This document shows positions 1 through 64,000 of a DNA stretch of 64,000 nt, piece after piece. The notes under the pieces were generated by a model, which saw nothing but the letters and a program-made list of their open reading frames with translations, was not told the origin of the DNA and ran no database searches. Each line of letters starts with the position of its first letter. Positions within the stretch are counted from its first letter, which is position 1. The translations under genes were made by a program, and so were the position numbers. Source of the stretch: Candidatus Fermentithermobacillaceae bacterium DTU015 (lineage in GTDB: Bacteria; Bacillota; Sulfobacillia; Fermentithermobacillales; Fermentithermobacillaceae); NCBI GenBank assembly GCA_001513185.1, contig LFST01000046.1:171739-235738 (forward strand). Direction: 5' to 3'.

Positions 1-645
1 AGCGGCCATTTCCTCCGAAAGAAAGACGGGTATTACTATTTCACAGGCTTGGAGAAGTTCGAACCTTCTGAAGACCTGATTATTATCGGCTTGTTCAAAG
101 ACGAAGAACTGGTGCCGGGTTCCAGGGTACACGTAGGCGGAGACGGAAGGTTTGTCAACTACATTGAAGTCTTGGAGCTGGCCGAATACGCCAAGTATAA
201 CCCGTGGGTTAGCGGCACGGTGTTATCTGTCGAGACAAACACGATAACCATTGCCACCAGCGACAAGTGGCTGGAGCTTAAGGAATACGCACTGTCCAAT
301 GATACGTGGTACGTGGATTGGGATGCCGGGGTTGATGGGAACGCAAGGGAACTTAACCCCGGCGACGAAGTGAAGATTGGTGTGGACCCCAGCGGGGAAA
401 AAGCGGTGCTCATTGAACGCACCTATACGCCCAGGTTCAGGGTGGAAGGTACCGTAACGGCGGCGTCAGGCAGGAGCTTTACCCTTTCCGGGGATTACGG
501 TGCAGTGAGGGTGGAGCTTGTGTCAGGTGCAGACGTGTACAAGGGCGGCGGACGGGTCCACTATTCTCAAATCGAAGTTGGCGACAGGGTATACCTGGCA
601 GGCTCAGACGCTGATTCTATCTACCTTGTGGTGGTAGAATCCTAA
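1..645 (+). CDS. hypothetical protein, 5'-partial (frame open to window start)
   Basis: Frame 1 has no stop from nt 1 and ends at TAG 643-645. Beta-rich, Gly/Asp-rich repetitive sequence. No recognisable family. Confidence 0.45.
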   Translation, partial: SGHFLRKKDGYYYFTGLEKFEPSEDLIIIGLFKDEELVPGSRVHVGGDGRFVNYIEVLELAEYAKYNPWVSGTVLSVETNTITIATSDKWLELKEYALSNDTWYVDWDAGVDGNARELNPGDEVKIGVDPSGEKAVLIERTYTPRFRVEGTVTAASGRSFTLSGDYGAVRVELVSGADVYKGGGRVHYSQIEVGDRVYLAGSDADSIYLVVVES

Positions 646-760
646 GTTTGGCAAGCAGAAGCGGGCCGTCGGTGTGCTACAAACTAAGGCCCCCGTGTAG
701 GATAATATATGGTATAAATAGGTGTGAAGCCTGGTTCCGATCCGGAAAGGGGGGTGGCCC

Positions 761-1297
761 GTGGAAGTAAAATACCTCGTTGAACCGCTGTATCAGATTA
801 CCTGGGAAGATATTATGGACTCATGCAAAGCAATCTGCCAGGAAGCAGATGCTACCTTCGGGCCACAGGCGGTGGTGGGGATCGCCGCAGGCGGGCTGAT
901 TCCCGCTACGATTATCGCGTCTATCCTGCAGATAGATCTGTATCCTTGTCTGGTCACCCGCAAGCGGCGGGGACGCATCGTCCACCAACGGCCTGAGGTG
1001 ATTGTATCCGTGAGCGAACAGGTGAAAGGCCGGAGAGTGCTGGTTGTGGACGAGATGGTGATGACAGGGGAAACCATGCGCGTGGTATCCATGGAATGCA
1101 AGAAAATGGGTGCCAGGCTTGTTAAGACTGCGGCCATTTGGGTATCATCTGAGAGTTGGAAGCCGACCTTGTATGCCATGGAGAGCCACGGCTATGTCCA
1201 GTTCCCCTGGAACGTTGAGGTGCTCTCAGCAGGAAAATTCATACTAAACCCTGTTTACCAGGGATATATTGATTCGTTGGAGATGATCGAGGATTGA
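761..1297 (+). CDS. type I phosphoribosyltransferase, xanthine-guanine PRT (Gpt)-like
   Basis: GTG start after SD GGAAAGGGGGGTGG. PRPP-binding motif VLVVDEMVMTGETM. Gpt-like blocks ITWEDI, GIAAGGLIPA and QFPWN. Confidence 0.8.
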   Translation: MEVKYLVEPLYQITWEDIMDSCKAICQEADATFGPQAVVGIAAGGLIPATIIASILQIDLYPCLVTRKRRGRIVHQRPEVIVSVSEQVKGRRVLVVDEMVMTGETMRVVSMECKKMGARLVKTAAIWVSSESWKPTLYAMESHGYVQFPWNVEVLSAGKFILNPVYQGYIDSLEMIED

Positions 1298-1971
1298 AAT
1301 CCAATAGGCTAGTGACTTTGGAAGACGTAAGGGCCAACCCTGTGGTTGAAGCATATATCAAGGCAGGCAATGAGCATCTTGGCGCCCTTGGTTTTACAGA
1401 CCATGGATTGAGGCATTCCGGGCTTGTGGCCAACATTGCCAAGAACCTGCTCAACAAGCTGGGATTCTCAGAACGGGAGCAAGAACTGGCTGCCATAGCG
1501 GGATACCTTCACGATATCGGCAACGTGGTGTCCCGGTACTACCATGCCCAGGTGGGTGCCGCATTGGCCGAGCGGATTTTGTCAGATATGGGGATGGACC
1601 CGGCTGAGATCGCCGTCATCATGGGGGCCATAGGCAGCCATGATCCTGAGGACACCTGCCAAGCAGTGTCCAACGTGTCTGCAGCGGTGATTTTGGCAGA
1701 TAAGTCCGACGTCCACCGTTCCAGGGTAAGGAATCCTGACATACACAACTTCGACGTCCATGACAGGGTGAACTACGCGGCCACGCGGTCGTTCTTGGAA
1801 GTCAAGAACGCCGAAAAGGTGATCTCGCTGCAGCTTACAATCGACACCAAGATCGCACCGGTTATGGAGTATTTTGAGATTTTCTTGACCAGGATGGTTG
1901 CGTGCAAGCGGGCTGCCGAGTTTTTGGGAGCCACCTTTGAGCTTTCTATTAACGACGTAAAACTGCTTTAG
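1294..1971 (+). CDS. HD-domain metal-dependent phosphohydrolase
   Basis: TTG start overlaps the stop of the upstream PRTase (TTGA). H..GLRHS...HDIGN HD motif. Confidence 0.75.
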   Translation: MKSNRLVTLEDVRANPVVEAYIKAGNEHLGALGFTDHGLRHSGLVANIAKNLLNKLGFSEREQELAAIAGYLHDIGNVVSRYYHAQVGAALAERILSDMGMDPAEIAVIMGAIGSHDPEDTCQAVSNVSAAVILADKSDVHRSRVRNPDIHNFDVHDRVNYAATRSFLEVKNAEKVISLQLTIDTKIAPVMEYFEIFLTRMVACKRAAEFLGATFELSINDVKLL

Positions 1972-2164
1972 GACGCAGGTTTTTGCGCGTGTTTGCTGTA
2001 TGTATCTTGCGGCCCCTGCCCCCCTTTCCGGCCGCAGCCATGCCAAGGCTCATTTTGGCAACCCCTTGAGAACTCCTCGATTGCACCGCAGATTATTATC
2101 ATATATCCTTGTCCTTAGGAATTGCACCATAAATCCCTTGCCGTTTGAGAGGAGAGGAACAGGC

Positions 2165-2677
2165 GTGCGGGTGTTGGATGACAAAGGACGGATTTTCGGA
2201 AAACTTAGCATCATCGATCTGCTCATAATAGTTGTGCTGGTTTCCCTGGCCGGATGGTTTGGATATTCCATGTTGGGCAGGAACTTGCGCCAGGATGTAG
2301 CCCAGCGGCAGCAGGAGACAGAGATCGTAGTGGTGGTCAGCGGCATACGCCCAACCACGGCAGAAGCCATTGCAAGAGGTGGCAAGATTTTTGAGTTCAA
2401 GACAGGCGCGCAAATCGGCGAGGTTGTGGGCGTAACCACTGAACCTGCCAAACTCTGGCTTGTGGAAGGCGACGGCAAGTGGGTGCAGGCTGAGTCCCAG
2501 GACCGGGTGGATGCTTTTGTGACCATCCGCGGGACTGCCAGGATTGGCGAGCACGTAATCACCATGAACGGGGTTGAAATAAGGGTTGGGGCAAGCATCG
2601 GCCTCAAGACCAAATTTGCCCAGTTCCAAGGGCATGTCATGATGATGGATCTTGATCTGGGAGGCACTTCCCAGTGA
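2165..2677 (+). CDS. hypothetical membrane-anchored protein (DUF4330-like)
   Basis: Strong SD GAGGAGAGG 7 nt upstream of GTG 2165. N-terminal TM segment IIDLLIIVVLVSLAGWF. The track ORF 2000.. is an in-frame upstream extension without SD. Confidence 0.6.
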   Translation: MRVLDDKGRIFGKLSIIDLLIIVVLVSLAGWFGYSMLGRNLRQDVAQRQQETEIVVVVSGIRPTTAEAIARGGKIFEFKTGAQIGEVVGVTTEPAKLWLVEGDGKWVQAESQDRVDAFVTIRGTARIGEHVITMNGVEIRVGASIGLKTKFAQFQGHVMMMDLDLGGTSQ

Positions 2678-4146
2678 GGAGCTGGCCTCTGGTTACACAG
2701 GAGCATCACATGCAAACTGGCAGCTTGCAGGCTAGCTGTACTTATAGATTGTTCCAAACCGCAGGCAGAGGATTCCATCGTGCCATAAACATGTTTTTTG
2801 CCTGGTTTGATACGGCTTTCAGACACAGCGCATGCGGCAGGACAGTTTTAGGTGCCCGGGAGATCTTCGCAAACTGGGCTCCTCAAAGCCTAGGTATACG
2901 GCTTCTCAAGCTGCTGCTAGTGCCTCACGGCAGCCCTGTAACCCAAGGTACTTTCTTGGGGATAGTGCTTGGGTTGGGCCCATTTTTGCCCACAGAGATG
3001 CAGATAATATGTTTTGCGTTCTTCTTGTTCCTGTGGCTATGGTGGCGGTGGGCCCACACAGCTTCCGGGGATGGTCTGCACCTTCCGTTTAGCGTGATGC
3101 TCCCGCTGGTGCTGCTGTTTCTGTTCATCGCCGGGGCGGCAGTGTCGTCGGTGGTGCCCAGGCGGAGTCTGATGAACCTGGTCTTATGGTGCTTTTATGG
3201 ATTGGTTTTTGCAGTTGCGTTTGATATGGCCAGACGGGGTGAAGAAGACACCATCGTCTGGCCCTTGCTTACCGGAGTCACCTTTTCAAGCATGGTGGGG
3301 ATATACCAGTACCTTTCCGGCTGGCAGGCTACCAAATCGTCCTGGCTTGACGAGAGGTTTCAGGACGAGATCACCCGGGTGGTAGGTACCTTCGACAACC
3401 CCACCTTTTTTGCCGAGATGATAGGTCTGGCGCTGCCCTTGACCCTCGCCCTGCTCATCAGGAACAAGAGCTTTAGGGACAAGGGCGTACTTCTGGTTTA
3501 CTCCGGGATACAAGGGGTGGCTTTGATCCTCACATGGTCCAGGGGAGCCTGGCTGGGGTTTTTCGCTTCCTTTGGGATGCTGGCAGTGCTGTTTGACAAG
3601 CGCTTGCTGCTGGTAGGGCTTGTTGCCGCCATGGTGGCAGTTGTCGCCGCGCCTCCTGTGATCGTGGAGAGGTTGCTTTCTTCGTTTAGCTTAGAGGACA
3701 GCTCCAATAGCTACCGGGTATTCATATGGCGCGGCTCCTTGGCGCTGTTAAAGGAGTATCTTTTCAGGGGGGTGGGGCTTGGGGCGGACAGTTTCGCCCA
3801 AGTCTACCCTGAGTACATGATTGTCCAGACTCCCGCGCCCCATGCTCACAGCACCTACCTGCAAATGCTGATTGAACTCGGGCTTTTGGGTTTCCTGGCC
3901 CTCATGTGGTTACTTGTAACCTGCGGCTGGCAGGCGCTGCGGGCTTTGTTTACCCACAAGGGAAAGACCTTTGAGAGATGGGCGAGGGTAGGGGTTTTGG
4001 CAGGGGTTGTGGCTGCGGTTGGCGGCCATATGCTCCAAGGCTTTGTAGAACATACCTGGTACAACCCGCAGGTGACCGTGGTATTCTGGGCGTGGGTCGG
4101 GATGGCCGCCGGCATTTCCTATAGCATGGAGGCAAAGGGGATATAA
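2674..4146 (+). CDS. O-antigen ligase/polymerase (Wzy_C) family membrane protein
   Basis: Multi-TM protein with a WSRGAWLGF Wzy_C-like block. GTG start overlaps the upstream stop. First ~108 aa are not membrane-like, so the true start may be the internal ATG 2998. Confidence 0.65.
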   Translation: MRSWPLVTQEHHMQTGSLQASCTYRLFQTAGRGFHRAINMFFAWFDTAFRHSACGRTVLGAREIFANWAPQSLGIRLLKLLLVPHGSPVTQGTFLGIVLGLGPFLPTEMQIICFAFFLFLWLWWRWAHTASGDGLHLPFSVMLPLVLLFLFIAGAAVSSVVPRRSLMNLVLWCFYGLVFAVAFDMARRGEEDTIVWPLLTGVTFSSMVGIYQYLSGWQATKSSWLDERFQDEITRVVGTFDNPTFFAEMIGLALPLTLALLIRNKSFRDKGVLLVYSGIQGVALILTWSRGAWLGFFASFGMLAVLFDKRLLLVGLVAAMVAVVAAPPVIVERLLSSFSLEDSSNSYRVFIWRGSLALLKEYLFRGVGLGADSFAQVYPEYMIVQTPAPHAHSTYLQMLIELGLLGFLALMWLLVTCGWQALRALFTHKGKTFERWARVGVLAGVVAAVGGHMLQGFVEHTWYNPQVTVVFWAWVGMAAGISYSMEAKGI

Positions 4147-4166
4147 AGAATGGTGGTTCTGGTTAC

Positions 4167-5276
4167 ATGAGGGTCTTGCATATTATCACTGATACCAACA
4201 TAGGCGGGGCGGGCAGGTACTTACTGAACCTGTTGGCCCAGCCTGCGTTTGACGATATCGACGTAGTGGTGGCGTGTCCTGACGGGGATTTGGCTGAACG
4301 GATAGACAATGCAGGGCTCACGCGGATAAACATCTCGGGCAGGGACACATCTTTTTCAGTACCTCTTACCTTTGAACTCATGAAGGTGATGAGAAAGGTA
4401 AGGCCTTGTTTGGTCCATACCCATTCCAGCCTGTCAGGCAGGATTGCCGCACGGGTATTGGGGATACCCGTCGTCTACACCAAGCACAACCTGGTAAGGA
4501 TTCCGTCGGCCGGAGGCAAGATCCCTCCGCCTGCAGGGCCTATTAAGCAGAGGCTCAACCGGATGGCCGCCAAGATGTTGGCCGATGCGGCTATAGCCGT
4601 GTCCCGGGGTGTGTACGACGAACTCATCGAGTCTGGGTTGGACGAGTCCATGGTGCACTGCGTGCAGAACGGTATTGATCTTGGCCCCTACAAGCCCGTG
4701 GATTTGGCCAAGAAGCGTGCCGGAAGCGATACCGTGGTAATCGGTACCGTTGCCCGCCTCCATCCTCAAAAGGCCCTGGAAGTGATGCTGGATGCGGCTA
4801 AACTTGTGGTAGCGTCTTTGCCTGCGGCCAGGTTCGTGATAGGCGGTACCGGCCCTATGGAGCAGTTGTTGAAAGAGAGGATCGCCGAATTAAGGCTGGA
4901 ACCCTACGTCAAAATGGTGGGGTTTGTTGAAGACGTCCCGGGGTTTTTGTCCGGGTTGGACATATATGCCTTGTCTTCTGATTACGAAGGGTTACCCCTG
5001 GCCGTGCTTGAAGCCATGGCAGCAGGGCTCCCGATTGCCTCAACCGCAGTAGGCGGTGTGCCTGAAGCCGTAATCGACGGGGAGAACGGTTTTCTGGTTC
5101 CCCCCAGAAACAGCCGTTTGCTCGCCCAGGCCATAGTAAGGCTGGCTGTAGATCCTGAGCTAGCTGCCCGTATGGGGGCACAAAGCCGCAAACGGATGGA
5201 AGAACTGTTCGACGCCAAGATCATGGCCCGCAAGACTGTGGAAGTGTATCACAAGGTGCTGAAACACAGGGGATAG
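4167..5276 (+). CDS. GT4 (group 1) glycosyltransferase
   Basis: C-terminal EGLPLAVLEAMAAGLPIASTAVGGVPE GT4 signature. Confidence 0.85.
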   Translation: MRVLHIITDTNIGGAGRYLLNLLAQPAFDDIDVVVACPDGDLAERIDNAGLTRINISGRDTSFSVPLTFELMKVMRKVRPCLVHTHSSLSGRIAARVLGIPVVYTKHNLVRIPSAGGKIPPPAGPIKQRLNRMAAKMLADAAIAVSRGVYDELIESGLDESMVHCVQNGIDLGPYKPVDLAKKRAGSDTVVIGTVARLHPQKALEVMLDAAKLVVASLPAARFVIGGTGPMEQLLKERIAELRLEPYVKMVGFVEDVPGFLSGLDIYALSSDYEGLPLAVLEAMAAGLPIASTAVGGVPEAVIDGENGFLVPPRNSRLLAQAIVRLAVDPELAARMGAQSRKRMEELFDAKIMARKTVEVYHKVLKHRG

Positions 5277-5300
5277 CCCCGGGTGTTTCAGCACCTGATT

Positions 5301-7088
5301 TCAAGCCCGCCTAAACTGTGCCTGGTACAGGTTGGCGTACCGGCCGCCTAAGGCAACCAGTTCATCGTGGGTGCCTGATTCCGTAATCTGCCCGTCTTCG
5401 ATCACCATGATCCGGTCTGCCGACCGCACAGTAGACAGCCTATGGGCGATGATGAACGAAGTCCTGCCTTTAAGCAGCGTCTTGAGTGCCTGTTGTATGA
5501 GCTGTTCTGTTTCCGGGTCCACGCTTGAAGTAGCTTCGTCGAGGATGAGGATCCTCGGGTCAGCTAGGATCGCCCTGGCAAACGCAAGCAGTTGCCGCTG
5601 CCCTGCCGACAGGTTTGTGCCCCGCTCTGTGACTTCGGAATCATACCCTTTAGGCAGGCTTTCAATGAAATCGTGGATACATGCAGCTTTTGCTGCCCTG
5701 ACCACTTCGTCCATAGTGGCATCAGGTTTTCCGAAAAGCAGGTTGTCTTTTATTGTCCCCGAGAAAATCAGCGTGTCTTGGAGTACAATGCCCAGCTGGC
5801 TCCTGTAAGACGGCAGGCTTACTTCAGCAAGGTCATACCCGTCTACGGTGATCTTGCCCGATGAAGGCTGGTAGAACCTGGCCAGCAGGTTGATTATGGT
5901 TGTCTTGCCCGCCCCTGTGGGCCCTACCAGGGCGATGGTTTCTCCTGGGCTCACCTTGAAGCTTATTCCAGAGAGCACCTGCTCGCCGGGTTTGTATGCA
6001 AAGCTTACGTTTTCGAATACAACTTCTCCTTCCAGCCGTGGAAGTTCAATGTACCCTTCCTGCGCTGAAGACCCTGTTTCCGGCTTGAGGTCGAGCACGG
6101 TAAACACCCTTTCAGCCGAAGCCATGGCCGAAAGCACTTGGCTCCACACCCTTGAGAACGTGCTTATAGGTGCCCAGAACTTGCCCAGGTAGTTCACAAA
6201 GGCCCACACCAAGCCTATGGTCATGGTACCTTGGACTACTGCATTTGCACCATACCAGATCACGATTGCCGTGCCCATGGCGCCCACGATATCTGTAAGC
6301 GGCCAGAAGGCCTGGTCCAGCCTGATGGCGCGCATATATGCATCGAAGTATTTCTTGTTAAATTCCCTGAACTTGGCGCTGTTGTGCTTTTCATAGCCGT
6401 ATGCCTGTATCACAGATAGGCCTTGTATGGTTTCGTTAAGATGGGCGTTGATGCTGGCAACCGCCTTGCGGGTGTCTCCCCAGGCATCTTCAAGCGCCCA
6501 CCTTACCTTGGTCAGCACGAACCCAAGCAGGGGGATGGTGACAAACGACAGCAGCGCCATCTTCCAATGGAGATACAGCATAATGCCTACGATACCTACT
6601 AAGGATATAAGCTGGCTTACCAGGTTCACAATCCCTGACGCCGCCAGGTTGCCTATGTGGTTTACGTCGTTGGTGATCCTTGACACGATTTTCCCGGCAG
6701 GCCTGCGATCGAAGAATACAAACGGCAGGGATTGGATGTGGGTGAATAAGTTTTGCCGCAGGTCGTACAGCACCTGCTGGCCCAATATGTTTATGGTTCT
6801 TACCTGGGCCCGCGATGCCGCCCACTGGATGAACCTGAGGACAAGCAGCACGGCCAATGTAACCACAAGTATCCTTACGTTGCCCGGCGTTATCCCGTCA
6901 TCGATGGCTTTCCTGAACAGCAAAGGCTCTACAAGGCCTATGATTATCCCCGTAAGGGTGAGGATTGAAGCCTTTATGGCAGTTTTCCTGTAAGGCCGGG
7001 TATACCCCAGTATCCTAAGGAAATATTCCATGTTAAACGGCCGTTCTTCTGCTTCTTCAATGAGCTCATCAAGGTCGTATTCTGACAT
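5301..7088 (-). CDS. ABC exporter, fused permease/ATP-binding subunit
   Basis: 6-TM N-terminal domain plus NBD with Walker A GPTGAGKTT, signature LSAGQRQ and Walker B ILILDEATS. Confidence 0.9.
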   Translation of the reverse strand: MSEYDLDELIEEAEERPFNMEYFLRILGYTRPYRKTAIKASILTLTGIIIGLVEPLLFRKAIDDGITPGNVRILVVTLAVLLVLRFIQWAASRAQVRTINILGQQVLYDLRQNLFTHIQSLPFVFFDRRPAGKIVSRITNDVNHIGNLAASGIVNLVSQLISLVGIVGIMLYLHWKMALLSFVTIPLLGFVLTKVRWALEDAWGDTRKAVASINAHLNETIQGLSVIQAYGYEKHNSAKFREFNKKYFDAYMRAIRLDQAFWPLTDIVGAMGTAIVIWYGANAVVQGTMTIGLVWAFVNYLGKFWAPISTFSRVWSQVLSAMASAERVFTVLDLKPETGSSAQEGYIELPRLEGEVVFENVSFAYKPGEQVLSGISFKVSPGETIALVGPTGAGKTTIINLLARFYQPSSGKITVDGYDLAEVSLPSYRSQLGIVLQDTLIFSGTIKDNLLFGKPDATMDEVVRAAKAACIHDFIESLPKGYDSEVTERGTNLSAGQRQLLAFARAILADPRILILDEATSSVDPETEQLIQQALKTLLKGRTSFIIAHRLSTVRSADRIMVIEDGQITESGTHDELVALGGRYANLYQAQFRRA

Positions 7089-7133
7089 AACCCAGGCAGC
7101 GGGATAAGCTGCCTTTTTCCTCCCTTCGTTAGC

Positions 7134-8930
7134 TCATGCATCTTGGCTTACATGGTTTGGATTTGAGGCGTTTTCCAGTTCGAGGCTTAGTGCCAACTCC
7201 ACATCCTGTTCGGCGAACTGGCTTTCAAACAGTTTCTTGTAGAATCCAGGTTGGGACAAAAGCTCCAGATGGGTGCCTACTTGCGAGATCTTCCCGTCTT
7301 TTAAGATCACAATCTTGTCTGCATCCCTAATGGTAGACAGCCGTTTGGCGATGATGATGGTGGTCCGGTTTTCCATCACGTGGCTGAGCCCTTCCTGGAT
7401 CAAGTATTCAGTTTCCGTGTCTACGCTGGATGTGGCTTCATCGAGTATTAAGATTTTCGGGTCAGTCAAGATAGCCCTGGCAAGCGCAACCCGCTGCTTC
7501 TGTCCGCCTGAAAGCCCGATGCCCCGTTCACCCAGAGGGGTGTCATAGCCTTTGGGGAACTCAGATATAAATCCGTGGGCCTGAGCCAGCTCTGCCGCCT
7601 GGATGATCTCCTCCAGGGAAGCGTCAGGCTTTCCCAATGAGATGTTTTCCCTGACGGTGGCAGAGAACAGGAAATTTTCCTGGAGCACAAGCCCGATGTT
7701 CTTCCGCAAGGATTTCAGCGATATTTCCCTTAAGTCATGGCCGTCAAGGGTGATCCGGCCTGAAGTTGGATCCAGAAAGCGCGGGATGAGGTTAACCAAG
7801 GTTGACTTGCCCGAACCTGTCCCGCCTACGATGGCCACCGTCTCCCCGGGTAATATTTCAAGGTTTATGTTTTCCAGAGTCTTGCGGTCATCCCCTGGGA
7901 AGCAGAAGTCCACGTTTTCAAATACTATGTGCCCCTTTACTTGTTCCAGTTCCACAGGGTCCGGGCAATCCTTGATCTCAGGCTCAGTGTCCAAGAGTTC
8001 AAACAACCGGGGCGCTGCAGCCAAGGATTGTTCCGCCATGTTTACAAGCCAGCCCAGCATTCTAACCGGCCATATAAGGCTCCACAGCAGGGAATAGAAC
8101 GCAAACAACGTGCCTACCGTCATCTGTCCTGACAGTACAAGGTATCCGCCGTAACCTATCATACTTACTGCCGAAAGGCCGGTGAGCAGTTCGAGGAAAG
8201 GCTGGGCCCTGGCTTCTATGTCCGCCCGCTCCAGGTTGGCCTCGTAATGCTCTAGGTTTCTTCGGGCAAACTTCCTGATCTCCTCAGGTTCCCTGGCAAA
8301 CGCCTTTACCACCCTGATCCCAGTGATATTTTCCTGGAGGGTTTCGGTTAGCTTGCCCATCTTCTCCCTTACGTTTTTCCATGCCGGCCTCACGTTCCGG
8401 TCGAACCAGAACACAGTGCGGAACAGGAACGGAAAGGTCACTACCGTAGCGAGCATAAGCCGCCAGTTGAGGTAGGCCAGGTATGAGCTCACCCCGACTG
8501 TCATGAGCACCATGCTCACCAGGAACAGGGCGCCCCAGCCAATGAAATCCTGAACTGAGTGAATGTCGCTGGTGAGCCTTGCCATGACCTGCCCCGTGCC
8601 CATGGTTGAGAAATACGACGGGGGCAGGGTTTGGAGGTGATCGTGGATCTGTTGCCTCATTTGAAAGATCACTTCTTGCCCGATGAGTTCCGATGTGTAC
8701 CATTGGATGTATAGTACGATTCCTTTGAGCACCGCCACACCCACAAAGCCCAGGCATAGCTTCGCCAGCAGCGGCAGATCCTTTTGGGGCAAAGCTACGT
8801 CCACTATCTGCCTGAGCAACATGGCAGGAGACATCTCCAGCACTGTGGCAGCTGTCATGGCTAAGATCACAATTACTACGCCTATCCAGTGTGGTTTTAG
8901 GTACCCGAGAAGCCTTTTTAGATCTGACAT
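7134..8930 (-). CDS. ABC exporter, fused permease/ATP-binding subunit (heterodimer partner)
   Basis: TMD plus NBD with GGTGSGKST, LSGGQKQR and ILILDEATSSVD. Adjacent to and co-oriented with 5301..7088. Confidence 0.9.
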   Translation of the reverse strand: MSDLKRLLGYLKPHWIGVVIVILAMTAATVLEMSPAMLLRQIVDVALPQKDLPLLAKLCLGFVGVAVLKGIVLYIQWYTSELIGQEVIFQMRQQIHDHLQTLPPSYFSTMGTGQVMARLTSDIHSVQDFIGWGALFLVSMVLMTVGVSSYLAYLNWRLMLATVVTFPFLFRTVFWFDRNVRPAWKNVREKMGKLTETLQENITGIRVVKAFAREPEEIRKFARRNLEHYEANLERADIEARAQPFLELLTGLSAVSMIGYGGYLVLSGQMTVGTLFAFYSLLWSLIWPVRMLGWLVNMAEQSLAAAPRLFELLDTEPEIKDCPDPVELEQVKGHIVFENVDFCFPGDDRKTLENINLEILPGETVAIVGGTGSGKSTLVNLIPRFLDPTSGRITLDGHDLREISLKSLRKNIGLVLQENFLFSATVRENISLGKPDASLEEIIQAAELAQAHGFISEFPKGYDTPLGERGIGLSGGQKQRVALARAILTDPKILILDEATSSVDTETEYLIQEGLSHVMENRTTIIIAKRLSTIRDADKIVILKDGKISQVGTHLELLSQPGFYKKLFESQFAEQDVELALSLELENASNPNHVSQDA

Positions 8931-9004
8931 AAGTCTTACCCCTCTTAGTTTGCCTGCTTGTTTTAGGATGTCGCTAATGCTACCAGCTTTTTGAAGTAAC
9001 TACA

Positions 9005-9025
9005 ACGCAAACAGCTTGTTTGCGT
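9005..9025. promoter_or_regulatory. perfect inverted repeat ACGCAAACA-gct-TGTTTGCGT upstream of the ABC exporter operon
   Basis: 9-bp arms with 3-nt spacer, 75 nt upstream of the start at 8930 (minus strand). Candidate operator or 5'-UTR hairpin. Confidence 0.35.
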
Positions 9026-9227
9026 GTTGGTATCTGGCTGGGAATTAGCGATTTGCCGGGCGCTGCCCGGCCTGAACCCGGACTTTTCCGAAGCGATCTC
9101 ATGGGGCTAGAGGATGGGCACGGCTTCAACTCCTCGTACACGTCTTGGCCTGTAACCGGTTAATTATAAGCCCACAAACATATACCACAATTCACCAAGC
9201 GGCGCAATATAGTGAATGCTGAAGGTT

Positions 9228-9257
9228 CAAAAGGCCTCCGGCAGCCCGCCGGAGGCC
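9228..9257 (-). terminator. intrinsic terminator downstream of pntB
   Basis: GGCCTCCGGC-agccc-GCCGGAGGCC 10-bp stem, followed on the minus strand by UUUUG. ~25 nt after the pntB stop (9281-9283). Confidence 0.7.
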
Positions 9258-9280
9258 TGGGCATAGACGTGTGCGCCCGC

Positions 9281-11878
9281 TTAACCCTGGCCTTCTACTT
9301 CTGCCAAGAGCTTCTGCAGGGACTCTTTGGCATCGCCTAGGAGAAGCACCACATGGGGCATCTCGTAGAGCGGGTTGTCTACTCCTGAATAGCCGGGCTT
9401 GGTGTCTAGGTTGCACACGATCACTTTCTTGGCTTTGTCTACATCGAGTATGGGCATGCCATAGATGGGTGTGTCTTCTGCGGTGTTGGCGGCAGGGTTG
9501 ACCACGTCGCAGGCACCCACTACTATGGCAACGTCGGTTTCAGGGAATTCAGGATTGATGTCGTCCATTTCGCAAAGCTTGTCATATGGGACGTCAACTT
9601 CAGCCAAGAGCACGTTCATATGGCCAGGCATCCTTCCGGCCACTGGGTGGATGGCGAACTTGACTTCCACCCCTCTGGCCTCGAGGGCATCCATGAGCCG
9701 TTTTACGTGCTGCTGCGCCTGGGCGATTGCCATGCCGTAGCCAGGCACGATGATGACCTTCTTGGCTTTGGCTAACGCTTCTCCCAATGACTCTTTGCTT
9801 TCCGGCTGAGGCTGTGTGGTTGCAACGTCTTCCTCAGCGTCTGCTTTAGGCAGTGTTCCTTCTGAAGCATAGCCTTCAACCGCTTCCAAGAGCTTGCTCA
9901 AGGACTCTTTGGCATCACCCAAGAGAAGCACCACGTGGGGCATTTCGTAAAGCGGGTTGTCTACCCCTGAATAGCCAGGTTTGGTGTCCAAGTTGCACAC
10001 GATCACCTGCTTGGCCTTGTCAACGTCAAGCACAGGCATGCCGTAGATGGGAGTATCCTCTGCGGTGTTTGCCGCAGGGTTGACCACGTCGCAGGCACCC
10101 ACCACTATAGCCACGTCGGTGTCGGGGAACTCAGGGTTAATGTCGTCCATCTCGCATAGCTTGTCGTAGGGTACGTCCACTTCGGCAAGGAGCACGTTCA
10201 TGTGTCCGGGCATCCTGCCGGCTACAGGGTGGATGGCGAACTTAACTTCCACGCCTCTGGCTTCCAAGGTGTCCATGAGCCGCTTTACGTGCTGCTGTGC
10301 CTGGGCGATCGCCATGCCATAACCGGGTACGATGATCACCTTCTTGGCGGTGGCCAATGCCTTGCCCAAAGCCTGTTTGCTGTCTGGTTGAGGCTGTTCG
10401 GGTGTATCGGCTTCTTGTGTCATGGCCGGTGCTTCTTGTTGTGCAGCTTGGCCTTCAATCGCTTGCAACAGTTTAGTCAAGGACTCTTTGGCATCACCCA
10501 AGAGAAGCACCACGTGGGGCATTTCGTAAAGCGGGTTGTCTACCCCTGAATAGCCAGGTTTGGTATCCAGGTTGCACACGATGACGTTTTTCGCCTTATC
10601 TACATCAAGCACGGGCATGCCGTAGATGGGAGTATCCTCTGCGGTGTTTGCCGCAGGGTTAACCACGTCGCAAGCTCCTACTACTATGACAACATCGGTT
10701 TCCGGGAATTCAGGGTTGATGTCGTCCATCTCGCACAGCTTGTCGTAGGGCACGTCCACTTCGGCAAGGAGTACGTTCATGTGTCCGGGCATCCTGCCGG
10801 CTACAGGGTGGATGGCGAACTTGACCTCAGTGCCTTTGGCCTCGAGGGCATCCATGAGCCGCTTTACGTGCTGTTGCGCCTGGGCGATTGCCATGCCGTA
10901 GCCGGGCACGATGATAACCCGTTTGGCTTCCCTCAGCATACGTCCGGCAGGGAAAGGATCCTCTGCTTGTTCTTCGGGTGCCTGAAGTGCTTCAGCCGCC
11001 GGTACGGGTGCAGCTGGTTCTGCAGGGGCTTCCGGTGCTTCGTCCTGAGTCTTAGGTTTGGATGATGGTTTAGCGATGGCGCCGCTGAGCACGTGGGCGA
11101 GCGACCTGTTCATTGCCCTGCACATTATCTGGGTGAGGATAAGCCCTGATGCCCCGACGATCGCTCCTACCGCGATGAGCAGCGGGTCTGAAATGGTGAA
11201 ACCTACGATAGACCCCGCCAACCCTGAGAAAGAGTTGAGGAGCGAGATGGTGATGGGCATGTCAGCCCCACCCACCCTTATGGCGAACAGCACGCCGTAG
11301 ATGTTGGACAGGATGAGCACGAGCACTGACAAGGGCACCACTGCTGTATCGAAGAACAGGGTGGCAATCCCCAAGCCGAACATGGCTACGATACTCAGGT
11401 TGGCCCAGAAATTATGGTTTGGAAGGTGTACAGGCATCTGGGTCATGCGCCTGTCCAGCTTTGCCGCAGCTATCATACTGCCACTGAACGTCACGCCCCC
11501 GACGATGAGCCCCAGCTGGCCGCTGAGCTTGTTGAACGTAGCCATCTGATGGTATTTATCCATGACTTCCATCATGGATACCAGGGCCGAGGCTGCGCCG
11601 CCGAACCCGTTGAGCAAGGCTACCATCTGTGGCATCTGAATCATCTTGACCCTCAGGCCAAGGGTCAGGCCAAAGGCTGCACCAACTGCCATTGCCGCCC
11701 ACAGCAAAGGCACAGTCAGTATGCCATTGTTCCAAAGGGTCAACAGTATGGCGGTAAACATGGCCAGGGCGCTTAGTCGGTTGCCATTCACAGCGGTCCG
11801 GGGAGAGCTCATCATCTTAATGCCAAGGAGGACCAACCCTGAAAGCACGATCGAAACTACAACATATAAGCGATCCAT
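9281..11878 (-). CDS. pntB: NAD(P) transhydrogenase beta subunit (PntB) with three tandem dIII domains
   Basis: N-terminal ~270 aa multi-TM dII domain, P/A/E-rich linker, then three complete dIII NADP(H)-binding domains. Each begins KRVIIVPGYGMAIAQAQQHV and ends VVLLLGDAKESL. Confidence 0.85.
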   Translation of the reverse strand: MDRLYVVVSIVLSGLVLLGIKMMSSPRTAVNGNRLSALAMFTAILLTLWNNGILTVPLLWAAMAVGAAFGLTLGLRVKMIQMPQMVALLNGFGGAASALVSMMEVMDKYHQMATFNKLSGQLGLIVGGVTFSGSMIAAAKLDRRMTQMPVHLPNHNFWANLSIVAMFGLGIATLFFDTAVVPLSVLVLILSNIYGVLFAIRVGGADMPITISLLNSFSGLAGSIVGFTISDPLLIAVGAIVGASGLILTQIMCRAMNRSLAHVLSGAIAKPSSKPKTQDEAPEAPAEPAAPVPAAEALQAPEEQAEDPFPAGRMLREAKRVIIVPGYGMAIAQAQQHVKRLMDALEAKGTEVKFAIHPVAGRMPGHMNVLLAEVDVPYDKLCEMDDINPEFPETDVVIVVGACDVVNPAANTAEDTPIYGMPVLDVDKAKNVIVCNLDTKPGYSGVDNPLYEMPHVVLLLGDAKESLTKLLQAIEGQAAQQEAPAMTQEADTPEQPQPDSKQALGKALATAKKVIIVPGYGMAIAQAQQHVKRLMDTLEARGVEVKFAIHPVAGRMPGHMNVLLAEVDVPYDKLCEMDDINPEFPDTDVAIVVGACDVVNPAANTAEDTPIYGMPVLDVDKAKQVIVCNLDTKPGYSGVDNPLYEMPHVVLLLGDAKESLSKLLEAVEGYASEGTLPKADAEEDVATTQPQPESKESLGEALAKAKKVIIVPGYGMAIAQAQQHVKRLMDALEARGVEVKFAIHPVAGRMPGHMNVLLAEVDVPYDKLCEMDDINPEFPETDVAIVVGACDVVNPAANTAEDTPIYGMPILDVDKAKKVIVCNLDTKPGYSGVDNPLYEMPHVVLLLGDAKESLQKLLAEVEGQG
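9284..10921 (-). repeat. three tandem ~579-bp in-frame coding repeats (dIII domain plus linker) inside pntB
   Basis: Units at approx 10343-10921, 9764-10342 and 9284-9763. The two proximal copies share >80-nt identical runs. The distal (C-terminal) copy is ~85-90% identical to them. Confidence 0.85.
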
Positions 11879-11895
11879 CTCGACACCCCGTTAAT

Positions 11896-12183
11896 CTATT
11901 CTTGTTTCTTGAACATCTTAAGCATCCGGTCTGTAACCACAAACCCGCCTACTAGGTTGATGGTAGCCAAGGCTATGGCTACAAACCCAATAGCCATGCT
12001 CTTATAAGTCAAGGCGAATGCAGTGGCAACCAGGGAACCCAGTATGGTCACGCCAGAGATGGCGTTGGAACCCGACATGAGAGGTGTGTGAAGCAAAGAA
12101 GGCACTTCACTTATCACCTTGTACCCAAGCCAGGTTGCAACTGCAAAAACCACGACCTGAATCAGTAGATCCATGAATGCCAC
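11896..12183 (-). CDS. pntAB: NAD(P) transhydrogenase alpha subunit part 2 (PntAB, membrane)
   Basis: 95 aa, 3-4 TM helices, placed between pntAA and pntB as in split-alpha pnt operons. Confidence 0.8.
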   Translation of the reverse strand: MAFMDLLIQVVVFAVATWLGYKVISEVPSLLHTPLMSGSNAISGVTILGSLVATAFALTYKSMAIGFVAIALATINLVGGFVVTDRMLKMFKKQE

Positions 12184-12193
12184 TCCTTATAGA

Positions 12194-13375
12194 TTAGTCC
12201 AGTCCCATTGCTTCCCTTGCTCCGGCGTGAACCAGTTCGCCGTCTTTGCACACAAGTGAGGATGCAGTGATCTCGTCATCAAGGTCGATTACGACTTTGC
12301 CGTCTTTGACCAGGTGTGAAGCGTAGTTCAGCACGTTCCGTGCAAACATCGTGGTTGAGCTTTCGGGAACCATTCCGGGGATGTTCTTGGTTCCGTCGAT
12401 GCTAACTCCGTATTTTTCGATTACTTCGCCGCCAACGGTAAGTTCGCAGTTCCCGCCTTGGTCAATGGCAACGTCTACGATGGCGGAACCGGGCTTCATT
12501 GCTTTGACCATCTCTTCGGTAATGAGGACCGGTGCCAGCCGTCCAGGCACAAGGGCGGTAGCTACCACAACGTCGGACTTAATGATGGTGTCCTTGATAG
12601 CTTCACGTTCTTTGATCAGCCATTCTTCCGGAAGGGCCTTGGCGTAACCACCTTCACCTATTGCGATCTCAGCCGGGACCCCTGTTTCAACCGGCTTTGC
12701 TCCCAAGCTCTTGGCATGCTCCACTGCGTCGGGCCTGATATCTATCGCGTTAACCACGGCGCCAAGCCTCTTTGCAGTTGCCACTGCCTGGAGTCCTGCA
12801 ACTCCGGTTCCGATTACTGTTACGGTGGCAGGGGGGATCATACCTACTGCAGAGCCAATCATGGGCATGAACTTAGGCAGCCTGTTGGCAGCCATGAGTA
12901 CGGCCTTGTAACCGGCTACTGTGCTCATGGAAGTCAAAGCGTCCATGGCCTGGGCCCTCGAAATCCTGGGAATGCCGTCAAGGGTAAGCGCGGTAACGCC
13001 TTTTGCAGTCAGCTGCTTGACCATCTCATGGTTTGCCGGTGCAGCAGGGTGCAAGAAGGTAATAAGCACCTGGCCTTCATGCATCATATCAACTTCATGC
13101 TTGTTCTTTTCGGAATTGAAAAGCGGTTCTTTTACTTTGAGGATGATGTCAGCTTCTGCGAAAAGTTTTTCGACATCGTCAACGATTTCTGCGCCGGCCT
13201 TGACATATTCTTCATCGGGGAAGAATGAACCTACGCCTGCTCCCTTTTCGACCAGCACTTTGGCGCCGCCGGCTGTAAGTTTTTTCACTGTTTCAGGAAT
13301 ACCTGCTACGCGTCTTTCACCAGGCATGATCTCTTTGGGAATTCCGAAGACAAGACCTTGAAATTGCATGTGCAA
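12194..13375 (-). CDS. pntAA: NAD(P) transhydrogenase alpha subunit part 1 (dI, alanine dehydrogenase-like)
   Basis: Rossmann motif VIGTGVAGLQA and AlaDH/PNT family blocks. Confidence 0.9.
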   Translation of the reverse strand: MHMQFQGLVFGIPKEIMPGERRVAGIPETVKKLTAGGAKVLVEKGAGVGSFFPDEEYVKAGAEIVDDVEKLFAEADIILKVKEPLFNSEKNKHEVDMMHEGQVLITFLHPAAPANHEMVKQLTAKGVTALTLDGIPRISRAQAMDALTSMSTVAGYKAVLMAANRLPKFMPMIGSAVGMIPPATVTVIGTGVAGLQAVATAKRLGAVVNAIDIRPDAVEHAKSLGAKPVETGVPAEIAIGEGGYAKALPEEWLIKEREAIKDTIIKSDVVVATALVPGRLAPVLITEEMVKAMKPGSAIVDVAIDQGGNCELTVGGEVIEKYGVSIDGTKNIPGMVPESSTTMFARNVLNYASHLVKDGKVVIDLDDEITASSLVCKDGELVHAGAREAMGLD

Positions 13376-13589
13376 TGACCTCCTTTAAATTTTGGGGAAG
13401 CATGGCTGCGTATGTAATCCGGTCAGCTGGTTCGGCAAAAGCACCGTGTTGTGGAACTGTTTAGTCTTTGCCTCCCATCAGGTCTTGATTCTACAACGAT
13501 GGAGATAATCCTCTTTTTTTGGGTTTGATGTTATCATTTCTAAGGTACCATGGTTGTGATGCTGATTTTTCTGAAAAAGGGATGAGATT

Positions 13590-15155
13590 GTGTCAAACAA
13601 GGGTTTCGCCAGGGCGACAGTCATCGTTTCCGTCCTGAGCGTGCTTTCTAAAATAATGGGTTTTGTACGGGAACAGCTGGTAGCTTGGCTGTTTGGGGCA
13701 TCGGGGCTCACCGATGCCTATGTGGTAGCGCTTGCCATACCTACTGTGCTTACCGGAGTGATTTCCAATCCTGTGTCGACGGCTTTTTTGCCTGTATTTG
13801 CATCGTATGTAGCGCGGGATGACACAAAGGGTGCGACCAGGCTGGCGTCATCGGTGATTACATTGTCTGTAGGCGCCTTCCTGTTGGCAGGCCTGGCAGC
13901 TATCCCCTTTGCGCCGGCCCTGGTCAGATTGTATGCACCTGGGTTTTCAGGGCATGTGTTTGACAGTGCGGTGGGGCTTACCAGGCTGTTTTTTCCCGCT
14001 TTTGCGCTGCCCCTCTTGGGCGCTCTGTACAAGGGAATACTTAACACCTACAAGGAGTTTACGGTACCCGGCATAGCTCCCTTCGTTCAAAATCTGTGTA
14101 TAGTCGGTTTGACGGCTCTGTTGGCTCCGGCGCTGGGTGTACGTGGCCTGGCCATCGCTACGGTAGCGGGCTATCTGGCGTTTAACTTGATTCAGGTACC
14201 ATGGGTGCGCCGGCTGCGGTTGGGACTCAGCTTCATGCCGGAGGTAAGCCCTGGCACAAAGCAAGTTGCAAACCTCGCGCTTCCCCTCATGGTAGGCGGG
14301 CTGGCTACCCAGCTCTACACCCTTGTGGACAAGAACCTTGCGTCGAGGCTTGCCCAGGGTTCGATAGCCGCGCTAAATTTCGCCGGCAGGATAAGGTATT
14401 TGCCCATCGATCTGTTTGTCACCGCGGTGATCACTGTGGTATTCCCTGCCTTGTCTGAGATGTGGGCGCGGAAGGATGAGCAAGCCATGGGAGAGACCCT
14501 CATTACCGGTGCCCGTTTTGCCTTGTTTGTGTGCGTGCCTTCTGCAGTCGGGCTGGCGGTGCTGGCTAAGCCGGTTGTCAGGATTGCGTTTGAAAGAGGG
14601 GCATTTACCGGCACGGCCACCTTGCTTACCGCAGGCGCCTTGTCAGTTTACTCCCTCGGGATCGTAGGGCTGGCCCTTTGCAGGATCGTCGACGTAGGTT
14701 TTTACTCCAGCCAGAACACCTGGTATCCGGTATTGCTGGCTTTAGGGGTTTCGTGTGTGAATATTGTATATGATCTTGTGCTGGTTGGCCCTTTGGGCCA
14801 TATCGGCCTGGCACTTGCCAATGTGCTGGCGTCGTGGCTAGGCGCGGCAGCCGGCCTTATCTTGTACACCAAGCATATCGCCGGGGTTAACTTCAGACCA
14901 CTCATCGGATCGGGCTTGAAGATATTGCTTTCATCCGCGGTAATGGGCATATGCGCGTGGGCCCTCGGAACGTATTCCGGCGTGATTGCCGGCACGGGCA
15001 GCCTGACGCAGGACATCATATTGACGTTTATTGCCGTAGGGGTTTCAGTGTTGGTATATCTGGCGTGTGCCTTTATCCTTAAGTGTGAGGAGCTTGTGCT
15101 CATAACAAATATCGTAAGGCGCAGGTTGGGCAATTCAGGAAAGGAGAGCTCTTGA
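13590..15155 (+). CDS. murJ: lipid II flippase MurJ
   Basis: N-terminus VLSKIMGFVREQLVAWLFGASGLTDAYVVALAIP is typical of MurJ/MviN. 14 TM segments. Confidence 0.9.
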   Translation: MSNKGFARATVIVSVLSVLSKIMGFVREQLVAWLFGASGLTDAYVVALAIPTVLTGVISNPVSTAFLPVFASYVARDDTKGATRLASSVITLSVGAFLLAGLAAIPFAPALVRLYAPGFSGHVFDSAVGLTRLFFPAFALPLLGALYKGILNTYKEFTVPGIAPFVQNLCIVGLTALLAPALGVRGLAIATVAGYLAFNLIQVPWVRRLRLGLSFMPEVSPGTKQVANLALPLMVGGLATQLYTLVDKNLASRLAQGSIAALNFAGRIRYLPIDLFVTAVITVVFPALSEMWARKDEQAMGETLITGARFALFVCVPSAVGLAVLAKPVVRIAFERGAFTGTATLLTAGALSVYSLGIVGLALCRIVDVGFYSSQNTWYPVLLALGVSCVNIVYDLVLVGPLGHIGLALANVLASWLGAAAGLILYTKHIAGVNFRPLIGSGLKILLSSAVMGICAWALGTYSGVIAGTGSLTQDIILTFIAVGVSVLVYLACAFILKCEELVLITNIVRRRLGNSGKESS

Positions 15156-17293
15156 TGAGACCTGTAAGCTCAGAAGACTTGTACCTCATGAAGTGGGTGA
15201 GAGATCCCCAGATATCTCCTGACGGTACAAAGGTTTTGTTTGAAGTTAAGACAGTTGAACACGAAGGTACGTTGAAATCATATAAGACCCAAATATACAT
15301 GGCCTGTCTGGATAAACCTCAAACCGGCCCCATAAGGTTTACGTCGGGCATGGGCAACGACACCTCGCCTAGGTGGTCCCCTTGCGGGACAAAGGTGGCT
15401 TTTCTGTCTGACAGGGACAAGGACAAGAACCAGCTATATATCCTGTCCCTTGAGGGAGGCGAAGCAACCAAGGTTACATCTGTAGAGGGCGGGGTACGGA
15501 ACCCCAGCTGGTCCCCCGACGGAAAGAGAATCGCGTTCTGTGCCCTTGACCGGCAGGCGCAGCAGGACGAACCTAACTCAGGCAATAGCTCAGGGGTGAG
15601 GGTGGTTACCCGGCTGAGGCACAAGCTGGATTCCGTGGGCTTCCTTCCAGAAAGCAGTTACCAGATATATGTATTGGATGTAGAGTCGGGGGAAATCACC
15701 CAGCTTACTACGGGCCCCTATGACTGTCTTGAGCCTGAATGGTCTCCTGACGGCGAGCACATAGCTTTTGTATCCGCCAGGTTCCCGGACTACGAGCTTT
15801 CCTATGTGAAAGATATCTGGGTGGTGCCGTCACAGGGCGGGGAGATGAAGCGGCTTACTTCAAGCGACGCGGTACTGTCTTCGCCTTCATGGTCTCCCGA
15901 TGGCAGGGCCATCGCTTGCTATGGCCACGACAACGGGTACAAAGGCGCTACCGTCCCAGGGATATGCCTGGTGGACCCGGAGGATGGCACTGTCAGGTTC
16001 CTTACAAGGCCGGCCCATCTTGGAGCAGGCCAGACTGCCACGTCAGACATGGTGTCTCCTACCCGTTCCAAGCCGGCTTGGTCTGCTGACGGCAAGAAGA
16101 TATATTTCAGTGCCTTGCACCGGGGGGCAACCGGCCTCTACAGTGTGGATGTGGATACCATGGCCGTGGATCACATCGTTGATGGAAAGTGTGTGATCTA
16201 CGGTTGGAGCAAAGCTGCATCCAGGGACAGGTTTGCTGCGGCGGTCACTTCGCCTGAGATAATCTGCGACATCTGGTGCGTTGATTTAAGCGTTGAGGCT
16301 CCCAAGCTGGAAGACACGGTGTTAGAAGTCACCGGCGGTAGGGGGCAAGTGAGGCGGATAACCCAGGTAAACAGGGAACTCCTTGAGTCCCTGTATCTAA
16401 GCCGCCCTGAGGAAGTAGAGGTAGAAGCGTACGACGGGCAGAAACTTCAGGCGTGGGTGATGAAACCCATAGGGATGCAAGATGAAGGCAAGTATCCGCT
16501 GGTGGTGCACATACACGGCGGGCCCCATTCGGCCTACGGTTACGCCTTTTTCCATGAGTTCCAGCTATTAGCCTCCCGGGGATACGGCGTGATTTTCGGT
16601 AACCCTAGGGGCAGCACCGGCTATGGGCAAGAATTCGTGGCGGCTACACGGCATGATTGGGGAGGCACCGACTACCAAGACGTAATGGCCATTGCAGATT
16701 TTGCAGCCAAGCTCCCCTGGGTCGACAACCAGAGGATGGGTGTTACCGGGGGAAGCTACGGAGGCTACATGACCAATTGGATAATCGGGCATACCAACCG
16801 GTTCAAGGCTGCGGTTTCCTGCAGGAGCACCTGCAACCGTTTCAGCCAGTTCGGCACAAGTGATGCTGCGTACATGAACGGGCAGTTTGAATTCGACGGC
16901 GACCCGTGGGATAACCCTGAGGCCTATTTGTCCAGATCTCCCATCATGTATGTGAGGAATGTTGAGACTCCCCTGCTCCTTATCCACAGCGAAGGGGATT
17001 TGAGGTGCCCCATAAGCCAGGCTGATGAGATGTTCGTCGCGCTTAAGAAACTTAGGAAGCCCGTTGTGATGGTCAGGTTCCCGGGAGAGAGCCACAACCT
17101 ATCCCGGACGGGCAAACCGCTCCACAGGGTCGAACGGCTGGAGTACATGGTGGCTTGGTTTGACAGATACATGGGCCCGGAAGAGAAGGATTATTCAGTT
17201 CCCCTTGCCAAGCCGGCAAACGTAGCTCTTAAACTGCCTAAACAGCCGGCGCTGGAAGAAGGTGAACCCGGCAGTGAAGCAGAGGTCCGGTAG
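15155..17293 (+). CDS. S9 family peptidase (prolyl oligopeptidase/acylaminoacyl-peptidase-like)
   Basis: N-terminal WD40-like beta-propeller repeats (WSPDG x4). C-terminal alpha/beta hydrolase with nucleophile elbow GGSYGGYM. Confidence 0.85.
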   Translation: MRPVSSEDLYLMKWVRDPQISPDGTKVLFEVKTVEHEGTLKSYKTQIYMACLDKPQTGPIRFTSGMGNDTSPRWSPCGTKVAFLSDRDKDKNQLYILSLEGGEATKVTSVEGGVRNPSWSPDGKRIAFCALDRQAQQDEPNSGNSSGVRVVTRLRHKLDSVGFLPESSYQIYVLDVESGEITQLTTGPYDCLEPEWSPDGEHIAFVSARFPDYELSYVKDIWVVPSQGGEMKRLTSSDAVLSSPSWSPDGRAIACYGHDNGYKGATVPGICLVDPEDGTVRFLTRPAHLGAGQTATSDMVSPTRSKPAWSADGKKIYFSALHRGATGLYSVDVDTMAVDHIVDGKCVIYGWSKAASRDRFAAAVTSPEIICDIWCVDLSVEAPKLEDTVLEVTGGRGQVRRITQVNRELLESLYLSRPEEVEVEAYDGQKLQAWVMKPIGMQDEGKYPLVVHIHGGPHSAYGYAFFHEFQLLASRGYGVIFGNPRGSTGYGQEFVAATRHDWGGTDYQDVMAIADFAAKLPWVDNQRMGVTGGSYGGYMTNWIIGHTNRFKAAVSCRSTCNRFSQFGTSDAAYMNGQFEFDGDPWDNPEAYLSRSPIMYVRNVETPLLLIHSEGDLRCPISQADEMFVALKKLRKPVVMVRFPGESHNLSRTGKPLHRVERLEYMVAWFDRYMGPEEKDYSVPLAKPANVALKLPKQPALEEGEPGSEAEVR

Positions 17294-17966
17294 GCGATAC
17301 ACATCCAAGGAAATATGGGGCTATCATGAAGACACAGCCAGCGAACTAAAGCTTGCAAGGGCGCTTAAGAAGGCAGGGGTTTGCTTTGAAAGGGAAGTCC
17401 CGATAAACCGGTTTATCGTAGATTTCCTGGTGGACGGCTGGCTTGTTGTGGAGGTGGACGGATGGAGCCACCTCACCGCCTCCCGCCAGCTGGAGGACAC
17501 AAAGCGCCAATCTGAGCTGGAATCGTGGGGGTTTTCGGTGATACGTATCCCTGCCATGGAAATTTCCCACCGAGCGGGCCTAAAACAGTGGGTCAACAAA
17601 ATCGTAAAACTGTCCAAGCAGGGCCCGCCAGGCCTGAACCAAACCGGTTTTGAAAATATCCACCTTAAGCAAGCAGTTGAACGTGTCCGGCGGGAGCTTG
17701 TGGAACAGGCGAGGAAAACAGGGCAAAAGGTTCAAGAGCAAAAACGTGAGGCCAGCCGCGTTTGGGCTGATGGACGTACCGTGGGTTCACGGAACCGGAC
17801 GCACACAGAGGAAAGCATGCACGACTACTTCGGCCCTGAGGCTGAGGATTTCGGGAAACTATTAGAGCAGTATGACTGGAGCAAAGCTCCTGTCAAACAC
17901 GAAGATGAGCCTGAAGAGAGGCAAAATGCCCGCGGGCGTCGTACACATAGGCGTAGACATAAGTAA
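17262..17966 (+). CDS. DUF559 endonuclease-domain protein with basic C-terminal tail
   Basis: Vsr/DUF559-like REVPINRFIVDFLVDGWLVVEVDGWSH. Start uncertain (ATG 17262 or GTG 17274). Confidence 0.6.
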   Translation: MNPAVKQRSGRRYTSKEIWGYHEDTASELKLARALKKAGVCFEREVPINRFIVDFLVDGWLVVEVDGWSHLTASRQLEDTKRQSELESWGFSVIRIPAMEISHRAGLKQWVNKIVKLSKQGPPGLNQTGFENIHLKQAVERVRRELVEQARKTGQKVQEQKREASRVWADGRTVGSRNRTHTEESMHDYFGPEAEDFGKLLEQYDWSKAPVKHEDEPEERQNARGRRTHRRRHK

Positions 17967-18006
17967 ACCTTACGTGTAGGCTTGGTTCAACCATAATGCA
18001 TCGGGG

Positions 18007-18378
18007 GTGGAGGCGATGCTCATACTGGCGGTGTTGCTGCTCATTCCGGTGGTGATATTTGCCGTCCAAAATGCCCAAGTGGTTGCTATCAATTTTTTGA
18101 GTTGGAGTTTGTCCCTCAATATGGCCATCGTGGTGATGGGTTGTTTGCTAATCGGTATGATTGTGGGGACTGTTTGGACTTGGTTCAAAGGAGCTAGGAT
18201 CAGGGGCCAGGTGAAACAGCTTACTAAGTCCCTGGAAGAGTCCACCAGGCGGGTCAAGGAACTCGAGCAAGCCTTGAAAGAAGAAAAACACAAGTCTGAT
18301 AAATTGGCCGCTGAAGCTGACAGGCTGGCGGCGGAGCTGGAAGCGCTAAGGGCACAAGGCTTGACAGACGTGCAGTAG
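18007..18378 (+). CDS. LapA-family (DUF1049) small membrane protein with coiled-coil tail
   Basis: Two TM helices followed by a coiled-coil segment. Same position as B. subtilis yrvD, upstream of recJ. Confidence 0.6.
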   Translation: MEAMLILAVLLLIPVVIFAVQNAQVVAINFLSWSLSLNMAIVVMGCLLIGMIVGTVWTWFKGARIRGQVKQLTKSLEESTRRVKELEQALKEEKHKSDKLAAEADRLAAELEALRAQGLTDVQ

Positions 18379-18400
18379 AGAAAGACGTGCTTTAGACAAG

Positions 18401-21082
18401 ATGAAACAGGATATATTTGCTAGATCGCTTACCACAAACATAACAGGATATTATGCCAGATGGGAGCAGCCTGCAGCCATCGACCCGGAACAAGCAAAAG
18501 CGCTATCGCGGATGCTGGATGTGCCTGCCGAAACCGCCTCAGTGCTCTTGAGGCGGGCCGGAGGATGTATCCAAACTGCCCTGGAGCTTTGGGAAGCTAA
18601 AGCACCCTTGCCGGATTTTAGGGCCCTCCCAGGGATTGAGCAAGCGGTTCACAGGCTTATGCAGGCTGCCGGCTCCGGGGAAAAGGTGCTGGTGTATTCG
18701 GATTTTGACGCCGACGGCGTGGCAGCCGGGGTGATCCTCAAGGAAGGGCTTGGACTTGCGGGGATACATAATGTAGATGTTTTCTTCCCGTGCAGGTTCA
18801 AGCATGGCTACGGGTTCCATGCAGACTTGATAGACACCTTCCATTCCCAAGGAGTAAGCCTCATAATCACCGCAGACTGCGGGATTACCGGCTGGGATGC
18901 ATGCAGGAAGGCACGGTCCCTGGGTATCGATGTGATCATCACCGATCACCACAGGCTCGGCCCGTGCTTGCCTGAGGCTTTTTCAATCCTAAACCCCCAA
19001 TTGCCCTCGTGGGAGGAGTTTGGGCTCAAGTTTCTCACAGGCGCCGGAGTTGCGTATTTGCTCATAAGGGCGCTCTTGGAAGCCGGGGGCCTGGGGGATG
19101 AGATGCCCCCTGATTGGGGCACCGACATGCTCGCCCTGTCCATCGGAGGAGACGGCCATCCTGTGACCGGGCTCAACCGCCTGTGGATAAAGCAGGGCAT
19201 GCAGGTGTTGCAATACACGTGCCGTCCCGGTATCTTTGCCCTGCTGTGTGTTTCGGGGATCTTTAAGTTAGGACAGGGTTTTGGCCTTGACGAGTGTATG
19301 GCCACTCTATTGCCGGAAAACGGCCTGGACGAGCCTTTTACCCTTGACGGTCTGGAAGCGGGCGCGCTTGAGGGCGCGGTTGAAATAAGGGATCTTGAGT
19401 TTGAGCGGGATGTTGTGTTTGCCTTGGTGCCCAGGATCAATGCAGCCGCAAGGCTCAGCCACGCCAAGGACGCATTTGACCTGCTGTGCGAGGAGGATTT
19501 GCCTAGAGCGTTCCAGATGGCAAAGCAACTTGACCGGCTCAACCGGGAAAGGCGCAGGATCGAGCTGGCCATGCTCCAGGAATGTTACGAAAGGCTGGAC
19601 CGGCAGGCTGCGACCAGCGTAGCGGGAGGGGAGTCCGGTGAATCCCAGGCACCCCAGGCGGCCGGGGCAGTTTACCTGGGATACCCCCGGTATTCCATCT
19701 GTGAAGCGGGGCACTCATGGCACCAGGGAGTGGTGGGCATCGCGGCGTCAAAGGTGAGGGACAGGTACTGGCGGCCATGTGCCTTGATTGCAGGAGAAGG
19801 CCCTGTGCTTAAGGGGTCGGTACGCGGAATACCCGGGCTTAACATACACCGGGTGTTGTCAGAGTGCAAGGACCTGTTGATCAATTACGGCGGACATAAG
19901 GCTGCGGGAGGATTTTCAGTCGCGAGTGAAAACATCCCTGCATTTGCAGACAAGTTTGAAGCTGTAGTGCAGGAACTCTTAGAAGACAAATTGATTGAAC
20001 CGGCGCTGCAGCTGGACGCACTCTTAAATCCCGGGGATTGCCGGGATGATGCGCTGATGACTCTGGTATCCCTGGAGCCTTTTGGTACTGGCAATCCCCG
20101 GCCTGCCTTGGGGCTTTTGGGAGGCAGGATAACCGGGGCAAGACTGCTGGGCAAGGACCAAGATCATCTCGAACTCACCGTAGGTGACGCTCAACACCAG
20201 GTGAGGCTGGTGTGGTTCGGCGGAGGGCATAAAGCGGTTCAGGTATGCCTCGCAGGAGCTTGCGACCTGGTATTTACCCCCAACCGCAACACATACCTTG
20301 GCAGGGATACGGTGTCTTTGTTTGTTGAGGATTTCCGGCTTGCTTGGAGCATGTTGGGCCAAAAATATACCGGGCTGGCCGGGTATATCCCAGACGGAAG
20401 GCCCGTGATTGTCTACACATGGAGCCCTGATGCGGCAGCTGCCATATGGGTTGGGTTGAAGCGCCTCGGGGTTGAGGCAGGTTTGCACCTGAGCAACCAT
20501 GGCGGTGCCCTGGCCCACAATGCCAAGGTTATCCTCAAGAGAGGCAGCGGGATAGTTGTGTCTACCGCTCCCTGGGATCTGATTAATGCGGATCTGGTGC
20601 GGGATGTAGCAGTGTTGGTGGTTCACCCGCCTGTTTCCACACAAGCCAGGGACAAGCTTTCAGATTTGCGAGGAGCAAATGGGATTGAGTGTGTGTGCCT
20701 GGATGGTTATGCTGATGATTCAATCACCTGGCTGCTTGCCCGCCATCCTTCAAAGGAATACATAGAGCAAGTGTGGAAGTTTCTCATTGGCAGATCTCGC
20801 AGGGGGTACATCCCTGTGTGGGAAGCCGGCCCTTTGTATGCGCAGAGGTTTGTAGAATTTGAGGGCGCCGCTTATGAGCAGCAATTGGTGCTCCTGGAAA
20901 CGTGTATTTCCATTATGATGGAACTGGGTATGATATCTTTCGATGTTGTCAACCGGATACCCATGTTTGTCTTACACAGACCCAAGGGACAAGTCAGCCT
21001 TTCAGGCTCACCCCTGTACGTGAAAGGGCGCAACCTTAGGAGGGCTGCCCGGGGGTTAATGGAACATTTGAGGGAGGGATAA
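18401..21082 (+). CDS. recJ: single-stranded-DNA-specific exonuclease RecJ (DHH/DHHA1)
   Basis: DHH motifs VYSDFDADGV and ITDHH. DHHA1 motif GGHKAAGGFSV. Conserved recJ-apt-relA context. Confidence 0.9.
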   Translation: MKQDIFARSLTTNITGYYARWEQPAAIDPEQAKALSRMLDVPAETASVLLRRAGGCIQTALELWEAKAPLPDFRALPGIEQAVHRLMQAAGSGEKVLVYSDFDADGVAAGVILKEGLGLAGIHNVDVFFPCRFKHGYGFHADLIDTFHSQGVSLIITADCGITGWDACRKARSLGIDVIITDHHRLGPCLPEAFSILNPQLPSWEEFGLKFLTGAGVAYLLIRALLEAGGLGDEMPPDWGTDMLALSIGGDGHPVTGLNRLWIKQGMQVLQYTCRPGIFALLCVSGIFKLGQGFGLDECMATLLPENGLDEPFTLDGLEAGALEGAVEIRDLEFERDVVFALVPRINAAARLSHAKDAFDLLCEEDLPRAFQMAKQLDRLNRERRRIELAMLQECYERLDRQAATSVAGGESGESQAPQAAGAVYLGYPRYSICEAGHSWHQGVVGIAASKVRDRYWRPCALIAGEGPVLKGSVRGIPGLNIHRVLSECKDLLINYGGHKAAGGFSVASENIPAFADKFEAVVQELLEDKLIEPALQLDALLNPGDCRDDALMTLVSLEPFGTGNPRPALGLLGGRITGARLLGKDQDHLELTVGDAQHQVRLVWFGGGHKAVQVCLAGACDLVFTPNRNTYLGRDTVSLFVEDFRLAWSMLGQKYTGLAGYIPDGRPVIVYTWSPDAAAAIWVGLKRLGVEAGLHLSNHGGALAHNAKVILKRGSGIVVSTAPWDLINADLVRDVAVLVVHPPVSTQARDKLSDLRGANGIECVCLDGYADDSITWLLARHPSKEYIEQVWKFLIGRSRRGYIPVWEAGPLYAQRFVEFEGAAYEQQLVLLETCISIMMELGMISFDVVNRIPMFVLHRPKGQVSLSGSPLYVKGRNLRRAARGLMEHLREG

Positions 21083-21085
21083 AGC

Positions 21086-21628
21086 ATGGGGGAAAGCATC
21101 GAAAAAGAGATAGCGTCGAATATTAGGGTGATTCCCGATTTTCCCCAGAAAGGGGTCAGCTTCAAAGACATTACTCCGCTTTTGAAAGATCCTGGACTGT
21201 TCAGGCTTTGCATCAACAGCCTCAAGGATGTGTGCGAGCAGATAGACTTCGACCTGATCGTGGCGCCTGAAGCCCGGGGATTCATCATAGGTAGCGCCCT
21301 TGCCTACGCCATGGGCAAAGGGTTTGCACCTGTCAGGAAAAAAGGCAAGTTGCCCTGGGAAACCCTTCAGGGTGAGTACCAGCTGGAATATGGAACTGAT
21401 ACTCTTGAGATACATAAAGATGCGGTAGCGCCGGGGCAAAAGGTACTGGTTGTAGACGACCTGCTTGCCACAGGAGGCACCATTGCCGCTACCATCGATA
21501 TGGTGGAGAAACTTGGCGGCCAAATCGCCGGCCTGGTGTTCTTGATTGAGTTGACTTACATTCCGGGTAGGGCTAATCTAAGTAAAATGGGGTATCAAGT
21601 TCATTCCGTGGTTAAGCTCGACAGTTGA
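21086..21628 (+). CDS. apt: adenine phosphoribosyltransferase
   Basis: VLVVDDLLATGGT PRPP motif. Apt-length protein (180 aa). Confidence 0.9.
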   Translation: MGESIEKEIASNIRVIPDFPQKGVSFKDITPLLKDPGLFRLCINSLKDVCEQIDFDLIVAPEARGFIIGSALAYAMGKGFAPVRKKGKLPWETLQGEYQLEYGTDTLEIHKDAVAPGQKVLVVDDLLATGGTIAATIDMVEKLGGQIAGLVFLIELTYIPGRANLSKMGYQVHSVVKLDS

Positions 21629-21676
21629 GCACGCTTGCTAAAGCAGGCAAAGTCTAAGTGTAATCAATAAGATATG

Positions 21677-21728
21677 ATGCTTAGGGAAAAAAGCGACATT
21701 CGGGCTAATACACAAACCAGGAATGTCG
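21677..21728 (+). terminator. intrinsic terminator after apt
   Basis: AAAAAAGCGACATTC / GAATGTCGCTTTTT 14-bp stem with ~19-nt loop, followed by UUUUUG. Confidence 0.6.
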
Positions 21729-21745
21729 CTTTTTGAAAATTTAAG

Positions 21746-23920
21746 GTGGGAGCCATGGCAGTAACTAAACTGCAAGACGACATAGGTGCATACTTGCAGG
21801 ACCAGGAGAGGGAACTGGTCCAAAGGGCCTATGTTTTTGCTGCCAAGGCTCACGAGGGTCAGTATAGGCTGTCGGGCGAGGAATATATCCACCATCCCGT
21901 GGCTGTAGCCCGGATACTGTCTGAACTTGAAGGTGATGCCGACACCCTCGCAGCTGCCCTGCTCCACGATGTGGTGGAAGATACTGACGTTACCCTCGAA
22001 GAAATCCGCCAGGAATTCGGGCCTGAAATCGCCAGGCTGGTCGACGGAGTGACCAAGCTAAGCCGGATCCAGTTTCACTCCCGGGTGGAAGAGCAGGTAT
22101 CAAACTTGAGAAAGATGTTTCTGGCCATGGCGGAAGACTGGCGGGTAGTGGTAATCCGGCTTGCCGACAGGCTGCACAACCTCAGGACCCTAGGTGCGCT
22201 TCCTGTTGAGAAACAAAAGCAGACTGCCGAGGAAACCCTGGACATTTACGCCCCCCTGGCCCACAGGCTGGGGATTTGGCGGTTTAAGTGGGAACTTGAG
22301 GATTTGAGTTTCAGGTACCTCTACCCTGAAGACTACCGGTCCCTGGCAGAGCAGATCTCTGCCAAACGCAGCGAGCGCGAAGCCGAGGTAGCTATGGTGA
22401 TCAGCCGTCTGCAGGCTTCACTCCAGGAACACGGGATACAAGCGGAAGTTCAGGGGAGGGCCAAGAACCTTTACAGTATTTACAGGAAGATGAAGCGCCA
22501 GGCCATTGATATTTCTCAGATATACGACCTGTTGGCAGTGAGGGTGATCGTGGCTACCGTGAGCGATTGTTATGAAGTGTTGGGGCTGGCCCATACCCTC
22601 TGGAAACCCATGCCCGGAAGGTTCAAGGACTACATTGCCATGCCCAAGCCCAACGGCTACCAGTCACTCCACACAACTGTGCTAGGGCCTTTGGGGAAGC
22701 CTTTTGAAATACAGATACGGACCAGAGACATGGACCGGACTGCAGAATACGGCAGTGCGGCCCATTGGAAATACAAAGAGGGAAAGGCCGACCAGTCCTT
22801 TGACCAGAAGATGTCATGGTTGCGCCAGCTCCTGGATTGGCAACGGGAGATGACCGACGCCGGCGAGTTCATGGAGGCTCTCAAACTGGACCTGTTCAAT
22901 GACGAGGTGTTCGTGTTTACCCCCAAAGGCGACGTGATCGATCTGCCTGTCGGGTCTACGCCTCTGGATTTTGCTTACAGGATCCACACAGACGTAGGCC
23001 ACCAGTGCGTCGGGGCAAAAGTCAACGGCAGGCTGGTGCCTTTATCATACAAACTCAATACAGGCGACATAGTGGAGATCCTTACTTCACGCCAGTCATC
23101 GGGGCCCAGCCGGGACTGGCTGGACATTGTGAAGACATCCACGGCGCGCTCGAAGATCCGGGCGTACTTCAGGAAACTGCTCAGAGAAGAAGACATCGCC
23201 CGGGGTAAGGCTGCCCTTGAGAACGAAGTCCAACAGAAACTGGGCGTGAAGTTAGCGGACCTGATTGAGGCAGGCGTAGCCTCCAACGTGCTCAAGAAGC
23301 TCAACTATCATGACTTCCAGAGCCTGTACGCGGCTATCTCCTACGGGGGAATCAGCGCCGTCCACGTAACCACCAGGCTGCGGGAAGAGGCTCTCAAGGC
23401 CGCACCTGACCTTTTGCCTAAGCGGGAAGAGACGCCAAAGGCCGCCCCTAAGAAGCCCAGGGGGCCGGAAGAGGCGGTTATTGTCAAAGGGATGGACGGG
23501 ATCCTGGTGCGGCTGGCACAGTGCTGCTCGCCTTTGCCCGGAGACCAGATAATCGGGTATATCACCAGAGGCCGGGGTGTCACCATCCATAGGCTGGATT
23601 GTCCCACTTTGTTGTCGCTTACCGATACTGAGCGGTTTATCGAAGCGACGTGGAAGGCTGAGGTAAGGGCGTCTTACCCTGTGGAAATACTGGTGGAAGG
23701 CGAGGACAGGCCGGGGCTGTTTGCTGAGGTCACCTCTGTAATAGCCAGCATGGGTTCAAACATAACCAACGCTACCGCTAGGGGGTGTCCTGACGGGACG
23801 GCCAGGATCACCATCCAGTTTGAAACCCATGACCTTAACGAACTCAGGAAAGTGGTAGCCGGTATCAGGCAAGTAGAAGGGATTGCAGCAGTAAAGCGTG
23901 TTTTCGGTAAGGGGAGATAA
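21746..23920 (+). CDS. relA: bifunctional (p)ppGpp synthetase/hydrolase RelA/SpoT
   Basis: N-terminal HD hydrolase domain (HDVVEDT), synthetase domain, TGS and ACT domains. The ATG at 21755 after SD AAGGTGGGA is the likelier start. Confidence 0.9.
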   Translation: MGAMAVTKLQDDIGAYLQDQERELVQRAYVFAAKAHEGQYRLSGEEYIHHPVAVARILSELEGDADTLAAALLHDVVEDTDVTLEEIRQEFGPEIARLVDGVTKLSRIQFHSRVEEQVSNLRKMFLAMAEDWRVVVIRLADRLHNLRTLGALPVEKQKQTAEETLDIYAPLAHRLGIWRFKWELEDLSFRYLYPEDYRSLAEQISAKRSEREAEVAMVISRLQASLQEHGIQAEVQGRAKNLYSIYRKMKRQAIDISQIYDLLAVRVIVATVSDCYEVLGLAHTLWKPMPGRFKDYIAMPKPNGYQSLHTTVLGPLGKPFEIQIRTRDMDRTAEYGSAAHWKYKEGKADQSFDQKMSWLRQLLDWQREMTDAGEFMEALKLDLFNDEVFVFTPKGDVIDLPVGSTPLDFAYRIHTDVGHQCVGAKVNGRLVPLSYKLNTGDIVEILTSRQSSGPSRDWLDIVKTSTARSKIRAYFRKLLREEDIARGKAALENEVQQKLGVKLADLIEAGVASNVLKKLNYHDFQSLYAAISYGGISAVHVTTRLREEALKAAPDLLPKREETPKAAPKKPRGPEEAVIVKGMDGILVRLAQCCSPLPGDQIIGYITRGRGVTIHRLDCPTLLSLTDTERFIEATWKAEVRASYPVEILVEGEDRPGLFAEVTSVIASMGSNITNATARGCPDGTARITIQFETHDLNELRKVVAGIRQVEGIAAVKRVFGKGR

Positions 23921-23923
23921 GAT

Positions 23924-24373
23924 TTGCGGGCTGTATTCCAACGGGTAAAAAGGGCAAGAGTCGTAGTAGACGGCGAACAAGTGTCAGCCATCGGCCCGGG
24001 AGCCCTGGTGCTTTTAGGCGTGGGGAAGGACGACACTGAAAAGGATGTAACCTACATGGCCGGGAAAATTGCCGGTTTGAGGGTGTTCTCTGACAATGAA
24101 GGCAAGATGAACCTTTCCCTTCAGGACGTATCAGGCGAAGTGCTGGTAGTATCCCAGTTTACGCTGTATGGAGATGTAAAGAAGGGTAAACGCCCCGGGT
24201 TCGATGGGGCAGCACCTCCAGATAAGGGTGAGGAGCTATACCTAAGAGTTGTAGAGGAATTGCGCCAACTGGGGCTGGCTGTGCAAACCGGGGTTTTCGG
24301 AGCCAATATGCAGGTGGAACTGGTAAACGACGGGCCGGTTACCATATTGATTTCCAGCAAGAAAGAGTTTTGA
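23924..24373 (+). CDS. dtd: D-aminoacyl-tRNA deacylase
   Basis: [18 protein letters not shown]... is typical of Dtd. TTG start after SD GGGGAGATAA. Confidence 0.9.
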
Positions 24374-24397
24374 ATCTACCTTTCGGCGAAAGGCGGG

Positions 24398-25060
24398 TTG
24401 CGGGTGAAGGTTCACAGGCGTGTCGTAGGCCGGCTGCAGACAAACTGCTATATCGTAGAAGACGAAGCATCCAAGAAATGCATAGTCATAGACCCCGGTG
24501 GGGACGGCCAGGGCATCCTTGATTTCATCGACAGCCAGGGGCTGGAGCTCCACAGCATCGTGATCACCCATGGACATATCGACCATTTCCTTGATGCAGG
24601 CTATATCCAGGCTAAGACATCGGTGCCTGTGCTAATCGCCGAGGCTGACAGCAAGTTCCTGGAAGATCCCGGCTGGATGCGGGCTTTTGCCGGCACTCAC
24701 CAAATGATCCGGCCGGCACAGATCACCTTTGTAAAGGAAGGCGATGTGATAAGCTTCGGTAATACCTGCCTCCGCGTAATCGAGACACCTGGGCACAGCC
24801 CTGGTTCGGTTTGCTTGTACTGGCCGGGCAACCAGGATACCCAAGACTCCCAGGGCGGGCCGGGAGTGCTGTTTTCCGGTGACCTTATTTTCAGACTAAG
24901 TGTGGGCAGGACGGATTTTCCAGGAGGGGATGCCTACAAGCTTGTGGAAAGCATCCGTAATAAGGTGTTTACCCTGCCTGACGATACAATCATATATCCA
25001 GGCCACGACGAACAAACCACAGTGGGGAGAGAACGTACGCAGAATCCCTTTGTGTGCTAG
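24398..25060 (+). CDS. MBL-fold metallo-hydrolase (glyoxalase II-like)
   Basis: HGHIDH metal-binding motif, ~220 aa. Confidence 0.8.
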   Translation: MRVKVHRRVVGRLQTNCYIVEDEASKKCIVIDPGGDGQGILDFIDSQGLELHSIVITHGHIDHFLDAGYIQAKTSVPVLIAEADSKFLEDPGWMRAFAGTHQMIRPAQITFVKEGDVISFGNTCLRVIETPGHSPGSVCLYWPGNQDTQDSQGGPGVLFSGDLIFRLSVGRTDFPGGDAYKLVESIRNKVFTLPDDTIIYPGHDEQTTVGRERTQNPFVC

Positions 25061-25075
25061 AGTGGAGGGGTAGTT

Positions 25076-26356
25076 ATGCTGAGAGCACCTCGGGGCACCA
25101 AAGACATCTTGCCTCCCGAGTCGCATAAATGGGCTTATCTTGAATCGCTCCTTAGGCGGCTCTCTAAGCTCTACAATTTTGAAGAGATCAGGACCCCCAT
25201 ATTTGAGTACACTGAACTGTTTTCCAGGACCGTAGGGGAGTCCACCGATATTGTCAGGAAAGAAATGTACACCTTCCAGGACAAAGGCGGCAGGGACCTG
25301 ACCCTCAGGCCTGAGGGCACGGCGCCTGTAGCCCGGGCGTTCCTGGAGCGGGGGCTCGCCCAGGGCGCTTTGCCAAAGAAGTTGTTCTATCTGGGCCCCA
25401 TGTTCCGCTATGAGAAACCCCAGGCGGGCCGGTACAGGGAGTTTGTACAGTACGGGGTAGAAATCCTAGGTTCACCCTCTGCATACTCAGACGTGGAAGT
25501 GATCTTGCTTGCGGTGAGGATCGCCGAGGAATTGGGGCTTACCGGCACTGTGCTTTATATAAATACTATCGGTTGCCCCAAATGCCGCCAGGCCCACAGG
25601 GAGGATTTCGTGAAGCACATTTCAAGCAGGGCAAAACAGCTTTGCAAGGACTGCCTGGAAAGGCTCGAGACCAACCCCATGAGGATTCTCGACTGCAAGA
25701 ACCCGGCGTGCCGGGAAGCTGTTGCAGATGTGCCCTTGGTCAAGGATTACCTGTGTGATGACTGCCAGGAGCATTGGGATACCCTTCAACAGCTTCTAGA
25801 GTCTCTTGGGCTTGAGTATACTGTTGACCCTACCCTGGTAAGGGGGCTTGACTACTATACTAAGACAGTGTTTGAGCTCAAATGGCCTCCCCTTGGTGCC
25901 CAGGACGCCATCATTGGCGGGGGCCGCTACGACGGGCTCATTGAAGAACTGGGCGGCAAGCCATGCCCTGGAGTGGGGTTTGCCGTGGGGGTTGAGAGGC
26001 TGCTTCTGGCGGCGGAGAAGGGCCAGAAACCCTTGAACCCTGATGTATCCATCGATTGCTTTGTGGTTTTCCCCGGGGGCGGAGACAGGCGTCTTGCACA
26101 GGCAGGCTTTAAACTGGTCAACGACTTGCGGGGCTCGGGGCTTTCAAGCGACTTCGACCCATTAGGCAGAAGCATGAAGGCTCAGATGAAGCATGCGGAC
26201 AGGCTCAACGCCAGGTACGTTGCAATACTCGGGGAAGCCGAATTCGAACAAGGCCTTGTGACAATAAGGTCCATGGAACACGGGTGGCAGAAGCAGGTTT
26301 CCGCCGGACAAGTGTTAGATTTCATGAAGGAGGAAGTCTCAGGTGGCAGCAAATGA
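25076..26356 (+). CDS. hisS: histidine--tRNA ligase
   Basis: Class II aaRS motifs. HisS-typical RGTKD, RPEGTAPVARA and GGGRYDGL. Confidence 0.9.
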   Translation: MLRAPRGTKDILPPESHKWAYLESLLRRLSKLYNFEEIRTPIFEYTELFSRTVGESTDIVRKEMYTFQDKGGRDLTLRPEGTAPVARAFLERGLAQGALPKKLFYLGPMFRYEKPQAGRYREFVQYGVEILGSPSAYSDVEVILLAVRIAEELGLTGTVLYINTIGCPKCRQAHREDFVKHISSRAKQLCKDCLERLETNPMRILDCKNPACREAVADVPLVKDYLCDDCQEHWDTLQQLLESLGLEYTVDPTLVRGLDYYTKTVFELKWPPLGAQDAIIGGGRYDGLIEELGGKPCPGVGFAVGVERLLLAAEKGQKPLNPDVSIDCFVVFPGGGDRRLAQAGFKLVNDLRGSGLSSDFDPLGRSMKAQMKHADRLNARYVAILGEAEFEQGLVTIRSMEHGWQKQVSAGQVLDFMKEEVSGGSK

Positions 26357-28208
26357 CGGAGAAAAACTCACAAACGGGACGTCTCCTGTGGCCTTAAGCA
26401 GGTATCAGGGGGAAAAACGGACTTGCTATTGCGGGGAACTTGGAGAAAAAGATGTGGGTTCCAAAGTGGTGCTGATGGGTTGGGTCAACCGCCAGAGGGA
26501 CCTGGGTGAGCTCATCTTCATCGATTTGCGTGACCGTACCGGCATGGTCCAGGTGGTCACGGATCATAAAAGATCTCCTGAGAGTTTCAAAGTGGCAAAG
26601 AAAGTACGTTCAGAATATGTGCTGTGCGTGTCGGGCACGGTGGTTAAGCGGGCGCCGGGTACTGAAAACCCCAATTCCCCCACCGGCACCATAGAAGTGA
26701 TGGCCGACGCGATCAAGGTTTACAACAGGGCCAAGACGCCTCCTTTCGTGATCCGGGATGAAGCCGAACCTGACGAGGGGCTGAGGATGAGGTACCGGTA
26801 TCTCGACCTCAGGCGGTTGCCTATGCTCAGGAACCTTGAACTCAGACACAAGGCCACCCTGGCAGTGAGGAACTATTTGTCCCAAAACGGCTTCTGGGAA
26901 GTGGAGACCCCCACCATGACCAAGAGCACGCCCGAGGGCGCCAGGGACTACCTGGTTCCATCAAGGCTGGACCCGGGCAATTTTTACGCCTTAGCTCAAT
27001 CGCCTCAGCTCTTCAAGCAGCTCCTGATGGTGTCAGGCGTAGATAAGTACTTCCAGATCGCCCGTTGCTACAGGGACGAAGACCTGAGGGCAGACAGGCA
27101 GCCTGAATTTACCCAGATCGATATTGAAGTATCGTTTTCAGATGAAGAGCAACTGTTTGCCTTGATCGAAGGCATGATGAAATACTTGTGGAAACAAGTC
27201 CTGGATATAGACGTTACCCTGCCTTTCCCCAAGATGACGTGGCAGGAGGCCATGGAGCGCTACGGCACTGACAAACCTGATATCCGCTTTGGGATGGAAA
27301 TCCACGATATTACCGGGGTAGTTAAGGATTCAGGCTTTATGGTATTTAGGAATACTGTAAACTCCCAGGGCACGGTCAGAGCCTTATGCGCACCGGGATG
27401 CGCCGGCTTTTCCAGGCAGCAACTTGATGCCCTGGTGGCCCAAGCCAAAGAGTTTGGAGCTTCAGGCTTGATACACCTGGCATATCTGCCTGGGGGAGAG
27501 GTAAAGTCCCCTGTAAGAAAGCACCTCTCAGAGGAAGAGATCGAAGGTATTGCAAGAGCTACAGGGGCCAGAGAGGGCGATTTGGTGTTGGTAGTGGCGG
27601 GCCCGTTTGAAACAGCTGTTACAGTGTTGGGCAGGCTCCGGTTGAGCCTTGGGGAGAAGCTAGGGCTCATACCAGAAGATAAGTATGAGTTCTTGTGGGT
27701 CACTGAGTTCCCGCTGCTTGAGAAGAACGAGGAAGACGGGCGCTGGCAAGCGGTCCACCATCCATTTACCAGCCCTGTGGCCAGGCACGTAGATCTCTTG
27801 GAATCAGAGGACGACTCGGTGAGAGCCCAGATTCGGGCACGGGCTTACGATTTAGTATTAAATGGGGTGGAACTGGCGTCAGGCTCTGTACGTATACATG
27901 AAAGGGAACTCCAGGACAAGATGTTCAGGCTGCTCAATCTTTCGCCTGAAGAAGCCGACGAGAAGTTTGGGTTCTTGTTGGAAGCATTTGAATACGGGGC
28001 GCCTCCCCATTGCGGGATCGCATTTGGGCTCGACAGGCTGGTCATGCTGATGGCGGGAGCCGGCACTATAAGGGATGTGATAGCATTTCCCAAGACCACC
28101 AAGGCGACCTGTCTGCTTACAGGGGCGCCGTCGCAAGTGTCAGCTGAACAACTCGAGGAACTTGGTTTGTGCCTCAAACTTAAGCAGGAGGAGAAGGCCT
28201 GCAAGTAG
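26343..28208 (+). CDS. aspS: aspartate--tRNA ligase
   Basis: RTCYCGEL, IFIDLRDR, QSPQLFKQLLM and FGLDRLVML. GTG start after SD GGAGGA, overlapping the hisS stop. Confidence 0.9.
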   Translation: MAANDGEKLTNGTSPVALSRYQGEKRTCYCGELGEKDVGSKVVLMGWVNRQRDLGELIFIDLRDRTGMVQVVTDHKRSPESFKVAKKVRSEYVLCVSGTVVKRAPGTENPNSPTGTIEVMADAIKVYNRAKTPPFVIRDEAEPDEGLRMRYRYLDLRRLPMLRNLELRHKATLAVRNYLSQNGFWEVETPTMTKSTPEGARDYLVPSRLDPGNFYALAQSPQLFKQLLMVSGVDKYFQIARCYRDEDLRADRQPEFTQIDIEVSFSDEEQLFALIEGMMKYLWKQVLDIDVTLPFPKMTWQEAMERYGTDKPDIRFGMEIHDITGVVKDSGFMVFRNTVNSQGTVRALCAPGCAGFSRQQLDALVAQAKEFGASGLIHLAYLPGGEVKSPVRKHLSEEEIEGIARATGAREGDLVLVVAGPFETAVTVLGRLRLSLGEKLGLIPEDKYEFLWVTEFPLLEKNEEDGRWQAVHHPFTSPVARHVDLLESEDDSVRAQIRARAYDLVLNGVELASGSVRIHERELQDKMFRLLNLSPEEADEKFGFLLEAFEYGAPPHCGIAFGLDRLVMLMAGAGTIRDVIAFPKTTKATCLLTGAPSQVSAEQLEELGLCLKLKQEEKACK

Positions 28209-28272
28209 TTGCAGATAAGTTTGGGCTTCGACATTTTGTGCTAGTCGCACATTGATACCGGAGGGGAAGTCG

Positions 28273-28890
28273 GTGGCTTTACCAAACGAGCAAGTCCTTG
28301 TCCAAAGGGCTTCAAAGGGTGACCTGCAAGCTTTTGAGGCTCTTGTCAAGGCATATGAAACCAAACTGTATAACGTGGCTTTACGCATGGTATCTGACAG
28401 CGAGGACGCCATGGACATAGTGCAGGAAGTGTTCCTCAAAGCATACCAAGCTTTGCCCAACTTCAGGGGAGACAGCAAGTTCTCCACCTGGATATACAGG
28501 ATTTGCATGAACGCTTCTTTGGACCATTTAAGGAGACGCAAGAAATCCCAAGTATACTCGCTGGATGCACCGATAGAATTCCCTGATTCAGAAGCCCAAA
28601 GGCAGGTAGAAGACACAGCCGAGAGCACTGAGGAAATCGTAGAGGCCAGGTTCCTCGGCGAAAAGCTGCTGGAAATCCTGAGCGATCTTGAGCCCCATTA
28701 CCGTGCAGTGCTGATCCTGTGCGATGTGCAGGGCTACTCGTACCAGGAAATCGCGGAGATCCTGGATATGTCTCTGGGTACGGTTAAGTCACGGATTCAC
28801 AGGGCTAGGAATATCTTAAGAAAATTGATGGATGCGGAACAAATCTTTCCTTCTTACGTCAAACAGGACGCAAGGAGGGATGATAGGTGA
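28273..28890 (+). CDS. ECF-subfamily RNA polymerase sigma-70 factor
   Basis: Sigma-70 region 2 (DIVQEVFLKAYQAL) and region 4 HTH. GTG 28273 lies 5 nt after SD GGAGGGGA. The track ORF begins 21 nt earlier. Confidence 0.8.
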   Translation: MALPNEQVLVQRASKGDLQAFEALVKAYETKLYNVALRMVSDSEDAMDIVQEVFLKAYQALPNFRGDSKFSTWIYRICMNASLDHLRRRKKSQVYSLDAPIEFPDSEAQRQVEDTAESTEEIVEARFLGEKLLEILSDLEPHYRAVLILCDVQGYSYQEIAEILDMSLGTVKSRIHRARNILRKLMDAEQIFPSYVKQDARRDDR

Positions 28891-30143
28891 CTTGCCGTGA
28901 AGTTTCGGAACTTTTGTCTGCATACTTAGACGGCGAACTTGATCGCGACTCCCACGGCCTTGTGGAAGCGCACCTGGACACATGCGGGCACTGCAGGGCT
29001 GCGTTGGAGGAACTACGGCAGGTTAAGTCTGCGCTTCAGTCCCTCCCAGTAGTTGAGCCTCCCCCTGAGCTCCATTCCAGGATCATGGAAGCTGTATCCC
29101 AGGCACCGGCTCTCCGGCCTGGACCTGCTGAGGAAACCCCGTCTCAGAAGGGCCGCTTCCGCTGGAAGCTGCCATCCTGGGGCCGGGGCGGGCTGGGAAC
29201 GGTTGCCATGGCTTTGGCGGCATGCCTTGTGATCGTGATATTGTCGTCGGCAGGTACGTTGTACTTTGCCCTGCGTTATTTTGCTCCCTTGGCGGCTAAC
29301 GAAGAATTGCAGGATATTTCCAGGGAGTTCGGGTTCAGCAGTTTTTCCGAGCCTGAAACAGGCGTAGAGTTTTCTAAGACGGCTGAAACCCCCTCAGGCA
29401 GCCAACTCCGGGCGGTTTCCCCTGAGCAATCAGGAGACTTGGCTACCGAGTTTAGCGGGGAAAACTTTGTAGCATCTCCTGATACTGCCGGCATTGAAAG
29501 GAAGCTCATAAGGCGGGCAAAGCTTACCGTGGAGGTGCCGAAAGGCGCAGTGGATGCCGCGTCCCGGGAAGCCATCCACATTGTCCGCGCTTATCAAGGA
29601 TATATAGAATCATCTTCCACGTCTGTTGGCCAAGACAGCAAGCGGTCTACAGTGTTTTACATGACCGCCAGGGTGCCGTCTGAGCACCTGGATACGGCAA
29701 TTGATGAGATGTCGGCCCTTGGCGTGGTTACCCAGTCGGATATCGCAGAGCAGGACGTGACTGAGCAGTACGTGGATCTGGACGCCAGGATCAAGAACAA
29801 GATACAGCAGGAGCAAAGGCTTTTGCAGATAATGGGGAATGCCAACACAGTGGGAGAGCTGCTGCAGGTGGAGGGCGAGCTGGTGCGGGTAAGGACTGAG
29901 ATAGAGAGTCTCCAAGGCAGGCAGAATCTACTGGAGAGGTCCTCCGCCATGTCGTTCTTGTCTGTGAACATCGTAGAGGAAGGTTCGCGGAAGCCTTCGC
30001 CATCACCGTGGTCAGACATTTGGGAGGCTTTTGTCAGAGCGTGGCAAGACCTGGCTATATTCCTGGCAAAGATAGCTCCTGTAGCTATCTTGCTGGCAGT
30101 AGTGTATTTTTTGGTTAGAAGAGCTCTCCGCAAGAAGGACTAG
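28887..30143 (+). CDS. anti-sigma factor: N-terminal zf-HC2 (ZAS) domain, TM segment, C-terminal DUF4349-like coiled-coil domain
   Basis: H-x3-C-x2-C motif (HLDTCGHCRAAL). GTG start overlaps the sigma-factor stop. Central TM segment. C-terminal coiled-coil and TM are typical of DUF4349. Confidence 0.75.
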   Translation: MTCREVSELLSAYLDGELDRDSHGLVEAHLDTCGHCRAALEELRQVKSALQSLPVVEPPPELHSRIMEAVSQAPALRPGPAEETPSQKGRFRWKLPSWGRGGLGTVAMALAACLVIVILSSAGTLYFALRYFAPLAANEELQDISREFGFSSFSEPETGVEFSKTAETPSGSQLRAVSPEQSGDLATEFSGENFVASPDTAGIERKLIRRAKLTVEVPKGAVDAASREAIHIVRAYQGYIESSSTSVGQDSKRSTVFYMTARVPSEHLDTAIDEMSALGVVTQSDIAEQDVTEQYVDLDARIKNKIQQEQRLLQIMGNANTVGELLQVEGELVRVRTEIESLQGRQNLLERSSAMSFLSVNIVEEGSRKPSPSPWSDIWEAFVRAWQDLAIFLAKIAPVAILLAVVYFLVRRALRKKD

Positions 30144-30182
30144 CTGCCAGCTTGTACATTTGCACAAGCCCGAGGAAGCATA

Positions 30183-30241
30183 CAGCTTTTCGGAAATCTG
30201 CCTGAAGTTCAGGCGAGCTTTCCGAAAAGCTGTAGTTTTTT
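30183..30241 (+). terminator. intrinsic terminator after the sigma/anti-sigma operon
   Basis: ACAGCTTTTCGGAAA ... TTTCCGAAAAGCTGT 15-bp stem with an internal CCTGAA/TTCAGG sub-hairpin, followed by GUUUUUU. Confidence 0.75.
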
Positions 30242-30260
30242 GCCGGTTCCTGCCTTCAAA

Positions 30261-30289
30261 TTGCCAAGGTGTGTGTGGACAAATATACT
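30261..30289 (+). promoter_or_regulatory. sigma-A-type promoter for polA
   Basis: -35 TTGCCA, 17-nt spacer, -10 TATACT, ~30 nt upstream of the polA ATG. Confidence 0.5.
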
Positions 30290-30320
30290 GATACTGTAAA
30301 TACTACTTGGGGGTGAGGAC

Positions 30321-33020
30321 ATGGCTGCCGGACGACTTCTGCTGGTAGATGCCAATTCCCTTGCTAACCGGGCGTTCTACGCACTTCCCCCGCTGTCTAC
30401 AAGCAAAGGTGTTCCTACAAATGCAGTGTATGGCTTTCTCACAATGCTGTTCAAATTGATTGAAGACAGACAACCGGAATATATCATCTGTGCGTTTGAC
30501 CATCCGTCGCCCACGTTCAGGCACGTTGAGTTCGAAGATTACAAAGCTACCCGGAAGCCCAGCCCGGATGAATTCAAAGTGCAGGTCCCCATGATCAAAG
30601 AAGCCCTTTCCGCACTTGACATGGCTTTTGTGGAACTTCCGGGGTTTGAGGCTGACGATATAATGGGCACCCTTGCATGCAGATATAGCCAGGCAGGTTT
30701 TGAGGTGCTCATCCTGTCAGGTGACAAAGACTGCCTGCAGCTGGTAGGCGAGGGGCGTGAAGCCGTGCTGTTTGTGAGGGGAATCAGCCAGAGCAGGCAA
30801 TATGACCGGGAAGCGGTCAAGCAGGATATGGGAGTATGGCCTGAGCAAATCCCCGATTTCAAGGGGCTTGCAGGTGACCAGTCTGACAACATCCCAGGTG
30901 TGAAAGGGATAGGCGCCAAGACTGCAATCAAGCTGCTTGACCAATACCGGGACATAGAGGAGATCTTTGACCATATCGATGAGATTTCGCCTGCCAGGGT
31001 TCAAAGCCTGCTGAGAGAGCATGAGCAGACGGCTCTGCTTTCCAAGCGACTGGCTACCATAGCTTGCGATGCCCCGTGCCACGTTGATGTAGAAGACGCA
31101 AGGTGGGAGGGGCCCGACCTTGAAAAGGCCCGGGAGTATTTTGTCAACATGGAGTTTCAAAGCCTGCTAAGGAGGCTCGACAGGTTTGAAGCTGGGAGCT
31201 CCCGGCTGTCGGTTGGGGGCCGGCCTGAGGCATATGAAATTATAGATTCAGAAGAGAAACTCAAAGCCCTTGTAAGCCGGATTACCGAATCGGGGTATAT
31301 GTCGGTGTATGCAGGCCTTAGCGACATAGACACCCAGGTGACCCGGGACTTTGAATGGCCCGGCTTGTTCGGGGTTGCTACAGGCGGCAAGGCGTATCTC
31401 CTCGATTTCCGCAGAGCCGATTCCGCCGCTTCAGAGGATTACCAGGGGCTGATGTGGAAATATCTCGGGCCTGTGCTGCAGGAACCCCGGATCAAGAAGT
31501 TTGGCTTTGACCTCAAGTGGCTCTACACCCTGGGTTTCCATAAAGGCATCACGCTCAAAGGGTTTGAGTTTGACGTCATGGTGGCTGCGTACTTGCTCGA
31601 TCCCACCCGTACCACTTACAAGCTTGAAGCCTTGGCCAACACCTACTTGGGCGAGGACATGCCCCCGAGCATTGAGAGTTTGCCCAAGGATCAAAGAAAA
31701 GGGGAACAGGCCAAAAAAGGCCATATGGCCCACCTGGCCCAAGGCGCTTACTTCGCCGTAAAGCTTGCTGACAAGCTGAAAGGAGACTTGGAGCAAAACG
31801 GGCTTTGGGCTTTAGCCAAGGACGTAGAGTTCCCCATGATCCAAGTGCTGGCTGCCATGGAGGCTTTGGGAATCAAGGTGGATCTGGAAAAAGGCCGGGC
31901 GCTCAGGGAGGAGTTTGCCGGGAAACTCCGTGCCCTGGAGCGGGAAATATATGAAATGGCCGGACAGGAGTTCAACCTGAGTTCACCCAAGCAGCTAAGC
32001 TACATACTCTTCGACAAACTCAACCTGCCGCCGGTAAAGAAGACCAAGACCGGATATTCCACCGATGCCGAGGTGCTTATGACCCTGAGTGCCATCCATC
32101 CGCTGCCCGACAAGATTCTCGATCACAGGCATTATGCCAAGCTAAAGTCCACCTACTTGGATCCCTTGGAAAGCGTGGTAAACCCGGTGACAGGCCGCAT
32201 CCATACAACGTTTCACCAGACCGTCACCGCCACAGGCAGGCTTTCCAGCTCTGAGCCTAACTTGCAGAACATACCGGTGAGGACTGAATCGGGCAGGGCC
32301 ATCAGGGAAATCTTTGTGCCTGAGCCGGGCAAATTGTTTCTGGCATCTGACTATTCCCAAATAGAACTCAGGGTGATGGCCCATATGTCAGGGGACGAGT
32401 CAATGATTGAGGCATTTAGGCAGAACCAGGACATCCACAGGGCCACTGCTTCCGAGATGTTCGGGGTGCCCATGGACCAGGTTACCCCTGATCTCAGGGA
32501 CAAAGCCAAGGCGGTCAACTTCGGGGTGATTTACGGCATATCCGACTTCGGGCTGGCAAGGAATACAGGCGTCACACGGGAAGAGGCCAGGGAGTTCATT
32601 GAGGCCTACTTCCGGAGATACCCCATGGTAAAGCAGTATATGGATCACATGGTGGCTCAGGCCAGGCAAACCGGCTATGTGACTACCATCCTGGGCAGGA
32701 GACGGCCTATACCTGACATCAACTCCAGGAACAGGGTGAGGCGGGGGTTTGCCGAGCGCACGGCCATAAATACCCCAATCCAGGGAAGCGCCGCTGACCT
32801 GATTAAGCTGGCCATGGTCCGCCTTCACAGGAGGATTGAGAAAGAAGGGCTCGGTTCCCGGATTATCCTCCAGGTCCACGACGAACTGGTATTTGAAATC
32901 CCCCCTGAAGAGAAGGACTACATGATTGAGATGGTTAAACAGGAGATGGAAGGGGTCATGGAACTAAAAGTGCCGCTTAAGGTAGATATCGACGTTGGGG
33001 AAAGTTGGGCCCATGTCTGA
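30321..33020 (+). CDS. polA: DNA polymerase I (5'-3' exonuclease, inactive-type 3'-5' domain, polymerase domain)
   Basis: Pol A-family motifs DYSQIELR, RRRAKAVNFGVIYG-like and HDELVFE. 5' nuclease N-terminus. Confidence 0.95.
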   Translation: MAAGRLLLVDANSLANRAFYALPPLSTSKGVPTNAVYGFLTMLFKLIEDRQPEYIICAFDHPSPTFRHVEFEDYKATRKPSPDEFKVQVPMIKEALSALDMAFVELPGFEADDIMGTLACRYSQAGFEVLILSGDKDCLQLVGEGREAVLFVRGISQSRQYDREAVKQDMGVWPEQIPDFKGLAGDQSDNIPGVKGIGAKTAIKLLDQYRDIEEIFDHIDEISPARVQSLLREHEQTALLSKRLATIACDAPCHVDVEDARWEGPDLEKAREYFVNMEFQSLLRRLDRFEAGSSRLSVGGRPEAYEIIDSEEKLKALVSRITESGYMSVYAGLSDIDTQVTRDFEWPGLFGVATGGKAYLLDFRRADSAASEDYQGLMWKYLGPVLQEPRIKKFGFDLKWLYTLGFHKGITLKGFEFDVMVAAYLLDPTRTTYKLEALANTYLGEDMPPSIESLPKDQRKGEQAKKGHMAHLAQGAYFAVKLADKLKGDLEQNGLWALAKDVEFPMIQVLAAMEALGIKVDLEKGRALREEFAGKLRALEREIYEMAGQEFNLSSPKQLSYILFDKLNLPPVKKTKTGYSTDAEVLMTLSAIHPLPDKILDHRHYAKLKSTYLDPLESVVNPVTGRIHTTFHQTVTATGRLSSSEPNLQNIPVRTESGRAIREIFVPEPGKLFLASDYSQIELRVMAHMSGDESMIEAFRQNQDIHRATASEMFGVPMDQVTPDLRDKAKAVNFGVIYGISDFGLARNTGVTREEAREFIEAYFRRYPMVKQYMDHMVAQARQTGYVTTILGRRRPIPDINSRNRVRRGFAERTAINTPIQGSAADLIKLAMVRLHRRIEKEGLGSRIILQVHDELVFEIPPEEKDYMIEMVKQEMEGVMELKVPLKVDIDVGESWAHV

Positions 33021-33660
33021 CTCCAGAAGGTGGCGTCATTTATATGTCCTCGGACTTACCGGAGGCATTGCTACAGGCAAGAGCACCGTGTCCCGCATCT
33101 TGCGACAGCTGGGGGCTTACGTGATCGATGCCGACAGGGTGGCCCACCAGGTGACTGAACCCGGTACGCCAGGGTTCTTGAAAGTGGTTGAAAGATTCGG
33201 TGATGAAGTAGTTACCCCTGAAGGAACCCTGGACCGCAAGGCCCTGGGCCGGATAGTGTTTAGCGACAGGGAAGCCCTTGCCGGCCTCAATTCGATTGTG
33301 CACCCCCTGGTGATAGATGAAATACACAATATGCTTGATGATTTGGAGCAGGCTTCGGCTGCCCGCGGTTCCCGGATATGTGTGGTGCTGGATGTGCCCC
33401 TTCTGTTTGAAGCCGGCATAGACGGGATTTGCGACGAAATCTGGGTTGTGGCTGTGGGTTTGGAGCCTCAGATAAGGCGGTTGATGGAAAGGGACGGCTA
33501 TTCCAGGGAAGAAGCATTGAGCCGGATCAGGGCGCAGATGCCTTTGGAGGACAAGATCGCCCGTGCCGACGTTGTAATAGATAATTCGGGCAGCCTCGAT
33601 GACACCCAACAACTGGTGAGGGGCCTGTGGCATGAGCTGAACAGGAGATTACAGGGATAG
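33013..33660 (+). CDS. coaE: dephospho-CoA kinase
   Basis: P-loop GLTGGIATGKST. Overlaps the polA stop. polA-coaE linkage is typical of Firmicutes. Confidence 0.85.
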   Translation: MSDSRRWRHLYVLGLTGGIATGKSTVSRILRQLGAYVIDADRVAHQVTEPGTPGFLKVVERFGDEVVTPEGTLDRKALGRIVFSDREALAGLNSIVHPLVIDEIHNMLDDLEQASAARGSRICVVLDVPLLFEAGIDGICDEIWVVAVGLEPQIRRLMERDGYSREEALSRIRAQMPLEDKIARADVVIDNSGSLDDTQQLVRGLWHELNRRLQG

Positions 33661-33716
33661 GCTCGAATGTGGGAGTTTTGAAAAAACACAACTGGAACAA
33701 CCGGGAGGAAGGCTGT

Positions 33717-34085
33717 ATGGATCAAGCTGAAAAGAGCATCGGGATGAAAGACGTTACAAGCAAGACCTTCGACAAGGAAATATCGGGGGCCAGGGCCTCA
33801 GTGGTGAAGTTCTGGGCGCCATGGTGCATGCCGTGCAAGCGGCTGGCAGGCGTCATAAGTAAGGTGTTGCCCGATATCCGAAATACGTACCAAGACCAGA
33901 TAAGCTTCCTGCAAGTCAACGTGGATGAAGAAGCTGAATTGGCACAGAGGTTCGGAGTCATGACTTTGCCCACGGTAATTGGGTTTAGCGGTACCAACCC
34001 CATCGAGAGGTTCTCCGGGCGTACTGAAGAGGAATTCGTCAAGTGGGTGCACAGGGTTGCCCAAAGGGCGGGTATTGCCGAGTAG
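33717..34085 (+). CDS. thioredoxin (active site WCMPC)
   Basis: Thioredoxin fold with [12 protein letters not shown] 33717 follows SD GGAGGAAGG. Confidence 0.8.
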
Positions 34086-34147
34086 ACTTGGGCGCTGTGT
34101 CGGTGCCGGGTTTAGGCATTCTTGAACAAGGAACGGAGGGGCACCAA

Positions 34148-35185
34148 TTGAACAAGGTTATAGACTTGCGTTCTGACACTGTGACAAAACCGACTCCTGA
34201 GATGCGTGAAGCCATGGCTAGGGCAGAAGTGGGCGATGACGTCTACGGGGAAGATCCTACGGTAAACCGGCTTGAAGCTTTAGGTGCCGAAATGACAGGC
34301 AAGGAGGCGGCCGTGTTCGTGCCCACGGGTACCATGGGCAACCAGGTATCCATCATGGCTTGGACCCAGCGGGGCGATGAGATCATCGTAGAATCCAACG
34401 CCCATATTTTCATGTTTGAAGCCGGCGGCCCTGCGGTGCTGTCAGGGGTCCAGATAAGAACCGTGCCAGGCTTCAGGGGCGCCATGGATCCTGAAGACGT
34501 GGAAGCGGCCATCAGGCCAAAAGATCTACATTGTCCGCGTACGTCGCTCATCTGCCTGGAAAACACCCACAACAGGTCCGGCGGGTGTGTGATTCCGCTT
34601 GATAACATGAAAGCCATATATGAACTGGCCAAGCAGCACGGGATTAACGTACACCTCGATGGCGCCAGGGTGTTTAACGCTGCCACAGCCCTGGGCGTGG
34701 ACGTAAAACAGATCACCCGTTATGCCGACTCGGTTCAATTTTGCTTGTCCAAGGGATTGTGCGCACCTGTGGGATCCCTGGTCGCGGGGCCTAAAGAGTT
34801 CGTCGACAGGGCCCGGAAAGCCAGGAAAATCCTTGGAGGCGGGATGCGCCAAGCCGGAGTGCTGGCAGCAGCGGGTATAGTTGCCCTGGAGAAAATGACC
34901 AAACGCCTTGGTGAAGACCATGAGAAGGCCCGGAAGCTTGCCCAAGGGCTGGCAGCTATCCCGGGACTGGAGATTGACATGGATACTGTCCAGACCAACA
35001 TGGTGATGGTGGGCACCAAGGGTGCCGGGATAGATGCTGCTGAGTTTGCCGCCCTCATGAAACGCCATGGGGTGCTGTTCAATTGGTCTACCCGGTACAA
35101 GGTTAGGATGGTCACCCACAATGACGTGGGGTTTGATGATATAGACGAGGCAATAAGACGCGTAAAGGAAGCGTTAGGTGCATGA
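34148..35185 (+). CDS. ltaE: low-specificity L-threonine aldolase
   Basis: [13 protein letters not shown]-terminus, PLP fold. TTG 34148 after SD GGAACGGAGGGG. Confidence 0.8.
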
Positions 35186-36669
35186 GCCAGAAAGGGCTAT
35201 GGGACAATCAGCCTGATGATCTGAAGCCAGGTGCGGCCGGTAAGGAACCTGCCCGAACGGGGCCGGGCGGCCGGCCTGGTTATGGTATGCGGCCGGAGCC
35301 TGGTAGCATAAGCTATGTGCCGCCAGGGGCTCCCCTGGCCCTCAGGATGACGCCCCGGGATTTCGACGAGTACCTGGGCCAGGAGGAAATAATGGGCCCT
35401 GGTAAGCCCTTAAGGCGTATGGTGGAAGAGGATAAGCTTATCTCCATGATATTCTGGGGGCCTCCCGGTACCGGGAAAACCGCCCTGGCAAGGCTGATTG
35501 CCTCAAAGAGCCGCGCTTATTTTAAGGAACTGTCGGCAGTATCTTCAGGGGTGCAGGATGTCCGCAAGATAGTGGACTTTGCACGTGAAGCCGGGAAAGC
35601 CGGCAGGAAGACAATCCTTTTTCTAGACGAGATCCACCGCTTTTCAAAAGCCCAGCAAGATGTGCTGTTGCCCTATGTAGAAAACGGCACCCTGATACTT
35701 ATCGGTGCCACCACTGAAAACCCCTATTTCTCAGTTAACTCTGCCCTCTTGTCCAGGATGAGGATTTTCCGGTTTGAGCACCTTTCCCCCGAACACATCA
35801 GGATCTTGTTGCAAAGGGCAATAGATGACCCGGATAGGGGGCTTTTGGCAGGGGAAAGGCGGGGAAAACCCCAAGCGGCTAAGCAAGGTGCTCAAGTTGC
35901 TGAGGACGGAGATGAGCCTCAGCTTGCTGCTTCCAAGCTGATAATTGAAGACGGGGTGCTGGATCACATTGTGGCGTACTCAAAAGGTGATGCCCGTACA
36001 GCCCTTAACGTGCTTGAAGCCCTTTATTATGCGGGAGAGGAGTCAGGCGGCAAGAAGGTGCTCGCCCTCGATAAGCTAATTGAACTTACCCAGAGCCCTG
36101 TGGGCTTGTACGATAAGGCAGGGGATTGGCATTACGATATAATCTCCGCCTACATCAAGAGCATGAGGGGGAGCGACCCTGATGCAGCTCTGTACTGGCT
36201 TGCCCGGATGCTTCACGCAGGTGAGGATCCCAGGTATATCGCCAGGCGGCTGGTGATTTGCGCATCCGAAGATGTGGGCATGGCGGATCCCATGGCACTG
36301 GTGGTGGCAGAGGCGGCTTTTAGGGCCGCGGAACACCTTGGGATGCCCGAAGCCAGGATACCTCTGGCCCAGGCGACGGTGTATGTCGCCCTGGCGCCCA
36401 AATCAAACTCGGTCTACCTCGCCATCGATAAGGCCTTGGAAGATGTTAAGCAAAAACCTGCTTACCCTGTGCCGGTGCACTTAAGGGGCACAGGGTACCG
36501 CGGAGCCAGAGAACTTGGCCACGGTGACGGTTACCTCTATCCTCACGACTACCCTGGACACTACGTTGAGCAGGAATACCTTCCTCCACAGCTCAAGGGA
36601 ATCAAGTATTACCAGCCAGGTGAACATGATGTAAACCCCGGCTGCCCCCGGCTGAAAACCGGGCGCTGA
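35182..36669 (+). CDS. rarA: replication-associated recombination protein A (RarA/MgsA AAA+ ATPase)
   Basis: Walker A GPPGTGKT, sensor motifs, MgsA C-terminal domain. ~60 aa Pro/Gly-rich N-terminal extension if translation starts at 35182. Confidence 0.85.
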
Positions 36670-36818
36670 CGTTACAGAGCCCTCGTACTGCTTTCGGGCC
36701 CTGCCGGCGGCGATGAATAATCCCCTTCCTGCCTTGATGGATAATCCCTATCCTGCCTGGGAAGAATTTTTGTCAGGACAGAAAATCGAAATAATCCAAG
36801 CGGTCAGGGGGCATGGGT

Positions 36819-37049
36819 ATGAACTGCCCAAAATGCAAGAGCAGGGCTACAGGGCGGATTGGGCAGGGCCAATACTATTGCTGGGATTGCAGCATCGAGT
36901 TTGAGCCTACACCGGCGGGAGTCAGGGTTTACAGGCTGGAGCCGGACGGAATTGCCATACCCGAGTCCATCGATGGCAGCCCCGTGTCCGGTTCTACCCT
37001 CACAAGCCGATCCCAGGCAAACACTGGATTGCGGCGTGAATCCCGGTGA
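36819..37049 (+). CDS. small zinc-ribbon protein
   Basis: CPKC...CWDC four-Cys ribbon. SD CAGGGGG lies 8 nt before ATG 36819. Overlaps an alternative ORF at 36713..36904. Confidence 0.35.
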   Translation: MNCPKCKSRATGRIGQGQYYCWDCSIEFEPTPAGVRVYRLEPDGIAIPESIDGSPVSGSTLTSRSQANTGLRRESR

Positions 37050-37304
37050 ACTTCAAGAGGCTGTGCCTTAAGGCAGTCAAATGGGCCTTTGGGTTAGGAA
37101 CACTTATTGGCAAAAAGGAGTTGTATCTGGGTATGAAACAGAGGAATTTTTGGGATGGGCTGGCTCTGGGTGCCATAGCAGGTATAATCCTAGGTTCTAT
37201 GATGATGGCAAGAGAGCCAATGGCTCCTTCTGAACGGGCCAGGATGGCTGTAGAGCGGAGGGCAAGGAGAGCATGGAGGAGGGCACAGGGTAGCATAGGG
37301 CGTA

Positions 37305-38357
37305 TTGCAGGAAGGTTCTCGGGCGGGCAGCAATAGGTACAGACATATATTTCGGTTGGGGCTAGGCCTGGCGTCAGTACTTGCGCTTGTGCTCTTGCGC
37401 AAAGTACTGATTCCGTTTATTTTGGCAGCTTTTCTAAGTTACATGCTTGAGCCGCCGGTAGGGTTTCTCAACCGGCGGGGCATGTCGAGGGCCGGGGCTA
37501 TTGCCTTGGTGTACCTGGCTATCTTCACCGCCGCCGTGCTGCTTGGGGTCTATTTTATCCCCCGGTTTTTCCAGGATCTCAGGGAGATTTCCATGGCAAT
37601 CCCCAAGTACGCCCAGGCGCTGGCGCAGCTTTCCGAAAGGGCTTATCAAGTAGGCAAGGAGTACAACGTGCCCGAGGGCTTCGTCCAAGGGATTGCCGGT
37701 GCCCTTTCCCGCCTGGAAACCCGGCTTGTAGGCGCAGGCGAGGGGCTGGTTCAGGCGATTTTGTCCTCTGTAAGTCTTGTGCCGCACATCTTGCTTGCGC
37801 CGGTAATCGCCTATTACATCCTCAGGGACATTAACAAATGGCGGCACAATACCCTCCTCAGGATGTCAAGGTATCCCCTCCACTACATGGACCTAGTGCG
37901 GGACATAGACCGGGTGTTTGCAGGTTTCATCAGGGGCCAATCCTTGGTTGCCCTGTTTGTCACGATAATGGTGTGGGCTGCATCGATACTGCTCAAACTA
38001 AGGTACGGGGCAGTGTTGGGTGTGATAAGCGGGCTAGGGGAGTTCATACCGTATTTCGGGCCGGTAATCGGCAGCATCCCCATCCTGGTAGTGGCATTCC
38101 TCAGCTCGCCTATCACCGGACTTTGGGCCCTGGTACTGGTAGGTTTCATACAATGGTTTGATTCTACGGTCTTGGTCCCCAGGGTAACCGGTGAGCGGGT
38201 CGGGCTCCATCCGCTGTGGGTGATATTTGCCATCTTTGCAGGAGGCGAACTCCTGGGGTTTTGGGGGATTTTCCTGGCGGTGCCCCTGGCCGGGATCTTC
38301 AGGGTGTTCCTAAGGTTTCTCAGGACCGTCCTCAAGCACAAAACCCCTCAACAATGA
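37305..38357 (+). CDS. AI-2E family transporter (PerM/YtvI-like)
   Basis: 8-TM protein with AI-2E-like FILAAFLSYMLEPPVGFLNRRG. Start uncertain (TTG 37305 or 37356). Confidence 0.8.
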   Translation: MQEGSRAGSNRYRHIFRLGLGLASVLALVLLRKVLIPFILAAFLSYMLEPPVGFLNRRGMSRAGAIALVYLAIFTAAVLLGVYFIPRFFQDLREISMAIPKYAQALAQLSERAYQVGKEYNVPEGFVQGIAGALSRLETRLVGAGEGLVQAILSSVSLVPHILLAPVIAYYILRDINKWRHNTLLRMSRYPLHYMDLVRDIDRVFAGFIRGQSLVALFVTIMVWAASILLKLRYGAVLGVISGLGEFIPYFGPVIGSIPILVVAFLSSPITGLWALVLVGFIQWFDSTVLVPRVTGERVGLHPLWVIFAIFAGGELLGFWGIFLAVPLAGIFRVFLRFLRTVLKHKTPQQ

Positions 38358-38367
38358 GGGCTTTTTT
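38344..38367 (+). terminator. intrinsic terminator after the AI-2E gene
   Basis: CCCTCA-acaa-TGAGGG stem overlapping the stop codon, followed by CUUUUUU. Confidence 0.6.
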
Positions 38368-38488
38368 CAGTCTGCCTGATTTATCTACGGGTTTCCGAAA
38401 AACTGTAAGACTTTTCTGCAGGGTGAAACGGATTTGGCAGGAATATACTGCAGGTTGTAGAAACTTCCGATAGAGAGGAGGGTATCGC

Positions 38489-39334
38489 ATGGCCGGAAAG
38501 ATTGGCGTAGTAGGTGCCGGGACCATGGGCCGGGGGATTGCTGAATCATGCCTTGTGGCAGGTTTCGAGGTGGTTTTGCTCGATGCGACCACGGAGCTGG
38601 CGTCCAAAGGCTATCAGGGCGTCGAGAAAAGCCTTAACAGGGGTGCAGAGCGGGGACGGATAACCGCCCAGGCCAAAGGTGAGATGTTGGCCAGGCTCAG
38701 CTATTCAGATAACTACGGTGACCTCAAGGATGTCCAGGTAGTACTGGAAGCGGTTTACGAAGACATGGAAGTCAAGCGGGAAGTGCTGGCCAAAATTTCT
38801 GAAGTGGTAGACAAACATGTGCTCATAGGGTCAAACACATCGTCCCTGAGCATAACCGAGATGTCAGGCTCAGTTGATAACCCGTCAAGATTCATGGGGA
38901 TACACTTTTTCAACCCCGTGCCTGTGATGAAACTTGTGGAACTCATAAAAGGCCGGGACACCTCTGAGGCAACCGTGGACCAAGCCAAGGATTTATGCCT
39001 CAAACTGGGCAAAACTCCTGTGGTGGTAAACGAATCGCCTGGATTCGTAGTAAACCGTTTATTGTGTCCTATGCTCAACGAAGCGGCCTATCTCCTGATG
39101 GAAGGTGTGGCCTCGGCTGAAGATATTGACACTGCTATGAAACTGGGAGCAAATCACCCAATGGGGCCCCTGTCCCTGGCAGACCTTATCGGGATAGATG
39201 TGCTCTACGCTATCATGGACACGCTGCACAAAGACTTTGGCGACGACAAGTACAAGCCATGTCCTTTGCTAAAAGAGATGATCGACAAGGGACACCTTGG
39301 GCGGAAGACCGGCCAGGGGTTCTTTAAGTACTAA
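38489..39334 (+). CDS. hbd: 3-hydroxybutyryl-CoA dehydrogenase
   Basis: N-terminal GVVGAGTMGRGIA Rossmann motif, 3HCDH N and C domains. SD AGAGGAGGG. Confidence 0.85.
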   Translation: MAGKIGVVGAGTMGRGIAESCLVAGFEVVLLDATTELASKGYQGVEKSLNRGAERGRITAQAKGEMLARLSYSDNYGDLKDVQVVLEAVYEDMEVKREVLAKISEVVDKHVLIGSNTSSLSITEMSGSVDNPSRFMGIHFFNPVPVMKLVELIKGRDTSEATVDQAKDLCLKLGKTPVVVNESPGFVVNRLLCPMLNEAAYLLMEGVASAEDIDTAMKLGANHPMGPLSLADLIGIDVLYAIMDTLHKDFGDDKYKPCPLLKEMIDKGHLGRKTGQGFFKY

Positions 39335-39497
39335 GCCTGGGTATTGTTAGATGATCGATAATTGATAACGCCGCTGCCATGCATCAGGCAGCGGCCTACG
39401 TGTTCTGAGGCAAGATGAGGTAAGGTCTTGCCAGCAGCCAGCCCAGGCAGGATCTGGCGGCCTAGCTGTTCCAAATAGGGTTAGACCTGGGTTGACC

Positions 39498-39986
39498 CTA
39501 GAGTTTGTAACCTATTTTTCTCAAGAAATCTTTGCGTGCCTGGATGTCCTCAGGCCCTTCCACGCCCAGAGGTGAACCTCCGTCTATGACCCCCATTATC
39601 CCGCGGCCTTGCTCTGTATCAGCCACGATGACCTGTACCGGGTTGGCGGTGGCGCAGAAGATGTTGACCACCTCAGGCACCATCTTAATATTGTTGAGTA
39701 CGTTTATGGGGAAGCCGTTTTCCATGAAAATGATAAAGGCGTGGCCCGTGCCCAAGGCTAAGGCGTTGTTCACCGCAAGTTCCACCAGCTTGTCGTCGTT
39801 GCCGGCTGAGCGCACCAGCCGGGGCCCGCTTGCTTCTAAGAACGCAATACCGAACTTGATCCCGCCGCCGGCGTTTGCCATGGCTTCATATAGATCTTCC
39901 ACGGATTTTATGAAATGGGACTGCCCGAGTATCATATTCAGATTGTCGGGATTTTGGATGTTTACTATTTCGAACTTAACTCCCAT
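39498..39986 (-). CDS. PF04008 (adenosine-specific kinase/DUF355) family protein
   Basis: 162-aa soluble protein. Family assignment is from recalled motif similarity and is unverified. Confidence 0.55.
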   Translation of the reverse strand: MGVKFEIVNIQNPDNLNMILGQSHFIKSVEDLYEAMANAGGGIKFGIAFLEASGPRLVRSAGNDDKLVELAVNNALALGTGHAFIIFMENGFPINVLNNIKMVPEVVNIFCATANPVQVIVADTEQGRGIMGVIDGGSPLGVEGPEDIQARKDFLRKIGYKL

Positions 39987-40084
39987 TCTATCTCCTCCTA
40001 AACAATGGTCAGGTGTTCCAGAATTCTACAAGCTAATCAGCTTGTCCTGCCTGTACCTGGGACCCATCCAGATCCGAAGATAAG

Positions 40085-40546
40085 CTACTCCTGGCCACCG
40101 TTGCCGACATATACGATCTGGCCTGACGGTAAGAGTCCTAGGTTATCTACTGAAGGATCTGCGGTGATAAGGGTCCCGCCGGAAACCTTGGCAAGGTACA
40201 CACACAAGCTTGTGCCCGGCTCAAGCCCTTGATGTTCCGACATGAGCCTTGCGGCTTCCAGGGCGCCTTCCTGGGTGACAGGTTCCACCTGGAGGGGGAG
40301 CTGGTCAAGCAATGCAAGCAGTTCCGCAAAGCAGTCAGGGTGCTGGGCAAGCCCTTTGTGGTATACGTGGACCATGTCCAGCGCCGTGATGCTCACTTTC
40401 GCCCCGCTGGCGTGGGCTTGTTCCAGGAGCCTCTGAACTACCTGCCCTTTCGGCGTGCCCTCCAGATACGCCATCAGCGCCGGAGCGTCGATTATGCAAG
40501 CTGAGTCACCGCACACTGACGGGCTATCATGACTGGCTGGCTTCAT
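40085..40546 (-). CDS. PIN-domain toxin (VapC-like)
   Basis: Conserved acidic residues in IIDAPAL and LITAD. SD GGAGA 9 nt upstream. Overlaps the upstream antitoxin by 20 nt. Confidence 0.65.
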   Translation of the reverse strand: MKPASHDSPSVCGDSACIIDAPALMAYLEGTPKGQVVQRLLEQAHASGAKVSITALDMVHVYHKGLAQHPDCFAELLALLDQLPLQVEPVTQEGALEAARLMSEHQGLEPGTSLCVYLAKVSGGTLITADPSVDNLGLLPSGQIVYVGNGGQE

Positions 40547-40757
40547 CAGTATGCTCTCCTTGACCGGTGTGTTTCCTGCTGAAAAAACCCAGCCCGTATC
40601 CTACCGGGTCGTCTACTTCAGGCACCAGTACCACCTTGCCGTCAAGGTCGTATACGGCAAACTTGGTTCCGGGCTTAAGGCCCAGCTTATTTCTTATATG
40701 TGCCGGGATGACTATCTGGCCTCTTGTAGAAAGGGACGTTTTGTGCAATGGATTCAC
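40527..40757 (-). CDS. AbrB/MazE/SpoVT-family antitoxin
   Basis: Swapped-hairpin motif TRGQIVIPAHIRNKLGLKPGTKF. Immediately upstream of the PIN gene. Confidence 0.65.
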   Translation of the reverse strand: MNPLHKTSLSTRGQIVIPAHIRNKLGLKPGTKFAVYDLDGKVVLVPEVDDPVGYGLGFFSRKHTGQGEHTDEASQS

Positions 40758-40980
40758 CTCGCATACAAGCTACAGGCCTGCTGCTTACTGTGGCCATGGC
40801 GGATTTTGAGGGCGACGTAACCCCCGTATCCTTCCTAGTATGTCCGAAATTACAGGAGGATAGCAGTTGTGCTCGATTGTGTAAATTGGCTGCAAACGTT
40901 GAAATTATGTTGCAAGTTGGAGAACATATACTCAAGCGGTTGCCACAGGCTTAATCAGTGATAAATGCGGAGGTGCTAAC

Positions 40981-41223
40981 ATGGCTGCTGAACACAAAGT
41001 GGTAGTGTACTCTACTCCCACCTGTCCGTGGTGCGTAAGGGCCAAAGATTACTTGAGGGACAACGGAATCGAGTTTGAGGAAAAAGATGTGTCAGTAGAC
41101 ATCCAGGCTGCACGTGAAATGGTTAAGATATCGGGCCAGATGGGCGTACCGGTACTTAGCATTGACGGTAATGTCGTGGTCGGATTTGATAAGAATAAAA
41201 TCGACGAGCTCCTGGGCCTCTAA
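40981..41223 (+). CDS. glutaredoxin-like protein (YruB/NrdH-like, CPWC)
   Basis: 80 aa, TCPWC active site. SD GGAGGTG. Confidence 0.8.
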   Translation: MAAEHKVVVYSTPTCPWCVRAKDYLRDNGIEFEEKDVSVDIQAAREMVKISGQMGVPVLSIDGNVVVGFDKNKIDELLGL

Positions 41224-41240
41224 GCCATCCAGGAAAAAGA

Positions 41241-41274
41241 CGCCGGCCGCACCGGGGAGTGTGCGGCCTTTTGT
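41241..41274. terminator. bidirectional intrinsic terminator between the glutaredoxin gene (+) and the small peptide gene (-)
   Basis: GGCCGCAC-cggggagt-GTGCGGCC with a U-run on both strands. Confidence 0.65.
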
Positions 41275-41284
41275 CCTTCATGTA

Positions 41285-41374
41285 TTAGTCGAGTCCTAGT
41301 ATGAGTAGGATGAGAATCAGGAATACGATGAACGCAAGTTCGTCATCAAAGCACCGTCCGTGCCTGCCTCCCAT
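41285..41374 (-). CDS. 29-aa hydrophobic small peptide (YjcZ-like), not in ORF track
   Basis: Strong SD GGAGAGGAGG 6-7 nt upstream of the ATG. Sequence MGGRHGRCFDDELAFIVFLILILLILGLD. Paralogous to 47435..47614. Confidence 0.5.
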   Translation of the reverse strand: MGGRHGRCFDDELAFIVFLILILLILGLD

Positions 41375-41455
41375 GTCTGAGCCTCCTCTCCGGTAAACTC
41401 AATTCATATTATGTAAATCAGGAAAAGTTGCTACAGTCTCGGGGGAGTTTTGCAG

Positions 41456-41494
41456 GTTGCACCGGAGCCGGGTTTACCCTGTCTCCGGTGCAAC
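41456..41494 (-). terminator. 12-bp-stem hairpin downstream of the CotF-like gene (no U-tract)
   Basis: GTTGCACCGGAG ... CTCCGGTGCAAC stem with 15-nt loop. Confidence 0.4.
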
Positions 41495-41557
41495 CCTTTC
41501 CCGGCCGGGTTTTGCCGGCATCTGGGACGGTGCTTGCTGTACGAGGGTCAAAGCGAG

Positions 41558-42070
41558 CTACTGCGGGTTGTAGTAGCCGTGTTTTTGCATGTAATTGAAG
41601 ATTTTTTCACCGTGCTTTTGCTCGTCGTCCTGAATCTTCTGGAGGTCTCTTCTAAGCTGGGGGTTGGCTGACTCAAACACCGAAGTATCGTAGGCGCCTG
41701 AAATGAACTTCTCGGTCATGAGCATATCTTGGCACATGGCCGCGTCATCAGGCTGGCCCGCTTGCCCCCCCTGGCCTGCCTGGGTTTGACCCTGGGACTG
41801 CTGGTTCCAGGCATAGGTTTGGGCGTCAGCTTGAGCCATCTGCCCTTGTCCTTGTGCCTGGCCCTGTTGCATCCCGCTTTGGCCTTCCAGGTACCTGTTT
41901 AAGGTGTCGTAGTGGTTTTGCTCTTCTTGGGCCAGTTCGTTGAAAAGGTTGCGCAGTTCCTGGCACTGGGTCAGGTTGGCATACCCTCTGTACTTCTTGA
42001 TGCAGATTTCCTCATGGGCTAATTGATCTTGAATCAGCGATCGTTCTTTTTGAGTGAGCTGATGTGTCAT
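41558..42070 (-). CDS. spore coat protein F (CotF)-like, ferritin-like fold with Gln/Gly-rich insert
   Basis: N- and C-terminal Coat_F-like halves separated by QGQAQGQGQ low-complexity insert. SD AAGAGGTGA 5 nt before the ATG. Confidence 0.7.
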   Translation of the reverse strand: MTHQLTQKERSLIQDQLAHEEICIKKYRGYANLTQCQELRNLFNELAQEEQNHYDTLNRYLEGQSGMQQGQAQGQGQMAQADAQTYAWNQQSQGQTQAGQGGQAGQPDDAAMCQDMLMTEKFISGAYDTSVFESANPQLRRDLQKIQDDEQKHGEKIFNYMQKHGYYNPQ

Positions 42071-42409
42071 GGCTATCACCTCTTGTTAAGGATGCGGAAA
42101 AATGCCGCCACATATTCTTGAGACCAATAGGAACTTGCACTGGTTTTGATATGAAGCAGGTCTTGCATACGGCCTGAACAGTGCCTCTAACAGGCAGGCA
42201 GGTGTGGCCGCACAAATGGCTGAGCCAATTTGCCTATCTTGAAATTCTGATTTTGTGCGTCCTTGTCGAAAATAATGGTTGATTTATTGACTGCCAAACT
42301 ATATAGTGTAGAGTGGTAGGGTATCAGTGATGCATGAGACATGAATACCTTACCACCGGGATACCGGATGTGCCGATGGGGATTACTGAAATTATAGAAG
42401 GGTGATTAT

Positions 42410-43672
42410 ATGGCTCAGAAAACCAATCCATTCGAGAACATGCTCGAACAGCTAGACGCGGCCGCAGAGATCGCGGGATTAGACAAACAAGAGTACATAA
42501 CCCTACGTTATCCTGAACGGGAACTTACGGTTAACTTCCCTGTCAAGATGGACGATGGGAGCATCCGCGTGTTTACCGGCTACCGCGTCCAGCACAGCAC
42601 TCTCAGAGGCCCTGCCAAAGGCGGAATCCGGTTTCACCCTGACGTAGACATGGACGAAACCAGGGCTTTGGCAGCGTGGATGACCTTCAAGTGTGCAGTG
42701 GTTGATATCCCCTACGGAGGGGCTAAAGGTGGGGTGACAGTAGATCCTACCGGAATGTCCCAAGGGGAACTTGAGCGGATTACCAGAGCTTACACAGCAG
42801 CTATTGCAGATTTCATAGGACCCGAGAAAGACATTCCTGCTACAGACGTTAACACCACCCAGCAGATGATGGGCTGGATCATGGACACTTACAGCACCCT
42901 CACCGGCGTGTATTCCCCAGGAGTGGTGACCAGCAAACCGGTGGAAGCAGGTGGATCTCTCGGCCGCAAAGAAGCTACAGGATTGGGAGTCTTCTTCGTC
43001 ACCAGGGAACTTGCAAAGAAGCTCGATATAGATCTGGCCACCTCCACCGTTGCGGTTCAGGGATTCGGCAACGTAGGCAGCAATGCAGCCAAGTTCCTCT
43101 ATGAAGCCGGTGCCAAGATCGTCGCCGTAAGCGACGTATCAGGCGGGATTTATTGCGAAGACGGGTTGGACATCCCTGCCCTAATCGAGTACGTTGAAAA
43201 CAATCCTAAGAGAGTCATCGAAGGATATAAACAGGATGGAGTTAAGGCTACAGACAATCATGGAATCCTAACCTGCAAGTGTGACTTCCTGGTCCTGGCG
43301 GCTTTGGAGAACCAGATTACAGAAGAAGTCGCAAAAGAAGTTCAGGCCAAGGTTATTGTTGAAGGTGCCAACGGGCCCACAACCTTTGCAGGAGACAAGG
43401 TACTTGAAGAAAGAGGCATCATAGTCTCCCCTGACATTCTCACCAACGCAGGCGGAGTCACATGCTCTTACTTCGAGTGGGTCCAGAACCTGCAGCACCA
43501 TTACTGGGACCTTGAGACAGTCAACACCAACCTTGAGCGGATCATGGTCAAAGCGTTCAACGAAGTATACGAGACCGCAGAAGAGCTTAAGGTTCCCATG
43601 AGGATAGCTGCTTACATCGTGGCGCTTAAGCGGTTGATTGCTACTCAGAAGATTAGGGGAATTTTCCCATAA
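42410..43672 (+). CDS. gdhA: NAD(P)-specific glutamate dehydrogenase
   Basis: GDH catalytic motif KGGIRFHP...GGAKGGV and Rossmann motif GFGNVGS. Confidence 0.9.
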   Translation: MAQKTNPFENMLEQLDAAAEIAGLDKQEYITLRYPERELTVNFPVKMDDGSIRVFTGYRVQHSTLRGPAKGGIRFHPDVDMDETRALAAWMTFKCAVVDIPYGGAKGGVTVDPTGMSQGELERITRAYTAAIADFIGPEKDIPATDVNTTQQMMGWIMDTYSTLTGVYSPGVVTSKPVEAGGSLGRKEATGLGVFFVTRELAKKLDIDLATSTVAVQGFGNVGSNAAKFLYEAGAKIVAVSDVSGGIYCEDGLDIPALIEYVENNPKRVIEGYKQDGVKATDNHGILTCKCDFLVLAALENQITEEVAKEVQAKVIVEGANGPTTFAGDKVLEERGIIVSPDILTNAGGVTCSYFEWVQNLQHHYWDLETVNTNLERIMVKAFNEVYETAEELKVPMRIAAYIVALKRLIATQKIRGIFP

Positions 43673-43684
43673 GTTTATAGGTTT

Positions 43685-43718
43685 CTGTTGGGACCTCCGG
43701 AAGGAGCATTCCCAACAG
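43685..43718 (+). terminator. compound hairpin 13 nt after the gdh stop (no U-tract)
   Basis: CTGTTGGGA ... TCCCAACAG 9-bp stem enclosing a CTCC-ggaa-GGAG sub-hairpin. Confidence 0.4.
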
Positions 43719-44240
43719 ATAGGTTGCGGAGTCAGGTCTGCAGCAATAGTCTGAGCAAGTATGCAGAAGTGGTTGCGCCAGAGTTTGCAGTACCAAGCAA
43801 GCACAAGTTGCAGCCAGGAACGGAGCAAAGATGCACAACCGATAAAGCACTAGTTGAACAACATTGCGGCACTCATGAAGCTATAAACGGAGCAAGCATT
43901 GTACCAGGATAGGACGTAGCAAGAGACGCGGCAAGCAACCGAGCCAACACCGCCTACACACGACGCACTGGCTGCAGCAAGTACGCAGTAGACACAAACC
44001 AGGAAAAGAAGCAGGAGTTGTAGCAGGGACGCAGCATAGGATTCGGCCAAGACGAACCGGAATTCAGTGATGAGATTCACGACACAGGGGTTTTGAAACC
44101 GCACTGGGTACGATTCAAGGTTTTGGTCGATGCAGCATCCGACGAAAGAGTAACCGGAACAGGGAACGGAGCTTATATGCACCAATGTATGAACCGTGCT
44201 TCACACAACACGACGGAACTATACCGCAGCCTAGCGTAAG
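43719..44240 (+). ncRNA. T-depleted A/C/G-rich non-coding region, candidate structured or large ncRNA
   Basis: ~520 nt with only ~13% T on the plus strand and recurring GCAGCAA/AGCAAGC motifs. No SD-led ORF. Ends at a strong terminator. Confidence 0.35.
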
Positions 44241-44266
44241 AGGGCCCTTTTGAAGGGCCCTTTTAT
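44241..44266 (+). terminator. strong intrinsic terminator
   Basis: AGGGCCCTT-ttg-AAGGGCCCT 9-bp GC stem followed by UUUUAU. Confidence 0.75.
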
Positions 44267-44373
44267 ATTGTAGAATCAAGTCAAGTGCAAAGGTTTGGTT
44301 GCAAAAAGGTGGGTGTGGGTTGAAAGCCATGGGGTGCGGTGGCTGCGGAAGCAAGCCAAGTGAGGGGCCTAGC

Positions 44374-45069
44374 ATGTCCTGGGAATATGCAACACGGGTG
44401 AAGCACAATCCCGCATATGCCGTGGTTGTGGCAGGTGGCTCTAAGACCGAATCAGACCTCAGGGTGGTGGAACGCGCCTCTCTGGTGGTTGCAGCAGATT
44501 CAGGGGCTGAGTTTTTGAGGCAGCACAAGCTGGTTCCCGACATAGTAGTGGGGGATTTCGACTCTTGCCATCCTGATACCGTTGCTCGCTTCAGGGACCT
44601 GGGGGTGCCGGTGGTCTGCCTTGAGCGGGATAAAGACAAGACCGACACCGAGGTCGCACTGGATTTGATTGCGGGTAAAGGATTCGACACCGCAATCATA
44701 ATCGGCGGGACCAGGGGAAGGCGACTGGACCATGAACTGGCCAACGTATTCTTGATCGAGCACTATGCCAGAAAAGGCATGGATGTGATAATCCATTCCC
44801 AAGACTCTGTGATTTTTGGGGTATCCGGAGATGAAGGCGGCCCGGCGATACGGCGGCGGGTGTTTGCCGGCAACCCGGGTGACTGGGTGACCATAATGCC
44901 CATAACTTCCCGGGTTACCGGTGCTGTTTCGTCTAACCTCAAGTTCCCCCTCAAAGATGATGTGCTTTACAGGGGAAGCACCCTCGGCGTTTCCAACGAG
45001 ATGCTTGATAGCACCGCGAGCATAGCGATTACCTCGGGCTTTGCCCTGGTATTGCTCCATCCCAGATAA
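44374..45069 (+). CDS. thiamine diphosphokinase (thiamine pyrophosphokinase)
   Basis: TPK blocks VVAADSGAEF, VGDFDS and KDKTDTEVAL. ATG 44374 lies 6 nt after GAGGGG. The track ORF adds a Cys/Gly-rich 25-aa N-terminus. Confidence 0.8.
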   Translation: MSWEYATRVKHNPAYAVVVAGGSKTESDLRVVERASLVVAADSGAEFLRQHKLVPDIVVGDFDSCHPDTVARFRDLGVPVVCLERDKDKTDTEVALDLIAGKGFDTAIIIGGTRGRRLDHELANVFLIEHYARKGMDVIIHSQDSVIFGVSGDEGGPAIRRRVFAGNPGDWVTIMPITSRVTGAVSSNLKFPLKDDVLYRGSTLGVSNEMLDSTASIAITSGFALVLLHPR

Positions 45070-45086
45070 GCCCTGCCAACCTGCGA

Positions 45087-45911
45087 TCAGTTGCCAGGCA
45101 GCTCGCTTAAGGGCCTGCCTCTGGGATCGTCTCTGGCCGGCTTACCTATTGCCATCAATTCGCCTAAAGTTATGATTTCGTATCCGGCTGCCTTGAGATT
45201 TTCCAGTACCATGGGCAAGGCTTCGTGGGTTTGCTTCGCTGAATCTGATGCGTGGAACAGCAAGATGGCTCCTGGAAAAGTGAGCTTTGACACCCTCTCA
45301 ACGATGTACGACGCACCGGGGTTTTTCCAATCCAGGCTGTCAACCGCCCAGATCACCGTCTCGTAGCCGAGTTCCCTGGCAGTAAGCACCACCAGGTCAT
45401 CGTAGTCCCCGTTGGGAGGCCTGAAAAATTGGGGGATGGTGCCGGTCAGGTTCACCAGTATGTCGTGGGCTGACTGGATGTTTTGCTTGATAGCCTCTTT
45501 GCTTTCCTGGCTGAGGTTTACGTGTTCTTGCCCGTGGCTGGCGATCTCATGGCCGTCTTGGACTATGCGCGAAACTATCGATTTATAGTGGCTAGCCCAG
45601 GGCCCAGAGAGAAAGAAGGTAGCCTTTTGATTGTATTCCGACAGCACGTCAAGCACTTTGTCAGGGGTTTTGTCGCCCCATGATATGTCAAATGTAAGCG
45701 CCACTGCCTTTCTGTCGGTCTGCACGTAAAATACAGGCATTTCAGTGCCCATTGCAAGCCGCGGGTCGTACTCCTCGAACACGGGTTTTACTGCGGGCGG
45801 CCGCAAGCCGTAGTATATGCCCCCTGCTACAAGCAATGCTGCCACCGCTGCAAATGCTAACCTTTGCTTGACGAATGACAAGACCCTCTTTAATGCCCTT
45901 ATGATGAACAT
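45087..45911 (-). CDS. polysaccharide deacetylase family protein (NodB domain, N-terminal TM)
   Basis: NodB motifs TFDISWG, HGQEH and VLLFHAS. N-terminal membrane anchor. Confidence 0.85.
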   Translation of the reverse strand: MFIIRALKRVLSFVKQRLAFAAVAALLVAGGIYYGLRPPAVKPVFEEYDPRLAMGTEMPVFYVQTDRKAVALTFDISWGDKTPDKVLDVLSEYNQKATFFLSGPWASHYKSIVSRIVQDGHEIASHGQEHVNLSQESKEAIKQNIQSAHDILVNLTGTIPQFFRPPNGDYDDLVVLTARELGYETVIWAVDSLDWKNPGASYIVERVSKLTFPGAILLFHASDSAKQTHEALPMVLENLKAAGYEIITLGELMAIGKPARDDPRGRPLSELPGN

Positions 45912-46006
45912 GGAAATTCCCTCCGGGAGGCTGAGCCGGGGACCCTATCCCCGGCTCCGGTTGTGTTTGGTCCATATAAAAAGATAGTTTTAGCGGGAGA
46001 AAGATA

Positions 46007-47029
46007 TTACCTGTGGCGGGCTAAAACACGCCTCGTGCCGTCCTGGATTTCATCAGGCTCCAGGCGGCGTTGCTTGAGCCACCCCCTACGTATTCCCACG
46101 CCTGGCTTGTGTCTTTGTGCCGGCGGTTGTACCGGCGTCTTGATACACTGAGATGGCTGCTTTGAGACAGGTTTTGCTATTACCGACTCGCCGTCAGGCG
46201 ACAAGCTTATCTGGACTTCCTGTCCGTGTTTGCCGGGAGCCTCAGGCGGAGGCGGTCCGACTGGGGTGCTAGCCGGCTTTGACCTGGACTTTTCCAGCCC
46301 AGCCAAAAAGTTGACCAAAGAAACTATGAGCTTGGGGTCTAATCCAAAGCTGCCTTGGGAGGAAGCAGTTGGCTCCTCCTTAGATACCGCGGCTGCGTCG
46401 CCGGAGGCTTCAGGAGCTGAAGCGGGTTTACTCCTGGTCAAGGATGGGATCAGTTTCAGGATAGCCGAAATCAGGTTAGGGTCGATTCCCCCTTGTTTGC
46501 TGCCAAGGAGCAACGGTAACGCAGAAAGCAAGGGCGCCAGAGCATCAGGTTTAGCTGCCCCGCCTTGGGTACCTGGCAGTCCGGCCGGCTGCGCTTGTGT
46601 TTGGATGCTGCCTTGTGTGGCGGCCGGCTGTGCTATAGCCTCTGCAACGGGACTGTCTTTTGGTGAACCGGAGCTGCCGGCTGATGTTTCCGGGCCGGTG
46701 TCGCTCGGGGCAGCCTGTGTAGCCGGCCGGTCATCTCCGGTGGTATCAGGCCTGCCTGCGTCTAGCCCGGCTTCGTCCAAGCCGGTTCTGCGAGGGGCCG
46801 AAACCTCTTGCAGCTCGCCGGCGGCGTAAAACACTTCCAAAATCCCCATGAGGTTAAGCAGTGCAAGCAGTCCTGCTTTTTCCCGGACCCAAGCAGGATC
46901 ACCGGCACCTTCACTAGTCAAGCAAACCTGGGCAAGCCGGCTAAGGCTGCCGTTACTCACCGTTTGCTCCACTCCGTCCAAAGAAGCCAGCAAACTCCGG
47001 AGGTACTTTTCCACCCAACACGCCTCCAA
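46007..47029 (-). CDS. Pro/Ala/Ser/Gly/Gln-rich low-complexity protein
   Basis: Long ORF co-oriented with and overlapping the 3' end of the ybaB-like gene. Start ambiguous (GTG/TTG candidates between 46963 and 47029). Amphipathic segments among low-complexity tracts. Confidence 0.45.
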   Translation of the reverse strand: MEACWVEKYLRSLLASLDGVEQTVSNGSLSRLAQVCLTSEGAGDPAWVREKAGLLALLNLMGILEVFYAAGELQEVSAPRRTGLDEAGLDAGRPDTTGDDRPATQAAPSDTGPETSAGSSGSPKDSPVAEAIAQPAATQGSIQTQAQPAGLPGTQGGAAKPDALAPLLSALPLLLGSKQGGIDPNLISAILKLIPSLTRSKPASAPEASGDAAAVSKEEPTASSQGSFGLDPKLIVSLVNFLAGLEKSRSKPASTPVGPPPPEAPGKHGQEVQISLSPDGESVIAKPVSKQPSQCIKTPVQPPAQRHKPGVGIRRGWLKQRRLEPDEIQDGTRRVLARHR

Positions 47030-47303
47030 TTTCGGTCCTCAGCAAGGCCCGGGCCTTTCTGATGGCGTCGTTGACCGCCAGGGCTATTGCCTCTTCCAGC
47101 GTGGCCAAATCAAAAGGCCGCTCAGCCAGTTTGTTCCGGTCGATGGTTATGTGTTTGATGTTGAACCAGATATCTCCGGTTACCTTGACCAGCCCATCGT
47201 TGGCAGTGCCTTCCACCGTCATATCTTGCAGGTTTGACAATCTTGTGTTTACCTCGGACTCGATTTTTTCCATCTGCATGAGTAAACTCGCGAGGTTGTG
47301 CAC
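46953..47303 (-). CDS. YbaB/EbfC-family nucleoid-associated protein paralog
   Basis: GLVKVTGD and LEEAIALAVNDAIRKA blocks. GTG start 7 nt after SD GGAGGGAAC. Confidence 0.7.
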   Translation of the reverse strand: MHNLASLLMQMEKIESEVNTRLSNLQDMTVEGTANDGLVKVTGDIWFNIKHITIDRNKLAERPFDLATLEEAIALAVNDAIRKARALLRTEIGGVLGGKVPPEFAGFFGRSGANGE

Positions 47304-47434
47304 TTAAGTTCCCTCCAGTTCCCCTTGTTTCAGCATCTTATGCACATCTTGCCCGTGATGGTGCCAGCCATCAGCAATTTGGGAACAACTTCTGAAACCA
47401 CCAGGTTAAGGTTGGTTTTCTTCACCGTGTACCG

Positions 47435-47614
47435 CTAGGATTTCTCCGGGGCCCGCCGCTTTGAGCTCAGCAGCCCCACCGGGCTGTCATGGGCTCTTGG
47501 GTCGTTTTTGCCTGTACGGGCTGCGCTCGTACTAAAAGAGCCTGTGGCTGCCAGAAGCAAGATCAAAATCAGAAACAGTTCATACGGGTTGACGTCAACT
47601 CCGAAGATCCGCAT
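47435..47614 (-). CDS. 59-aa small membrane peptide, not in ORF track
   Basis: SD GGAGGA 6 nt before the ATG. Sequence MRIFGVDVNPYELFLILILLLAATGSF... with a charged tail. Paralogous core to 41285..41374. Confidence 0.5.
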   Translation of the reverse strand: MRIFGVDVNPYELFLILILLLAATGSFSTSAARTGKNDPRAHDSPVGLLSSKRRAPEKS

Positions 47615-47626
47615 CTTAATTCCTCC

Positions 47627-47938
47627 TTATGAATGAGATACCGGGTCACTTCCGCTTGACATGGTGAATGCCTGCACTAACCACAAAACTACCAGGATGA
47701 TGAACAAGGAAAACGCAGAATCAACCCTGGAAGCCAGGAGGTTCTTGGCTTGTTCCGCCAAAGCCGCGAGTTCGACGCCGTCAGCCAATGAAGCCGAACT
47801 CTCTGCAAGGCTGATCAGGGTATCTATCACATCCCGGCCCCTCTCTCCGGTAAACGGCCTTAGCGCCGAGACCAGGTCCAGCGTTTCCTTGGAAAGACTG
47901 TTGGCCACTGTAAGCCCTCCTTTTCGAGAAATGGTCAA
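47627..47938 (-). CDS. hypothetical protein with C-terminal TM helix
   Basis: 103-aa ORF directly upstream of and co-oriented with the small-peptide gene. TTG start, no strong SD. Confidence 0.4.
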   Translation of the reverse strand: MTISRKGGLTVANSLSKETLDLVSALRPFTGERGRDVIDTLISLAESSASLADGVELAALAEQAKNLLASRVDSAFSLFIILVVLWLVQAFTMSSGSDPVSHS

Positions 47939-48126
47939 GTTAGCGATGGATCATCACATAATATGAGGGACGCGGATCTTATGTTTACACCGGCAGGAGC
48001 AAATCAGAGGTGCAGGTGTTTGATGTTGGCCTTCTTGAGATATCCTTGGGGAGAACCTAAAAAGGTAAATTTGCGCCCAAAAGAGAACATTATGCCAAAG
48101 GCAGCTGAAAGAGGAGGGCGTAGCAC

Positions 48127-49164
48127 ATGGATATAGCTTCTGTGTTTAGGAAGAAGGCCGAAGATGATCCTGCCATGGACGAGATCCGGATGGAACGGGC
48201 TGAGGAGCTGCATTCTGAGTGCTTGGTCATTGACGGACACCAGGGAACGCTGCTGGATGTGTTTAAGGGAGTCAGGAAGTTTGAAGAGGAATCTTCAGCG
48301 GGGCATTCTGATTTGCCGCGGCTAAAGCAGGCACAAGTGGATTGCGTAATCCTCAGTGCATTTCCCTATGACAGGTTACATCCCATACGTGGAGTACGGC
48401 AGGCTCTTGAGTACATAGACGTGTTTCACCGGTTGGCCAAAGTGCCTGGGCTAAGGCAAGTACTGCGGACCTCAGACATTGAAGATGCCAGAGAAGCCGG
48501 CGAGGTCGGTATCATGCTCAGCCTGGGCGATGGCGCTATGCTTGAAGGCAGCCTTGAGGCCCTCAGGATGTATCACAAACTGGGGGTGAGGATGCTGACG
48601 CTAACCTGGAACGAGAGGAATCAGCTGGGTGACGGTGCCGCGTTTTCCGTTTCCAGGGGCGGGCTTACCCCGTTCGGGTTCAAGGTGGTGAAAGAAGCAG
48701 CCAGGTTAGGCATGGTTATAGACGTAGCCCACCTGTCTGAAGCCGGGTTCTGGGATGTGTTGGATGTGGCCCAGGCCCCCTTTGTGGTAAGCCACGCCAA
48801 CTGTCACGCTTTGCTTGCCCATCCAAGGAACCTTACAGATGCCCAGCTTAAGGCGATCGGTGAAGCCGGAGGGCTGGTTGGAATTTCATTCAACCACGAA
48901 TACATTACCGGCACTGACGAAAAAGCCACCATTTCCCAGGTTGCGGATCACATCATCCACGCCATGGAGGTGGCCGGCGAAGACAGCGTGGGTTTGGGCA
49001 CGGACTTTGACAGTTTTGGAGAACCTGGGCCGGATCCTGTAACCCACATAGGCAAACTACCCCTGCTTACATTGGAACTTCTCAAGCGGGGTGTAACCGG
49101 ACAGCAGATAGAATCGCTCTTAGGCCGGAACTGGATGCGCGTCTTAAGAGCCGTGATGGGATAA
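48127..49164 (+). CDS. membrane dipeptidase (peptidase family M19)
   Basis: M19 blocks [34 protein letters not shown] and GLGTDFD. The true start may be ATG 48175. Confidence 0.85.
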
Positions 49165-49184
49165 GCAATGGGAGGCCCCAAGTC

Positions 49185-50762
49185 TTGGCTGTGAAAGTGC
49201 TCGTAGGGATGAATGCATTTAAGGGGAGTTTGCCGGCTCAAAAGGCGTGCGCCCTGGTTGCAGCCGGGTTCAGGCGGGGTTTTCCCGAAGCCCGTGTGGT
49301 TGAAATCCCCCTTGCCGACGGCGGCGACGGTACCCTGGATGTGCTGGTAGGTGCAAGATCGGGGACGAGCCAATATATGGAAGTAACCGGGCCTTACAAC
49401 CAGCCGGTAAAGTGCAAGCTGGGTTGGCTTCCAGGGGGCACGGCCGTCATAGAAAGTGCAGCATGCTCAGGACTTGCCCTGGCTGCGCCTGAGGAGCGGG
49501 ATGTGTTTTCTGCTACAAGTTACGGAGTAGGACAGCTAATGGCCCTGGCCGCTGACAGAGGCGCCCGCCGTGTAATCGTGGGGATAGGCGGCACTGCCAT
49601 GAATGACGGCGGCATAGGTATGGTGCAAGCAGCCGGAGGCAGGGTGCTTGACGGAGAAGGCCGCCAGGTTCCGCGAGGCATCTACGGGCTGAGGCAGGTG
49701 TCCCGGGTTGAACCCGGCGATATCCCGGAAAGGTTCAAAGGTATTGAGGTAATAGGGATTTGCGATGTTGACAGCCCTCTTACAGGACCTCAGGGCGCGA
49801 CCTGGGTGTATGGGCCCCAGAAGGGGCTCAAAGGGCAGGAACTCCATGAAGTGGATGGTTACATGGACCGGTACGGCCAGGTGCTGGCCAGGGACCTGGG
49901 GCGGGATCCCAGGGGACTACCCAGGGCAGGGGCCGGCGGCGGACTGGCTGCGGCCCTGTGGGCGTTTTTCGGTGCGAGCCTTGTGGACGGAGCAGGTTTC
50001 ATATTGGAAGAGACAGGCTTCCTGGATGAAATAGAAGGTGCGGCCCTTGTGATTACAGGCGAAGGCAGGATAGATTCCCAGACTCAGAAAGGGAAGGTGC
50101 CATATGCCGTAGCCAAGGCCGGATTTGAGCGGGGAGTGCCCGTGATAGCCCTCGGCGGCAGTTTGGACGGGGATGTGCTTACCGGCTACCCCCCTGAGTT
50201 TTCAGCGGTATTTGACAGTACAACCGGCCCTGGCACGGTGTGCCAAGCTATTGAAATGGCGGAACTTAGCTTGCCTTTTGTTGCAAGGCAGCTTGCACAG
50301 CTCACCAGGGCGGTGGTGCTCAAGGGCCCGGTGGCCAGGCGGGAGGTGTGTGCCGGGGGAGTGGTGTTCAGAAAACGTAACGGCAGGCGAGAGGTGCTCT
50401 TGATTGAAGACAGGTTCGGCTACCTGGCCCTGCCCAAAGGCCATGTGGATCAGGGAGAGACCCTTGAACAAGCCGCACTAAGGGAAGTCAAGGAGGAAAC
50501 AGGGCTTGACTGCGAGATTCTGGCTTATGCAGGGCCGTGTACATACAGGTTTTTCGGCAGCGGAGATGCAGGGAATGCCGGATGTTCGGTGGTTGAGAAG
50601 ACTGTTCATTATTATGCCATGAACCACACAGGGGGAGCACTTACACCCCAGCCAGGGGAAACTACCCGGGTGATGTGGGTCGGCCTGGATGATCTAAGCC
50701 GCATTAGGTCATATCCCGATACCAAGCCGCTCATCGAAAAAGCTGCAGAGCTATTGCCATAA
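49185..50762 (+). CDS. glycerate kinase fused to a C-terminal NUDIX hydrolase domain
   Basis: GlxK/GarK family N-terminal ~380 aa ([32 protein letters not shown]). C-terminal ~140 aa with a perfect Nudix box [23 protein letters not shown]. Confidence 0.85.
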
Positions 50763-50772
50763 AACGGCATGG

Positions 50773-50785
50773 ATGTGATATAATT
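50773..50785 (+). promoter_or_regulatory. extended -10 promoter element TGaTATAAT
   Basis: TGATATAAT lies immediately downstream of the glxK-nudix stop and ~130 nt upstream of the next CDS. The intervening leader is GC-rich with several inverted repeats. Confidence 0.4.
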
Positions 50786-50916
50786 CATAGTGCTGCGAAG
50801 GGCCCGGTGACCAGACGGAGCGCGCCTGTAAGCGTGTTCCCTGGGGCCGGGCCGTTTCTGCGTTTGGTCCGGCCCTCACACAAAACCATAGATCAATACG
50901 GTGTGGGGGAGTTCCT

Positions 50917-51597
50917 ATGGAAAACCGCATTCGCTTTGTACTTAGACTGTTTTTGCTTGTGTGTGTTTATGGGCTAATTGGCACCTTGGTGATGCGTCTG
51001 ATCTGGTTTGGCGATTCGTTTGTGTTCTTGACCGTAGAAGAATCCTCTCTGAATGCCATCACCGGATGGCCGCTGAGCATGCCTCAGGGACCCCGGGTGT
51101 TCATTGACGCCCGGGAAAGGACGTTGGTGATCCCTGAGAAACGGAACCTCTTGGGTGTGTGCCTGGGAGTGTACTACAGTGCCACCTCCCAAGGTGTTGG
51201 ATTTGACGAGCGCCTGATCTTTTCCATAACAGGCAAAGCCGGCTTGGATCTTACCGCACCTGCGTCTTTGGTGGTTCCGGGGATAGGCGGCGGTGAAGTG
51301 GAACTTGTGAACAACCTGGCTAGGGTGGTTGCCGGGGACCTCAAAGTGCTGGCTACCAAACGGGACGGTACGGTTGAAATAGAGTACGGCTCAAGGCGCA
51401 TTACCCTAAGCCCCGGTGAATCCTGGGCCGAGCTCTTGGTGCTAGAGCCCGGCGGGCCCAGGGCGGTGTCGGCAGACAATTGGCAGGAAGAGTTGGACAG
51501 GTGCGTGAGCTTGGGATACCCAGCCACACGGCTGGCGATAGCCAACAGGGGGCTCTGGCCCAAATCCGGGGTTAAGGCAGGGATAGGCTATGAGTAA
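50917..51597 (+). CDS. hypothetical N-terminally membrane-anchored protein
   Basis: One N-terminal TM helix, 226 aa. Overlaps the start of the downstream large gene by 8 nt. Confidence 0.5.
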   Translation: MENRIRFVLRLFLLVCVYGLIGTLVMRLIWFGDSFVFLTVEESSLNAITGWPLSMPQGPRVFIDARERTLVIPEKRNLLGVCLGVYYSATSQGVGFDERLIFSITGKAGLDLTAPASLVVPGIGGGEVELVNNLARVVAGDLKVLATKRDGTVEIEYGSRRITLSPGESWAELLVLEPGGPRAVSADNWQEELDRCVSLGYPATRLAIANRGLWPKSGVKAGIGYE

Positions 51598-54409
51598 GAG
51601 GCGCCGGGTCAGAGCCCGCAAGCATCCACATGGGGGAAGGAGTCTGCCGGCGAAGGCCAAGAACTTGACGGGCCGTGCCGGGAGCTTGACCGGCAGTGTC
51701 AGGAACTTACATGGCCGTGCCGCTGCGTTTGCGGTGATTCTGTGTATACTGGCAAACATCACGGTGGCCTCCGGTGCAGCTGCTTCTTCCAGGACCGCCC
51801 AAGTAAGTGATGCTCCGTGGAAACCTCTGGTGCTCATCGGGGAGCCGGCCCAAAAAGAAGGTGGAAGTATATGGGATAAAGCGGGGCTTGTCTCCAGGCT
51901 GAAAGCCGCAGGTTACAAGCCAGGTGAGAGTTTGTTTGTGTACACCCCGGAGGAACCTTACGGGGACTTGGATTCAGGCGCCCGTATTTTACGCCAGCTG
52001 TTGGATGAGGTAGTAAGCGCCACTGGATGCAAACTTTTGGATGTGGCCGCCTACGGAGTGTCGGGGCTGGTGCTGAGGTTTGGGCTGGAAACGGGGATCA
52101 TCCAAGATGGCTTGGTAGATACTGCGATCATGTTAAGTTCGCCCCAACGAGGTTCTTTCCTGGCTGACCTATTGCATCAGGCGTGTACTGTGGTGGAGCA
52201 CGAGTGTATGTTTGAACGGGAAACTAGGTATCAAAGGTTTTCCCCTTTCGGAGATGTGGGGGCTGCTTTGGATCCCAAGGCGGTGACCGCCAAGAGCACG
52301 GGCGGGCTGCCTGGCTCTATAGGTACCGCCATGTTTTCCTGGGAGGGAGAAGCATGGTGGGTGGCGCAAAGGGCCCGGGAACTCTACGAGCCTCTGTACA
52401 GCCAGTACGTGCAGGAGAGGTTCCTGTCGCTTCCGTACGTGCCGGTGGATTCGCCTAGCCAGACCTTTGCCGGGTGGATAAAGCAAAACCGCCCCCTTAT
52501 ATGGGAAAACTGCATCGCAGGGGCGGGCGAGCCGCCGTTTGGGGCCATGCCGGATACTGCCCTGAGTGGACCGCCTCAAGCGGGGCAGGATTTCACTACA
52601 GCATATTACGAGCTCCTTGCCATGGCAGTCGGCAGGAACCAATACGTCCTAAGGATGGCTGCTGCGGGCAGCCTGGTCCAGAGCTTGTTGTCATCCCCGG
52701 GAGGCCCTATGCCAGGTAGCCTCAAGGACGCCATCATACAGTACGGGCTCAAAGCGCTGGTGCACTACGCCAAGAAAGCGCTGGTGACCGTCAAGGCGGA
52801 AATCCAGAGGATCATAGCAGACACCATCGTGGGCTCGGTAGGATACCTGGACGGCCCGGATAGCAAGTTCTTGAGGAGGCTGGTCAAAGAAGAAGTCCTG
52901 GTCAATTTAGGCACTTCGTCAGGCCAGAGGTTCTACAGGGTACCTGCCAACTACTATCTGGGCCAGCTCAACCGGAAGTCGTCCTCAGCTGCTTCTACCC
53001 GCAACACCCGTTTTGTGACCATAACAGGCCGGGTTACCAACCTCCTGGGCTTGGTGTGGCCCCAGCTGGGCCCCAATAACCTGTTCTGCGAAGTGGATGC
53101 TGCAGTGCCGCCCCAGGGGCCTAGGGACGTAATCCGGGTGTTCTCAGGATTCCTGTCTCCGTCGTACCTTAACCTGCTCAAAGACCAAAGGGTTCAGGAT
53201 AGCATAGTGGCGATGCTGCTGGGTTCGGATGAAGTAAAGCGGTTTACGCCTGGGGCCGGCGGTCCGGAGCAGATTCCTGCGTCTAGCTGGCAACCGGCCT
53301 ATGTGTCCCCTGTCTGGGATGACAGCCAAGGACAGGTGTTCGAGGTTTCAGTGAACCTACCTTCGTTGCCTGAAGGATGGGAGTGTGCCGTGTGGATCGA
53401 GGGCTATGACGGAGGGCGGTGGCTGCGTGTGCCCGGTTGGTACCAAGTGCTTTCCGGAGGAACCAAAACAGAGTTGCTGCTCAAGGACGGCTCGTACAGG
53501 GTTGGCGTGCGTCTGGTCAGGACAGGAACGCTGAACCCTTATACCCCCGGTGGCAAAGTTGAGTCTGCGTTTGAACGTGAGGTAGTGGGCAAGATCTGGG
53601 TCAGCGTGCAAGGTTTGGCCGGATCTGGCACCGGTCAAGCCGGCGGTGCCGGAAATCCCCAAGTTCCTGGTGCCGGCGGTGGTGAGCCGGGGAACGTTTC
53701 CCAGGACCCACGTCACGGCCAAGGCTACGAGCCAGGAATTGTCCCTCCCGGCATGGGTCAAGCTACCGATATTCCCGGAGCGGGGGAACAAGGGAACCCC
53801 GATTCTCCTGGGGCTTGGACAGGTGAAGGGGATATCCCTAGCGTGAGAGTGGTCTACAGGTCCAAACACACTACCTTGTGGAAACCCCAGGAGACGTATC
53901 ATGCATATTGGGAGATCGATTTCGGGGATGGGGAAACCATTGTGGTGCAAGGGCAGCCTAATCTGGAGATAAGCCACACATTTAGCCCCTCAGGCCGTTA
54001 CCTGGTGCGGGCGGTTTCGTACGATAATCATAACCAGATGCTGTTTGAGAAAAGCTGGCATGTATTGACGGGAGATCAGCCGGAACTTAGGCAATTCCAG
54101 TGTTCCAGTATTATCCCGCCCGAGGTAGAATTAGAACTGACCGGGCCCAAGAAGTGGGTCACCGGTAAGCATGCGTTGTTCTCAGGCAAGGCGCAGTGGA
54201 AATTGCCAGCCGGGGCACGTGTGGTGGCCGCTGAGTGCGATCCCGGAGAGAATTTTCACGTGCTCTGGGAGCGCTCAGGAGAGTTTACGGTGCTCTGGGC
54301 GGTTAGACTCACCATAGACTATGAACTAGAGGACAGGGTAATCAGGGTAAAGAATACCTATCTTACGCAAACACAGGTGGATGTGTTTACCCCGGGGATT
54401 ACCCAGTGA
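51590..54409 (+). CDS. large secreted/cell-surface protein: N-terminal TM/signal, lipase-like alpha/beta fold, Gly/Pro-rich linker, PKD domain
   Basis: N-terminal hydrophobic segment AAAFAVILCILANITVA. Lipase-like block with AYGVSG at the expected GxSxG position. PKD-like WEIDFGDGETIV...SHTFSPSGRYLVRAVSYDN. G/P-rich low-complexity linker. Confidence 0.7.
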   Translation: MSKRRRVRARKHPHGGRSLPAKAKNLTGRAGSLTGSVRNLHGRAAAFAVILCILANITVASGAAASSRTAQVSDAPWKPLVLIGEPAQKEGGSIWDKAGLVSRLKAAGYKPGESLFVYTPEEPYGDLDSGARILRQLLDEVVSATGCKLLDVAAYGVSGLVLRFGLETGIIQDGLVDTAIMLSSPQRGSFLADLLHQACTVVEHECMFERETRYQRFSPFGDVGAALDPKAVTAKSTGGLPGSIGTAMFSWEGEAWWVAQRARELYEPLYSQYVQERFLSLPYVPVDSPSQTFAGWIKQNRPLIWENCIAGAGEPPFGAMPDTALSGPPQAGQDFTTAYYELLAMAVGRNQYVLRMAAAGSLVQSLLSSPGGPMPGSLKDAIIQYGLKALVHYAKKALVTVKAEIQRIIADTIVGSVGYLDGPDSKFLRRLVKEEVLVNLGTSSGQRFYRVPANYYLGQLNRKSSSAASTRNTRFVTITGRVTNLLGLVWPQLGPNNLFCEVDAAVPPQGPRDVIRVFSGFLSPSYLNLLKDQRVQDSIVAMLLGSDEVKRFTPGAGGPEQIPASSWQPAYVSPVWDDSQGQVFEVSVNLPSLPEGWECAVWIEGYDGGRWLRVPGWYQVLSGGTKTELLLKDGSYRVGVRLVRTGTLNPYTPGGKVESAFEREVVGKIWVSVQGLAGSGTGQAGGAGNPQVPGAGGGEPGNVSQDPRHGQGYEPGIVPPGMGQATDIPGAGEQGNPDSPGAWTGEGDIPSVRVVYRSKHTTLWKPQETYHAYWEIDFGDGETIVVQGQPNLEISHTFSPSGRYLVRAVSYDNHNQMLFEKSWHVLTGDQPELRQFQCSSIIPPEVELELTGPKKWVTGKHALFSGKAQWKLPAGARVVAAECDPGENFHVLWERSGEFTVLWAVRLTIDYELEDRVIRVKNTYLTQTQVDVFTPGITQ

Positions 54410-54488
54410 CCGGAGGATACCTGTGGAACTTGATGGCAGCTGTTGCGTCAAGACTACAAAGGCAAGCCTGAGCCGGAGGTGCAAGCAA

Positions 54489-55223
54489 ATGATAAAGGTA
54501 CGCAAACTCACAAAAATCTATCGTATGGGCAAGGTTGAAGTGCCCGCCCTCAGGGAAGTTGACTTGGATATACCAAAAGGCCAGTTTGTTGCGATAATGG
54601 GGCCCTCCGGGTCAGGGAAGTCAACCCTCATGAACATCCTGGGATGCCTCGACAGGCCCACTTCCGGGGAGTATTACCTTGACGGTGACGACGTCAGCAA
54701 GAAATCTGATAACCAATTGGCCGAGATACGCAACCAATGCATCGGTTTCATTTTCCAATCCTACAACCTGCTGTCGAGGATTGATGCCACGTCCAACGTG
54801 GAGTTACCCCTGATATACAGGGGCGTGCCTCCCCGGGAACGGCGCGACAGGGCCATTAAGGCTTTGGAAGCTGTGGGGCTAGCAAGGCGAGCCGGGCACA
54901 AGCCCAACGAGATGTCAGGAGGAGAGCAGCAGCGGGTGGCTATTGCCAGGGCTATTGTAGGCGGGCCCAAGGTGATCCTGGCAGACGAGCCTACAGGCAA
55001 CCTGGACTCCAGGTCTGGAGAAGAGATTATGGTGATTTTCCAAGAACTCCACAGACAGGGCATAACCATCGTGCTGGTAACCCACGACCCTGACATCGCA
55101 AGGCATTCTGAGAGGATAATCTCGCTAAAAGACGGCAGGATCCTTTCAGATGAGATGGTCCAGGACCCCCTGGACGCCAGGGAACTGCTAGCTGCTATGC
55201 CCCAGCCAGACGTGTCAGCTTAG
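54489..55223 (+). CDS. ABC transporter ATP-binding protein (MacB/LolD/FtsE-like), no adjacent permease
   Basis: Walker A GPSGSGKST, signature MSGGEQQR, Walker B ILADEPTGNLD. ATG 54489 after SD GGAGGTG. Confidence 0.85.
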   Translation: MIKVRKLTKIYRMGKVEVPALREVDLDIPKGQFVAIMGPSGSGKSTLMNILGCLDRPTSGEYYLDGDDVSKKSDNQLAEIRNQCIGFIFQSYNLLSRIDATSNVELPLIYRGVPPRERRDRAIKALEAVGLARRAGHKPNEMSGGEQQRVAIARAIVGGPKVILADEPTGNLDSRSGEEIMVIFQELHRQGITIVLVTHDPDIARHSERIISLKDGRILSDEMVQDPLDARELLAAMPQPDVSA

Positions 55224-55294
55224 CAGATTAGCAGAGCCTTTAGCGAGGGTTGAGTGTGGACTAAGGGCGCTCCTAGTAGAGAGCGCCCTGCTGC

Positions 55295-55702
55295 TTACTG
55301 GCTCATTATCTGTTCAGCCAAGCGCCTCATAAGTTCGGCTCCTTCCGGAGAGCTGAGGAATGAGGCCAACGCTTCGCCCAGCGCTTCCCGGAACTCAGGC
55401 GAATCCATGGCTTCCTCGAGCATTTGCCTTAGAGTAAGGGGTGCCTGGCTGCGCATGATGTCGTTTACCAGGGCTTTCCCTTGCTCGGAGCACAGGATGT
55501 CCTGGATAAGGGACTTGAGGATAGACTGGTCCAGTACAGCTTGGGCTGAGTCATCTTCAGAACCTGTCCCGGCAATTGTCTGCTGCCAACTCAAGATCAC
55601 ATGGGGTGCATAGTAGGCCAAGCCGGCGAGCGCCCCCATGGATAAACATGCGCCGATAGCAACTCCCAGAAGTATGTATGCCATCTGCTGTCTCCCAGAC
55701 AC
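55295..55702 (-). CDS. hypothetical membrane protein
   Basis: N-terminal TM helix, 135 aa, no recognisable family. Confidence 0.45.
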   Translation of the reverse strand: MSGRQQMAYILLGVAIGACLSMGALAGLAYYAPHVILSWQQTIAGTGSEDDSAQAVLDQSILKSLIQDILCSEQGKALVNDIMRSQAPLTLRQMLEEAMDSPEFREALGEALASFLSSPEGAELMRRLAEQIMSQ

Positions 55703-55801
55703 TTGTGTTTGCCCTCCCGGCGGGTTGTGTTTTATGTTGATAGCATGCGTGGAATAGTATGTTATTATTCCATGGTGGTATGATTGGTAGAGGTGATAAC
55801 T

Positions 55802-56554
55802 ATGAAGCCTGTGCTCTTTACCATAGGCGGGATAAAGTTCTACTCATACGGCCTTATGGTTGGTCTGGGATACGTGCTTGGCGCGAGGATAGCTGTTAGC
55901 ATGGCCAGGAAAAAGGGAATCAATCCCGACTCCCTGTTCGATTTCTTTCTGCTTTTGTTCGTGGCCGGAGTCTTGGGTGGCCGGTTGCTTCACGTGGCAC
56001 TCAATCCCGCCGTGTATCAGGATTTGCGGGCGGTTTTCGATCTCAGGGACGGCGGGCTGTCTATCCACGGTGTGCTCTTGGGAGGGCTTCTCGCCGTAAT
56101 CTTGTATTGCCGGGTGAAAAAAGTCCGCCTTGGGTTGCTGCTTGATGTAGTGGTGCCTGGGGTTGCTTTGGGACAATCGATTGGCAGGTGGGGCTGCCTG
56201 TTTAATGGTTGCTGTTACGGTAAGCTTACGGGCGGCGACTGGGGCGTGCTCACCAGATACGCTCCGGGGCTCAGGCATCCTTACCCTATCTACGAGAGCA
56301 TTGCTGATCTTGTGTTGTTTGCGTTGCTTATAAGGTTGTCTCGAAGGCTAGAGTTTGACGGTGGCTTGTTTGCAATCTACCTCGCCGGATACGGGACCAT
56401 TCGCTTTGTGCTTGAGTTTTTCAGGGACAACTACAGTTTTGTGTTGGGGCTGAGCCAGGCTCAATGGGTCTCGGTCTTGCTTATTGGCTCCGGTTTGGCC
56501 TGTTTTGCATATCTAAAGCATAAAGCCGGCATCAAGAACCGCACTTTGTCCTGA
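55802..56554 (+). CDS. lgt: prolipoprotein diacylglyceryl transferase
   Basis: Lgt signature blocks GGIKFYSYGLM, GGRLLHV and LSIHGVLLGG. ATG 55802 after SD GGTAGAGGTGA. Confidence 0.9.
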   Translation: MKPVLFTIGGIKFYSYGLMVGLGYVLGARIAVSMARKKGINPDSLFDFFLLLFVAGVLGGRLLHVALNPAVYQDLRAVFDLRDGGLSIHGVLLGGLLAVILYCRVKKVRLGLLLDVVVPGVALGQSIGRWGCLFNGCCYGKLTGGDWGVLTRYAPGLRHPYPIYESIADLVLFALLIRLSRRLEFDGGLFAIYLAGYGTIRFVLEFFRDNYSFVLGLSQAQWVSVLLIGSGLACFAYLKHKAGIKNRTLS

Positions 56555-56633
56555 CAATATTAACCGTATTCCCCAAAATCCGAAATACTGTAAGGACGGT
56601 TGTGAAAGTAAGCACAAAGGGGGTGACAAGGTG

Positions 56634-58139
56634 ATGGGCAAACTTGCTATCTCACAAGAGGAACTGGAAATCACACTCAACGGGATTGACGTAGGGATAA
56701 TGCTGGTTGATTCCGCGGGCCGCATTGTGTTTGCCAATCACAAGGCAGGTTTGCTCCTGGGCTGCGCCGGATACGAGATGGTAGGGAACAGGTTCGGTGA
56801 GTTTATGCGCCGTGTTGTTGCACCTAATATCATGAGCTCCGACGGCTTTACCGGTTGGGTTGACATAGTCGACTGCGCTTTGCCGTTTTCAGGGGAAGAT
56901 CTCAAGTTTGATTGCCAGGTTGAGTACGAAAGCAAGGGGCAAAAGCGGATCCTCAAGCTTGTGGCGATTCCCGTCCAAAGGCCTGGGCAAAGCAGCCTGA
57001 AAACCGTTATTACCATCAGCCTCATGTCTCACGGCGATGGTTCTCTTCAAGATGTACTGGAGTCAGACATGCTTGGCTCCGGTTGGAACGGGTTTTCATA
57101 CGGACCCTATACACCTCTTATCGATCAGGCGGATATCGACAGGGACATCATCGCGTCAAAGGAAATGAGGGTGATATTCCGCATCACCCAGGAGATGAGG
57201 AAACTCCTAGATTTGGACGACTTGCTCAAACACATCTTGTCCATAGTGTCGACTGAGATGCGCTACACTGACTGTTCCATTTTGCTCCCTGACGAAGACG
57301 GACAGAACCTTGTGATGTCCGCGGGGTTAGGTATGTCCCAAGAGCTGATCGGGATCAGAATCCCTCGCGGCATAGGAATTTCCTGGTGGGTTATGGAACA
57401 CGGCCAGCCCCAGAACGTGCCTGATGTCAAAGTGGACCACAGGTATTATCCAGGGGCTCCGGAGGTGGCTTCAGAAGTGTATGTACCCCTTGAGGTGCGG
57501 GGCAAGCGCCTTGGGGTACTGGTTGTGCAAAAACCTGAGAAGTACGGTTTTACTCCCACTGACGTGAAGCTGCTCATGGCAGTTGCCGGGCACATTGCGT
57601 CGGCCTTGGAGGTGGCACAACTGCACAGCCAGGTCAAGAAAGCGGCCGAGACTGATAGCCTAACCGGGCTATATAATAGAAGCAGCACAGTGTGTGCCCT
57701 GGACCGGTTCATAGAAAGTGCCAAGCAGCACAAAGGCCCTGAGTGCATCTCAATCATCTTGCTGGATGTAGACAGGTTGAAGTATATCAACGACAACTAT
57801 GGACACCTGGCAGGCGACCGGGTGCTGGTGCACATCGCCCAAAGCCTCACCAGGGGGTTCAGGGCCGATGATATAGTAGGCAGGTTCGGAGGTGACGAGT
57901 TCATAGTTTTGCTGCCCGGAGTCCGCCCTGAGCTGGCAGGTGAGCGTATACAGCAGATTATATCCGGCTGGCTTGATGCAACCCTCACGGATCCGGCGGG
58001 CAGGCAGATTCCGGTGCCCAGCGCTTCGTTCGGCATAGCGTGCTACCCCGTTGACGGGGCGGAGTCGCGGTTGCTTGTGGCAGCAGCTGACAACAAGCTT
58101 CTGGCAGCAAAAGCCAAGGCCTATGAAAACATACGTTGA
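56634..58139 (+). CDS. sensor diguanylate cyclase (PAS-GAF-GGDEF)
   Basis: PAS-like N-terminus, GAF-like middle, C-terminal GGDEF domain with RFGGDEF active site. Confidence 0.85.
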   Translation: MGKLAISQEELEITLNGIDVGIMLVDSAGRIVFANHKAGLLLGCAGYEMVGNRFGEFMRRVVAPNIMSSDGFTGWVDIVDCALPFSGEDLKFDCQVEYESKGQKRILKLVAIPVQRPGQSSLKTVITISLMSHGDGSLQDVLESDMLGSGWNGFSYGPYTPLIDQADIDRDIIASKEMRVIFRITQEMRKLLDLDDLLKHILSIVSTEMRYTDCSILLPDEDGQNLVMSAGLGMSQELIGIRIPRGIGISWWVMEHGQPQNVPDVKVDHRYYPGAPEVASEVYVPLEVRGKRLGVLVVQKPEKYGFTPTDVKLLMAVAGHIASALEVAQLHSQVKKAAETDSLTGLYNRSSTVCALDRFIESAKQHKGPECISIILLDVDRLKYINDNYGHLAGDRVLVHIAQSLTRGFRADDIVGRFGGDEFIVLLPGVRPELAGERIQQIISGWLDATLTDPAGRQIPVPSASFGIACYPVDGAESRLLVAAADNKLLAAKAKAYENIR

Positions 58140-59418
58140 CCCCGGGAAAATACCTTTCAAAGTCTTGGCCATAGCTTCGGCGCTCAGGGACAAGGGCGGC
58201 ACTCCCCTGATCGTAGGCGGCTCGGTCAGGGACGTCCTGCTCGGAAGGCCACCCTTGGACTGGGATATTGCAGTCAATATGGATCCTTATGAGGTATTGC
58301 AGGTGTTTCCAGGGGCTTGTACCGTAGGAATCGAGTACGGCAGGGTTTCAGTGGGCGATGTTGACGTAGTGTCGCTCCGGGCAGAAGAGGATTACTTGGA
58401 CAAGCGGCATCCCAGCCAGGTGACGTTTGGGGTGCCCATGGAGAAAGACTTGGAACGCCGGGACTTTACCATCAACGCCATGGCATGGGATCCTTTTACA
58501 GGCGAGATCTTCGATCCTTTCGGGGGACTTAACGACATTGAGCGGCGGACTCTGGTATGTGTAGGGGTTGCCTCAGAGCGATTTGAAGAAGACCCCTTGA
58601 GGATCCTGAGGGCAGTGAGGTTCAAGACTTGCCTGGGGTTCAACTTGGATCCCGAGCTGGTCCAGGCGATAGGAACGTGCAAGCACCTGCTGAGCCACGT
58701 GTCAGGGGAGAGGGTGTTTGCCGAACTCACCCGCATCCTGATGTCCCCGGCTGTGTATCAAGGTATAATGGATCTGTACGAATACGGTTTAAGTGCCGTG
58801 GTTTTGCCTGAACTGGATAAGGCTCCCACTCAGGCGGCGGCAGGCGTTGCCTTGTGCAGGCCTGATCTTGCTGCCAGGCTGGCGGTGCTCCTGGGGATAA
58901 CCGGAGCCGGCGTCCATGACCTTAAGCTCAGGTTTGGTCTGCCAGGAAAACTGGTTAAGGATGTAGAATGGCTCAGCCTGAATTGCGACCCTGAGATCGT
59001 TTTGGACAACCGCACCCTTCCCAAGGGCCATTTTGGGTTGTGGAAACAATCAGGAGGATACAATAACGATCCGGGGTACATTGCACGACGGATCATCTAT
59101 CATTGGGGGCGCGAGCAGCTGGAGCGCCTGGTGGAAGTAAAGCGGGCTGTGTGGCTCGGGCTAGGCAAAGGCGGGTTACCTAAGGGATACTTGTACCTGG
59201 TGTCAGGGCTCTTGTCGGTTTCAGAAGCTGATCCACAGGGTTTTATGAAGATCGCCCTTGACGGAAACCAAATCATGGAGATCTTAGGTGTGGAGCCGGG
59301 CCGGCTTGTGGGTGAAGCTCTCGAATACCTGGAAGATGTAGTCTTGCAGGATCCTGAATTAAACCAGGAACAAACTTTGACGCAAATACTACTGGAATGG
59401 TGGCGTAAACGGACTTGA
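58123..59418 (+). CDS. cca: CCA tRNA nucleotidyltransferase / poly(A) polymerase family protein
   Basis: Pol-beta NT motif GGSVRDVLLGRPPLDWDIAV...RDFTINAMA. ATG 58123 overlaps the cyclase stop. Confidence 0.8.
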   Translation: MKTYVDPGKIPFKVLAIASALRDKGGTPLIVGGSVRDVLLGRPPLDWDIAVNMDPYEVLQVFPGACTVGIEYGRVSVGDVDVVSLRAEEDYLDKRHPSQVTFGVPMEKDLERRDFTINAMAWDPFTGEIFDPFGGLNDIERRTLVCVGVASERFEEDPLRILRAVRFKTCLGFNLDPELVQAIGTCKHLLSHVSGERVFAELTRILMSPAVYQGIMDLYEYGLSAVVLPELDKAPTQAAAGVALCRPDLAARLAVLLGITGAGVHDLKLRFGLPGKLVKDVEWLSLNCDPEIVLDNRTLPKGHFGLWKQSGGYNNDPGYIARRIIYHWGREQLERLVEVKRAVWLGLGKGGLPKGYLYLVSGLLSVSEADPQGFMKIALDGNQIMEILGVEPGRLVGEALEYLEDVVLQDPELNQEQTLTQILLEWWRKRT

Positions 59419-59942
59419 AAACCAATGGAGTAACGACCCTTACCCGGATTGCAATAATGGTCGCTCTAGCCACGGCTTTGCACGTGGTAGAATCCATGAT
59501 CCCAATTCCGTATACGGTTCCAGGCGCCAAATTGGGACTTGCCAATATCGTGGCTCTGTATGCGGTTATGACCATGGGGTTTGGCGAAGCCATGGCTATA
59601 AGTTTTCTAAGGACCCTGTTGGGAAGCTTGCTATCAGGCACTTTCCTCAACGTGGCCTATTATCTGAGCACTTCAGGAGCACTGGTATCAACCGCGGTGA
59701 TGTATGCCTTCAAGAAGCTGTTTGGCGACGGTCTTTCGGTTGTAGGTATAAGCGTAGCAGGGTCTATCACCCATAACGTTACCCAGCTGCTTGTAGCAAG
59801 TTTGATTTTGCGCCAGATTGGGGTTATGTTCTACCTGCCGTATCTCCTGCTATTTGCCATACCCACAGGGATTTTTGTGGGAATACTGGCAGGGAGAATC
59901 ATTGTTTACACAGAAAATCTGTCTAAAAGGTACCGGGGCTAA
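59415..59942 (+). CDS. Gx transporter family membrane protein (heptaprenyl diphosphate synthase component I-like, PF07456)
   Basis: 5-TM, 175-aa protein. TTG start overlaps the upstream stop. Family call is from pattern recall. Confidence 0.6.
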   Translation: MKTNGVTTLTRIAIMVALATALHVVESMIPIPYTVPGAKLGLANIVALYAVMTMGFGEAMAISFLRTLLGSLLSGTFLNVAYYLSTSGALVSTAVMYAFKKLFGDGLSVVGISVAGSITHNVTQLLVASLILRQIGVMFYLPYLLLFAIPTGIFVGILAGRIIVYTENLSKRYRG

Positions 59943-60022
59943 AGGCCCATAGCCGCTTACGGATATACAGCCGAAACGGGTGTGAGATGGCTTATCGGAA
60001 ACAGCGAGGAGGTATTGGCTCG

Positions 60023-60652
60023 ATGCGAAATAAGATTCCGGACGTAGTTATCCGCAGGTTGGTGACCTACTTGAGGATCTTGAGCGATATAGACGCAGGG
60101 CCTGATGATTATATTTCTTCAGCTGAAATCGGAGACCTGGCTGCGGTAAACAGCGCCCAGGTGCGGAAGGACCTGGCGCTTTTCGGGGAGTTTGGCAAGC
60201 AAGGGGTCGGGTATCCGGTGCTGGGGCTCAAGAAGGAACTCATAGAAATCCTGGGAGCCGACAGGCAGATGAACATCGCCATTTTCGGAGTTGGCGAACT
60301 GGGTACGGCGCTTGCCAGATACCTGACTTCCAGGAAGGAATCCACCCCCAATTACAGGTTCGTGGTCAAAGGCCTGTTTGACGTTGATCCCAATAAGGTG
60401 GGTACTGAAATAGAGGGGATACCGGTCAGGCACCTCGATGAGTTGGAACAAGTGATGGCTACCGAAGACATAAAGATCGGCGTGATTGCAGTTCCGGCAC
60501 AAGCAGCCCAAGACGTGGTAAATTTCGCAATCTCCAAGGGAATCAAGGGTTTCTTGAATTTTGCCCCGGTGAGGATCAAGGTTCCGTCCGATGTGAGGAT
60601 CCAGAACAGCGACGTAACTTCCGATCTTCAGGAGCTGGGTTTTTACCTATAA
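60023..60652 (+). CDS. rex: redox-sensing transcriptional repressor Rex
   Basis: Winged-helix N-terminus (RRLVTYLRIL) and Rossmann NADH domain (AIFGVGELG). SD GAGGAGG 8 nt before ATG 60023. Confidence 0.85.
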   Translation: MRNKIPDVVIRRLVTYLRILSDIDAGPDDYISSAEIGDLAAVNSAQVRKDLALFGEFGKQGVGYPVLGLKKELIEILGADRQMNIAIFGVGELGTALARYLTSRKESTPNYRFVVKGLFDVDPNKVGTEIEGIPVRHLDELEQVMATEDIKIGVIAVPAQAAQDVVNFAISKGIKGFLNFAPVRIKVPSDVRIQNSDVTSDLQELGFYL

Positions 60653-60835
60653 AGACAGCCGGTAGGCAGAGCCATGCATGGCTTCATATAAGGCCAATTG
60701 GACTATATAGCAGGTCCAAGACAGGCCTGACAGACCTTCTCAGACCCCGCTTCCTGATGTGCCCAAAGTCTGCTTCCACCTTTATTGGCTTTATGTTATG
60801 CTATCTTTGGTTTAATGTAAGCTTTGGGCTGAGTA

Positions 60836-62449
60836 TTGGCTGGTCCAATGTGCCGGCCTGATGAATTCCTCGCGGAGGTGAGCCGGTTGTCAGATTCCAT
60901 CCAGTTTGAAGCAAAACTTAAGGAACTCAGGGAACGCCGCAGCAAGATCGAACTTGGCGGTGGCCAGAAGCGAATTGAAAGGCAGCACGAGCGCGGCAAA
61001 ATGACTGCCCGCGAACGGATAGCTGCTTTTTTCGATCCTGGCACGTTTGTTGAGACCGATGCATTTGTTACCCACAGGGCAACCGAATTTGGCATGGCAG
61101 ATGTTGAGGCACCCGGTGAAGGTGTGGTCACAGGGTACGGGCTGGTTAACGGCAGGGCCGTGTGCGTTGCAGCTCAGGACTTTACCGTGATCGGCGGTTC
61201 ACTGGGTGAAATGCACGCAGAAAAAATCTGCAAAGTCATGGACCTTGCAGCCAAAGTCGGGGTTCCTTTTGTGTCGCTAAACGATTCAGGGGGAGCCAGG
61301 ATTCAGGAAGGGGTAGACGCCCTCAAGGGTTACGGCAATATCTTTTATAGGAACGTGAAGTATTCAGGCGTAATCCCTCAGATATCAGTCATCCTTGGCC
61401 CGTGTGCAGGCGGAGCCGTGTATTCTCCCGCCCTTACTGACTTTGTGTTCATGGTCGAGGGCATTTCCAACATGTTCATCACAGGCCCCCAGGTGATAAA
61501 AGCGGTTACCGGCGAAGAAGTCTCAACTGAAGACCTGGGAGGCGCGCTTATCCACAACCAGGTAAGCGGCGTAGCCCAATTTATGGCGCCTGATGAACCC
61601 ACCTGCTTCGAAATGATACGGACCCTCTTGTCGTATCTCCCTGCTAACAACCTAGAGGATCCTCCCTTTGTGGAGACAGGTGATGAAGCCGGAAGGCTCG
61701 AACCCAAGTTGCGGGAAGTAGTGCCCGTAGATCCCACCAAGGGATATAGCATGTACGACGTAATTTACCCCATGGTAGACAATGGCGAGTTTTTCGAGGT
61801 GTCCAAGCACTTTGCAACCAACATTATCACGGGATTTGCCCGGCTAGGCGGTAGGGCAGTGGGCATTGTTGCATCCCAGCCAATGGTTAAGGCAGGATGC
61901 CTTGACATTGATGCTTCAGACAAGGCTGCCAGGTTCGTAAGGTTCTGCGATGCCTTCAACATCCCCCTTGTCACCCTGGTTGATGTACCTGGCTATCTGC
62001 CCGGCGTGGATCAGGAGTACGGCGGGATTATCAGGCACGGTGCCAAACTCTTGTACGCCTACTCAGAAGCTACTGTACCCAAGGTTACTGTGATAACGAG
62101 GAAGGCTTACGGCGGAGCTTACATAGCTATGTGTTCCAGGCACCTCGGCGCAGACATGGTATTTGCATTCCCTCATGCAGAGATTGCGGTAATGGGCCCT
62201 GAAGGTGCCGCCAATGTGGTTTTCAGGAAGGAAATCAGCGAGGCGGAAGATCCTGCAGCTAAGCGCGCCGAGAAGATCAAGGAATTCCGCGAAGTGTTTG
62301 CCAACCCGTACGTTGCTGCCGGCAGGGGTTACATCGACGACGTGATCGATCCCCAGGAGCTTCGCCCACGGGTTATAAGCGCGCTTGAGATTACCGCTAC
62401 TAAAATGGTTGAGCAATCACGCAAGAAACACGGCAATATACCGTTGTGA
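60836..62449 (+). CDS. mmdA: methylmalonyl-CoA/oxaloacetate decarboxylase carboxyltransferase alpha subunit
   Basis: Carboxyl_trans family blocks GGGQKRIERQHERGKMTARERI and two CoA-carboxylase subdomains. Likely start TTG 60887 after SD GGAGGTG. Confidence 0.9.
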   Translation: MAGPMCRPDEFLAEVSRLSDSIQFEAKLKELRERRSKIELGGGQKRIERQHERGKMTARERIAAFFDPGTFVETDAFVTHRATEFGMADVEAPGEGVVTGYGLVNGRAVCVAAQDFTVIGGSLGEMHAEKICKVMDLAAKVGVPFVSLNDSGGARIQEGVDALKGYGNIFYRNVKYSGVIPQISVILGPCAGGAVYSPALTDFVFMVEGISNMFITGPQVIKAVTGEEVSTEDLGGALIHNQVSGVAQFMAPDEPTCFEMIRTLLSYLPANNLEDPPFVETGDEAGRLEPKLREVVPVDPTKGYSMYDVIYPMVDNGEFFEVSKHFATNIITGFARLGGRAVGIVASQPMVKAGCLDIDASDKAARFVRFCDAFNIPLVTLVDVPGYLPGVDQEYGGIIRHGAKLLYAYSEATVPKVTVITRKAYGGAYIAMCSRHLGADMVFAFPHAEIAVMGPEGAANVVFRKEISEAEDPAAKRAEKIKEFREVFANPYVAAGRGYIDDVIDPQELRPRVISALEITATKMVEQSRKKHGNIPL

Positions 62450-62486
62450 TCGTAGGTCGCAGGTCACAACGTGTGGAGGGATATAG

Positions 62487-62879
62487 ATGATACCTGACAC
62501 CTTTGCAGGTGGATTGCTGCTGACTGTGGTTAACATGGCGGTCGTGTTTGCGACACTTATCGTAATTGCATTAGTAATCAACCTTATTCGCAAGTTGGTG
62601 TCAAATGGAACAAAAGACACGGCCGGTGAACATGCTGCAGTCTCAACAACTTCAGTTGCCCAGCCTGCATCACCTTCTCACCAAGCACAGCTTGCTCCAC
62701 AAGCGGTACCTTTCCAATCGCTGGATCCCAAACGTAAGGCGGTTATTGTGGCGGCTTTGCAAGCTTATCTGGGATATGAAGCAGTTCCGGTGTTTGTGCG
62801 GAGAATCCCCGATGCCGGGGCATGGGGCAAGGCTTCAAGGTTTTATGCCCTGAATAGGCAAAAGATTAAAGATCTCTAA
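62487..62879 (+). CDS. OadG-family small membrane subunit of the Na+-pumping decarboxylase
   Basis: One N-terminal TM helix (LLLTVVNMAVVFATLIVIALVI) and 130 aa, located between the carboxyltransferase and biotin-carrier genes. Confidence 0.65.
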   Translation: MIPDTFAGGLLLTVVNMAVVFATLIVIALVINLIRKLVSNGTKDTAGEHAAVSTTSVAQPASPSHQAQLAPQAVPFQSLDPKRKAVIVAALQAYLGYEAVPVFVRRIPDAGAWGKASRFYALNRQKIKDL

Positions 62880-62901
62880 TTGACATAAAGGAGGATCTAA
62901 C

Positions 62902-63330
62902 GTGCGGCGATTTAGGGTCAGAATCGATGATGAAGTATTTGAGGTTGAAGTAGAAGAGCTTGGACAGGGTCAGGGTGCACCAAGGGAACCGGTGGCAAGG
63001 GCTGCTCAAACCCCTCAATCTATTGCGGCGCCACAATCACCGGCGGTTTCGGCCAAACCTGCGGCTGCGCCAGCCCCTAAACCAGCACCAAAGCCTGCTG
63101 CAGCTCCGTCGGGGGCCGGAGCAGTTACAGCGCCTATCCCTGGAGTGGTCACCGAGATCAAAGTTGCAGCCGGGGACAGTGTGAAAAAAGGCGATCTTCT
63201 GATGTATCTTGAAGCAATGAAAATGCAGAACGAAATCCTTGCTCCTTACGACGCCACGGTAACTGAGGTAGTTGTGAGCCAGGGCGCATCAGTCCAGACA
63301 GGAGATGTGCTTGTCCGGCTAGACGGATAG
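62902..63330 (+). CDS. biotin carboxyl carrier subunit (MmdC/OadA biotinyl domain)
   Basis: Biotinylation motif EAMKMQNEI preceded by an Ala/Pro-rich linker. GTG start after SD AAGGAGGA. Confidence 0.85.
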   Translation: MRRFRVRIDDEVFEVEVEELGQGQGAPREPVARAAQTPQSIAAPQSPAVSAKPAAAPAPKPAPKPAAAPSGAGAVTAPIPGVVTEIKVAAGDSVKKGDLLMYLEAMKMQNEILAPYDATVTEVVVSQGASVQTGDVLVRLDG

Positions 63331-63362
63331 TTACTTAAGCCAGAGGTAGGTGTGATTGCAGC

Positions 63363-64000
63363 ATGAATGTAGGCACAGTTTTCCAAAGGTTGTGGCTGGA
63401 AACCGGGCTTTCACAGCTTACGTTAGGCAACGTGGTGATGCTGGGCATCGGGATACTGCTCCTATACCTTGCTATATACAAGAAATTTGAACCCCTTCTC
63501 TTGGTACCTATTGCGTTTGGAGCCATTTTGGCTAATCTGCCCCTTGCTCCAATCATGAATCCTCCTCAAGGAGATATGCCGGGTGGATTGCTGTACTACC
63601 TGAGTTTCGGGGTGGAGAAGGAAATATTCCCTCCCCTGATTTTCCTCGGGGTCGGGGCCATGACAGACTTTGGGCCGCTCTTGGCGAATCCTTGGACCAT
63701 CCTTCTGGGAGCTGCCGCCCAGATCGGCGTGTTCCTTGCAATGCTTATGGCAAAGGCCTTGGGGTTTACTCTTCCTCAAGCCGGTGCCATCGGGATTATC
63801 GGAGGCGCTGACGGGCCCACTGCGATCTACACGGCTATGAAGTTGGCGCCCGAGCTTCTGGGTCCGATTGCCGTTGCGGCATATACCTACATGTCCCTGG
63901 TGCCGCTTATCCAGCCTCCAATCATGAGGGTTTTGACTACCAAGAAAGAACGCCAAACGGTTATGAGCCAGCTTCGGGAAGTGTCCAAGACCGAGAAGAT
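63363..64000 (+). CDS. Na+-transporting decarboxylase beta subunit (OadB/MmdB), 3'-partial
   Basis: OadB blocks [26 protein letters not shown] and [13 protein letters not shown]. Runs off the window end. Confidence 0.85.

What the first reader, a model, noticed from the sequence alone, without database searches (positions are those of the whole stretch)
9281..10921. PntB with a tandem triplication of the NADP(H)-binding dIII domain
Canonical PntB is a ~270-aa membrane domain plus one ~180-aa dIII domain (~460 aa total). Here the ORF is 865 aa. After the membrane domain and a P/A/E-rich linker come three complete dIII domains, each preceded by a ~40-aa acidic/Pro-rich linker. The DNA shows three ~579-bp tandem units, all in frame. 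The two membrane-proximal copies are near-identical for long runs. The C-terminal copy is clearly diverged (~85-90%), so this is not a simple assembler duplication of identical sequence. Three dIII per dII would change the dI2:dIII stoichiometry of the proton-translocating transhydrogenase. It is unusual enough to verify.
Basis: seen in the sequence. Interest (0 to 1): 0.8.

Follow-up and report, generated by a model that had tools for sequence, protein, structure and literature searches.

The report
Transhydrogenase PntB with three NADP(H)-binding domains
A membrane enzyme that normally carries one nucleotide-binding head here carries three intact, selectively maintained heads on flexible tethers, and relatives in many anaerobic bacteria carry two to five, an arrangement I could not find described in the literature.

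Summary
A single 865-aa ORF on the minus strand (9281..11878) encodes a PntB membrane domain followed by three complete dIII domains. They are joined by predicted-disordered linkers of 40, 32 and 33 aa.

The copies are 83-86% identical in DNA and 92-94% in protein. dS is 0.56-1.09 and dN/dS is 0.035-0.11. The identical protein occurs on at least 23 contigs from independent anaerobic-digester assemblies. An assembly artefact is therefore excluded.

The gene closes a pntAA-pntAB-pntB operon. The architecture is not unique:
- Homologues with 2-5 dIII occur in Bacillota, Desulfovibrio, Porphyromonas/Bacteroidales, Riflebacteria and Anaerolineaceae. One is the complete genome of the isolate Alkalicella caledoniensis.
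- Copy number changes often, and the copies evolve in concert.
- Nearly all multi-dIII proteins belong to a PntB subfamily in which the KRS motif of the NADP(H) site is replaced by N-x-D.

Best reading: a functional proton-translocating transhydrogenase whose mobile dIII domain is multiplied, like tandem carrier domains. The mechanism is inferred. Six literature searches found no description. I rate it a new variant of a known kind.

The parts
12194..13375 (-). pntAA: soluble NAD(H)-binding dI subunit. 393 aa from TTG; other assemblies aa.
   Evidence: Pfam AlaDh_PNT_N 7.2e-48 and AlaDh_PNT_C 3.9e-63. GxGxxG plus invariant Asp212 are retained.
11896..12183 (-). pntAB: 4-TM membrane subunit (dII part a), 95 aa.
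   Evidence: Pfam PNTB_4TM 1.6e-32. PDB T. thermophilus alpha2 subunit 3.1e-20.
11063..11878 (-). pntB dII membrane domain (aa 1-272).
   Evidence: PDB 9l76_C (E. coli PntB) 5.5e-39 and 4o9u_B 1.2e-36. The AF2 model shows helices through aa 265.
10943..11062 (-). Linker 0 (aa 273-312), P/A/E-rich. It is about twice as long as the dII-dIII tether of E. coli or T. thermophilus.
   Evidence: Sequence PSSKPKTQDEAPEAPAEPAAPVPAAEALQAPEEQAEDPFPAG. pLDDT is below 50 over aa 268-308.
10460..10942 (-). dIII-1 (aa 313-473), a complete NADP(H)-type domain.
   Evidence: dIII HMM. PDB 4j16_C 7.1e-59. Motifs GYGMA, HPVAGRMPGHMNVLLAE, GACDVVNPAA and GYSGVDNPLY are present.
10364..10459 (-). Linker 1 (aa 474-505).
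   Evidence: Sequence. pLDDT is below 50 over aa 478-502.
9881..10363 (-). dIII-2 (aa 506-666).
   Evidence: dIII HMM. dN/dS is 0.11 against copy 1 and 0.035 against copy 3.
9782..9880 (-). Linker 2 (aa 667-699).
   Evidence: Sequence. pLDDT is below 50 over aa 670-695.
9299..9781 (-). dIII-3 (aa 700-860), the C-terminal copy.
   Evidence: dIII HMM. Across the family the last copy is the most diverged within a protein, 0.868 against 0.90-0.915.
9281..9298 (-). 5-aa tail (VEGQG) and stop codon.

Best explanation
The ORF is a genuine, expressed-type pntB gene. It closes a pntAA (soluble dI) - pntAB (4 TM) - pntB operon.

Its product is one dII membrane domain followed by three complete dIII nucleotide-binding domains, strung on disordered, acidic A/P/E/Q-rich linkers. 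All three copies are kept functional by purifying selection. The array is maintained dynamically by unequal recombination and gene conversion.

The gene belongs to a large PntB subfamily, mainly from anaerobes, with N-x-D in place of the KRS motif. In that subfamily the dIII copy number runs from 1 to 5.

Inferred mechanism. In the canonical enzyme, dIII is a mobile domain. It swivels between a face-down position on dII, where nucleotide exchange is coupled to H+ movement, and a face-up position on the dI dimer, where hydride transfer occurs. Multiplying this domain on long tethers would work like the tandem lipoyl domains of E2 or tandem ACPs. Several loaded carriers queue for the two docking sites, and possibly recruit more soluble dI dimers. 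dI and dII would then be idle less often and flux per membrane unit would rise.

Confidence by step:
- real three-dIII gene with all copies under selection: about 0.95
- a working transhydrogenase: about 0.8
- carrier-multiplicity mechanism: about 0.4
For: Shown:
- Three PNTB/dIII hits in one ORF.
- dS 0.56-1.09 and dN/dS 0.035-0.11 between copies.
- The same invariant catalytic columns appear in each of the three copies across 15 three-copy orthologues, and across 475 dIII copies from 121 proteins.
- Between orthologues the first, middle and last copies are equally conserved: 0.919, 0.922 and 0.923.
- Linkers are predicted disordered and pTM is 0.39, meaning no fixed inter-domain packing.
- Family linkers have a median of 21 aa, are rich in A/S/E/P/T and carry net negative charge.
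- The operon with soluble dI is conserved in the window and in Alkalicella, Desulfovibrio and Porphyromonas, and in 16 of 16 multi-dIII GTDB loci where it is visible.
- The identical protein is on at least 23 independent contigs.
- 2-5 copies occur in several phyla.
- Positional orthology holds only among close relatives, while within-protein identity stays near 0.89.
- At least 8 single/multi switches and at least 17 copy-number changes are needed on a dII tree.
- A 4-site synonymous tract matches copy 2 in this strain only.

The dIII swivel model is established knowledge from the T. thermophilus, ovine and E. coli structures. The E. coli face-down states are described in PMC13635403.
Against: - No biochemical data exist for any multi-dIII enzyme.
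- In canonical enzymes, isolated dIII holds NADP(H) in an occluded state, and product release at dII limits the rate. Extra carriers would not obviously relieve that step.
- Single-dIII and multi-dIII proteins occur among close relatives with 87% dII identity, so the extra copies are dispensable.
- The KRS motif is missing, so even the identity of the bound nucleotide is not proven.
- Some copy-number differences between MAGs may be assembly collapse rather than biology.
Confidence: 0.6

Rival explanations
1. Division of labour. Only the membrane-proximal dIII is coupled to dII. The distal copies act as tightly binding NADP(H) reservoirs or buffers, or as scaffolds that hold soluble dI dimers at the membrane.
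For: dI is a separate soluble protein in every multi-dIII operon examined. By established knowledge, isolated dIII binds NADP(H) very tightly and forms dI2:dIII complexes. The last copy is systematically the most diverged within a protein.
Against: The first, middle and last copies are equally constrained between orthologues and keep identical invariant motifs. Concerted evolution keeps the copies interchangeable. The greater divergence of the last copy is what is expected for the edge unit of any tandem array.
Confidence: 0.22
2. Near-neutral copy-number drift. The tandem array expands and contracts by unequal recombination with little effect on function. Three copies is merely the current state.
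For: Copy number differs between very close relatives. Five and four copies occur with 100% identical dII. Three-copy and one-copy proteins share 87% dII identity. Two-copy variants of 671-672 aa fall inside the same 90% identity cluster. At least 17 copy-number changes are needed on the dII tree.
Against: dN/dS of 0.035-0.11 shows every copy is under selection. Arrays of 3-5 copies persist in several phyla. Expansion is almost confined to one subfamily, whereas the KR-type proteins are nearly always single. This argues for a subfamily-specific benefit. The 92-kDa membrane protein also carries a synthesis cost.
Confidence: 0.1
3. Polyprotein or internal initiation. The linkers are cleaved, or internal starts are used, to release soluble dIII in excess over dII.
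For: The linkers are long and disordered. Linker 1 contains a Met codon.
Against: No conserved cleavage motif or conserved internal start was seen. Linker sequences are not conserved between lineages. No promoter or terminator signal exceeds shuffled expectation in the region.
Confidence: 0.04
4. Assembly artefact. The assembler expanded a single 579-bp unit.
For: Repeats of about 580 bp exceed short-read length. Partial proteins ending inside the repeat, and 2-copy variants, exist in the same cluster.
Against: The copies differ at 14-17% of nucleotides, mostly at synonymous sites. The linkers are unrelated in sequence. The identical 3-copy gene was recovered by MEGAHIT and SPAdes in independent datasets, and on a 1.86-Mb contig. 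A complete isolate genome carries 4 copies.
Confidence: 0.02

Closest known systems
Three-subunit proton-translocating transhydrogenase PntAA/PntAB/PntB of Thermus thermophilus and Rhodospirillum rubrum (PDB 4O9U, 4J16, 1PNO, 1HZZ)
   Same: The gene order is the same, with a soluble dI. The 4-TM subunit matches at 3.1e-20, dII at 1.2e-36 and dIII at 7.1e-59. Each copy keeps the dinucleotide-binding motifs GYGMA, HPVAGRMPGHMNVLLAE, the loop D Asp and the loop E GY(A/S)G.
   Different: There are three dIII per beta subunit instead of one. The dII-dIII tether is about twice as long. K-R-(S/G) at the start of loop E is replaced by N-L-D. There is no His at either TM9 or TM3; T. thermophilus has a TM3 His.
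Escherichia coli PntAB (PDB 9L76 and related; KRS motif K424-R425-S426, betaHis91)
   Same: Homologous dII (5.5e-39) and dIII (2.8e-51). Presumably the same reaction chemistry.
   Different: E. coli has a fused alpha subunit (dI plus 4 TM), one dIII, the KRS motif and His91. The window protein has Asn at the His91 position and N-L-D at the KRS position.
Single-dIII N-x-D-type PntB of anaerobes (for example Tepidanaerobacter acetatoxydans, Proteiniborus ethanoligenes, Defluviitoga tunisiensis)
   Same: The dII is up to 79-80% identical to the window dII. The C/Y/F-N-x-D loop E motif and GACDV are the same.
   Different: One dIII instead of three. As far as I know, none of these enzymes has been characterised.
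Tandem mobile carrier domains: 1-3 lipoyl domains in E2 of 2-oxoacid dehydrogenase complexes, and tandem ACPs of PUFA and polyketide synthases. This is a functional analogy only.
   Same: Repeated small domains sit on Ala/Pro/charged flexible linkers. Copy number varies between species. The copies are near-identical within a protein.
   Different: There is no homology. dIII carries a dissociable nucleotide, not a covalent prosthetic arm. A benefit of multiplicity is untested here.

Membership tests
PntB, beta subunit of proton-translocating NAD(P) transhydrogenase (PF02233 / NF006974) | dII membrane domain homologous to PntB TM6-TM14 | tested here: met
   Pfam PNTB best stretch aa 8-472 against profile positions 4-455 of 456. 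PDB 9l76_C 5.5e-39. NCBIfam NF006974 scores 752 bits against a cut-off of 689.
PntB, beta subunit of proton-translocating NAD(P) transhydrogenase (PF02233 / NF006974) | dIII domain with the dinucleotide-binding motifs (GYGMA, HPVAGRMPGHMNVLLAE, loop D Asp392 equivalent, loop E Gly-Tyr) | tested here: met
   All are present in each of the three copies. They are invariant in 475 of 475 copies across the homologues.
PntB, beta subunit of proton-translocating NAD(P) transhydrogenase (PF02233 / NF006974) | KRS motif (E. coli K424-R425-S426) at the NADP(H) site | tested here: not met
   N-L-D occupies these positions in all three copies. T. thermophilus has KRG and R. rubrum has KRS at the same alignment positions. 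The motif is named in PMC9529548. N is found in 475/475 and D in 468/475 copies of the multi-dIII homologues.
PntB, beta subunit of proton-translocating NAD(P) transhydrogenase (PF02233 / NF006974) | One dIII per beta subunit (dII:dIII = 1:1) | tested here: not met
   Three dIII are present.
PntB, beta subunit of proton-translocating NAD(P) transhydrogenase (PF02233 / NF006974) | Adjacent genes for dI and the remaining TM helices | tested here: met
   pntAA at 12194-13375 and pntAB at 11896-12183 lie directly upstream on the same strand.
PntB, beta subunit of proton-translocating NAD(P) transhydrogenase (PF02233 / NF006974) | Protonatable His in the channel (TM9 betaHis91 in E. coli, or TM3 alpha2-His42 in T. 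thermophilus) | tested here: inconclusive
   The window has Asn at the TM9 position and Ser at the TM3 position. The same combination occurs in KRS-type PntAB of Microcystis and others, so this does not mark the subfamily.
PntB, beta subunit of proton-translocating NAD(P) transhydrogenase (PF02233 / NF006974) | NADH/NADP+ hydride transfer coupled to H+ translocation | not testable with these tools
   This needs purified enzyme in proteoliposomes.
Tandem swinging carrier-domain systems (E2 lipoyl domains, tandem ACPs), considered as an analogy only | Repeated carrier domains on flexible low-complexity linkers | tested here: met
   Linker pLDDT is below 50. Linker composition is rich in A/S/E/P/T.
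Tandem swinging carrier-domain systems (E2 lipoyl domains, tandem ACPs), considered as an analogy only | Covalently attached prosthetic group that visits several active sites | not tested
   No test was run here. By established knowledge dIII binds NADP(H) non-covalently, and there is no homology to lipoyl or ACP domains (Pfam). I do not file it as a member.

The most novel reading that the evidence does not exclude
The N-x-D subfamily is a functionally distinct transhydrogenase class. The loss of the Lys-Arg-Ser 2'-phosphate clamp has no compensating basic residue, while the NAD(H) site of dI is unchanged. This loss changes the nucleotide affinity or specificity of dIII: weaker, non-occluded NADP(H) binding, or another nucleotide. 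The tandem dIII array would then be the adaptation that makes such a low-affinity mobile domain work, through avidity and local concentration. It may serve reverse, pmf-generating operation (NADPH to NAD+) in syntrophic and fermentative anaerobes.
Probability: 0.18. Interest if true: 0.85.

Novelty: new variant of a known kind. Interest (0 to 1): 0.68.

Why it matters
Current models of transhydrogenase coupling rest on a strict 1:1 dII:dIII stoichiometry. In those models the two dIII of the dimer swivel in antiphase between dI and dII.

Natural enzymes with 2-5 interchangeable dIII on long disordered tethers test that picture directly. They ask whether a distal dIII can dock on dII. They ask whether the tether length matters. 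They ask whether hydride transfer or nucleotide exchange limits the rate.

The associated loss of the KRS motif raises the question of how, or whether, NADP(H) is recognised in a large group of PntAB enzymes, mainly from anaerobes, that are annotated routinely but have never been studied.

PntAB is also a standard tool for NADPH regeneration in metabolic engineering. A natural series of 1-5 dIII copies is therefore a ready-made set of variants. Cultured carriers are available: Alkalicella caledoniensis, Desulfovibrio spp., Porphyromonas spp. and Dysgonomonas massiliensis.

Tried and rejected
- Tandem Repeats Finder gave no rows because its period limit of 500 is below the 579-582 nt unit. Offset identity and the repeat finder were used instead.
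- I suspected that the lack of the channel His at both known positions (TM9, TM3) marked the subfamily. I rejected this because KRS-type PntAB of Microcystis and others share the Asn/Ser combination.
- I tested whether multi-dIII correlates with a split, soluble dI. All 81 loci in which the alpha-subunit genes could be seen, single or multi, N-x-D or KR, have split pntAA/pntAB, so the feature is not discriminating.
- I looked for compensating basic residues in N-x-D dIII and for a specificity swap in dI. I found neither.
- I tried to learn whether a biochemically studied enzyme (Entamoeba histolytica) is of the N-x-D type. The papers held do not give the sequence, so this is unresolved.
- Six literature searches found no description of multi-dIII PntB or of KRS-less PntB. 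The library lacks most subscription journals, so absence is not proof.
- Rfam and tRNA scans of the whole window were empty.
- The promoter and terminator scan did not exceed shuffled expectation.
- NCBIfam has no dedicated model, only the generic PntB equivalog.
- The weak Pfam hits (TPP_enzyme_M and others) are below cut-off, with no matched stretch passing on its own, and were ignored.
Full report
**1. What is in the sequence**

The finding lies on the minus strand. One uninterrupted ORF runs from 11878 down to 9281 and encodes 865 aa.

Pfam PNTB (PF02233) matches it in three stretches with 1115.7 bits. A dIII profile built from the repeats places complete domains at aa 313-473, 506-666 and 700-860.

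At the DNA level, self-identity peaks at offsets of 579, 582 and 1161 nt. The best 450-nt windows are 89%, 85.6% and 85.8% identical, against about 36% at other in-frame offsets. The repeat finder reports three copies spaced 582 and 579 nt apart. Tandem Repeats Finder was silent only because its period limit is 500.

The layout in window coordinates is:
- dII: 11063-11878
- linker 0: 10943-11062 (40 aa)
- dIII-1: 10460-10942
- linker 1: 10364-10459 (32 aa)
- dIII-2: 9881-10363
- linker 2: 9782-9880 (33 aa)
- dIII-3: 9299-9781
- five-residue tail plus stop: 9281-9298

Directly upstream on the same strand are pntAB (11896-12183; PNTB_4TM, 1.6e-32) and pntAA (12194-13375; AlaDh_PNT_N and AlaDh_PNT_C). 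This is the three-gene operon type, with a soluble dI.

**2. Not an artefact, and not decaying copies**

The three dIII cores are 82.6-86.3% identical in nucleotides and 91.9-94.4% identical in protein. Nei-Gojobori estimates give dS of 0.56-1.09 and dN/dS of 0.035-0.11. The copies are therefore old at synonymous sites, and each is under strong purifying selection. The linkers are unrelated in sequence.

The exact 865-aa protein is present in public collections on at least 23 contigs. These come from independent anaerobic-digester metagenomes in ENA and JGI, and were built with MEGAHIT and SPAdes. The longest contig is 1.86 Mb. The neighbourhood is always the same: MurJ, pntAA, pntAB, pntB, then two ABC exporters.

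Each copy matches solved dIII structures, for example T. thermophilus 4j16_C at 7.1e-59. The dII part matches E. coli and T. thermophilus PntB at 5.5e-39 and 1.2e-36.

An AlphaFold2 model built from 15 three-copy orthologues has mean pLDDT 69.8 and pTM 0.39. The three linkers (aa 268-308, 478-502 and 670-695) fall below pLDDT 50. The picture is folded beads on disordered strings with no fixed packing.

**3. The architecture recurs widely**

The 120 best full-length homologues all have several dIII. Sixteen have three, 98 have four and 7 have five, with lengths of 804-1234 aa.

Named sources include:
- Bacillota MAGs
- Alkalicella caledoniensis, a complete 3.7-Mb isolate genome
- several Desulfovibrio species
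- Porphyromonas uenonis and P. gingivicanis
- Dysgonomonas massiliensis
- Bacteroidales

In GTDB species genomes I found two to four copies in Bacillota, Ruminococcaceae, Candidatus Riflebacteria, Bacteroidaceae, Anaerolineaceae, Desulfobacula and Desulfobacteraceae.

The pntAA-pntAB-pntB operon is conserved in Alkalicella, Desulfovibrio sp. and P. uenonis.

I searched a library of 1.84 billion 50%-identity representatives with one dIII. It returned 809 proteins at E<=1e-30. About 21 of the 150 best hits listed have two or more dIII stretches. Multi-dIII proteins are thus a small but real fraction of the family.

**4. How the arrays evolve**

Within one protein the copies are 75-99% identical, with a median of 89%.

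Between proteins, copy i resembles copy i only when the proteins are close:
- At dII identity of 0.85-0.95, same-position identity is 0.911 and other-position identity is 0.868.
- Below about 75% dII identity the positional signal disappears (0.777 against 0.772, and 0.734 against 0.732).
- Within-protein identity stays near 0.89 at all distances.

This is the signature of concerted evolution or continual turnover.

On a neighbour-joining tree of dII with 226 sequences, at least 8 single/multi switches and at least 17 copy-number changes are needed. Shuffled labels need about 76. Some examples:
- A five-copy and a four-copy protein share 100% identical dII.
- Three-copy P0019 has as its nearest dII relative a single-dIII protein, at 87%.

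Inside the window's own 90% cluster there are 671-672-aa two-copy variants. Their junctions look like copy 1/2 or copy 2/3 fusions. They may be real unequal-crossover alleles or collapsed assemblies. I cannot tell which.

One event is visible directly. The window differs from four other assemblies at four synonymous sites within 52 nt of dIII-1. At all four sites the window carries the dIII-2 base. It is either a gene-conversion tract or a local assembler switch.

Between orthologues, the first, middle and last copies are equally conserved at 0.919, 0.922 and 0.923. Within a protein the last copy is the most diverged, as expected for the edge unit of an array.

**5. An unexpected associated feature**

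In E. coli, the KRS motif (K424-R425-S426) at the start of loop E is part of the NADP(H) site (PMC9529548; Arg425 contacts NADP+ in PMC13635403). From my own knowledge, it clamps the 2'-phosphate that distinguishes NADP from NAD.

At the same alignment positions, T. thermophilus has KRG and R. rubrum has KRS. All three copies here have N-L-D.

Across 475 dIII copies from the 121 multi-dIII proteins, the pattern is N (475/475), then Y/F/L, then D (468/475).

The same N-x-D motif occurs in about 110 single-dIII PntB that are closest by dII. Their sources include Tepidanaerobacter, Proteiniborus, Dethiobacteria and Defluviitoga.

In the GTDB sample, all 17 multi-dIII loci are of the N-x-D type and all 54 KR-type loci are single. 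Among the library representatives, the only KR-type exceptions are one protein with a degenerate second dIII and one fragment.

A comparison of the N-x-D and KR groups finds no compensating basic residue in dIII. The NAD(H) site of dI is unchanged, with GxGxxG and an invariant Asp212.

The multiplication therefore happens almost only in a subfamily whose 2'-phosphate pocket has been remodelled. What this does to nucleotide binding is unknown.

I also noted that the channel His is absent at both known positions (TM9 Asn, TM3 Ser). Many KRS-type enzymes share this combination, so I do not treat it as special.

**6. Most likely mechanism**

It is shown that this is a PntB homologue with three intact dIII that are selectively maintained and equally constrained. 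They sit on flexible tethers, and the operon supplies a soluble dI.

It is established knowledge that dIII in canonical enzymes is a mobile domain. It alternates between docking on dII, for nucleotide exchange coupled to H+ movement, and docking on the dI dimer, for hydride transfer.

I infer that the tandem dIII act as multiple mobile carriers, in the manner of tandem lipoyl or ACP domains. While one copy exchanges nucleotide on dII, another can be in hydride transfer on dI. Additional soluble dI dimers may also be recruited. I give this step about 0.4.

Rivals and my confidence in each:
- Only the proximal copy is coupled, and the others buffer NADP(H) or hold dI: 0.22.
- Near-neutral copy-number drift: 0.10.
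- A polyprotein or internal starts releasing soluble dIII: 0.04.
- An assembly artefact: 0.02.

A digester study reports a pntB/AA1/AA2 cluster stably expressed in a Limnochordia population. It proposes reverse, gradient-generating operation (PMC11844248). This is a plausible physiological setting, but I have not linked it to this organism.

**7. Comparison with what is known, and novelty**

The protein meets most sequence criteria for PntB:
- homology of dII and dIII
- the dinucleotide-binding motifs
- the operon partners

It fails two canonical features, one dIII per subunit and the KRS motif. It is therefore a divergent member of the PntB family, not a different family.

NCBIfam has only the generic equivalog, at 752 bits against a cut-off of 689. 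Source annotations call these proteins plain 'subunit beta'.

Six full-text searches found no paper describing multi-dIII or KRS-less transhydrogenases. The library omits most subscription journals, so I cannot exclude a prior mention.

I rate the finding a new variant of a known kind. Interest is about 0.68, for three reasons:
- It is surprising for the field's mechanistic model.
- It is widespread.
- It is directly testable in cultured organisms.

Noticed in passing
window 9299-10942 (minus strand); motif at aa 435-438, 628-631 and 822-825 of the ORF: The KRS motif of the NADP(H) site (E. coli K424-R425-S426) is replaced by N-L-D in all three dIII. The same N-x-D defines a large, mainly anaerobe PntB subfamily of both single- and multi-dIII proteins. 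There is no compensating basic residue, and the NAD site of dI is unchanged. In many members GANDV also becomes GACDV.
   Followed up: partly
window 11896-12183 (pntAB, 'SNAISG') and about 11600-11640 (pntB TM9, 'ALLNGFGG'): There is no His at either of the two known proton-channel positions: TM9 (E. coli betaHis91) and TM3 (T. thermophilus alpha2-His42). The same Asn/Ser combination occurs in KRS-type PntAB of Microcystis and others, so it is not specific to this subfamily. Which residue carries the proton remains unclear.
   Followed up: partly
window 10477-10564 versus 9898-9985: An 88-nt tract is identical between dIII-1 and dIII-2. Four other assemblies of the same gene (L084, L085, L087, L088) differ from the window at 4 synonymous sites inside it (gene nt 1335, 1350, 1371, 1386), where the window carries the dIII-2 bases. 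This is either a gene-conversion tract or a local assembler switch.
   Followed up: yes
proteins P0398, P0400, P0402 (same 90% cluster as the window protein): Two-copy variants of 671-672 aa sit on contigs of 150-290 kb. P0400 and P0402 look like a copy 1/copy 2 fusion. P0398 looks like a copy 2/copy 3 junction. They are either a real copy-number polymorphism or repeat collapse in short-read assemblies.
   Followed up: partly
proteins P0001 (5 dIII) and P0026 (4 dIII): The dII domains are 100% identical but the dIII copy number differs. This is either very recent gain or loss of a unit, or an assembly difference.
   Followed up: no
protein P0254 (664 aa, from the representative library): A rare KRS-type PntB with a second, clearly degenerate dIII (GYGAGRAQAQ, HPLAGHMPGH, KRGLGAGVAG). 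It contrasts with the well-conserved copies of the N-x-D arrays.
   Followed up: no
L001 5001-8033 (Alkalicella caledoniensis CP058559.1): Four dIII units are 92-99% identical at the nucleotide level, and two of the linkers are identical, in a complete isolate genome. This is a cultured organism in which the architecture could be tested.
   Followed up: partly
window 5301-8930 (minus strand) and 13590-23920 (plus strand): The neighbours are ordinary: two ABC exporter genes with fused TMD-NBD (5301-7088, 7134-8930), MurJ (13590-15155), an S9 prolyl oligopeptidase with a beta-propeller (15152-17293), a DUF559 endonuclease-like ORF (17262-17966), RecJ (18401-21082) and RelA/SpoT (21746-23920). 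I saw no link to pnt.
   Followed up: partly
window 1-64000: The whole 64-kb window has no tRNA gene and no Rfam match at gathering threshold.
   Followed up: no

Follow-up and report, generated by a model that had tools for sequence, protein, structure and literature searches.

Genes and probable transcription units at the two loci

The window, a stretch of 64,000 nt that was analysed as a whole, carries on its reverse strand two very short genes for hydrophobic peptides (Table 1). Peptide 1, Gly-rich at its N-terminus and with a single, very hydrophobic helix at its extreme C-terminus, is read from the ATG at 41374; peptide 2 is read from the ATG at 47614, and its Shine-Dalgarno sequence (SD), AAGGAGGA (47628..47621), overlaps the TAA with which the preceding gene ends. 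Both open reading frames (ORFs) had been put forward in the original prediction as small hydrophobic peptide genes with strong SDs; their positions and translations were confirmed exactly, and both SDs proved to be conserved. The sporulation-type neighbours that it had described were likewise borne out, these being a Coat_F domain (CotF-like) protein, a YruB-type glutaredoxin, a YbaB/EbfC-like protein and a PdaB-like deacetylase.

A hairpin follows peptide 1 on its 3' side in every lineage compared, although the hairpin sequences differ. The GC-rich hairpin on the other side, with equivalents in L001, L004 and L014, probably terminates the CotF-like transcript, as judged from its sequence, and peptide 1 would therefore be a separate transcription unit.

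Peptide 2 belongs to a cassette in which a 94-aa membrane protein gene is followed by peptide 2, the YbaB-like gene, a gene for a Pro-rich protein and then the PdaB-like gene, an order that is maintained in the distant lineages L024-L026. The 94-aa partner protein, whose gene adjoins peptide 2 in every locus compared, combines a helical N-terminal part with a membrane segment at the C-terminus, SLFIILVVLWLVQAF; it gave no match in Pfam, NCBIfam or PDB searches. The overlap of its stop codon with the peptide 2 SD recurs in 13/13 lineages, including the distant L020 and L024-L026. The YbaB-like gene (PDB relatives 1ybx, 1j8b, 1pug and 5yrx) comes after peptide 2 in all loci, distant ones included. 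The start of the Pro-rich gene can be placed variously, the mechanical ORF extending to 47029 and the calls in relatives lying 11 or 61 nt inside the YbaB-like gene; its position is conserved in L024 and L025, and family searches with its product gave no match. The PdaB-like deacetylase (PF01522, E=1.3e-34; TIGR02764, 234.2 bits, just below the cutoff of 237.4) occupies the same position in all Fermentithermobacillaceae loci and is predicted to be, probably, co-transcribed with the cassette.

Table 1. Positions in the window of the two peptide genes, their neighbours and their predicted signals.
Feature	Position	Strand	Basis or remark
Bidirectional intrinsic terminator, common to peptide 1 and the convergent glutaredoxin gene	41245..41268	.	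Hairpin
Peptide 1 CDS, 29 aa, MGGRHGRCFDDELAFIVFLILILLILGLD	41285..41374	-	ORF confirmed
SD of peptide 1, GGAGAGGAGG	41382..41391	-	7 nt 5' of ATG
Sigma-K-type promoter of peptide 1, conserved	41404..41435	-	Conservation and PWM
GC-rich hairpin between CotF-like gene and peptide 1 promoter	41455..41495	-	Sequence
PdaB-like polysaccharide deacetylase, downstream of cassette	45087..45911	-	TIGR02764, PF01522
Pro/Ala/Ser-rich protein gene, ~320-340 aa, cassette gene 4	46007..46963	-	Start uncertain
YbaB/EbfC-like gene, cassette gene 3	46953..47303	-	PF02575, E=1.8e-15
Peptide 2 CDS, 59 aa, MRIFGVDVNPYELFLILILLLAATGSF then variable basic tail	47435..47614	-	ORF confirmed
Junction TAAGGAGGA	47621..47629	-	Stop of 94-aa gene overlaps peptide 2 SD; intergenic gap 12 nt
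Upstream partner gene, GTG start, 93-94 aa in relatives	47627..47908	-	Start placed via homolog alignment
Sigma-K-type promoter of cassette, conserved	47955..47988	-	Conservation and PWM

Coding status and distribution of the peptides

An ortholog of peptide 1 is present at the same CotF-to-glutaredoxin site in 8 lineages, across which the SD GAGAGGAGG is unchanged and the flanking intergenic DNA is divergent. In these syntenic orthologs the membrane core is invariant and synonymous sites are nearly saturated (pairwise pS 0.2-0.77 vs pN 0.01-0.29; dN/dS 0.03-0.3), indels are codon-sized, the stop codon varies by lineage, and variable sites in the last 17 codons are distributed 6/0/13 over the three codon positions. 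Peptide 2 has homologs (8 close and 22 representative) that share the motif [IL][LF]G.[ED]..NP[YF].LFL[IV]L[IV]LLL[AG]A.G.F; hardly any variation occurs in its first 27 residues (dN/dS 0.01-0.10), the tail is less constrained (0.23-0.91), the first 28 codons vary at 9/2/24 sites by codon position, and the sense frame is the sole frame open in all 9 lineages. Comparison with relatives, a check suggested with the original prediction, found both frames conserved with a coding-like pattern of substitution, and peptides 1 and 2 are genuine genes, far beyond chance ORFs.

The converse reading, that both frames are open by chance within intergenic or leader DNA and that an RNA element is the conserved entity, could appeal to the shortness and Leu/Ile-rich composition of both peptides and to one antisense frame of peptide 1 that is likewise open. 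That frame is open because its third codon positions are common with those of the sense frame; its translation is poorly conserved, varying in 12/17 columns where that of the sense frame varies in 5/17, and a conserved start codon is missing from it among the compared lineages. Rfam gave no match throughout the window, and the codon-periodic substitutions, codon-sized indels and varying stop codons are joined by family members on unrelated contigs that share reading frame, SD and C-terminus despite differing N-termini. This reading, effectively refuted by the comparative data, has next to no probability left. At its syntenic site peptide 1 is absent from L019, and is therefore dispensable or relocated there.

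Peptide 1 is a member of a widespread peptide family without any database model; neither peptide matched Pfam or NCBIfam. Its members are 26-44 aa long, with variable, often Gly-rich N-termini and the C-terminus FLILILLILG[IL][ND], within a nearly invariant terminal helix, (L/F)(A/V)F..FLILILLILG(I/L)(N/D). P0156 is a member from a different genomic context, and a pattern scan of metagenomes yielded 19 loci, which add 7 N-terminal types, several of them Gly-rich; the invariance of FLILILLILG among these matches is partly built into the search pattern. Within the clade of the window itself, the scan also turned up a second paralog, of 26 aa. Genes adjoining the metagenomic members have nothing in common.

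In public records, both peptides are called inconsistently: the identical peptide 1 sequence has a gene call in L001 and L003 and none in L002, and named peptide 1 entries read 'hypothetical protein'.

Promoters and predicted sigma-K control

Two blocks conserved in 8-9 lineages, amid otherwise divergent spacers, mark the promoters of peptide 1 and of the cassette. The former combines the -35 element TGTAGCAA (41435..41428), a 16-nt spacer counted from after GC, and the -10 element CATAATAT (41413..41406), with GTA(G/A)CAACTT..TTACATAAYATRA kept in 8 lineages; the key -35 dinucleotide is GC, not AC, in 7/8 syntenic lineages. The latter combines GTAAACAT (AC at 47984-47983), a 17-nt spacer and CATATTAT (47965..47958), with GTAAACATAAg-N-TCATATTATGTGATGA kept in 9 lineages. 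Mapped sigma-K promoters of C. difficile read (G)TAACA or TAGCA, the latter in two cases, followed by [A/G]C-N16/17-CATAnnnT (PMC7438776 Table S6), and CATATTAT is described as a canonical mother-cell -10 box (PMC3789822). With a position weight matrix (PWM) built from these mapped promoters, and thus from a distant AT-rich organism, the cassette promoter scores 19.1 bits and the peptide 1 promoter 16.4 bits, ranks 1 and 3 of ~128,000 window positions. Both score poorly with the sigma-E and forespore PWMs (4.7 and 7.5 for peptide 1; 8.3 with sigma-E for the cassette); sigma-E and sigma-K have a common -10 element, so that the assignment depends on the -35 element and the spacing. The CATAATA element that had been tentatively proposed upstream of peptide 1 as a forespore or mother-cell signal is part of a conserved promoter with a -10 of the sporulation-sigma type, and its score is that of mother-cell sigma-K and not of a forespore sigma.

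The same signal accompanies the peptide 1 family. A sigma-K PWM score of at least 10 bits is found upstream of 13/14 members, a count that includes 5 non-independent syntenic members and corresponds to roughly 9-10 independent contexts, against 4.6% of 197 ordinary genes on the same contigs (maximum 13.8). The geometry (G/T)TAAC-N17-CATAnnnT is repeated upstream of independent members on contigs of 47-60% GC. For the second paralog (L033 type), no sigma-K-type element was found within 200 nt.

It could be argued that the peptides are real small membrane proteins unlinked to sporulation, the CATA elements being sigma-A or other promoters, or sites of an unrelated regulator, and the neighbours coincidental. 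The peptide 1 block does allow a weak sigma-A promoter to be read (GTAGCA, 17 nt, TAATAT), the adjacent CotF-like gene has its own, different conserved promoter without a good fit to any of the three sporulation PWMs, most family members adjoin non-sporulation genes, and a further conserved element within the cassette, GCATAAGATGC, fits none of the sigma models. However, the -10 reads CATAAC/TAACAT in 4/8 syntenic lineages, where CATAAC lacks the final T of the sigma-A hexamer and the shifted TAACAT agrees with TATAAT at 4/6 positions. The geometry recurring at independent family members is rare upstream of ordinary genes, the two promoters attain their high ranks in the window under the sigma-K model only, and a PdaB-type sporulation deacetylase lies at the cassette end. 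A role outside sporulation is thus regarded as unlikely.

Relation to known small membrane peptides and a possible role

The original prediction had joined the two peptides as paralogs and likened them to the YjcZ family of small sporulation peptides, represented by Pfam PF09680 and NCBIfam TIGR01732 ('tiny_TM_bacill'). Neither paralogy nor YjcZ membership found support. Neither peptide, and none of 8 further relatives of peptide 1, reached PF09680 or TIGR01732 at E<=10, so that YjcZ membership has already failed as such. Against an HMM trained on 46 source-named YjcZ proteins, peptide 1 scored -7 to 5.4 bits and did not outperform shuffled versions of itself; the best score was equalled or exceeded by 31/2000 membrane-segment shuffles, and most members were beaten far oftener. 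Peptide 2 showed no similarity to YjcZ (5% probability). As for paralogy, the sole feature common to the two peptides is the 7-residue run FLILILL, worth about 7 bits. Their families align in hhalign with 69% probability over 12 hydrophobic columns, yet HMM cross-scores (about 7 bits and 2-5 bits) are attained by membrane-segment shuffles in 0.3-4% of trials, and in the window the peptide 1 HMM ranks an unrelated ORF above peptide 2. Their architectures are opposite, with the helix at the C-terminal end of peptide 1 and near the N-terminus of peptide 2, where a long basic tail follows.

Common descent with YjcZ retains some appeal for peptide 1, whose alignment with the YjcZ core, (L)AFIIFLILILLILG vs (F)ALIVVLFILLIIVG, is in register and has 61% probability, and whose broader family outscores 200/200 column-permuted YjcZ controls. 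The margin over these controls is small, however (20.6 vs a null maximum of 19.8, probability 36%), and the register differs from that of the 61% alignment. Taken for both peptides, mutual paralogy within the YjcZ family appears improbable, and sequence comparison demonstrates no relationship of the two with each other or with YjcZ. [quoted passage not shown] Unlike YjcZ, in which GFALIVVLFILLIIVG is followed by a further Gly/Tyr-rich tail, the peptide 1 core, LAFIIFLILILLILG(I/L)(N/D)-COOH, terminates 2 residues past the helix. The peptide 1 family occurs in class DTU015 and in metagenomic lineages, whereas nearly all of the retrieved YjcZ proteins with a named source came from Bacilli. Peptide 2 has only small size and membrane-bound nature in common with YjcZ.

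Type I toxins of the TxpA, BsrG and Fst type are also small peptides that have one hydrophobic helix and are encoded by stand-alone genes with strong ribosome-binding sites, and peptide 1 might accordingly be a membrane-damaging toxin whose translation is checked by an antisense RNA. It is about 30 aa long, strongly hydrophobic and encoded alone behind a strong SD; antisense read-through over the terminator that it shares with a convergent gene is conceivable, a MazE/PIN pair lies near, and family copies are scattered among unrelated contexts. A charged C-terminal tail is typical of Fst/TxpA-type toxins, and peptide 1 stops directly after its helix without one. Its synonymous sites are nearly saturated, so that no constraint as an antisense RNA target is apparent, the opposite strand has no visible conserved promoter in the lineage alignment at the locus, and the 3' flank is unconserved except for the presence of the hairpin. 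Peptide 1 also keeps a stable synteny between housekeeping (core) genes in 8 lineages, and its family has a conserved sigma-K-type element, whereas all type I toxin-antitoxin modules of B. subtilis are transcribed from sigma-A promoters (PMC10730256). The toxin reading is accordingly considered very improbable.

Other small sporulation proteins offer looser parallels. SpoVM and CmpA of B. subtilis are tiny mother-cell proteins that act at the forespore surface in envelope assembly (PMC10730256), and peptides 1 and 2, also tiny, are mother-cell proteins by prediction; no sequence similarity to either was found. SpoVM is a 26-aa amphipathic surface helix with a sigma-E promoter, whereas peptides 1 and 2 have uniformly hydrophobic helices of the membrane-spanning type and sigma-K-type promoters. 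The CD1980.2 family of C. difficile comprises membrane-associated proteins of 58 aa which promote sporulation, are under the control of c-di-GMP riboswitches, act on sporulation initiation and reportedly have no homologs outside C. difficile (bioRxiv 10.64898/2026.06.10.731418); in the window, by contrast, an Rfam search found no riboswitch.

We consider it reasonably probable that the two genes encode unrelated, single-pass membrane peptides which are transcribed late in the mother cell under sigma-K, in a class (DTU015, or Ca. Fermentithermobacillia) that is predicted to sporulate (PMC10215811). Late in sporulation, mother-cell sigma-K RNA polymerase would transcribe both genes. Peptide 1, as a putative monocistronic unit with its own conserved promoter, strong SD and terminator, would be synthesized in the mother-cell cytoplasm and then, tail-anchored through its C-terminal helix, would enter either the mother-cell membrane or the outer forespore membrane. 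There it may contribute to the spore envelope as a small component, structural or for assembly, which is the role commonly ascribed to the sigma-K-dependent YjcZ peptides in Bacilli; peptide 1 resembles these in size, build and predicted control and not in sequence. Peptide 2 is the second gene of the conserved cassette and, by prediction, is translationally coupled; since its SD overlaps the upstream stop codon, it and the 94-aa protein are probably made in fixed proportion. The 94-aa protein, which is predicted to be tail-anchored, may form a membrane complex with peptide 2. For peptide 2, the functional part would be its invariant N-terminal segment, IFGV(D/E)VNPYELFLILILLLAATGSF, with the basic tail on the cytoplasmic side.

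Coding status and conservation of the two small genes

The original prediction had described two paralogous sporulation membrane peptides resembling YjcZ; the genes proved real and their promoters of sporulation type, whereas paralogy was not shown and YjcZ membership failed. Judged from sequence, peptide 1 is best filed in a family of tiny peptides that no model covers, with sigma-K-type promoters and a parallel in YjcZ, and peptide 2 as a second, probably unrelated, small membrane protein in a conserved, clade-restricted cassette. Both ORFs have exactly the coordinates and translations first proposed. Peptide 1 (29 aa) is neighboured by genes for a Coat_F-domain protein and a YruB-type glutaredoxin, and peptide 2 (59 aa) by those for a YbaB/EbfC-like protein and a PdaB-like deacetylase; the latter scores 234.2 bits over model positions 1-191 (full length), just under the equivalog cutoff of 237.4 of TIGR02764 (PdaB). 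Rfam families had no matches across the whole window.

Features of the two small genes and their expression signals, in window coordinates
Feature	Position	Strand	Remarks
Peptide 1 CDS	41285..41374	minus	reads MGGRHGRCFDDELAFIVFLILILLILGLD
Peptide 1 SD	41391..41382	minus	GGAGAGGAGG, 7 nt 5' of ATG
Peptide 1 promoter, -10	41413..41406	minus	CATAATAT
GC-rich hairpin	41495..41455		one flank of peptide 1 gene
Bidirectional terminator	41268..41245		other flank of peptide 1 gene
Peptide 2 CDS	47435..47614	minus	MRIFGVDVNPYELFLILILLLAATGSF, then polar basic tail of 32 residues
Peptide 2 SD		minus	AAGGAGGA, overlaps TAA stop of preceding gene
Cassette promoter, -10	47965..47958	minus	CATATTAT

Eight close homologs of peptide 2 led, through their contigs, to 12 syntenic loci from five other lineages, and searching species-level genomes with the neighbouring 94-aa protein added 8 further loci, all from uncultured 'Bacillota' or 'Candidatus Fermentithermobacillaceae' MAGs. 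The clade corresponds to class DTU015, for which endospore formation has been predicted (PMC10215811). Peptide 1 is kept between the CotF-like and glutaredoxin genes in 8 lineages. It is absent from this site in one 'uncultured Eubacteriales' MAG (CAZXLH010000001.1, L019:17665-17810), in which the 144-nt CotF-to-glutaredoxin spacer holds only a terminator hairpin and the rest of the neighbourhood is intact.

The reading frames are coding-like in these relatives, with codon-periodic substitution, codon-sized indels and varied stops. Orthologs of peptide 1 differ by codon-sized indels, use three different stop codons and show a pairwise pS of 0.2-0.77 against a pN of 0.01-0.29; the last 17 codons vary at 6/0/13 sites (first/second/third position), the first-position changes being Leu CTN/TTR exchanges. 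The corresponding count over the first 28 codons of peptide 2 is 9/2/24, with a dN/dS of 0.01-0.10 over the N-terminal 27 codons and of 0.23-0.91 in the tail. All other frames of both peptides carry stops in most or all lineages, the sole exception being one antisense frame of peptide 1 which has third positions in common with the sense frame, lacks a conserved start and varies in translation in 12/17 columns, compared with 5/17 for the sense product. Together, the substitution pattern and the comparison of frames identify both ORFs as real protein-coding genes; a non-coding reading is contradicted by the substitution pattern and is excluded. In public records, both peptides appear only as 'hypothetical protein' and are annotated inconsistently, identical DNA carrying a gene call in two related loci (L001 and L003) and none in a third (L002). 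Such inconsistent annotation of genes this small leaves whole families invisible.

Two further observations concern the surroundings of peptide 1. For the CotF-like gene, the most probable start codon is the ATG at 42070 (MTHQLT...), in preference to the GTG at 42079. Just past the glutaredoxin gene, a pair encoding a MazE-like antitoxin and a PIN-domain toxin (40085..40757, minus) is syntenic in all related loci.

Relationship of the peptides to YjcZ and to each other

To our knowledge, YjcZ is the sole named example of tiny late-sporulation membrane peptides, a poorly understood class. Neither peptide, nor any of 8 further peptide-1 relatives, matched the curated YjcZ models PF09680 and TIGR01732 at E<=10. 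A purpose-built YjcZ HMM was run with --max, because HMMER filters may hide very weak matches; its reference set was gathered with a probe sequence and restricted to PF09680-bearing sequences named YjcZ by NCBI (n=46). Across these 46 aligned source-named members, the core FALIVVLFILLIIVG (G-F-A-L-I-V-V-L-F-I-L-L-I-I-V-G) is nearly invariant, with F, VVLFILLII and the final G invariant and A, L, I and the last V at least 90% conserved, whereas the peptide 1 core reads LAFI(I/V)FLILILLILG and does not preserve it. Peptide-1 orthologs scored -7 to 5.4 bits against the unfiltered HMM, no better than their own shuffles.

Profile-profile alignment with hhalign placed peptide 1 (6 sequences) in register with YjcZ on the core, at only 61% probability over 17 columns; peptide 2 reached 5%. 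With 14 members of the peptide-1 family, the probability was 36% and the score 20.6, in a register that differs from the 6-sequence alignment; column-permuted controls had a maximum of 19.8, and 0/200 reached 20.6. The architecture of YjcZ (about 30-60 aa, a Gly-rich N-terminus and one hydrophobic helix) is found in peptide 1 and its family but not in peptide 2, where the helix lies near the N-terminus and a long basic tail follows. On these comparisons, membership in the YjcZ family fails; remote homology of peptide 1, though conceivable, is unsupported. No bona fide YjcZ gene was found in the 554 kb of fetched loci, a low-power search over portions of genomes. The CD1980.2 small-protein family of C. 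difficile was also considered as a possible relative and was rejected.

Paralogy of the two peptides fared no better. Their longest common string is FLILILL, and hhalign matched the two families at 69% probability across 12 hydrophobic columns. Cross-HMM scores between the families were about 7 bits one way and 2-5 bits the other, values that shuffles of the membrane segment alone equal in 0.3-4% of trials, and a peptide-1 HMM searched against all ORF pieces of the window ranked peptide 2 third (E=0.88), with an unrelated ORF above it. Helix placement is opposite, at the extreme C-terminus in peptide 1 and near the N-terminus, ahead of the long tail, in peptide 2. The likeness is what two Leu/Ile-rich helices can have in common, and paralogy is not established.

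Relatives of peptide 1 were sought more widely. A concatenated two-variant query recovered only two database proteins, P0155 and P0156. The latter (MGSIGHGCGNFFGIDDELAFLLFLILILLILGVN) lies in a genomic context unrelated to peptide 1. P0155 (51 aa) starts exactly like the peptide 1 of the window (MGGRHGRCFDDELAFIVFLIL) and then continues in another frame, which probably reflects a frameshift arising in a single metagenome from an error of sequencing or assembly. Metagenomes were also scanned with a DNA pattern encoding FLIL[IV]LLILG-x-[DN]-stop, which yielded 19 loci; members found there beyond the known lineages are MAGNTLFNEQLAFVIFLILILLILGIN, MGAKGEGVGLGGGIGGIFGGSSMLVFVLFLILILLILGIN, MSEVEAKGVGWGGSTMLVFLLFLILILLILGLN, MGAKGSALGLGDTFGALGASPIFPIFAFTLFLILILLILGIN, MGGIRMGAGTGVGTGIGPWFPMFAFTLFLILILLILGIN, MGMGFGTGGLWGTWVFIIFLILILLILGIN and the 26-aa paralog described below. 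The scan-found members had no matches to Pfam and NCBIfam models, and the neighbours of the new members share nothing. A single metagenome (contigs Ga0187886_...) yielded four member types, consistent with multiple copies per genome. The clade of the window has a second, 26-aa paralog of peptide 1, MGHFLFDDRLAFIVFLILILLILGLD (L033, L040, L042 and L045), on contigs (CZCB01001344.1, FZPS01000176.1 and others) belonging to WGS sets that hold this clade; its upstream region is identical in four assemblies and has no sigma-K-type element within 200 nt.

As delimited by sequence, the peptide-1 family comprises proteins of 26-44 aa whose N-terminus varies and is often glycine-rich and whose predicted helix is C-terminal, the protein ending two residues past a conserved Gly; invariance of this C-terminal motif among scan members follows by construction from the search pattern. 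Size, C-terminal motif and promoter type now provide a definition for a family that lies outside all Pfam/NCBIfam models and is present in several uncultured lineages. About 2.3 kb from the divergent member P0156 (L021:3730-4851) are a radical SAM/SPASM gene, two GT4 glycosyltransferases and a CBM_3 protein. Since no such genes occur near peptide 1 in the clade of the window, a tie of the family to peptide modification is unlikely.

Sigma-K-type promoters and proposed roles

Upstream of peptide 1, GTA(G/A)CAACTT-N-TTACATAAYATRA and the SD are conserved in 8 lineages in an otherwise divergent spacer, and in 9 lineages the 94-aa gene of the peptide-2 cassette is preceded by a conserved GTAAACATAAg-N-TCATATTATGTGATGA. 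The -10 sequence of the cassette promoter has been termed a canonical mother-cell -10 box (PMC3789822), and the geometry of sigma-E and sigma-K promoters has been described (PMC517825). Mapped sigma-K promoters of C. difficile carry (G)TAACA, twice TAGCA (PMC7438776, Tables S5 and S6), and 21/25 have the spacing [A/G]C-N16/17-CATAnnnT; the mapped sigma-E promoters follow ATA-N16/17, with a spacer never <15 (PMC7438776). Position weight matrices (PWMs) were built from these mapped promoters, C. difficile being distant from the organism of the window, and the training median was about 20-21 bits. With the sigma-K PWM the cassette promoter reached 19.1 bits, the top score among about 128,000 window positions, against 8.3 for sigma-E and 3.1 for forespore. 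The peptide-1 promoter scored 16.4 bits, rank 3 in the window (sigma-E 4.7). B. subtilis yjcZ depends on sigma-K and is part of its regulon (PMC517825). Read as a sigma-E promoter (ATA-N14-CATA), the cassette element would have a spacer shorter than any mapped one, all of which measure at least 15, and this reading was rejected. The element first pointed out upstream of peptide 1 is conserved and of sigma-K type by PWM; the forespore (sigma-G) option raised with it was rejected at 7.5 bits, rank 38.

The second-best sigma-K match (17.0 bits, AGGAACAA-N15-ACATATTATCT, about 3000..3030, minus) falls within a coding region on the opposite strand, with no evident gene downstream of it, the ORF there being without family; on these grounds the match at about 3028 is probably due to chance. 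Across the peptide-1 family, (G/T)TAAC-N17-CATAnnnT was found 38-71 nt upstream in 9/11 newly scored members, on contigs of 47-60% GC. The sigma-K PWM gave at least 10 bits upstream of 13 of the 14 members scored and at least 15.8 in 9, these 14 representing about 9-10 separate contexts; among 197 ordinary genes on these contigs, 4.6% reached at least 10 bits in the 200 nt upstream, and the maximum was 13.8.

The promoter also bears on whether peptide 1 could be the toxin of a type I toxin-antitoxin system. The type I modules of B. subtilis use sigma-A promoters (PMC10730256), whereas that of peptide 1 conforms to the sigma-K model but not to the sigma-70 scan; synonymous sites of the gene are unconstrained, an antisense promoter is not conserved and neither are the flanks, the hairpin excepted, making such a toxin unlikely. 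A lack of any connection between the two peptides and sporulation is improbable; it keeps some weight because the regulatory case is built wholly on motifs taken from a distant reference organism.

Under the preferred sigma-K reading, both units would probably be transcribed in the mother cell at a late stage. Peptide 1 would enter the membrane as a tail-anchored protein, with its Gly-rich N-terminus in the mother-cell cytoplasm, and may act as a small membrane or envelope component by analogy with the role assumed for YjcZ. It is tentatively suggested, as a possibility short of an even chance, that the peptide-1 family is an unrecognised counterpart of YjcZ outside Bacilli and that the peptide-2 cassette is a new sigma-K-controlled membrane module confined to class DTU015 and its relatives. 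If the family is such a counterpart, late mother-cell synthesis of tiny glycine-rich tail-anchored peptides would be general in endospore envelopes, and either repeatedly evolved or very ancient, and the family could be used as a sigma-K regulon marker in uncultured spore formers. If sigma-K control is right, the family would form a second, sequence-distinct group among tiny late-sporulation membrane peptides and could serve as a simple means of recognising late mother-cell genes in spore formers assembled from metagenomes. The function proposed is one that we infer, and no major model is altered by these findings.

The CotF-like gene has an upstream block of its own (about 42080..42130, minus), aGAATAtGT-N-TTTtTccGCATCCTTAA-N-GAGGTGAT, which is conserved in 9 lineages. 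It loosely resembles a forespore promoter (GAATA ... CATCCTTA); the forespore PWM gives it only 6.4 bits, and its sigma-K and sigma-E scores are poor.

Organisation of the peptide-2 cassette

An exhaustive profile search with peptide 2 returned 22 representative homologs of 54-158 aa, which share the motif [IL][LF]G.[ED]..NP[YF].LFL[IV]L[IV]LLL[AG]A.G.F ahead of basic tails that vary; several of the longer homologs end in HP.LR.RHKMLQ. This second motif, HP(L/F)LR(V/L)RHKML(Q/K), stands at the extreme C-terminus of P0161, P0164, P0166, P0169-P0172 and P0174 (93-158 aa) and is missing from the 59-aa peptide 2 of the window. In all loci, the distant L020 and L024-L026 among them, a gene for a protein of 93-122 aa with a C-terminal membrane segment precedes peptide 2, whose SD overlaps the stop codon of that gene. 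A YbaB-like protein and then a Pro-rich protein of about 340 aa are encoded 3' of peptide 2, and the PdaB-like deacetylase comes next in the Fermentithermobacillaceae loci. The unknown cassette partners matched neither families nor solved structures, and for the 94-aa protein a profile search of PDB sequences was negative as well.

Synthesis of peptide 2 would keep pace with that of the 94-aa membrane protein, and the two may form a small membrane complex. By the positive-inside rule, the basic tail of peptide 2 would be cytoplasmic, on the same side as the YbaB-like and Pro-rich proteins, and the deacetylase downstream suggests a possible tie to cortex maturation. YbaB-fold proteins are normally taken as nucleoid proteins, and the link that the cassette makes between such a protein and a membrane and cortex-modifying context is unexpected. 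The YbaB-like protein (46953..47303, minus) matches PDB entries 1ybx, 1j8b, 1pug and 5yrx; over residues 20-83 it also weakly matches 7yjw chain A (E=5e-4), an entry of 330 residues under the title 'Membrane protein'.

A partly palindromic sequence, GCATAAGATGC, follows a conserved CACC at about 47333..47343 (minus), 39 nt upstream of the GTG of the YbaB-like gene at 47303. It was rejected as a promoter, since it has a CATAnnnT core yet scores <=5.3 bits with the sigma-K and sigma-E PWMs. The sequence is nearly invariant in 9 lineages, L007 having GCATAAAATGC, within a spacer that is otherwise divergent, and could be a regulator site or an RNA element.

Follow-up and report, generated by a model that had tools for sequence, protein, structure and literature searches.

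To our knowledge, few 3'UTRs in bacteria reach about 400-800 nt and are conserved throughout a family, and those that have been studied, such as RsaC, have proved to be regulators. In Staphylococcus aureus, the 3'UTR of mntABC gives rise to the long sRNA RsaC, in which a variable part with repeats is combined with a 3' part that is conserved (PMC6765141). Other RNAs of several hundred nucleotides carry many copies of a short word, as in the case of the sponges CsrB and RsmZ, which address CsrA through GGA in hairpin loops, and CrcZ, which addresses Hfq/Crc through AANAANAA in an A-rich, weakly structured body. In the trp leaders of Bacillus, the (G/U)AG words bound by TRAP form an array that is about 55 nt long, has a period of 5-6 nt and lies in the 5' leader. 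Finally, the tandem repeats of Borgs are A-enriched and T-depleted, are in some cases intergenic, and have been attributed to a repeat-forming process, and a possible role as regulatory RNAs has been suggested for those that are intergenic (PMC9879509).

The locus described here lies in Candidatus Fermentithermobacillaceae, in a 64-kb stretch of DNA that is called the window throughout, where an element of roughly 0.5-0.6 kb directly follows the glutamate dehydrogenase-type gene gdh. Its features are as follows.

42410 to 43672, plus strand: gdh (Glu/Leu/Phe/Val dehydrogenase, 420 aa), an open reading frame with the Pfam domains ELFV_dehydrog_N and ELFV_dehydrog; its stop codon is the TAA at 43670-43672.
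43684 to 43719, plus strand: P1, a hairpin with an outer 10-bp stem (UCUGUUGGGA/UCCCAACAGA), an inner CUCC/GGAG pairing and no U-tract, identified as an inverted repeat and by RNAalifold.
43720 to 43729, plus strand: the anchor, which is the 5' strand of the long-range helix P2, with GGUUGCGG at 43722-43729 and the UA at 43720-43721 extending the pairing.
43735 to 44036, plus strand: the central degenerate repeat array (A 35%, T 13%), with an 11-12-nt unit and Y-G-Y-A-G-C words.
43739 to 43745, plus strand: the proximal repeat word UGCAGCA, 9 nt past the anchor, with which it can form a weak local hairpin of 5-6 bp as an alternative to P2.
44040 to 44130, plus strand: a clade-specific 3' subdomain, in which UCGGCCAAGAC (44043-44053) pairs with GUUUUGGUCGA (44120-44130) and CAGGG-containing conserved segments lie in between.
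44224 to 44233, plus strand: the 3' strand of P2, with CCGCAGCC at 44224-44231 pairing with the anchor and the UA at 44232-44233 extending the helix.
44236 to 44269, plus strand: P3, an intrinsic terminator in which GGGCCC (44242-44247) pairs with GGGCCC (44255-44260) and is followed by UUUUAUAUU, identified as an inverted repeat and as the minimum-free-energy hairpin at 44236-44266.

This element exhibits several similarities to RsaC, in that it is located directly downstream of a metabolic gene with no terminator between the two, is unusually long for a bacterial sRNA, has a large hairpin at its 5' boundary as a possible processing site, and combines a repeat part of variable length with a more conserved, structured 3' part, which here is the subdomain at 44040-44130 and is confined to the window's clade. 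On the other hand, there is no sequence relationship between the two, RsaC lacks a long-range helix closing its repeats, and no 11-12-nt U-poor array has been described for RsaC. RsaC acts through pairing with sodA mRNA, and its release depends on RNase III, whereas the present element is described from its sequence.

The gdh gene is preceded by sigma-70-like promoter candidates at 42279-42314, found by a sequence scan. Between its stop codon and 44236, neither the terminator scan nor folding of the interval revealed a terminator, and in the window as well as in relatives the first hairpin followed by a T-run is P3, so that the arrangement expected of an RsaC-type RNA is present at the sequence level. 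Judging from this arrangement, gdh is the upstream gene, and its transcript must run into the element. No gene was called between the gdh stop codon and the thiamine pyrophosphokinase (TPK) gene, which is the downstream gene in the window, in seven independent assemblies of the same organism, in agreement with the earlier note on this DNA.

The element lies directly 3' of gdh in every relative found whose Gdh is at least 80% identical, and its carriers comprise the window and 12 relatives (L008-L016, L018, L170 and L174), all of them Ca. Fermentithermobacillaceae. It is absent after gdh in the nearest outgroups, at 76%, 69% and 68% Gdh identity, where ordinary terminators are found instead; additional homologs from protein databases proved to be known species again, and the outgroup boundary was set on this basis. 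No paralogous copies were found elsewhere, as an nhmmer profile run against all fetched loci matched only after gdh, and the element is single-copy in each stretch examined. A stricter pattern for the 5' frame, in the version of other clades, returned 10 stretches from metagenomes, three of which were real and all three adjoined gdh. A degenerate version of the pattern was too unspecific for viral contigs, where it gave at least 120 chance matches. The conservation in related genomes that had been anticipated is thus evident from the 12 relatives and from the covarying P1 hairpin. The core, however, is mostly unalignable among the more distant of these relatives, in which composition and short words persist.

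The conserved part of the element is a frame formed by P1, P2 and P3. The arms of P1 (43684-43693 and 43710-43719) are complementary at 10/10 positions (inverted repeat, 100%), and RNAalifold with 10 species yields 15 pairs, 4 of which show compensatory double changes. The earlier note had proposed a compound hairpin without a U-tract after gdh, and this hairpin is real, with its 10/10 arms and inner CUCC/GGAG pairing, but it starts 11 nt rather than 13 nt after the stop codon. In the relatives, the 5' arm of P1 begins only 3-4 nt past the stop codon, and the shift to 11 nt in the window is due to extra bases that are apparently a duplication. The anchor GGUUGCGG is invariant across all 13 lineages, and its partner CCGCAGCC is located 272-697 nt downstream of it, a 2.5-fold range of loop length within which the loop closed by P2 in the window measures 494 nt. 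P2 is paired in all 80 cells of the 10-species comparison (100%), and the only variants seen, CCGCAACC (U-G to U-A) and CCGCAGCU (G-C to G-U), both keep the pairing. Because no double compensatory change in P2 occurs among these 10 species, the pairing is consistent with the data and not proven by them. In every complete copy, anchor and partner flank the array.

At the 3' end, the arms of P3 (44237-44249 and 44253-44265) were detected by a repeat finder and by folding, having been missed by a simple terminator scan. A hairpin with a GGGCC core and a T-run is present at the P3 site in L008-L010, L012, L014-L016, L018, L170 and L174, so that 10 of the 11 complete relatives have a terminator in the same orientation; L013 ends in a different hairpin, and the L011 copy, which is cut by a contig end, was left out of this count. 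These equivalents in the relatives support the strong closing terminator, a GC-rich hairpin with a U-run, that had been predicted. The earlier proposal of a plus-strand, non-coding element with a hairpin at one end and an intrinsic terminator at the other is supported, and the element is genuine and conserved.

A coding gene or pseudogene was rejected as an explanation of the region. Stop positions differ in all six frames among the window, L008, L009 and L010, the four internal ORFs have no Pfam match, and the frame following the gdh TAA is not conserved, with 79 in-frame sense codons in the window versus 26 in L008 and 12 in L009. With 11 and 23 nt, the distances between motifs are also not divisible by three. 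A small ORF at 44093-44239 was likewise rejected, as its frame stops at codon 2 in L008 and, in L009, a stop lies just before the conserved block. The internal ORFs, which exist because the sequence is T-poor, are therefore artefacts, as the first reading of the sequence had held.

Within the frame, the dominant feature is the repeat array, for which TRF reports a period of 12, 10.8 copies and the consensus GACGCAGCAAGA; periods of 11, 12 or 23 are found in 7 of 11 species. Motif spacings are 12, 23, 35 and 46-47 nt, with z values of 8.9, 8.2 and 5.6 for the peaks at 12, 23 and 35, and a pooled periodogram gives a best period of about 11.6-11.7 nt (z about 7.4-7.5 versus a shuffle maximum of 5.6). 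TGCAGC occurs 26 times versus 2.8 expected and CGCAGC 13 times versus 2.7, and the words GCAGCAA, AGCAAGC and ACGCAG do recur as stated earlier, with two occurrences each. These features are unevenly distributed among the relatives: L174 has only two motif copies, periodicity is weak in L016 and L170, and L018 has a run of 12-nt repeats (10.7 copies, 61% matches) without the GCAGC word. Conservation in motif columns is 0.63 versus 0.54 in linker columns (p=0.05). Since this excess is marginal and single motif copies have been lost between the close pair L014/L015, constraint on any one copy is weak.

The periodicity might have arisen incidentally, through tandem duplication of an 11-12-nt unit. 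Taken further, this would make the array an A-rich minisatellite produced by slippage, with little or no function of its own, which arose once in the family ancestor and has been kept by expansion and contraction, so that only the flanking hairpin and terminator are functional. The degenerate 11-, 12- or 23-nt tandem repeats of most lineages, the different 12-nt unit of L018, the 2.5-fold variation in loop length, the fast divergence of the core and the copies lost between L014 and L015 are all in keeping with such an origin, as is the repeat-forming process to which the A-enriched, T-depleted Borg repeats have been ascribed (PMC9879509). The resemblance to Borg repeats extends to the A-rich and T-depleted sense strand and to unit lengths that, for intergenic Borg repeats, are often not divisible by three. 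However, Borg repeats are perfect, recent and scattered genome-wide in archaeal extrachromosomal elements, whereas the array after gdh is degenerate and of old origin, has a fixed position behind a single gene and lies between conserved RNA helices. Moreover, slippage alone would leave unexplained why the element occupies the same site in all 13 lineages, why each complete copy has its array enclosed by an invariant anchor and its partner, and why the same hexamer and composition are kept across cores that have diverged past alignment. We therefore consider this origin rather unlikely as the full explanation.

Composition is the second feature of the loop. The figures of about 35% A and 13% T given in the earlier note hold for 43740-44035 (A 35.1%, T 12.8%) and do not hold for the whole of 43673-44270 (A 31.3%, T 17.9%). 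Nevertheless, A-over-T skew, calculated for all 598-nt windows of the 64 kb (mean -0.007, sd 0.113), peaks at 43693 with 0.315, and the nine 200-nt windows lowest in T all lie within 43761-43921 (T 11-13.5%, A 33.5-37%). In the relatives compared, the excess of A over T is always on the gdh sense strand. The element contains less C (20.5%) than G (24.4%), the dinucleotide odds of CC, CT and TC are 0.58, 0.66 and 0.71, and YC dinucleotides have a density of 4.1% in the array versus 12.2% window-wide; the predicted transcript is 59-66% purine. This composition is the opposite of the C-rich, G-poor and YC-rich composition required of a Rho utilisation (rut) region, which was excluded on these grounds, and from its sequence the region looks as if it had been selected against rut features.

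Such depletion of YY steps and U might suggest that the element is a purely cis-acting module of the gdh 3'UTR, in which the role of P1, P2 and P3 is stabilisation or processing of the mRNA and the loop is selected only for absences (U-tracts, YC, structure and RNase sites), the words having no recognition role. The genomic arrangement is favorable to this idea. The element always accompanies gdh whatever gene follows, be it TPK, a TPP riboswitch with a thiT-like gene, NAD synthase on the opposite strand or others, the stretch from gdh to the element has no terminator, and P1 lies a few nucleotides from the stop codon in the relatives. However, a module of this type would not explain the retention of a 270-700-nt loop against the bacterial deletion bias, nor the roughly 9-fold hexamer excess with its 11.6-nt register in lineages whose cores cannot be aligned. 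We regard this possibility as unlikely, although we rank it ahead of slippage.

The register could also reflect a property of the DNA. Bacterial genomes show an 11-bp sequence periodicity, and the helical repeat of A-form or RNA:DNA hybrid duplexes is near this value and close to 11.6. GC-rich and A-rich half-units phased every ~11.6 bp might therefore produce curved or anisotropically flexible DNA that serves, for instance, as a supercoil sink or protein-wrapping site behind a strongly transcribed gene, or else a purine-rich, untranslated transcript might form a programmed R-loop, for which a 59-66% purine, unstructured and YC-poor RNA would be suited. A DNA enhancer is located downstream of a gdh gene in the case of B. 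subtilis rocG. Against this, the boundaries of the element coincide with RNA features, namely P1 with its covariation, the long-range helix P2 and the terminator P3; DNA bending requires no strict asymmetry of A over T between strands; and no sign change in GC skew, which would mark a replication origin, is found near the element. Sigma-54-like half-sites at 11-12-nt spacing and a rocG-type downstream enhancer were also considered and dropped, as gdh has sigma-70-like hexamers and, by eye, no correctly spaced -24/-12 promoter upstream, which leaves the rocG analogy unsupported. An explanation at the DNA level is thus very improbable.

With respect to structure, the earlier note had drawn a parallel with large structured RNAs of the OLE, ROOL, GOLLD, raiA or 6S type. 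The element resembles OLE, ROOL, GOLLD and raiA in its size of about 0.5-0.6 kb, in its anaerobic Bacillota host, and in being non-coding and ending in a terminator. Unlike these RNAs, it has no covariance-model match and no extensive conserved secondary structure, and its core is unalignable family-wide. The proposed cmscan against Rfam (4227 families) gave no match at the gathering threshold within the 64-kb window, and in 10 homologous loci it detected nothing in the element and only TPP riboswitches elsewhere. A scan of 43500-44450 at E<=10 listed only STnc220, GNAS-AS1_1 and RAGATH-35, with E of 3.2-3.8 and far below gathering scores, which is chance level. Folding of the whole interval gives z = -4.2, owing to the flanking hairpins and the 3' subdomain, whereas the central array alone has z about +1.5. 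In nine species, the enclosed core lies at z -0.5 to +2.1 relative to dinucleotide shuffles, a range at which an ornate structured RNA was rejected as the kind of element present; per nt, the core reaches -0.11 to -0.27 kcal/mol, compared with -0.32 to -0.38 in three 490-nt stretches from elsewhere in the window. Structured parts are limited to the P1/P2/P3 frame and the clade-specific subdomain of ~90 nt, which is a highly conserved alignment block present only in the window, L008, L009 and L010. For this subdomain, RNAalifold gives 24 pairs and 44036-44221 folds with z -2.4; almost all of the pairs are invariant, so that covariation is uninformative here. Because the core folds no better than shuffles and only frame and subdomain are structured, the label of a large ornate structured RNA is not supported, and the element is a low-structure repeat array in a conserved frame.

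The words might act as partners of the anchor. On this view, each repeat word would be a weakened copy of the P2 3' strand, able to form 5-6 bp with GGUUGCGG, and the words would pair with it successively or alternatively as an RNA switch. This could happen co-transcriptionally, or a protective helix could be re-formed each time a 3'-to-5' exonuclease removes the outermost word, which would make it a fuse or timer of the gdh mRNA; alternatively, the words could be targets of a trans-acting RNA with a GUUGCG-like seed. Several observations make such pairing attractive. ACGCAGCA or AUGCAGCA is complementary, G-U included, to anchor positions 2-7, and the true partner CCGCAGCC is itself a repeat word with C replacing the flanking A. 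The proximal word lies 6-12 nt past the anchor, and RNAalifold keeps all 5 of its pairs in 9 species with 10 one-sided, pairing-preserving changes. The 32 anchor-complementary hexamers occur 77 times versus 39 expected (z 6.8), and the anchor is invariant while P1 covaries, as expected for one strand with many partners. However, the enrichment is confined to Y-G-Y-A-G-C, as the other anchor-complementary hexamers occur 30 times versus 30.2 expected, and the non-pairing variants YGCACY (22 versus 3.5) and YGAAGY (16 versus 5.6) are enriched as well, which would be expected of a sequence motif or of common descent more than of a rule based on pairing alone. The helices would also be weak, the consensus fold of proximal word and anchor amounting to -2.7 kcal/mol, especially in a presumed thermophile, and a helix of 6-8 bp is a poor block to an exonuclease. 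Pairing of the words with the anchor is consequently quite unlikely as their function, and we rank it after slippage. Pairing of the words with each other (UGCAGCA being a quasi-palindrome with a central A-A) is unlikely too, because the array folds no better than shuffles and stable hairpins between motifs are not to be expected.

Established uses of repeated short words were examined in the same way. A CsrA sponge based on GGA was rejected, as GGA is not among the over-represented 3-mers; among the top 12 over-represented 4-, 5- and 6-mers it appears only in CCGGA and ACCGGA, which stem from the clade-specific subdomain. A CrcZ-type Hfq sponge was rejected because (ARN)3-5 and (AAN)3-5 are at or below dinucleotide-shuffle expectation (z -0.1 to -1.1). 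Repeats of a type III antitoxin (ToxI-like) were rejected as no toxin gene is conserved beside the element and the neighbours vary. Tandem elemental pauses (G-10 Y-1 G+1) were dropped by eye, since the upstream G is at -12/-9 or -11/-8 rather than -10, although the Y-G step fits. A literature search on the family name, on GCAGCA-binding proteins and on unstructured A-rich sponges yielded no description of the element.

Taken together, the comparisons have for the most part established a lineage-specific non-coding RNA that, as predicted from sequence, forms a long, lasso-shaped gdh 3'UTR in Ca. Fermentithermobacillaceae. It may be released from the gdh mRNA as a 3'UTR-derived RNA, for which P1 is a candidate processing site by analogy. 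The best explanation overall, with a probability of roughly 0.4, is that this lasso provides a multivalent single-stranded platform or sponge for a putative RNA-binding factor. RNA polymerase would read through P1, which has no U-tract, and stop at P3, so that every gdh transcript would carry the element and its abundance would follow gdh expression. P1, P2 and P3 would together make up a compact base, protecting the 3' end, from which the loop is held out as a long single-stranded platform for many copies, or an oligomer, of the single-strand RNA-binding factor. The scarcity of U and YC would allow about 500 nt of untranslated RNA to escape Rho loading, U-dependent pausing and AU-directed endonucleases.

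The sponge or scaffold logic would be that of CsrB or CrcZ with a different word and a regular register. Like CsrB, RsmZ and CrcZ, the element repeats a short word many times over a length of several hundred nucleotides, the multivalent titration proposed for it is similar, and it shares with CrcZ an A-rich and weakly structured body. Its word is Y-G-Y-A-G-C, however, and unlike those sponges it has its sites in a near-regular 11.6-nt register, has an invariant enclosing helix and is attached to an mRNA. That the known sponge motifs GGA and (ARN)n are not enriched counts against the platform or sponge explanation. TRAP arrays, too, present short words at regular intervals in single-stranded RNA, as an oligomeric protein would read them; the element differs from them in its period of ~11.6 nt, its length of 270-700 nt, its location in a 3'UTR and its word.

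A bolder proposal, which is tentative and in our opinion doubtful, is that the element represents a kind of riboregulator that has not been described. In this case an invariant 8-bp helix would hold open a 270-700-nt loop that is unstructured and depleted of U and YC. The hexamers of this loop, one every ~11.6 nt, would serve an oligomeric or filament-forming protein as a track in matching register, or else the anchor as a ladder of alternative partners, and the dosage of the RNA would be tied to gdh expression. Three features apparently have not been described together, namely a loop seemingly under selection for being single-stranded and for lacking Rho and U-dependent signals, a non-integer word period of ~11.6 nt, and an invariant long-range clamp. 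If the array binds a protein, that protein would be a new global RNA-binding regulator with ties to the metabolism of nitrogen and amino acids, and its hosts are abundant in thermophilic biogas reactors. Should the array be a ladder of alternative pairings, mRNA decay or folding would be timed in a new way. Even in the least exciting reading, the element shows, as a clear case from nature, which features a long untranslated RNA needs in a bacterium to escape Rho and RNases.

As to the wider neighborhood, a Coat_F family gene is located upstream of the element, as the one hint that the organism may be a spore-former, and the assembly collection contains the gdh allele of the window in 378 blocks.

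The non-coding region 3′ of gdh, the glutamate dehydrogenase gene (42410..43672, forward strand), lies between the gdh stop codon (TAA, 43670-43672) and the thiamine pyrophosphokinase (TPK) gene, and it is a real, conserved and unusual feature. Over 43673-44270 it consists of A 31.3, C 23.1, G 27.8 and T 17.9%, and the ~13% T and ~35% A previously claimed for it hold for the central 43740-44035 (A 35.1, T 12.8%) and not for the full length. The compositional bias is exceptional despite these corrected figures: among all 598-nt windows of the 64 kb the top A-over-T skew falls to the one starting at 43693, and the nine 200-nt windows poorest in T all lie within 43761-43921. The opening hairpin described in the earlier note is present (P1; 43684-43693 pairing with 43710-43719, with an inner CUCC/GGAG stem), as is the closing terminator (P3; 44236-44269, GGGCCC/GGGCCC followed by UUUUAUAUU). 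Between them a predicted long-range helix, P2, joins an 8-nt anchor (43722-43729) to a distal partner and encloses a repeat-rich loop, here also called the array or core.

The window shares its exact Gdh with a Bacillota MAG recurring in many digester assemblies (378 blocks in the index, on contigs of up to >1 Mb, GCA_050952105.1 included). A scan with one genome per species gave ten relatives with Gdh 83-92% identical, several of them labelled Candidatus Fermentithermobacillaceae, and in 10/10 an A-rich, T-poor non-coding stretch starts at the gdh stop. A profile made from the four closest copies picked up one or both ends of the element in every relative except that of locus L013, where anchor and hairpin were recognised by eye although the profile missed them. 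A pattern scan of metagenomes added two further lineages, L170 and L174, with the element again adjoining gdh; its remaining matches were seven unrelated ones arising by chance and one repeat of locus L012. Clusters of the protein database at 83-84% Gdh identity are species already sampled, and in the nearest clusters outside (76%, 69% and 68% identity) the element was not found, ordinary terminators standing directly 3′ of gdh. By the search for relatives that the earlier note had proposed, the element therefore follows gdh in each of the 13 lineages whose Gdh is at least 80% identical and is absent beyond this group. What lies downstream differs: TPK; a TPP riboswitch with a thiT-like gene; NAD synthase, encoded on the opposite strand; or, at L010, a further ORF, also on the opposite strand. 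The element belongs with gdh. At L011 the gdh 3′ end, P1 and anchor recur as an inverted duplication at the contig end (4743-5055), matched on both strands; this is most likely an assembly artefact, and it limits the usable part of the element at this locus to the first ~100 nt.

P1 has 15 pairs predicted across 10 species, with compensatory double changes in 4. Its 5′ arm begins 3-4 nt past the stop codon in relatives and 11 nt past it in the window, because of extra bases at 43673-43683 compared with all relatives (TAAGTTTATAGGTTTCTG versus TAAGTTTCTG), which look like a short duplication. The anchor, GGUUGCGG, follows 2-4 nt 3′ of P1 and is identical in 13/13 lineages, and the P2 partner, CCGCAGCC, stands 272-697 nt 3′ of the anchor, immediately before the terminator. 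In 10 species the 8-bp helix is made up of standard pairs in all 80 cells, such changes as occur (U-G to U-A twice, G-C to G-U once) keep pairing, and shifting the partner by 1-3 columns lowers pairing to 18-56%. Because no double compensatory change occurs among these 10 species, the P2 helix is strongly suggested by the alignment, short of proof. P3, a hairpin with a GGGCC core followed by a T-run, is found in 10 of the 11 complete relatives, the exception being L013 with a different terminal hairpin. One further conserved block lies within the loop.

44040-44130, forward strand: clade-specific subdomain, a highly conserved 90-nt block found only in the window's clade

A long helix is predicted in this block, with UCGGCCAAGAC pairing with GUUUUGGUCGA; because the block is nearly invariant, covariation is uninformative for it.

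The internal ORFs are artefacts, as the earlier note had held. Pfam gave zero matches for four of them, no gene is called within the element in seven independent assemblies of the same organism, and stop codons differ in position in all six frames among the window and three alignable relatives, falling inside the conserved nucleotide blocks in two of these four sequences. The 11- and 23-nt spacings of the motif described below rule out a coding origin. In the gdh frame, 79 sense codons separate the gdh TAA from the next stop in the window (43673-43909, forward strand); with 26 in L008 and 12 in L009 this length is not conserved, and T-poor sequence probably accounts for the run, rather than a read-through extension.

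The claim of an ornate structured RNA was wrong in kind. With cmscan against Rfam 15 at gathering scores nothing was found in the window, and in ten homologous loci nothing was found in the element, the sole matches being TPP riboswitches further downstream; at E<=10 on 43500-44450 there were three matches, all at chance level. OLE, ROOL, GOLLD, raiA and 6S thus failed as candidates, as did a type III antitoxin, the downstream gene being variable among relatives. In every lineage the loop has 32-44% A, 16-21% T and 59-66% purine. Its minimum free energy is no lower than that of dinucleotide shuffles (z -0.5 to +2.1) and amounts to -0.11 to -0.27 kcal/mol per nt, where three 490-nt stretches taken elsewhere in the window have -0.32 to -0.38, so that in these folding models the loop is unstructured. 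Steps from pyrimidine to pyrimidine are rarer than base composition predicts (CC 0.58, CT 0.66, TC 0.71), and CA and GC steps are enriched (1.44 and 1.45). A rut site also failed as a candidate, the YC density of the window's array being 4.1% versus 12.2% window-wide.

A single word predominates in the loops, reading A-Y-G-C-A-G-C-A followed by purines when taken with its context: TGCAGC occurs 26 times (2.8 expected), CGCAGC 13 times (2.7), CGTAGC seven times and TGTAGC six times (1.2 each). Copies of the word are preferentially spaced 12, 23, 35 and 46-47 nt apart (z 8.9, 8.2 and 5.6 for the first three). Plain GCA gives a pooled periodogram peak at 11.6-11.7 nt (z 7.5 versus a maximum of 5.6 in 200 shuffles). 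Taken singly, the window, L009, L014 and L018 each show a significant signal; L174 lacks it, and in the other loci it is weaker. TRF at relaxed settings found degenerate repeats of period 11, 12 or 23 in 7/11 cores, with the consensus unit GACGCAGCAAGA in the window's array. Conservation is 0.63 in motif columns versus 0.54 in linkers (permutation p=0.05, four alignable species), and even L014 and L015, which are close relatives, differ through the loss of single copies. A rival explanation takes this array for a slippage relic. The element of L018 also contains a long 12-nt tandem repeat (5733-5860 and 5533-5631; consensus AACCAAGAAACA, 10.7 copies, 61% matches) that is without the GCAGC word and adjoins a masked run of N; it suggests expansion preserving unit length, perhaps ongoing.

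The repeat word is a weakened copy of the P2 3′ strand; six pairs are possible between anchor positions 2-7 and ACGCAGCA or AUGCAGCA. In nine species a copy close to the anchor, 6-12 nt past it, retains five pairs, and its ten one-sided changes all preserve pairing. Among the 32 anchor-complementary hexamers, enrichment is confined to Y-G-Y-A-G-C, and the non-pairing variants YGCACY and YGAAGY are likewise enriched; a shared recognition motif, or common descent, may thus lie behind the link between word and anchor no less than alternative pairing.

Overall, the comparison shows the architecture of what would be a transcribed gdh 3′UTR ending at P3, with a conserved frame around a repeat loop of low predicted structure. 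The leading proposal is that this loop acts as a multivalent platform of single-stranded RNA, its amount following gdh transcription, and that it would bind a putative RNA-binding factor or offer a ladder of partners for the anchor. The GGA signature of CsrB-type sponges and the ARN signature of CrcZ-type sponges are absent from the element, and both types were rejected; the partner, if any, would therefore not be CsrA- or Hfq-like in specificity. Depletion of U and YC would allow a long untranslated RNA to escape Rho, pausing and AU-directed nucleases. Rival readings of the same features are a purely cis-acting stability module and an element acting as DNA or as an R-loop. We file the element as a long regulatory 3′UTR or 3′UTR-derived RNA; that its combination of lasso and register constitutes a distinct mechanism is a tentative reading, to which we give a probability of roughly 0.3. 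Among described RNAs, RsaC comes closest in layout: co-transcribed with mntABC, it is a long RNA that combines a variable repeat part with a conserved 3′ part and has a hairpin at its 5′ boundary (PMC6765141). Compositionally, the array has a counterpart in the tandem repeats of Borg elements, which are A-enriched and T-depleted (PMC9879509).

Several neighbouring features may be mentioned. Upstream of gdh, a Coat_F-family gene (41558-42079, reverse strand) carries a Q/G/A-rich low-complexity segment (QGQAQGQGQMAQ..., especially 41700-41830), because of which its sense strand is T-poor and rich in GCAGCA-like words; this bias is a coding effect, and the same compositional filter picked up the gene in L008, L009, L011 and L018. 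Some 1.7 kb upstream of gdh (~40085-40748, reverse strand; L001 676-1339) a PIN-domain gene and a MazE-antitoxin gene form a VapBC-like toxin-antitoxin module, and L185, of the same species as L012, has a PhdYeFM/ParE pair at the equivalent position. The start of the TPK gene (44299-45069) is ambiguous: gene callers use 44320 or 44374, and the longest ORF starts at TTG 44299, adding a Cys/Gly-rich N-terminal stretch, MQKGGCGLKAMGCGGCGSKPSEG; no database record was found for the exact 256-aa product. Further on, every assembly has a gene call for a 340-aa ORF (46007-47029, reverse strand) of P/A/S/G-rich low complexity, with no Pfam family on record.

TPK is preceded in several relatives by a TPP riboswitch and a gene for a thiT-like membrane protein, and in L012, L018 and L170 these lie directly 3′ of the element; the window locus has neither, and no TPP riboswitch was found across the 64 kb. 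The riboswitches are at L012 5962-6072, L013 7012-7122, L014 6743-6853, L018 6085-6193 and L170 10430-10539. A palindromic element containing GGGGACGGTYC, whose best match in the window is a single chance-level one with 1 mismatch, occurs 3′ of the terminator in L012 (5850-5925, an inverted repeat with ~25-bp arms), L013 (~5598-5615), L170 (~10290-10310) and the outgroup locus L179 (~2855-2870), and may be a small dispersed repeat.
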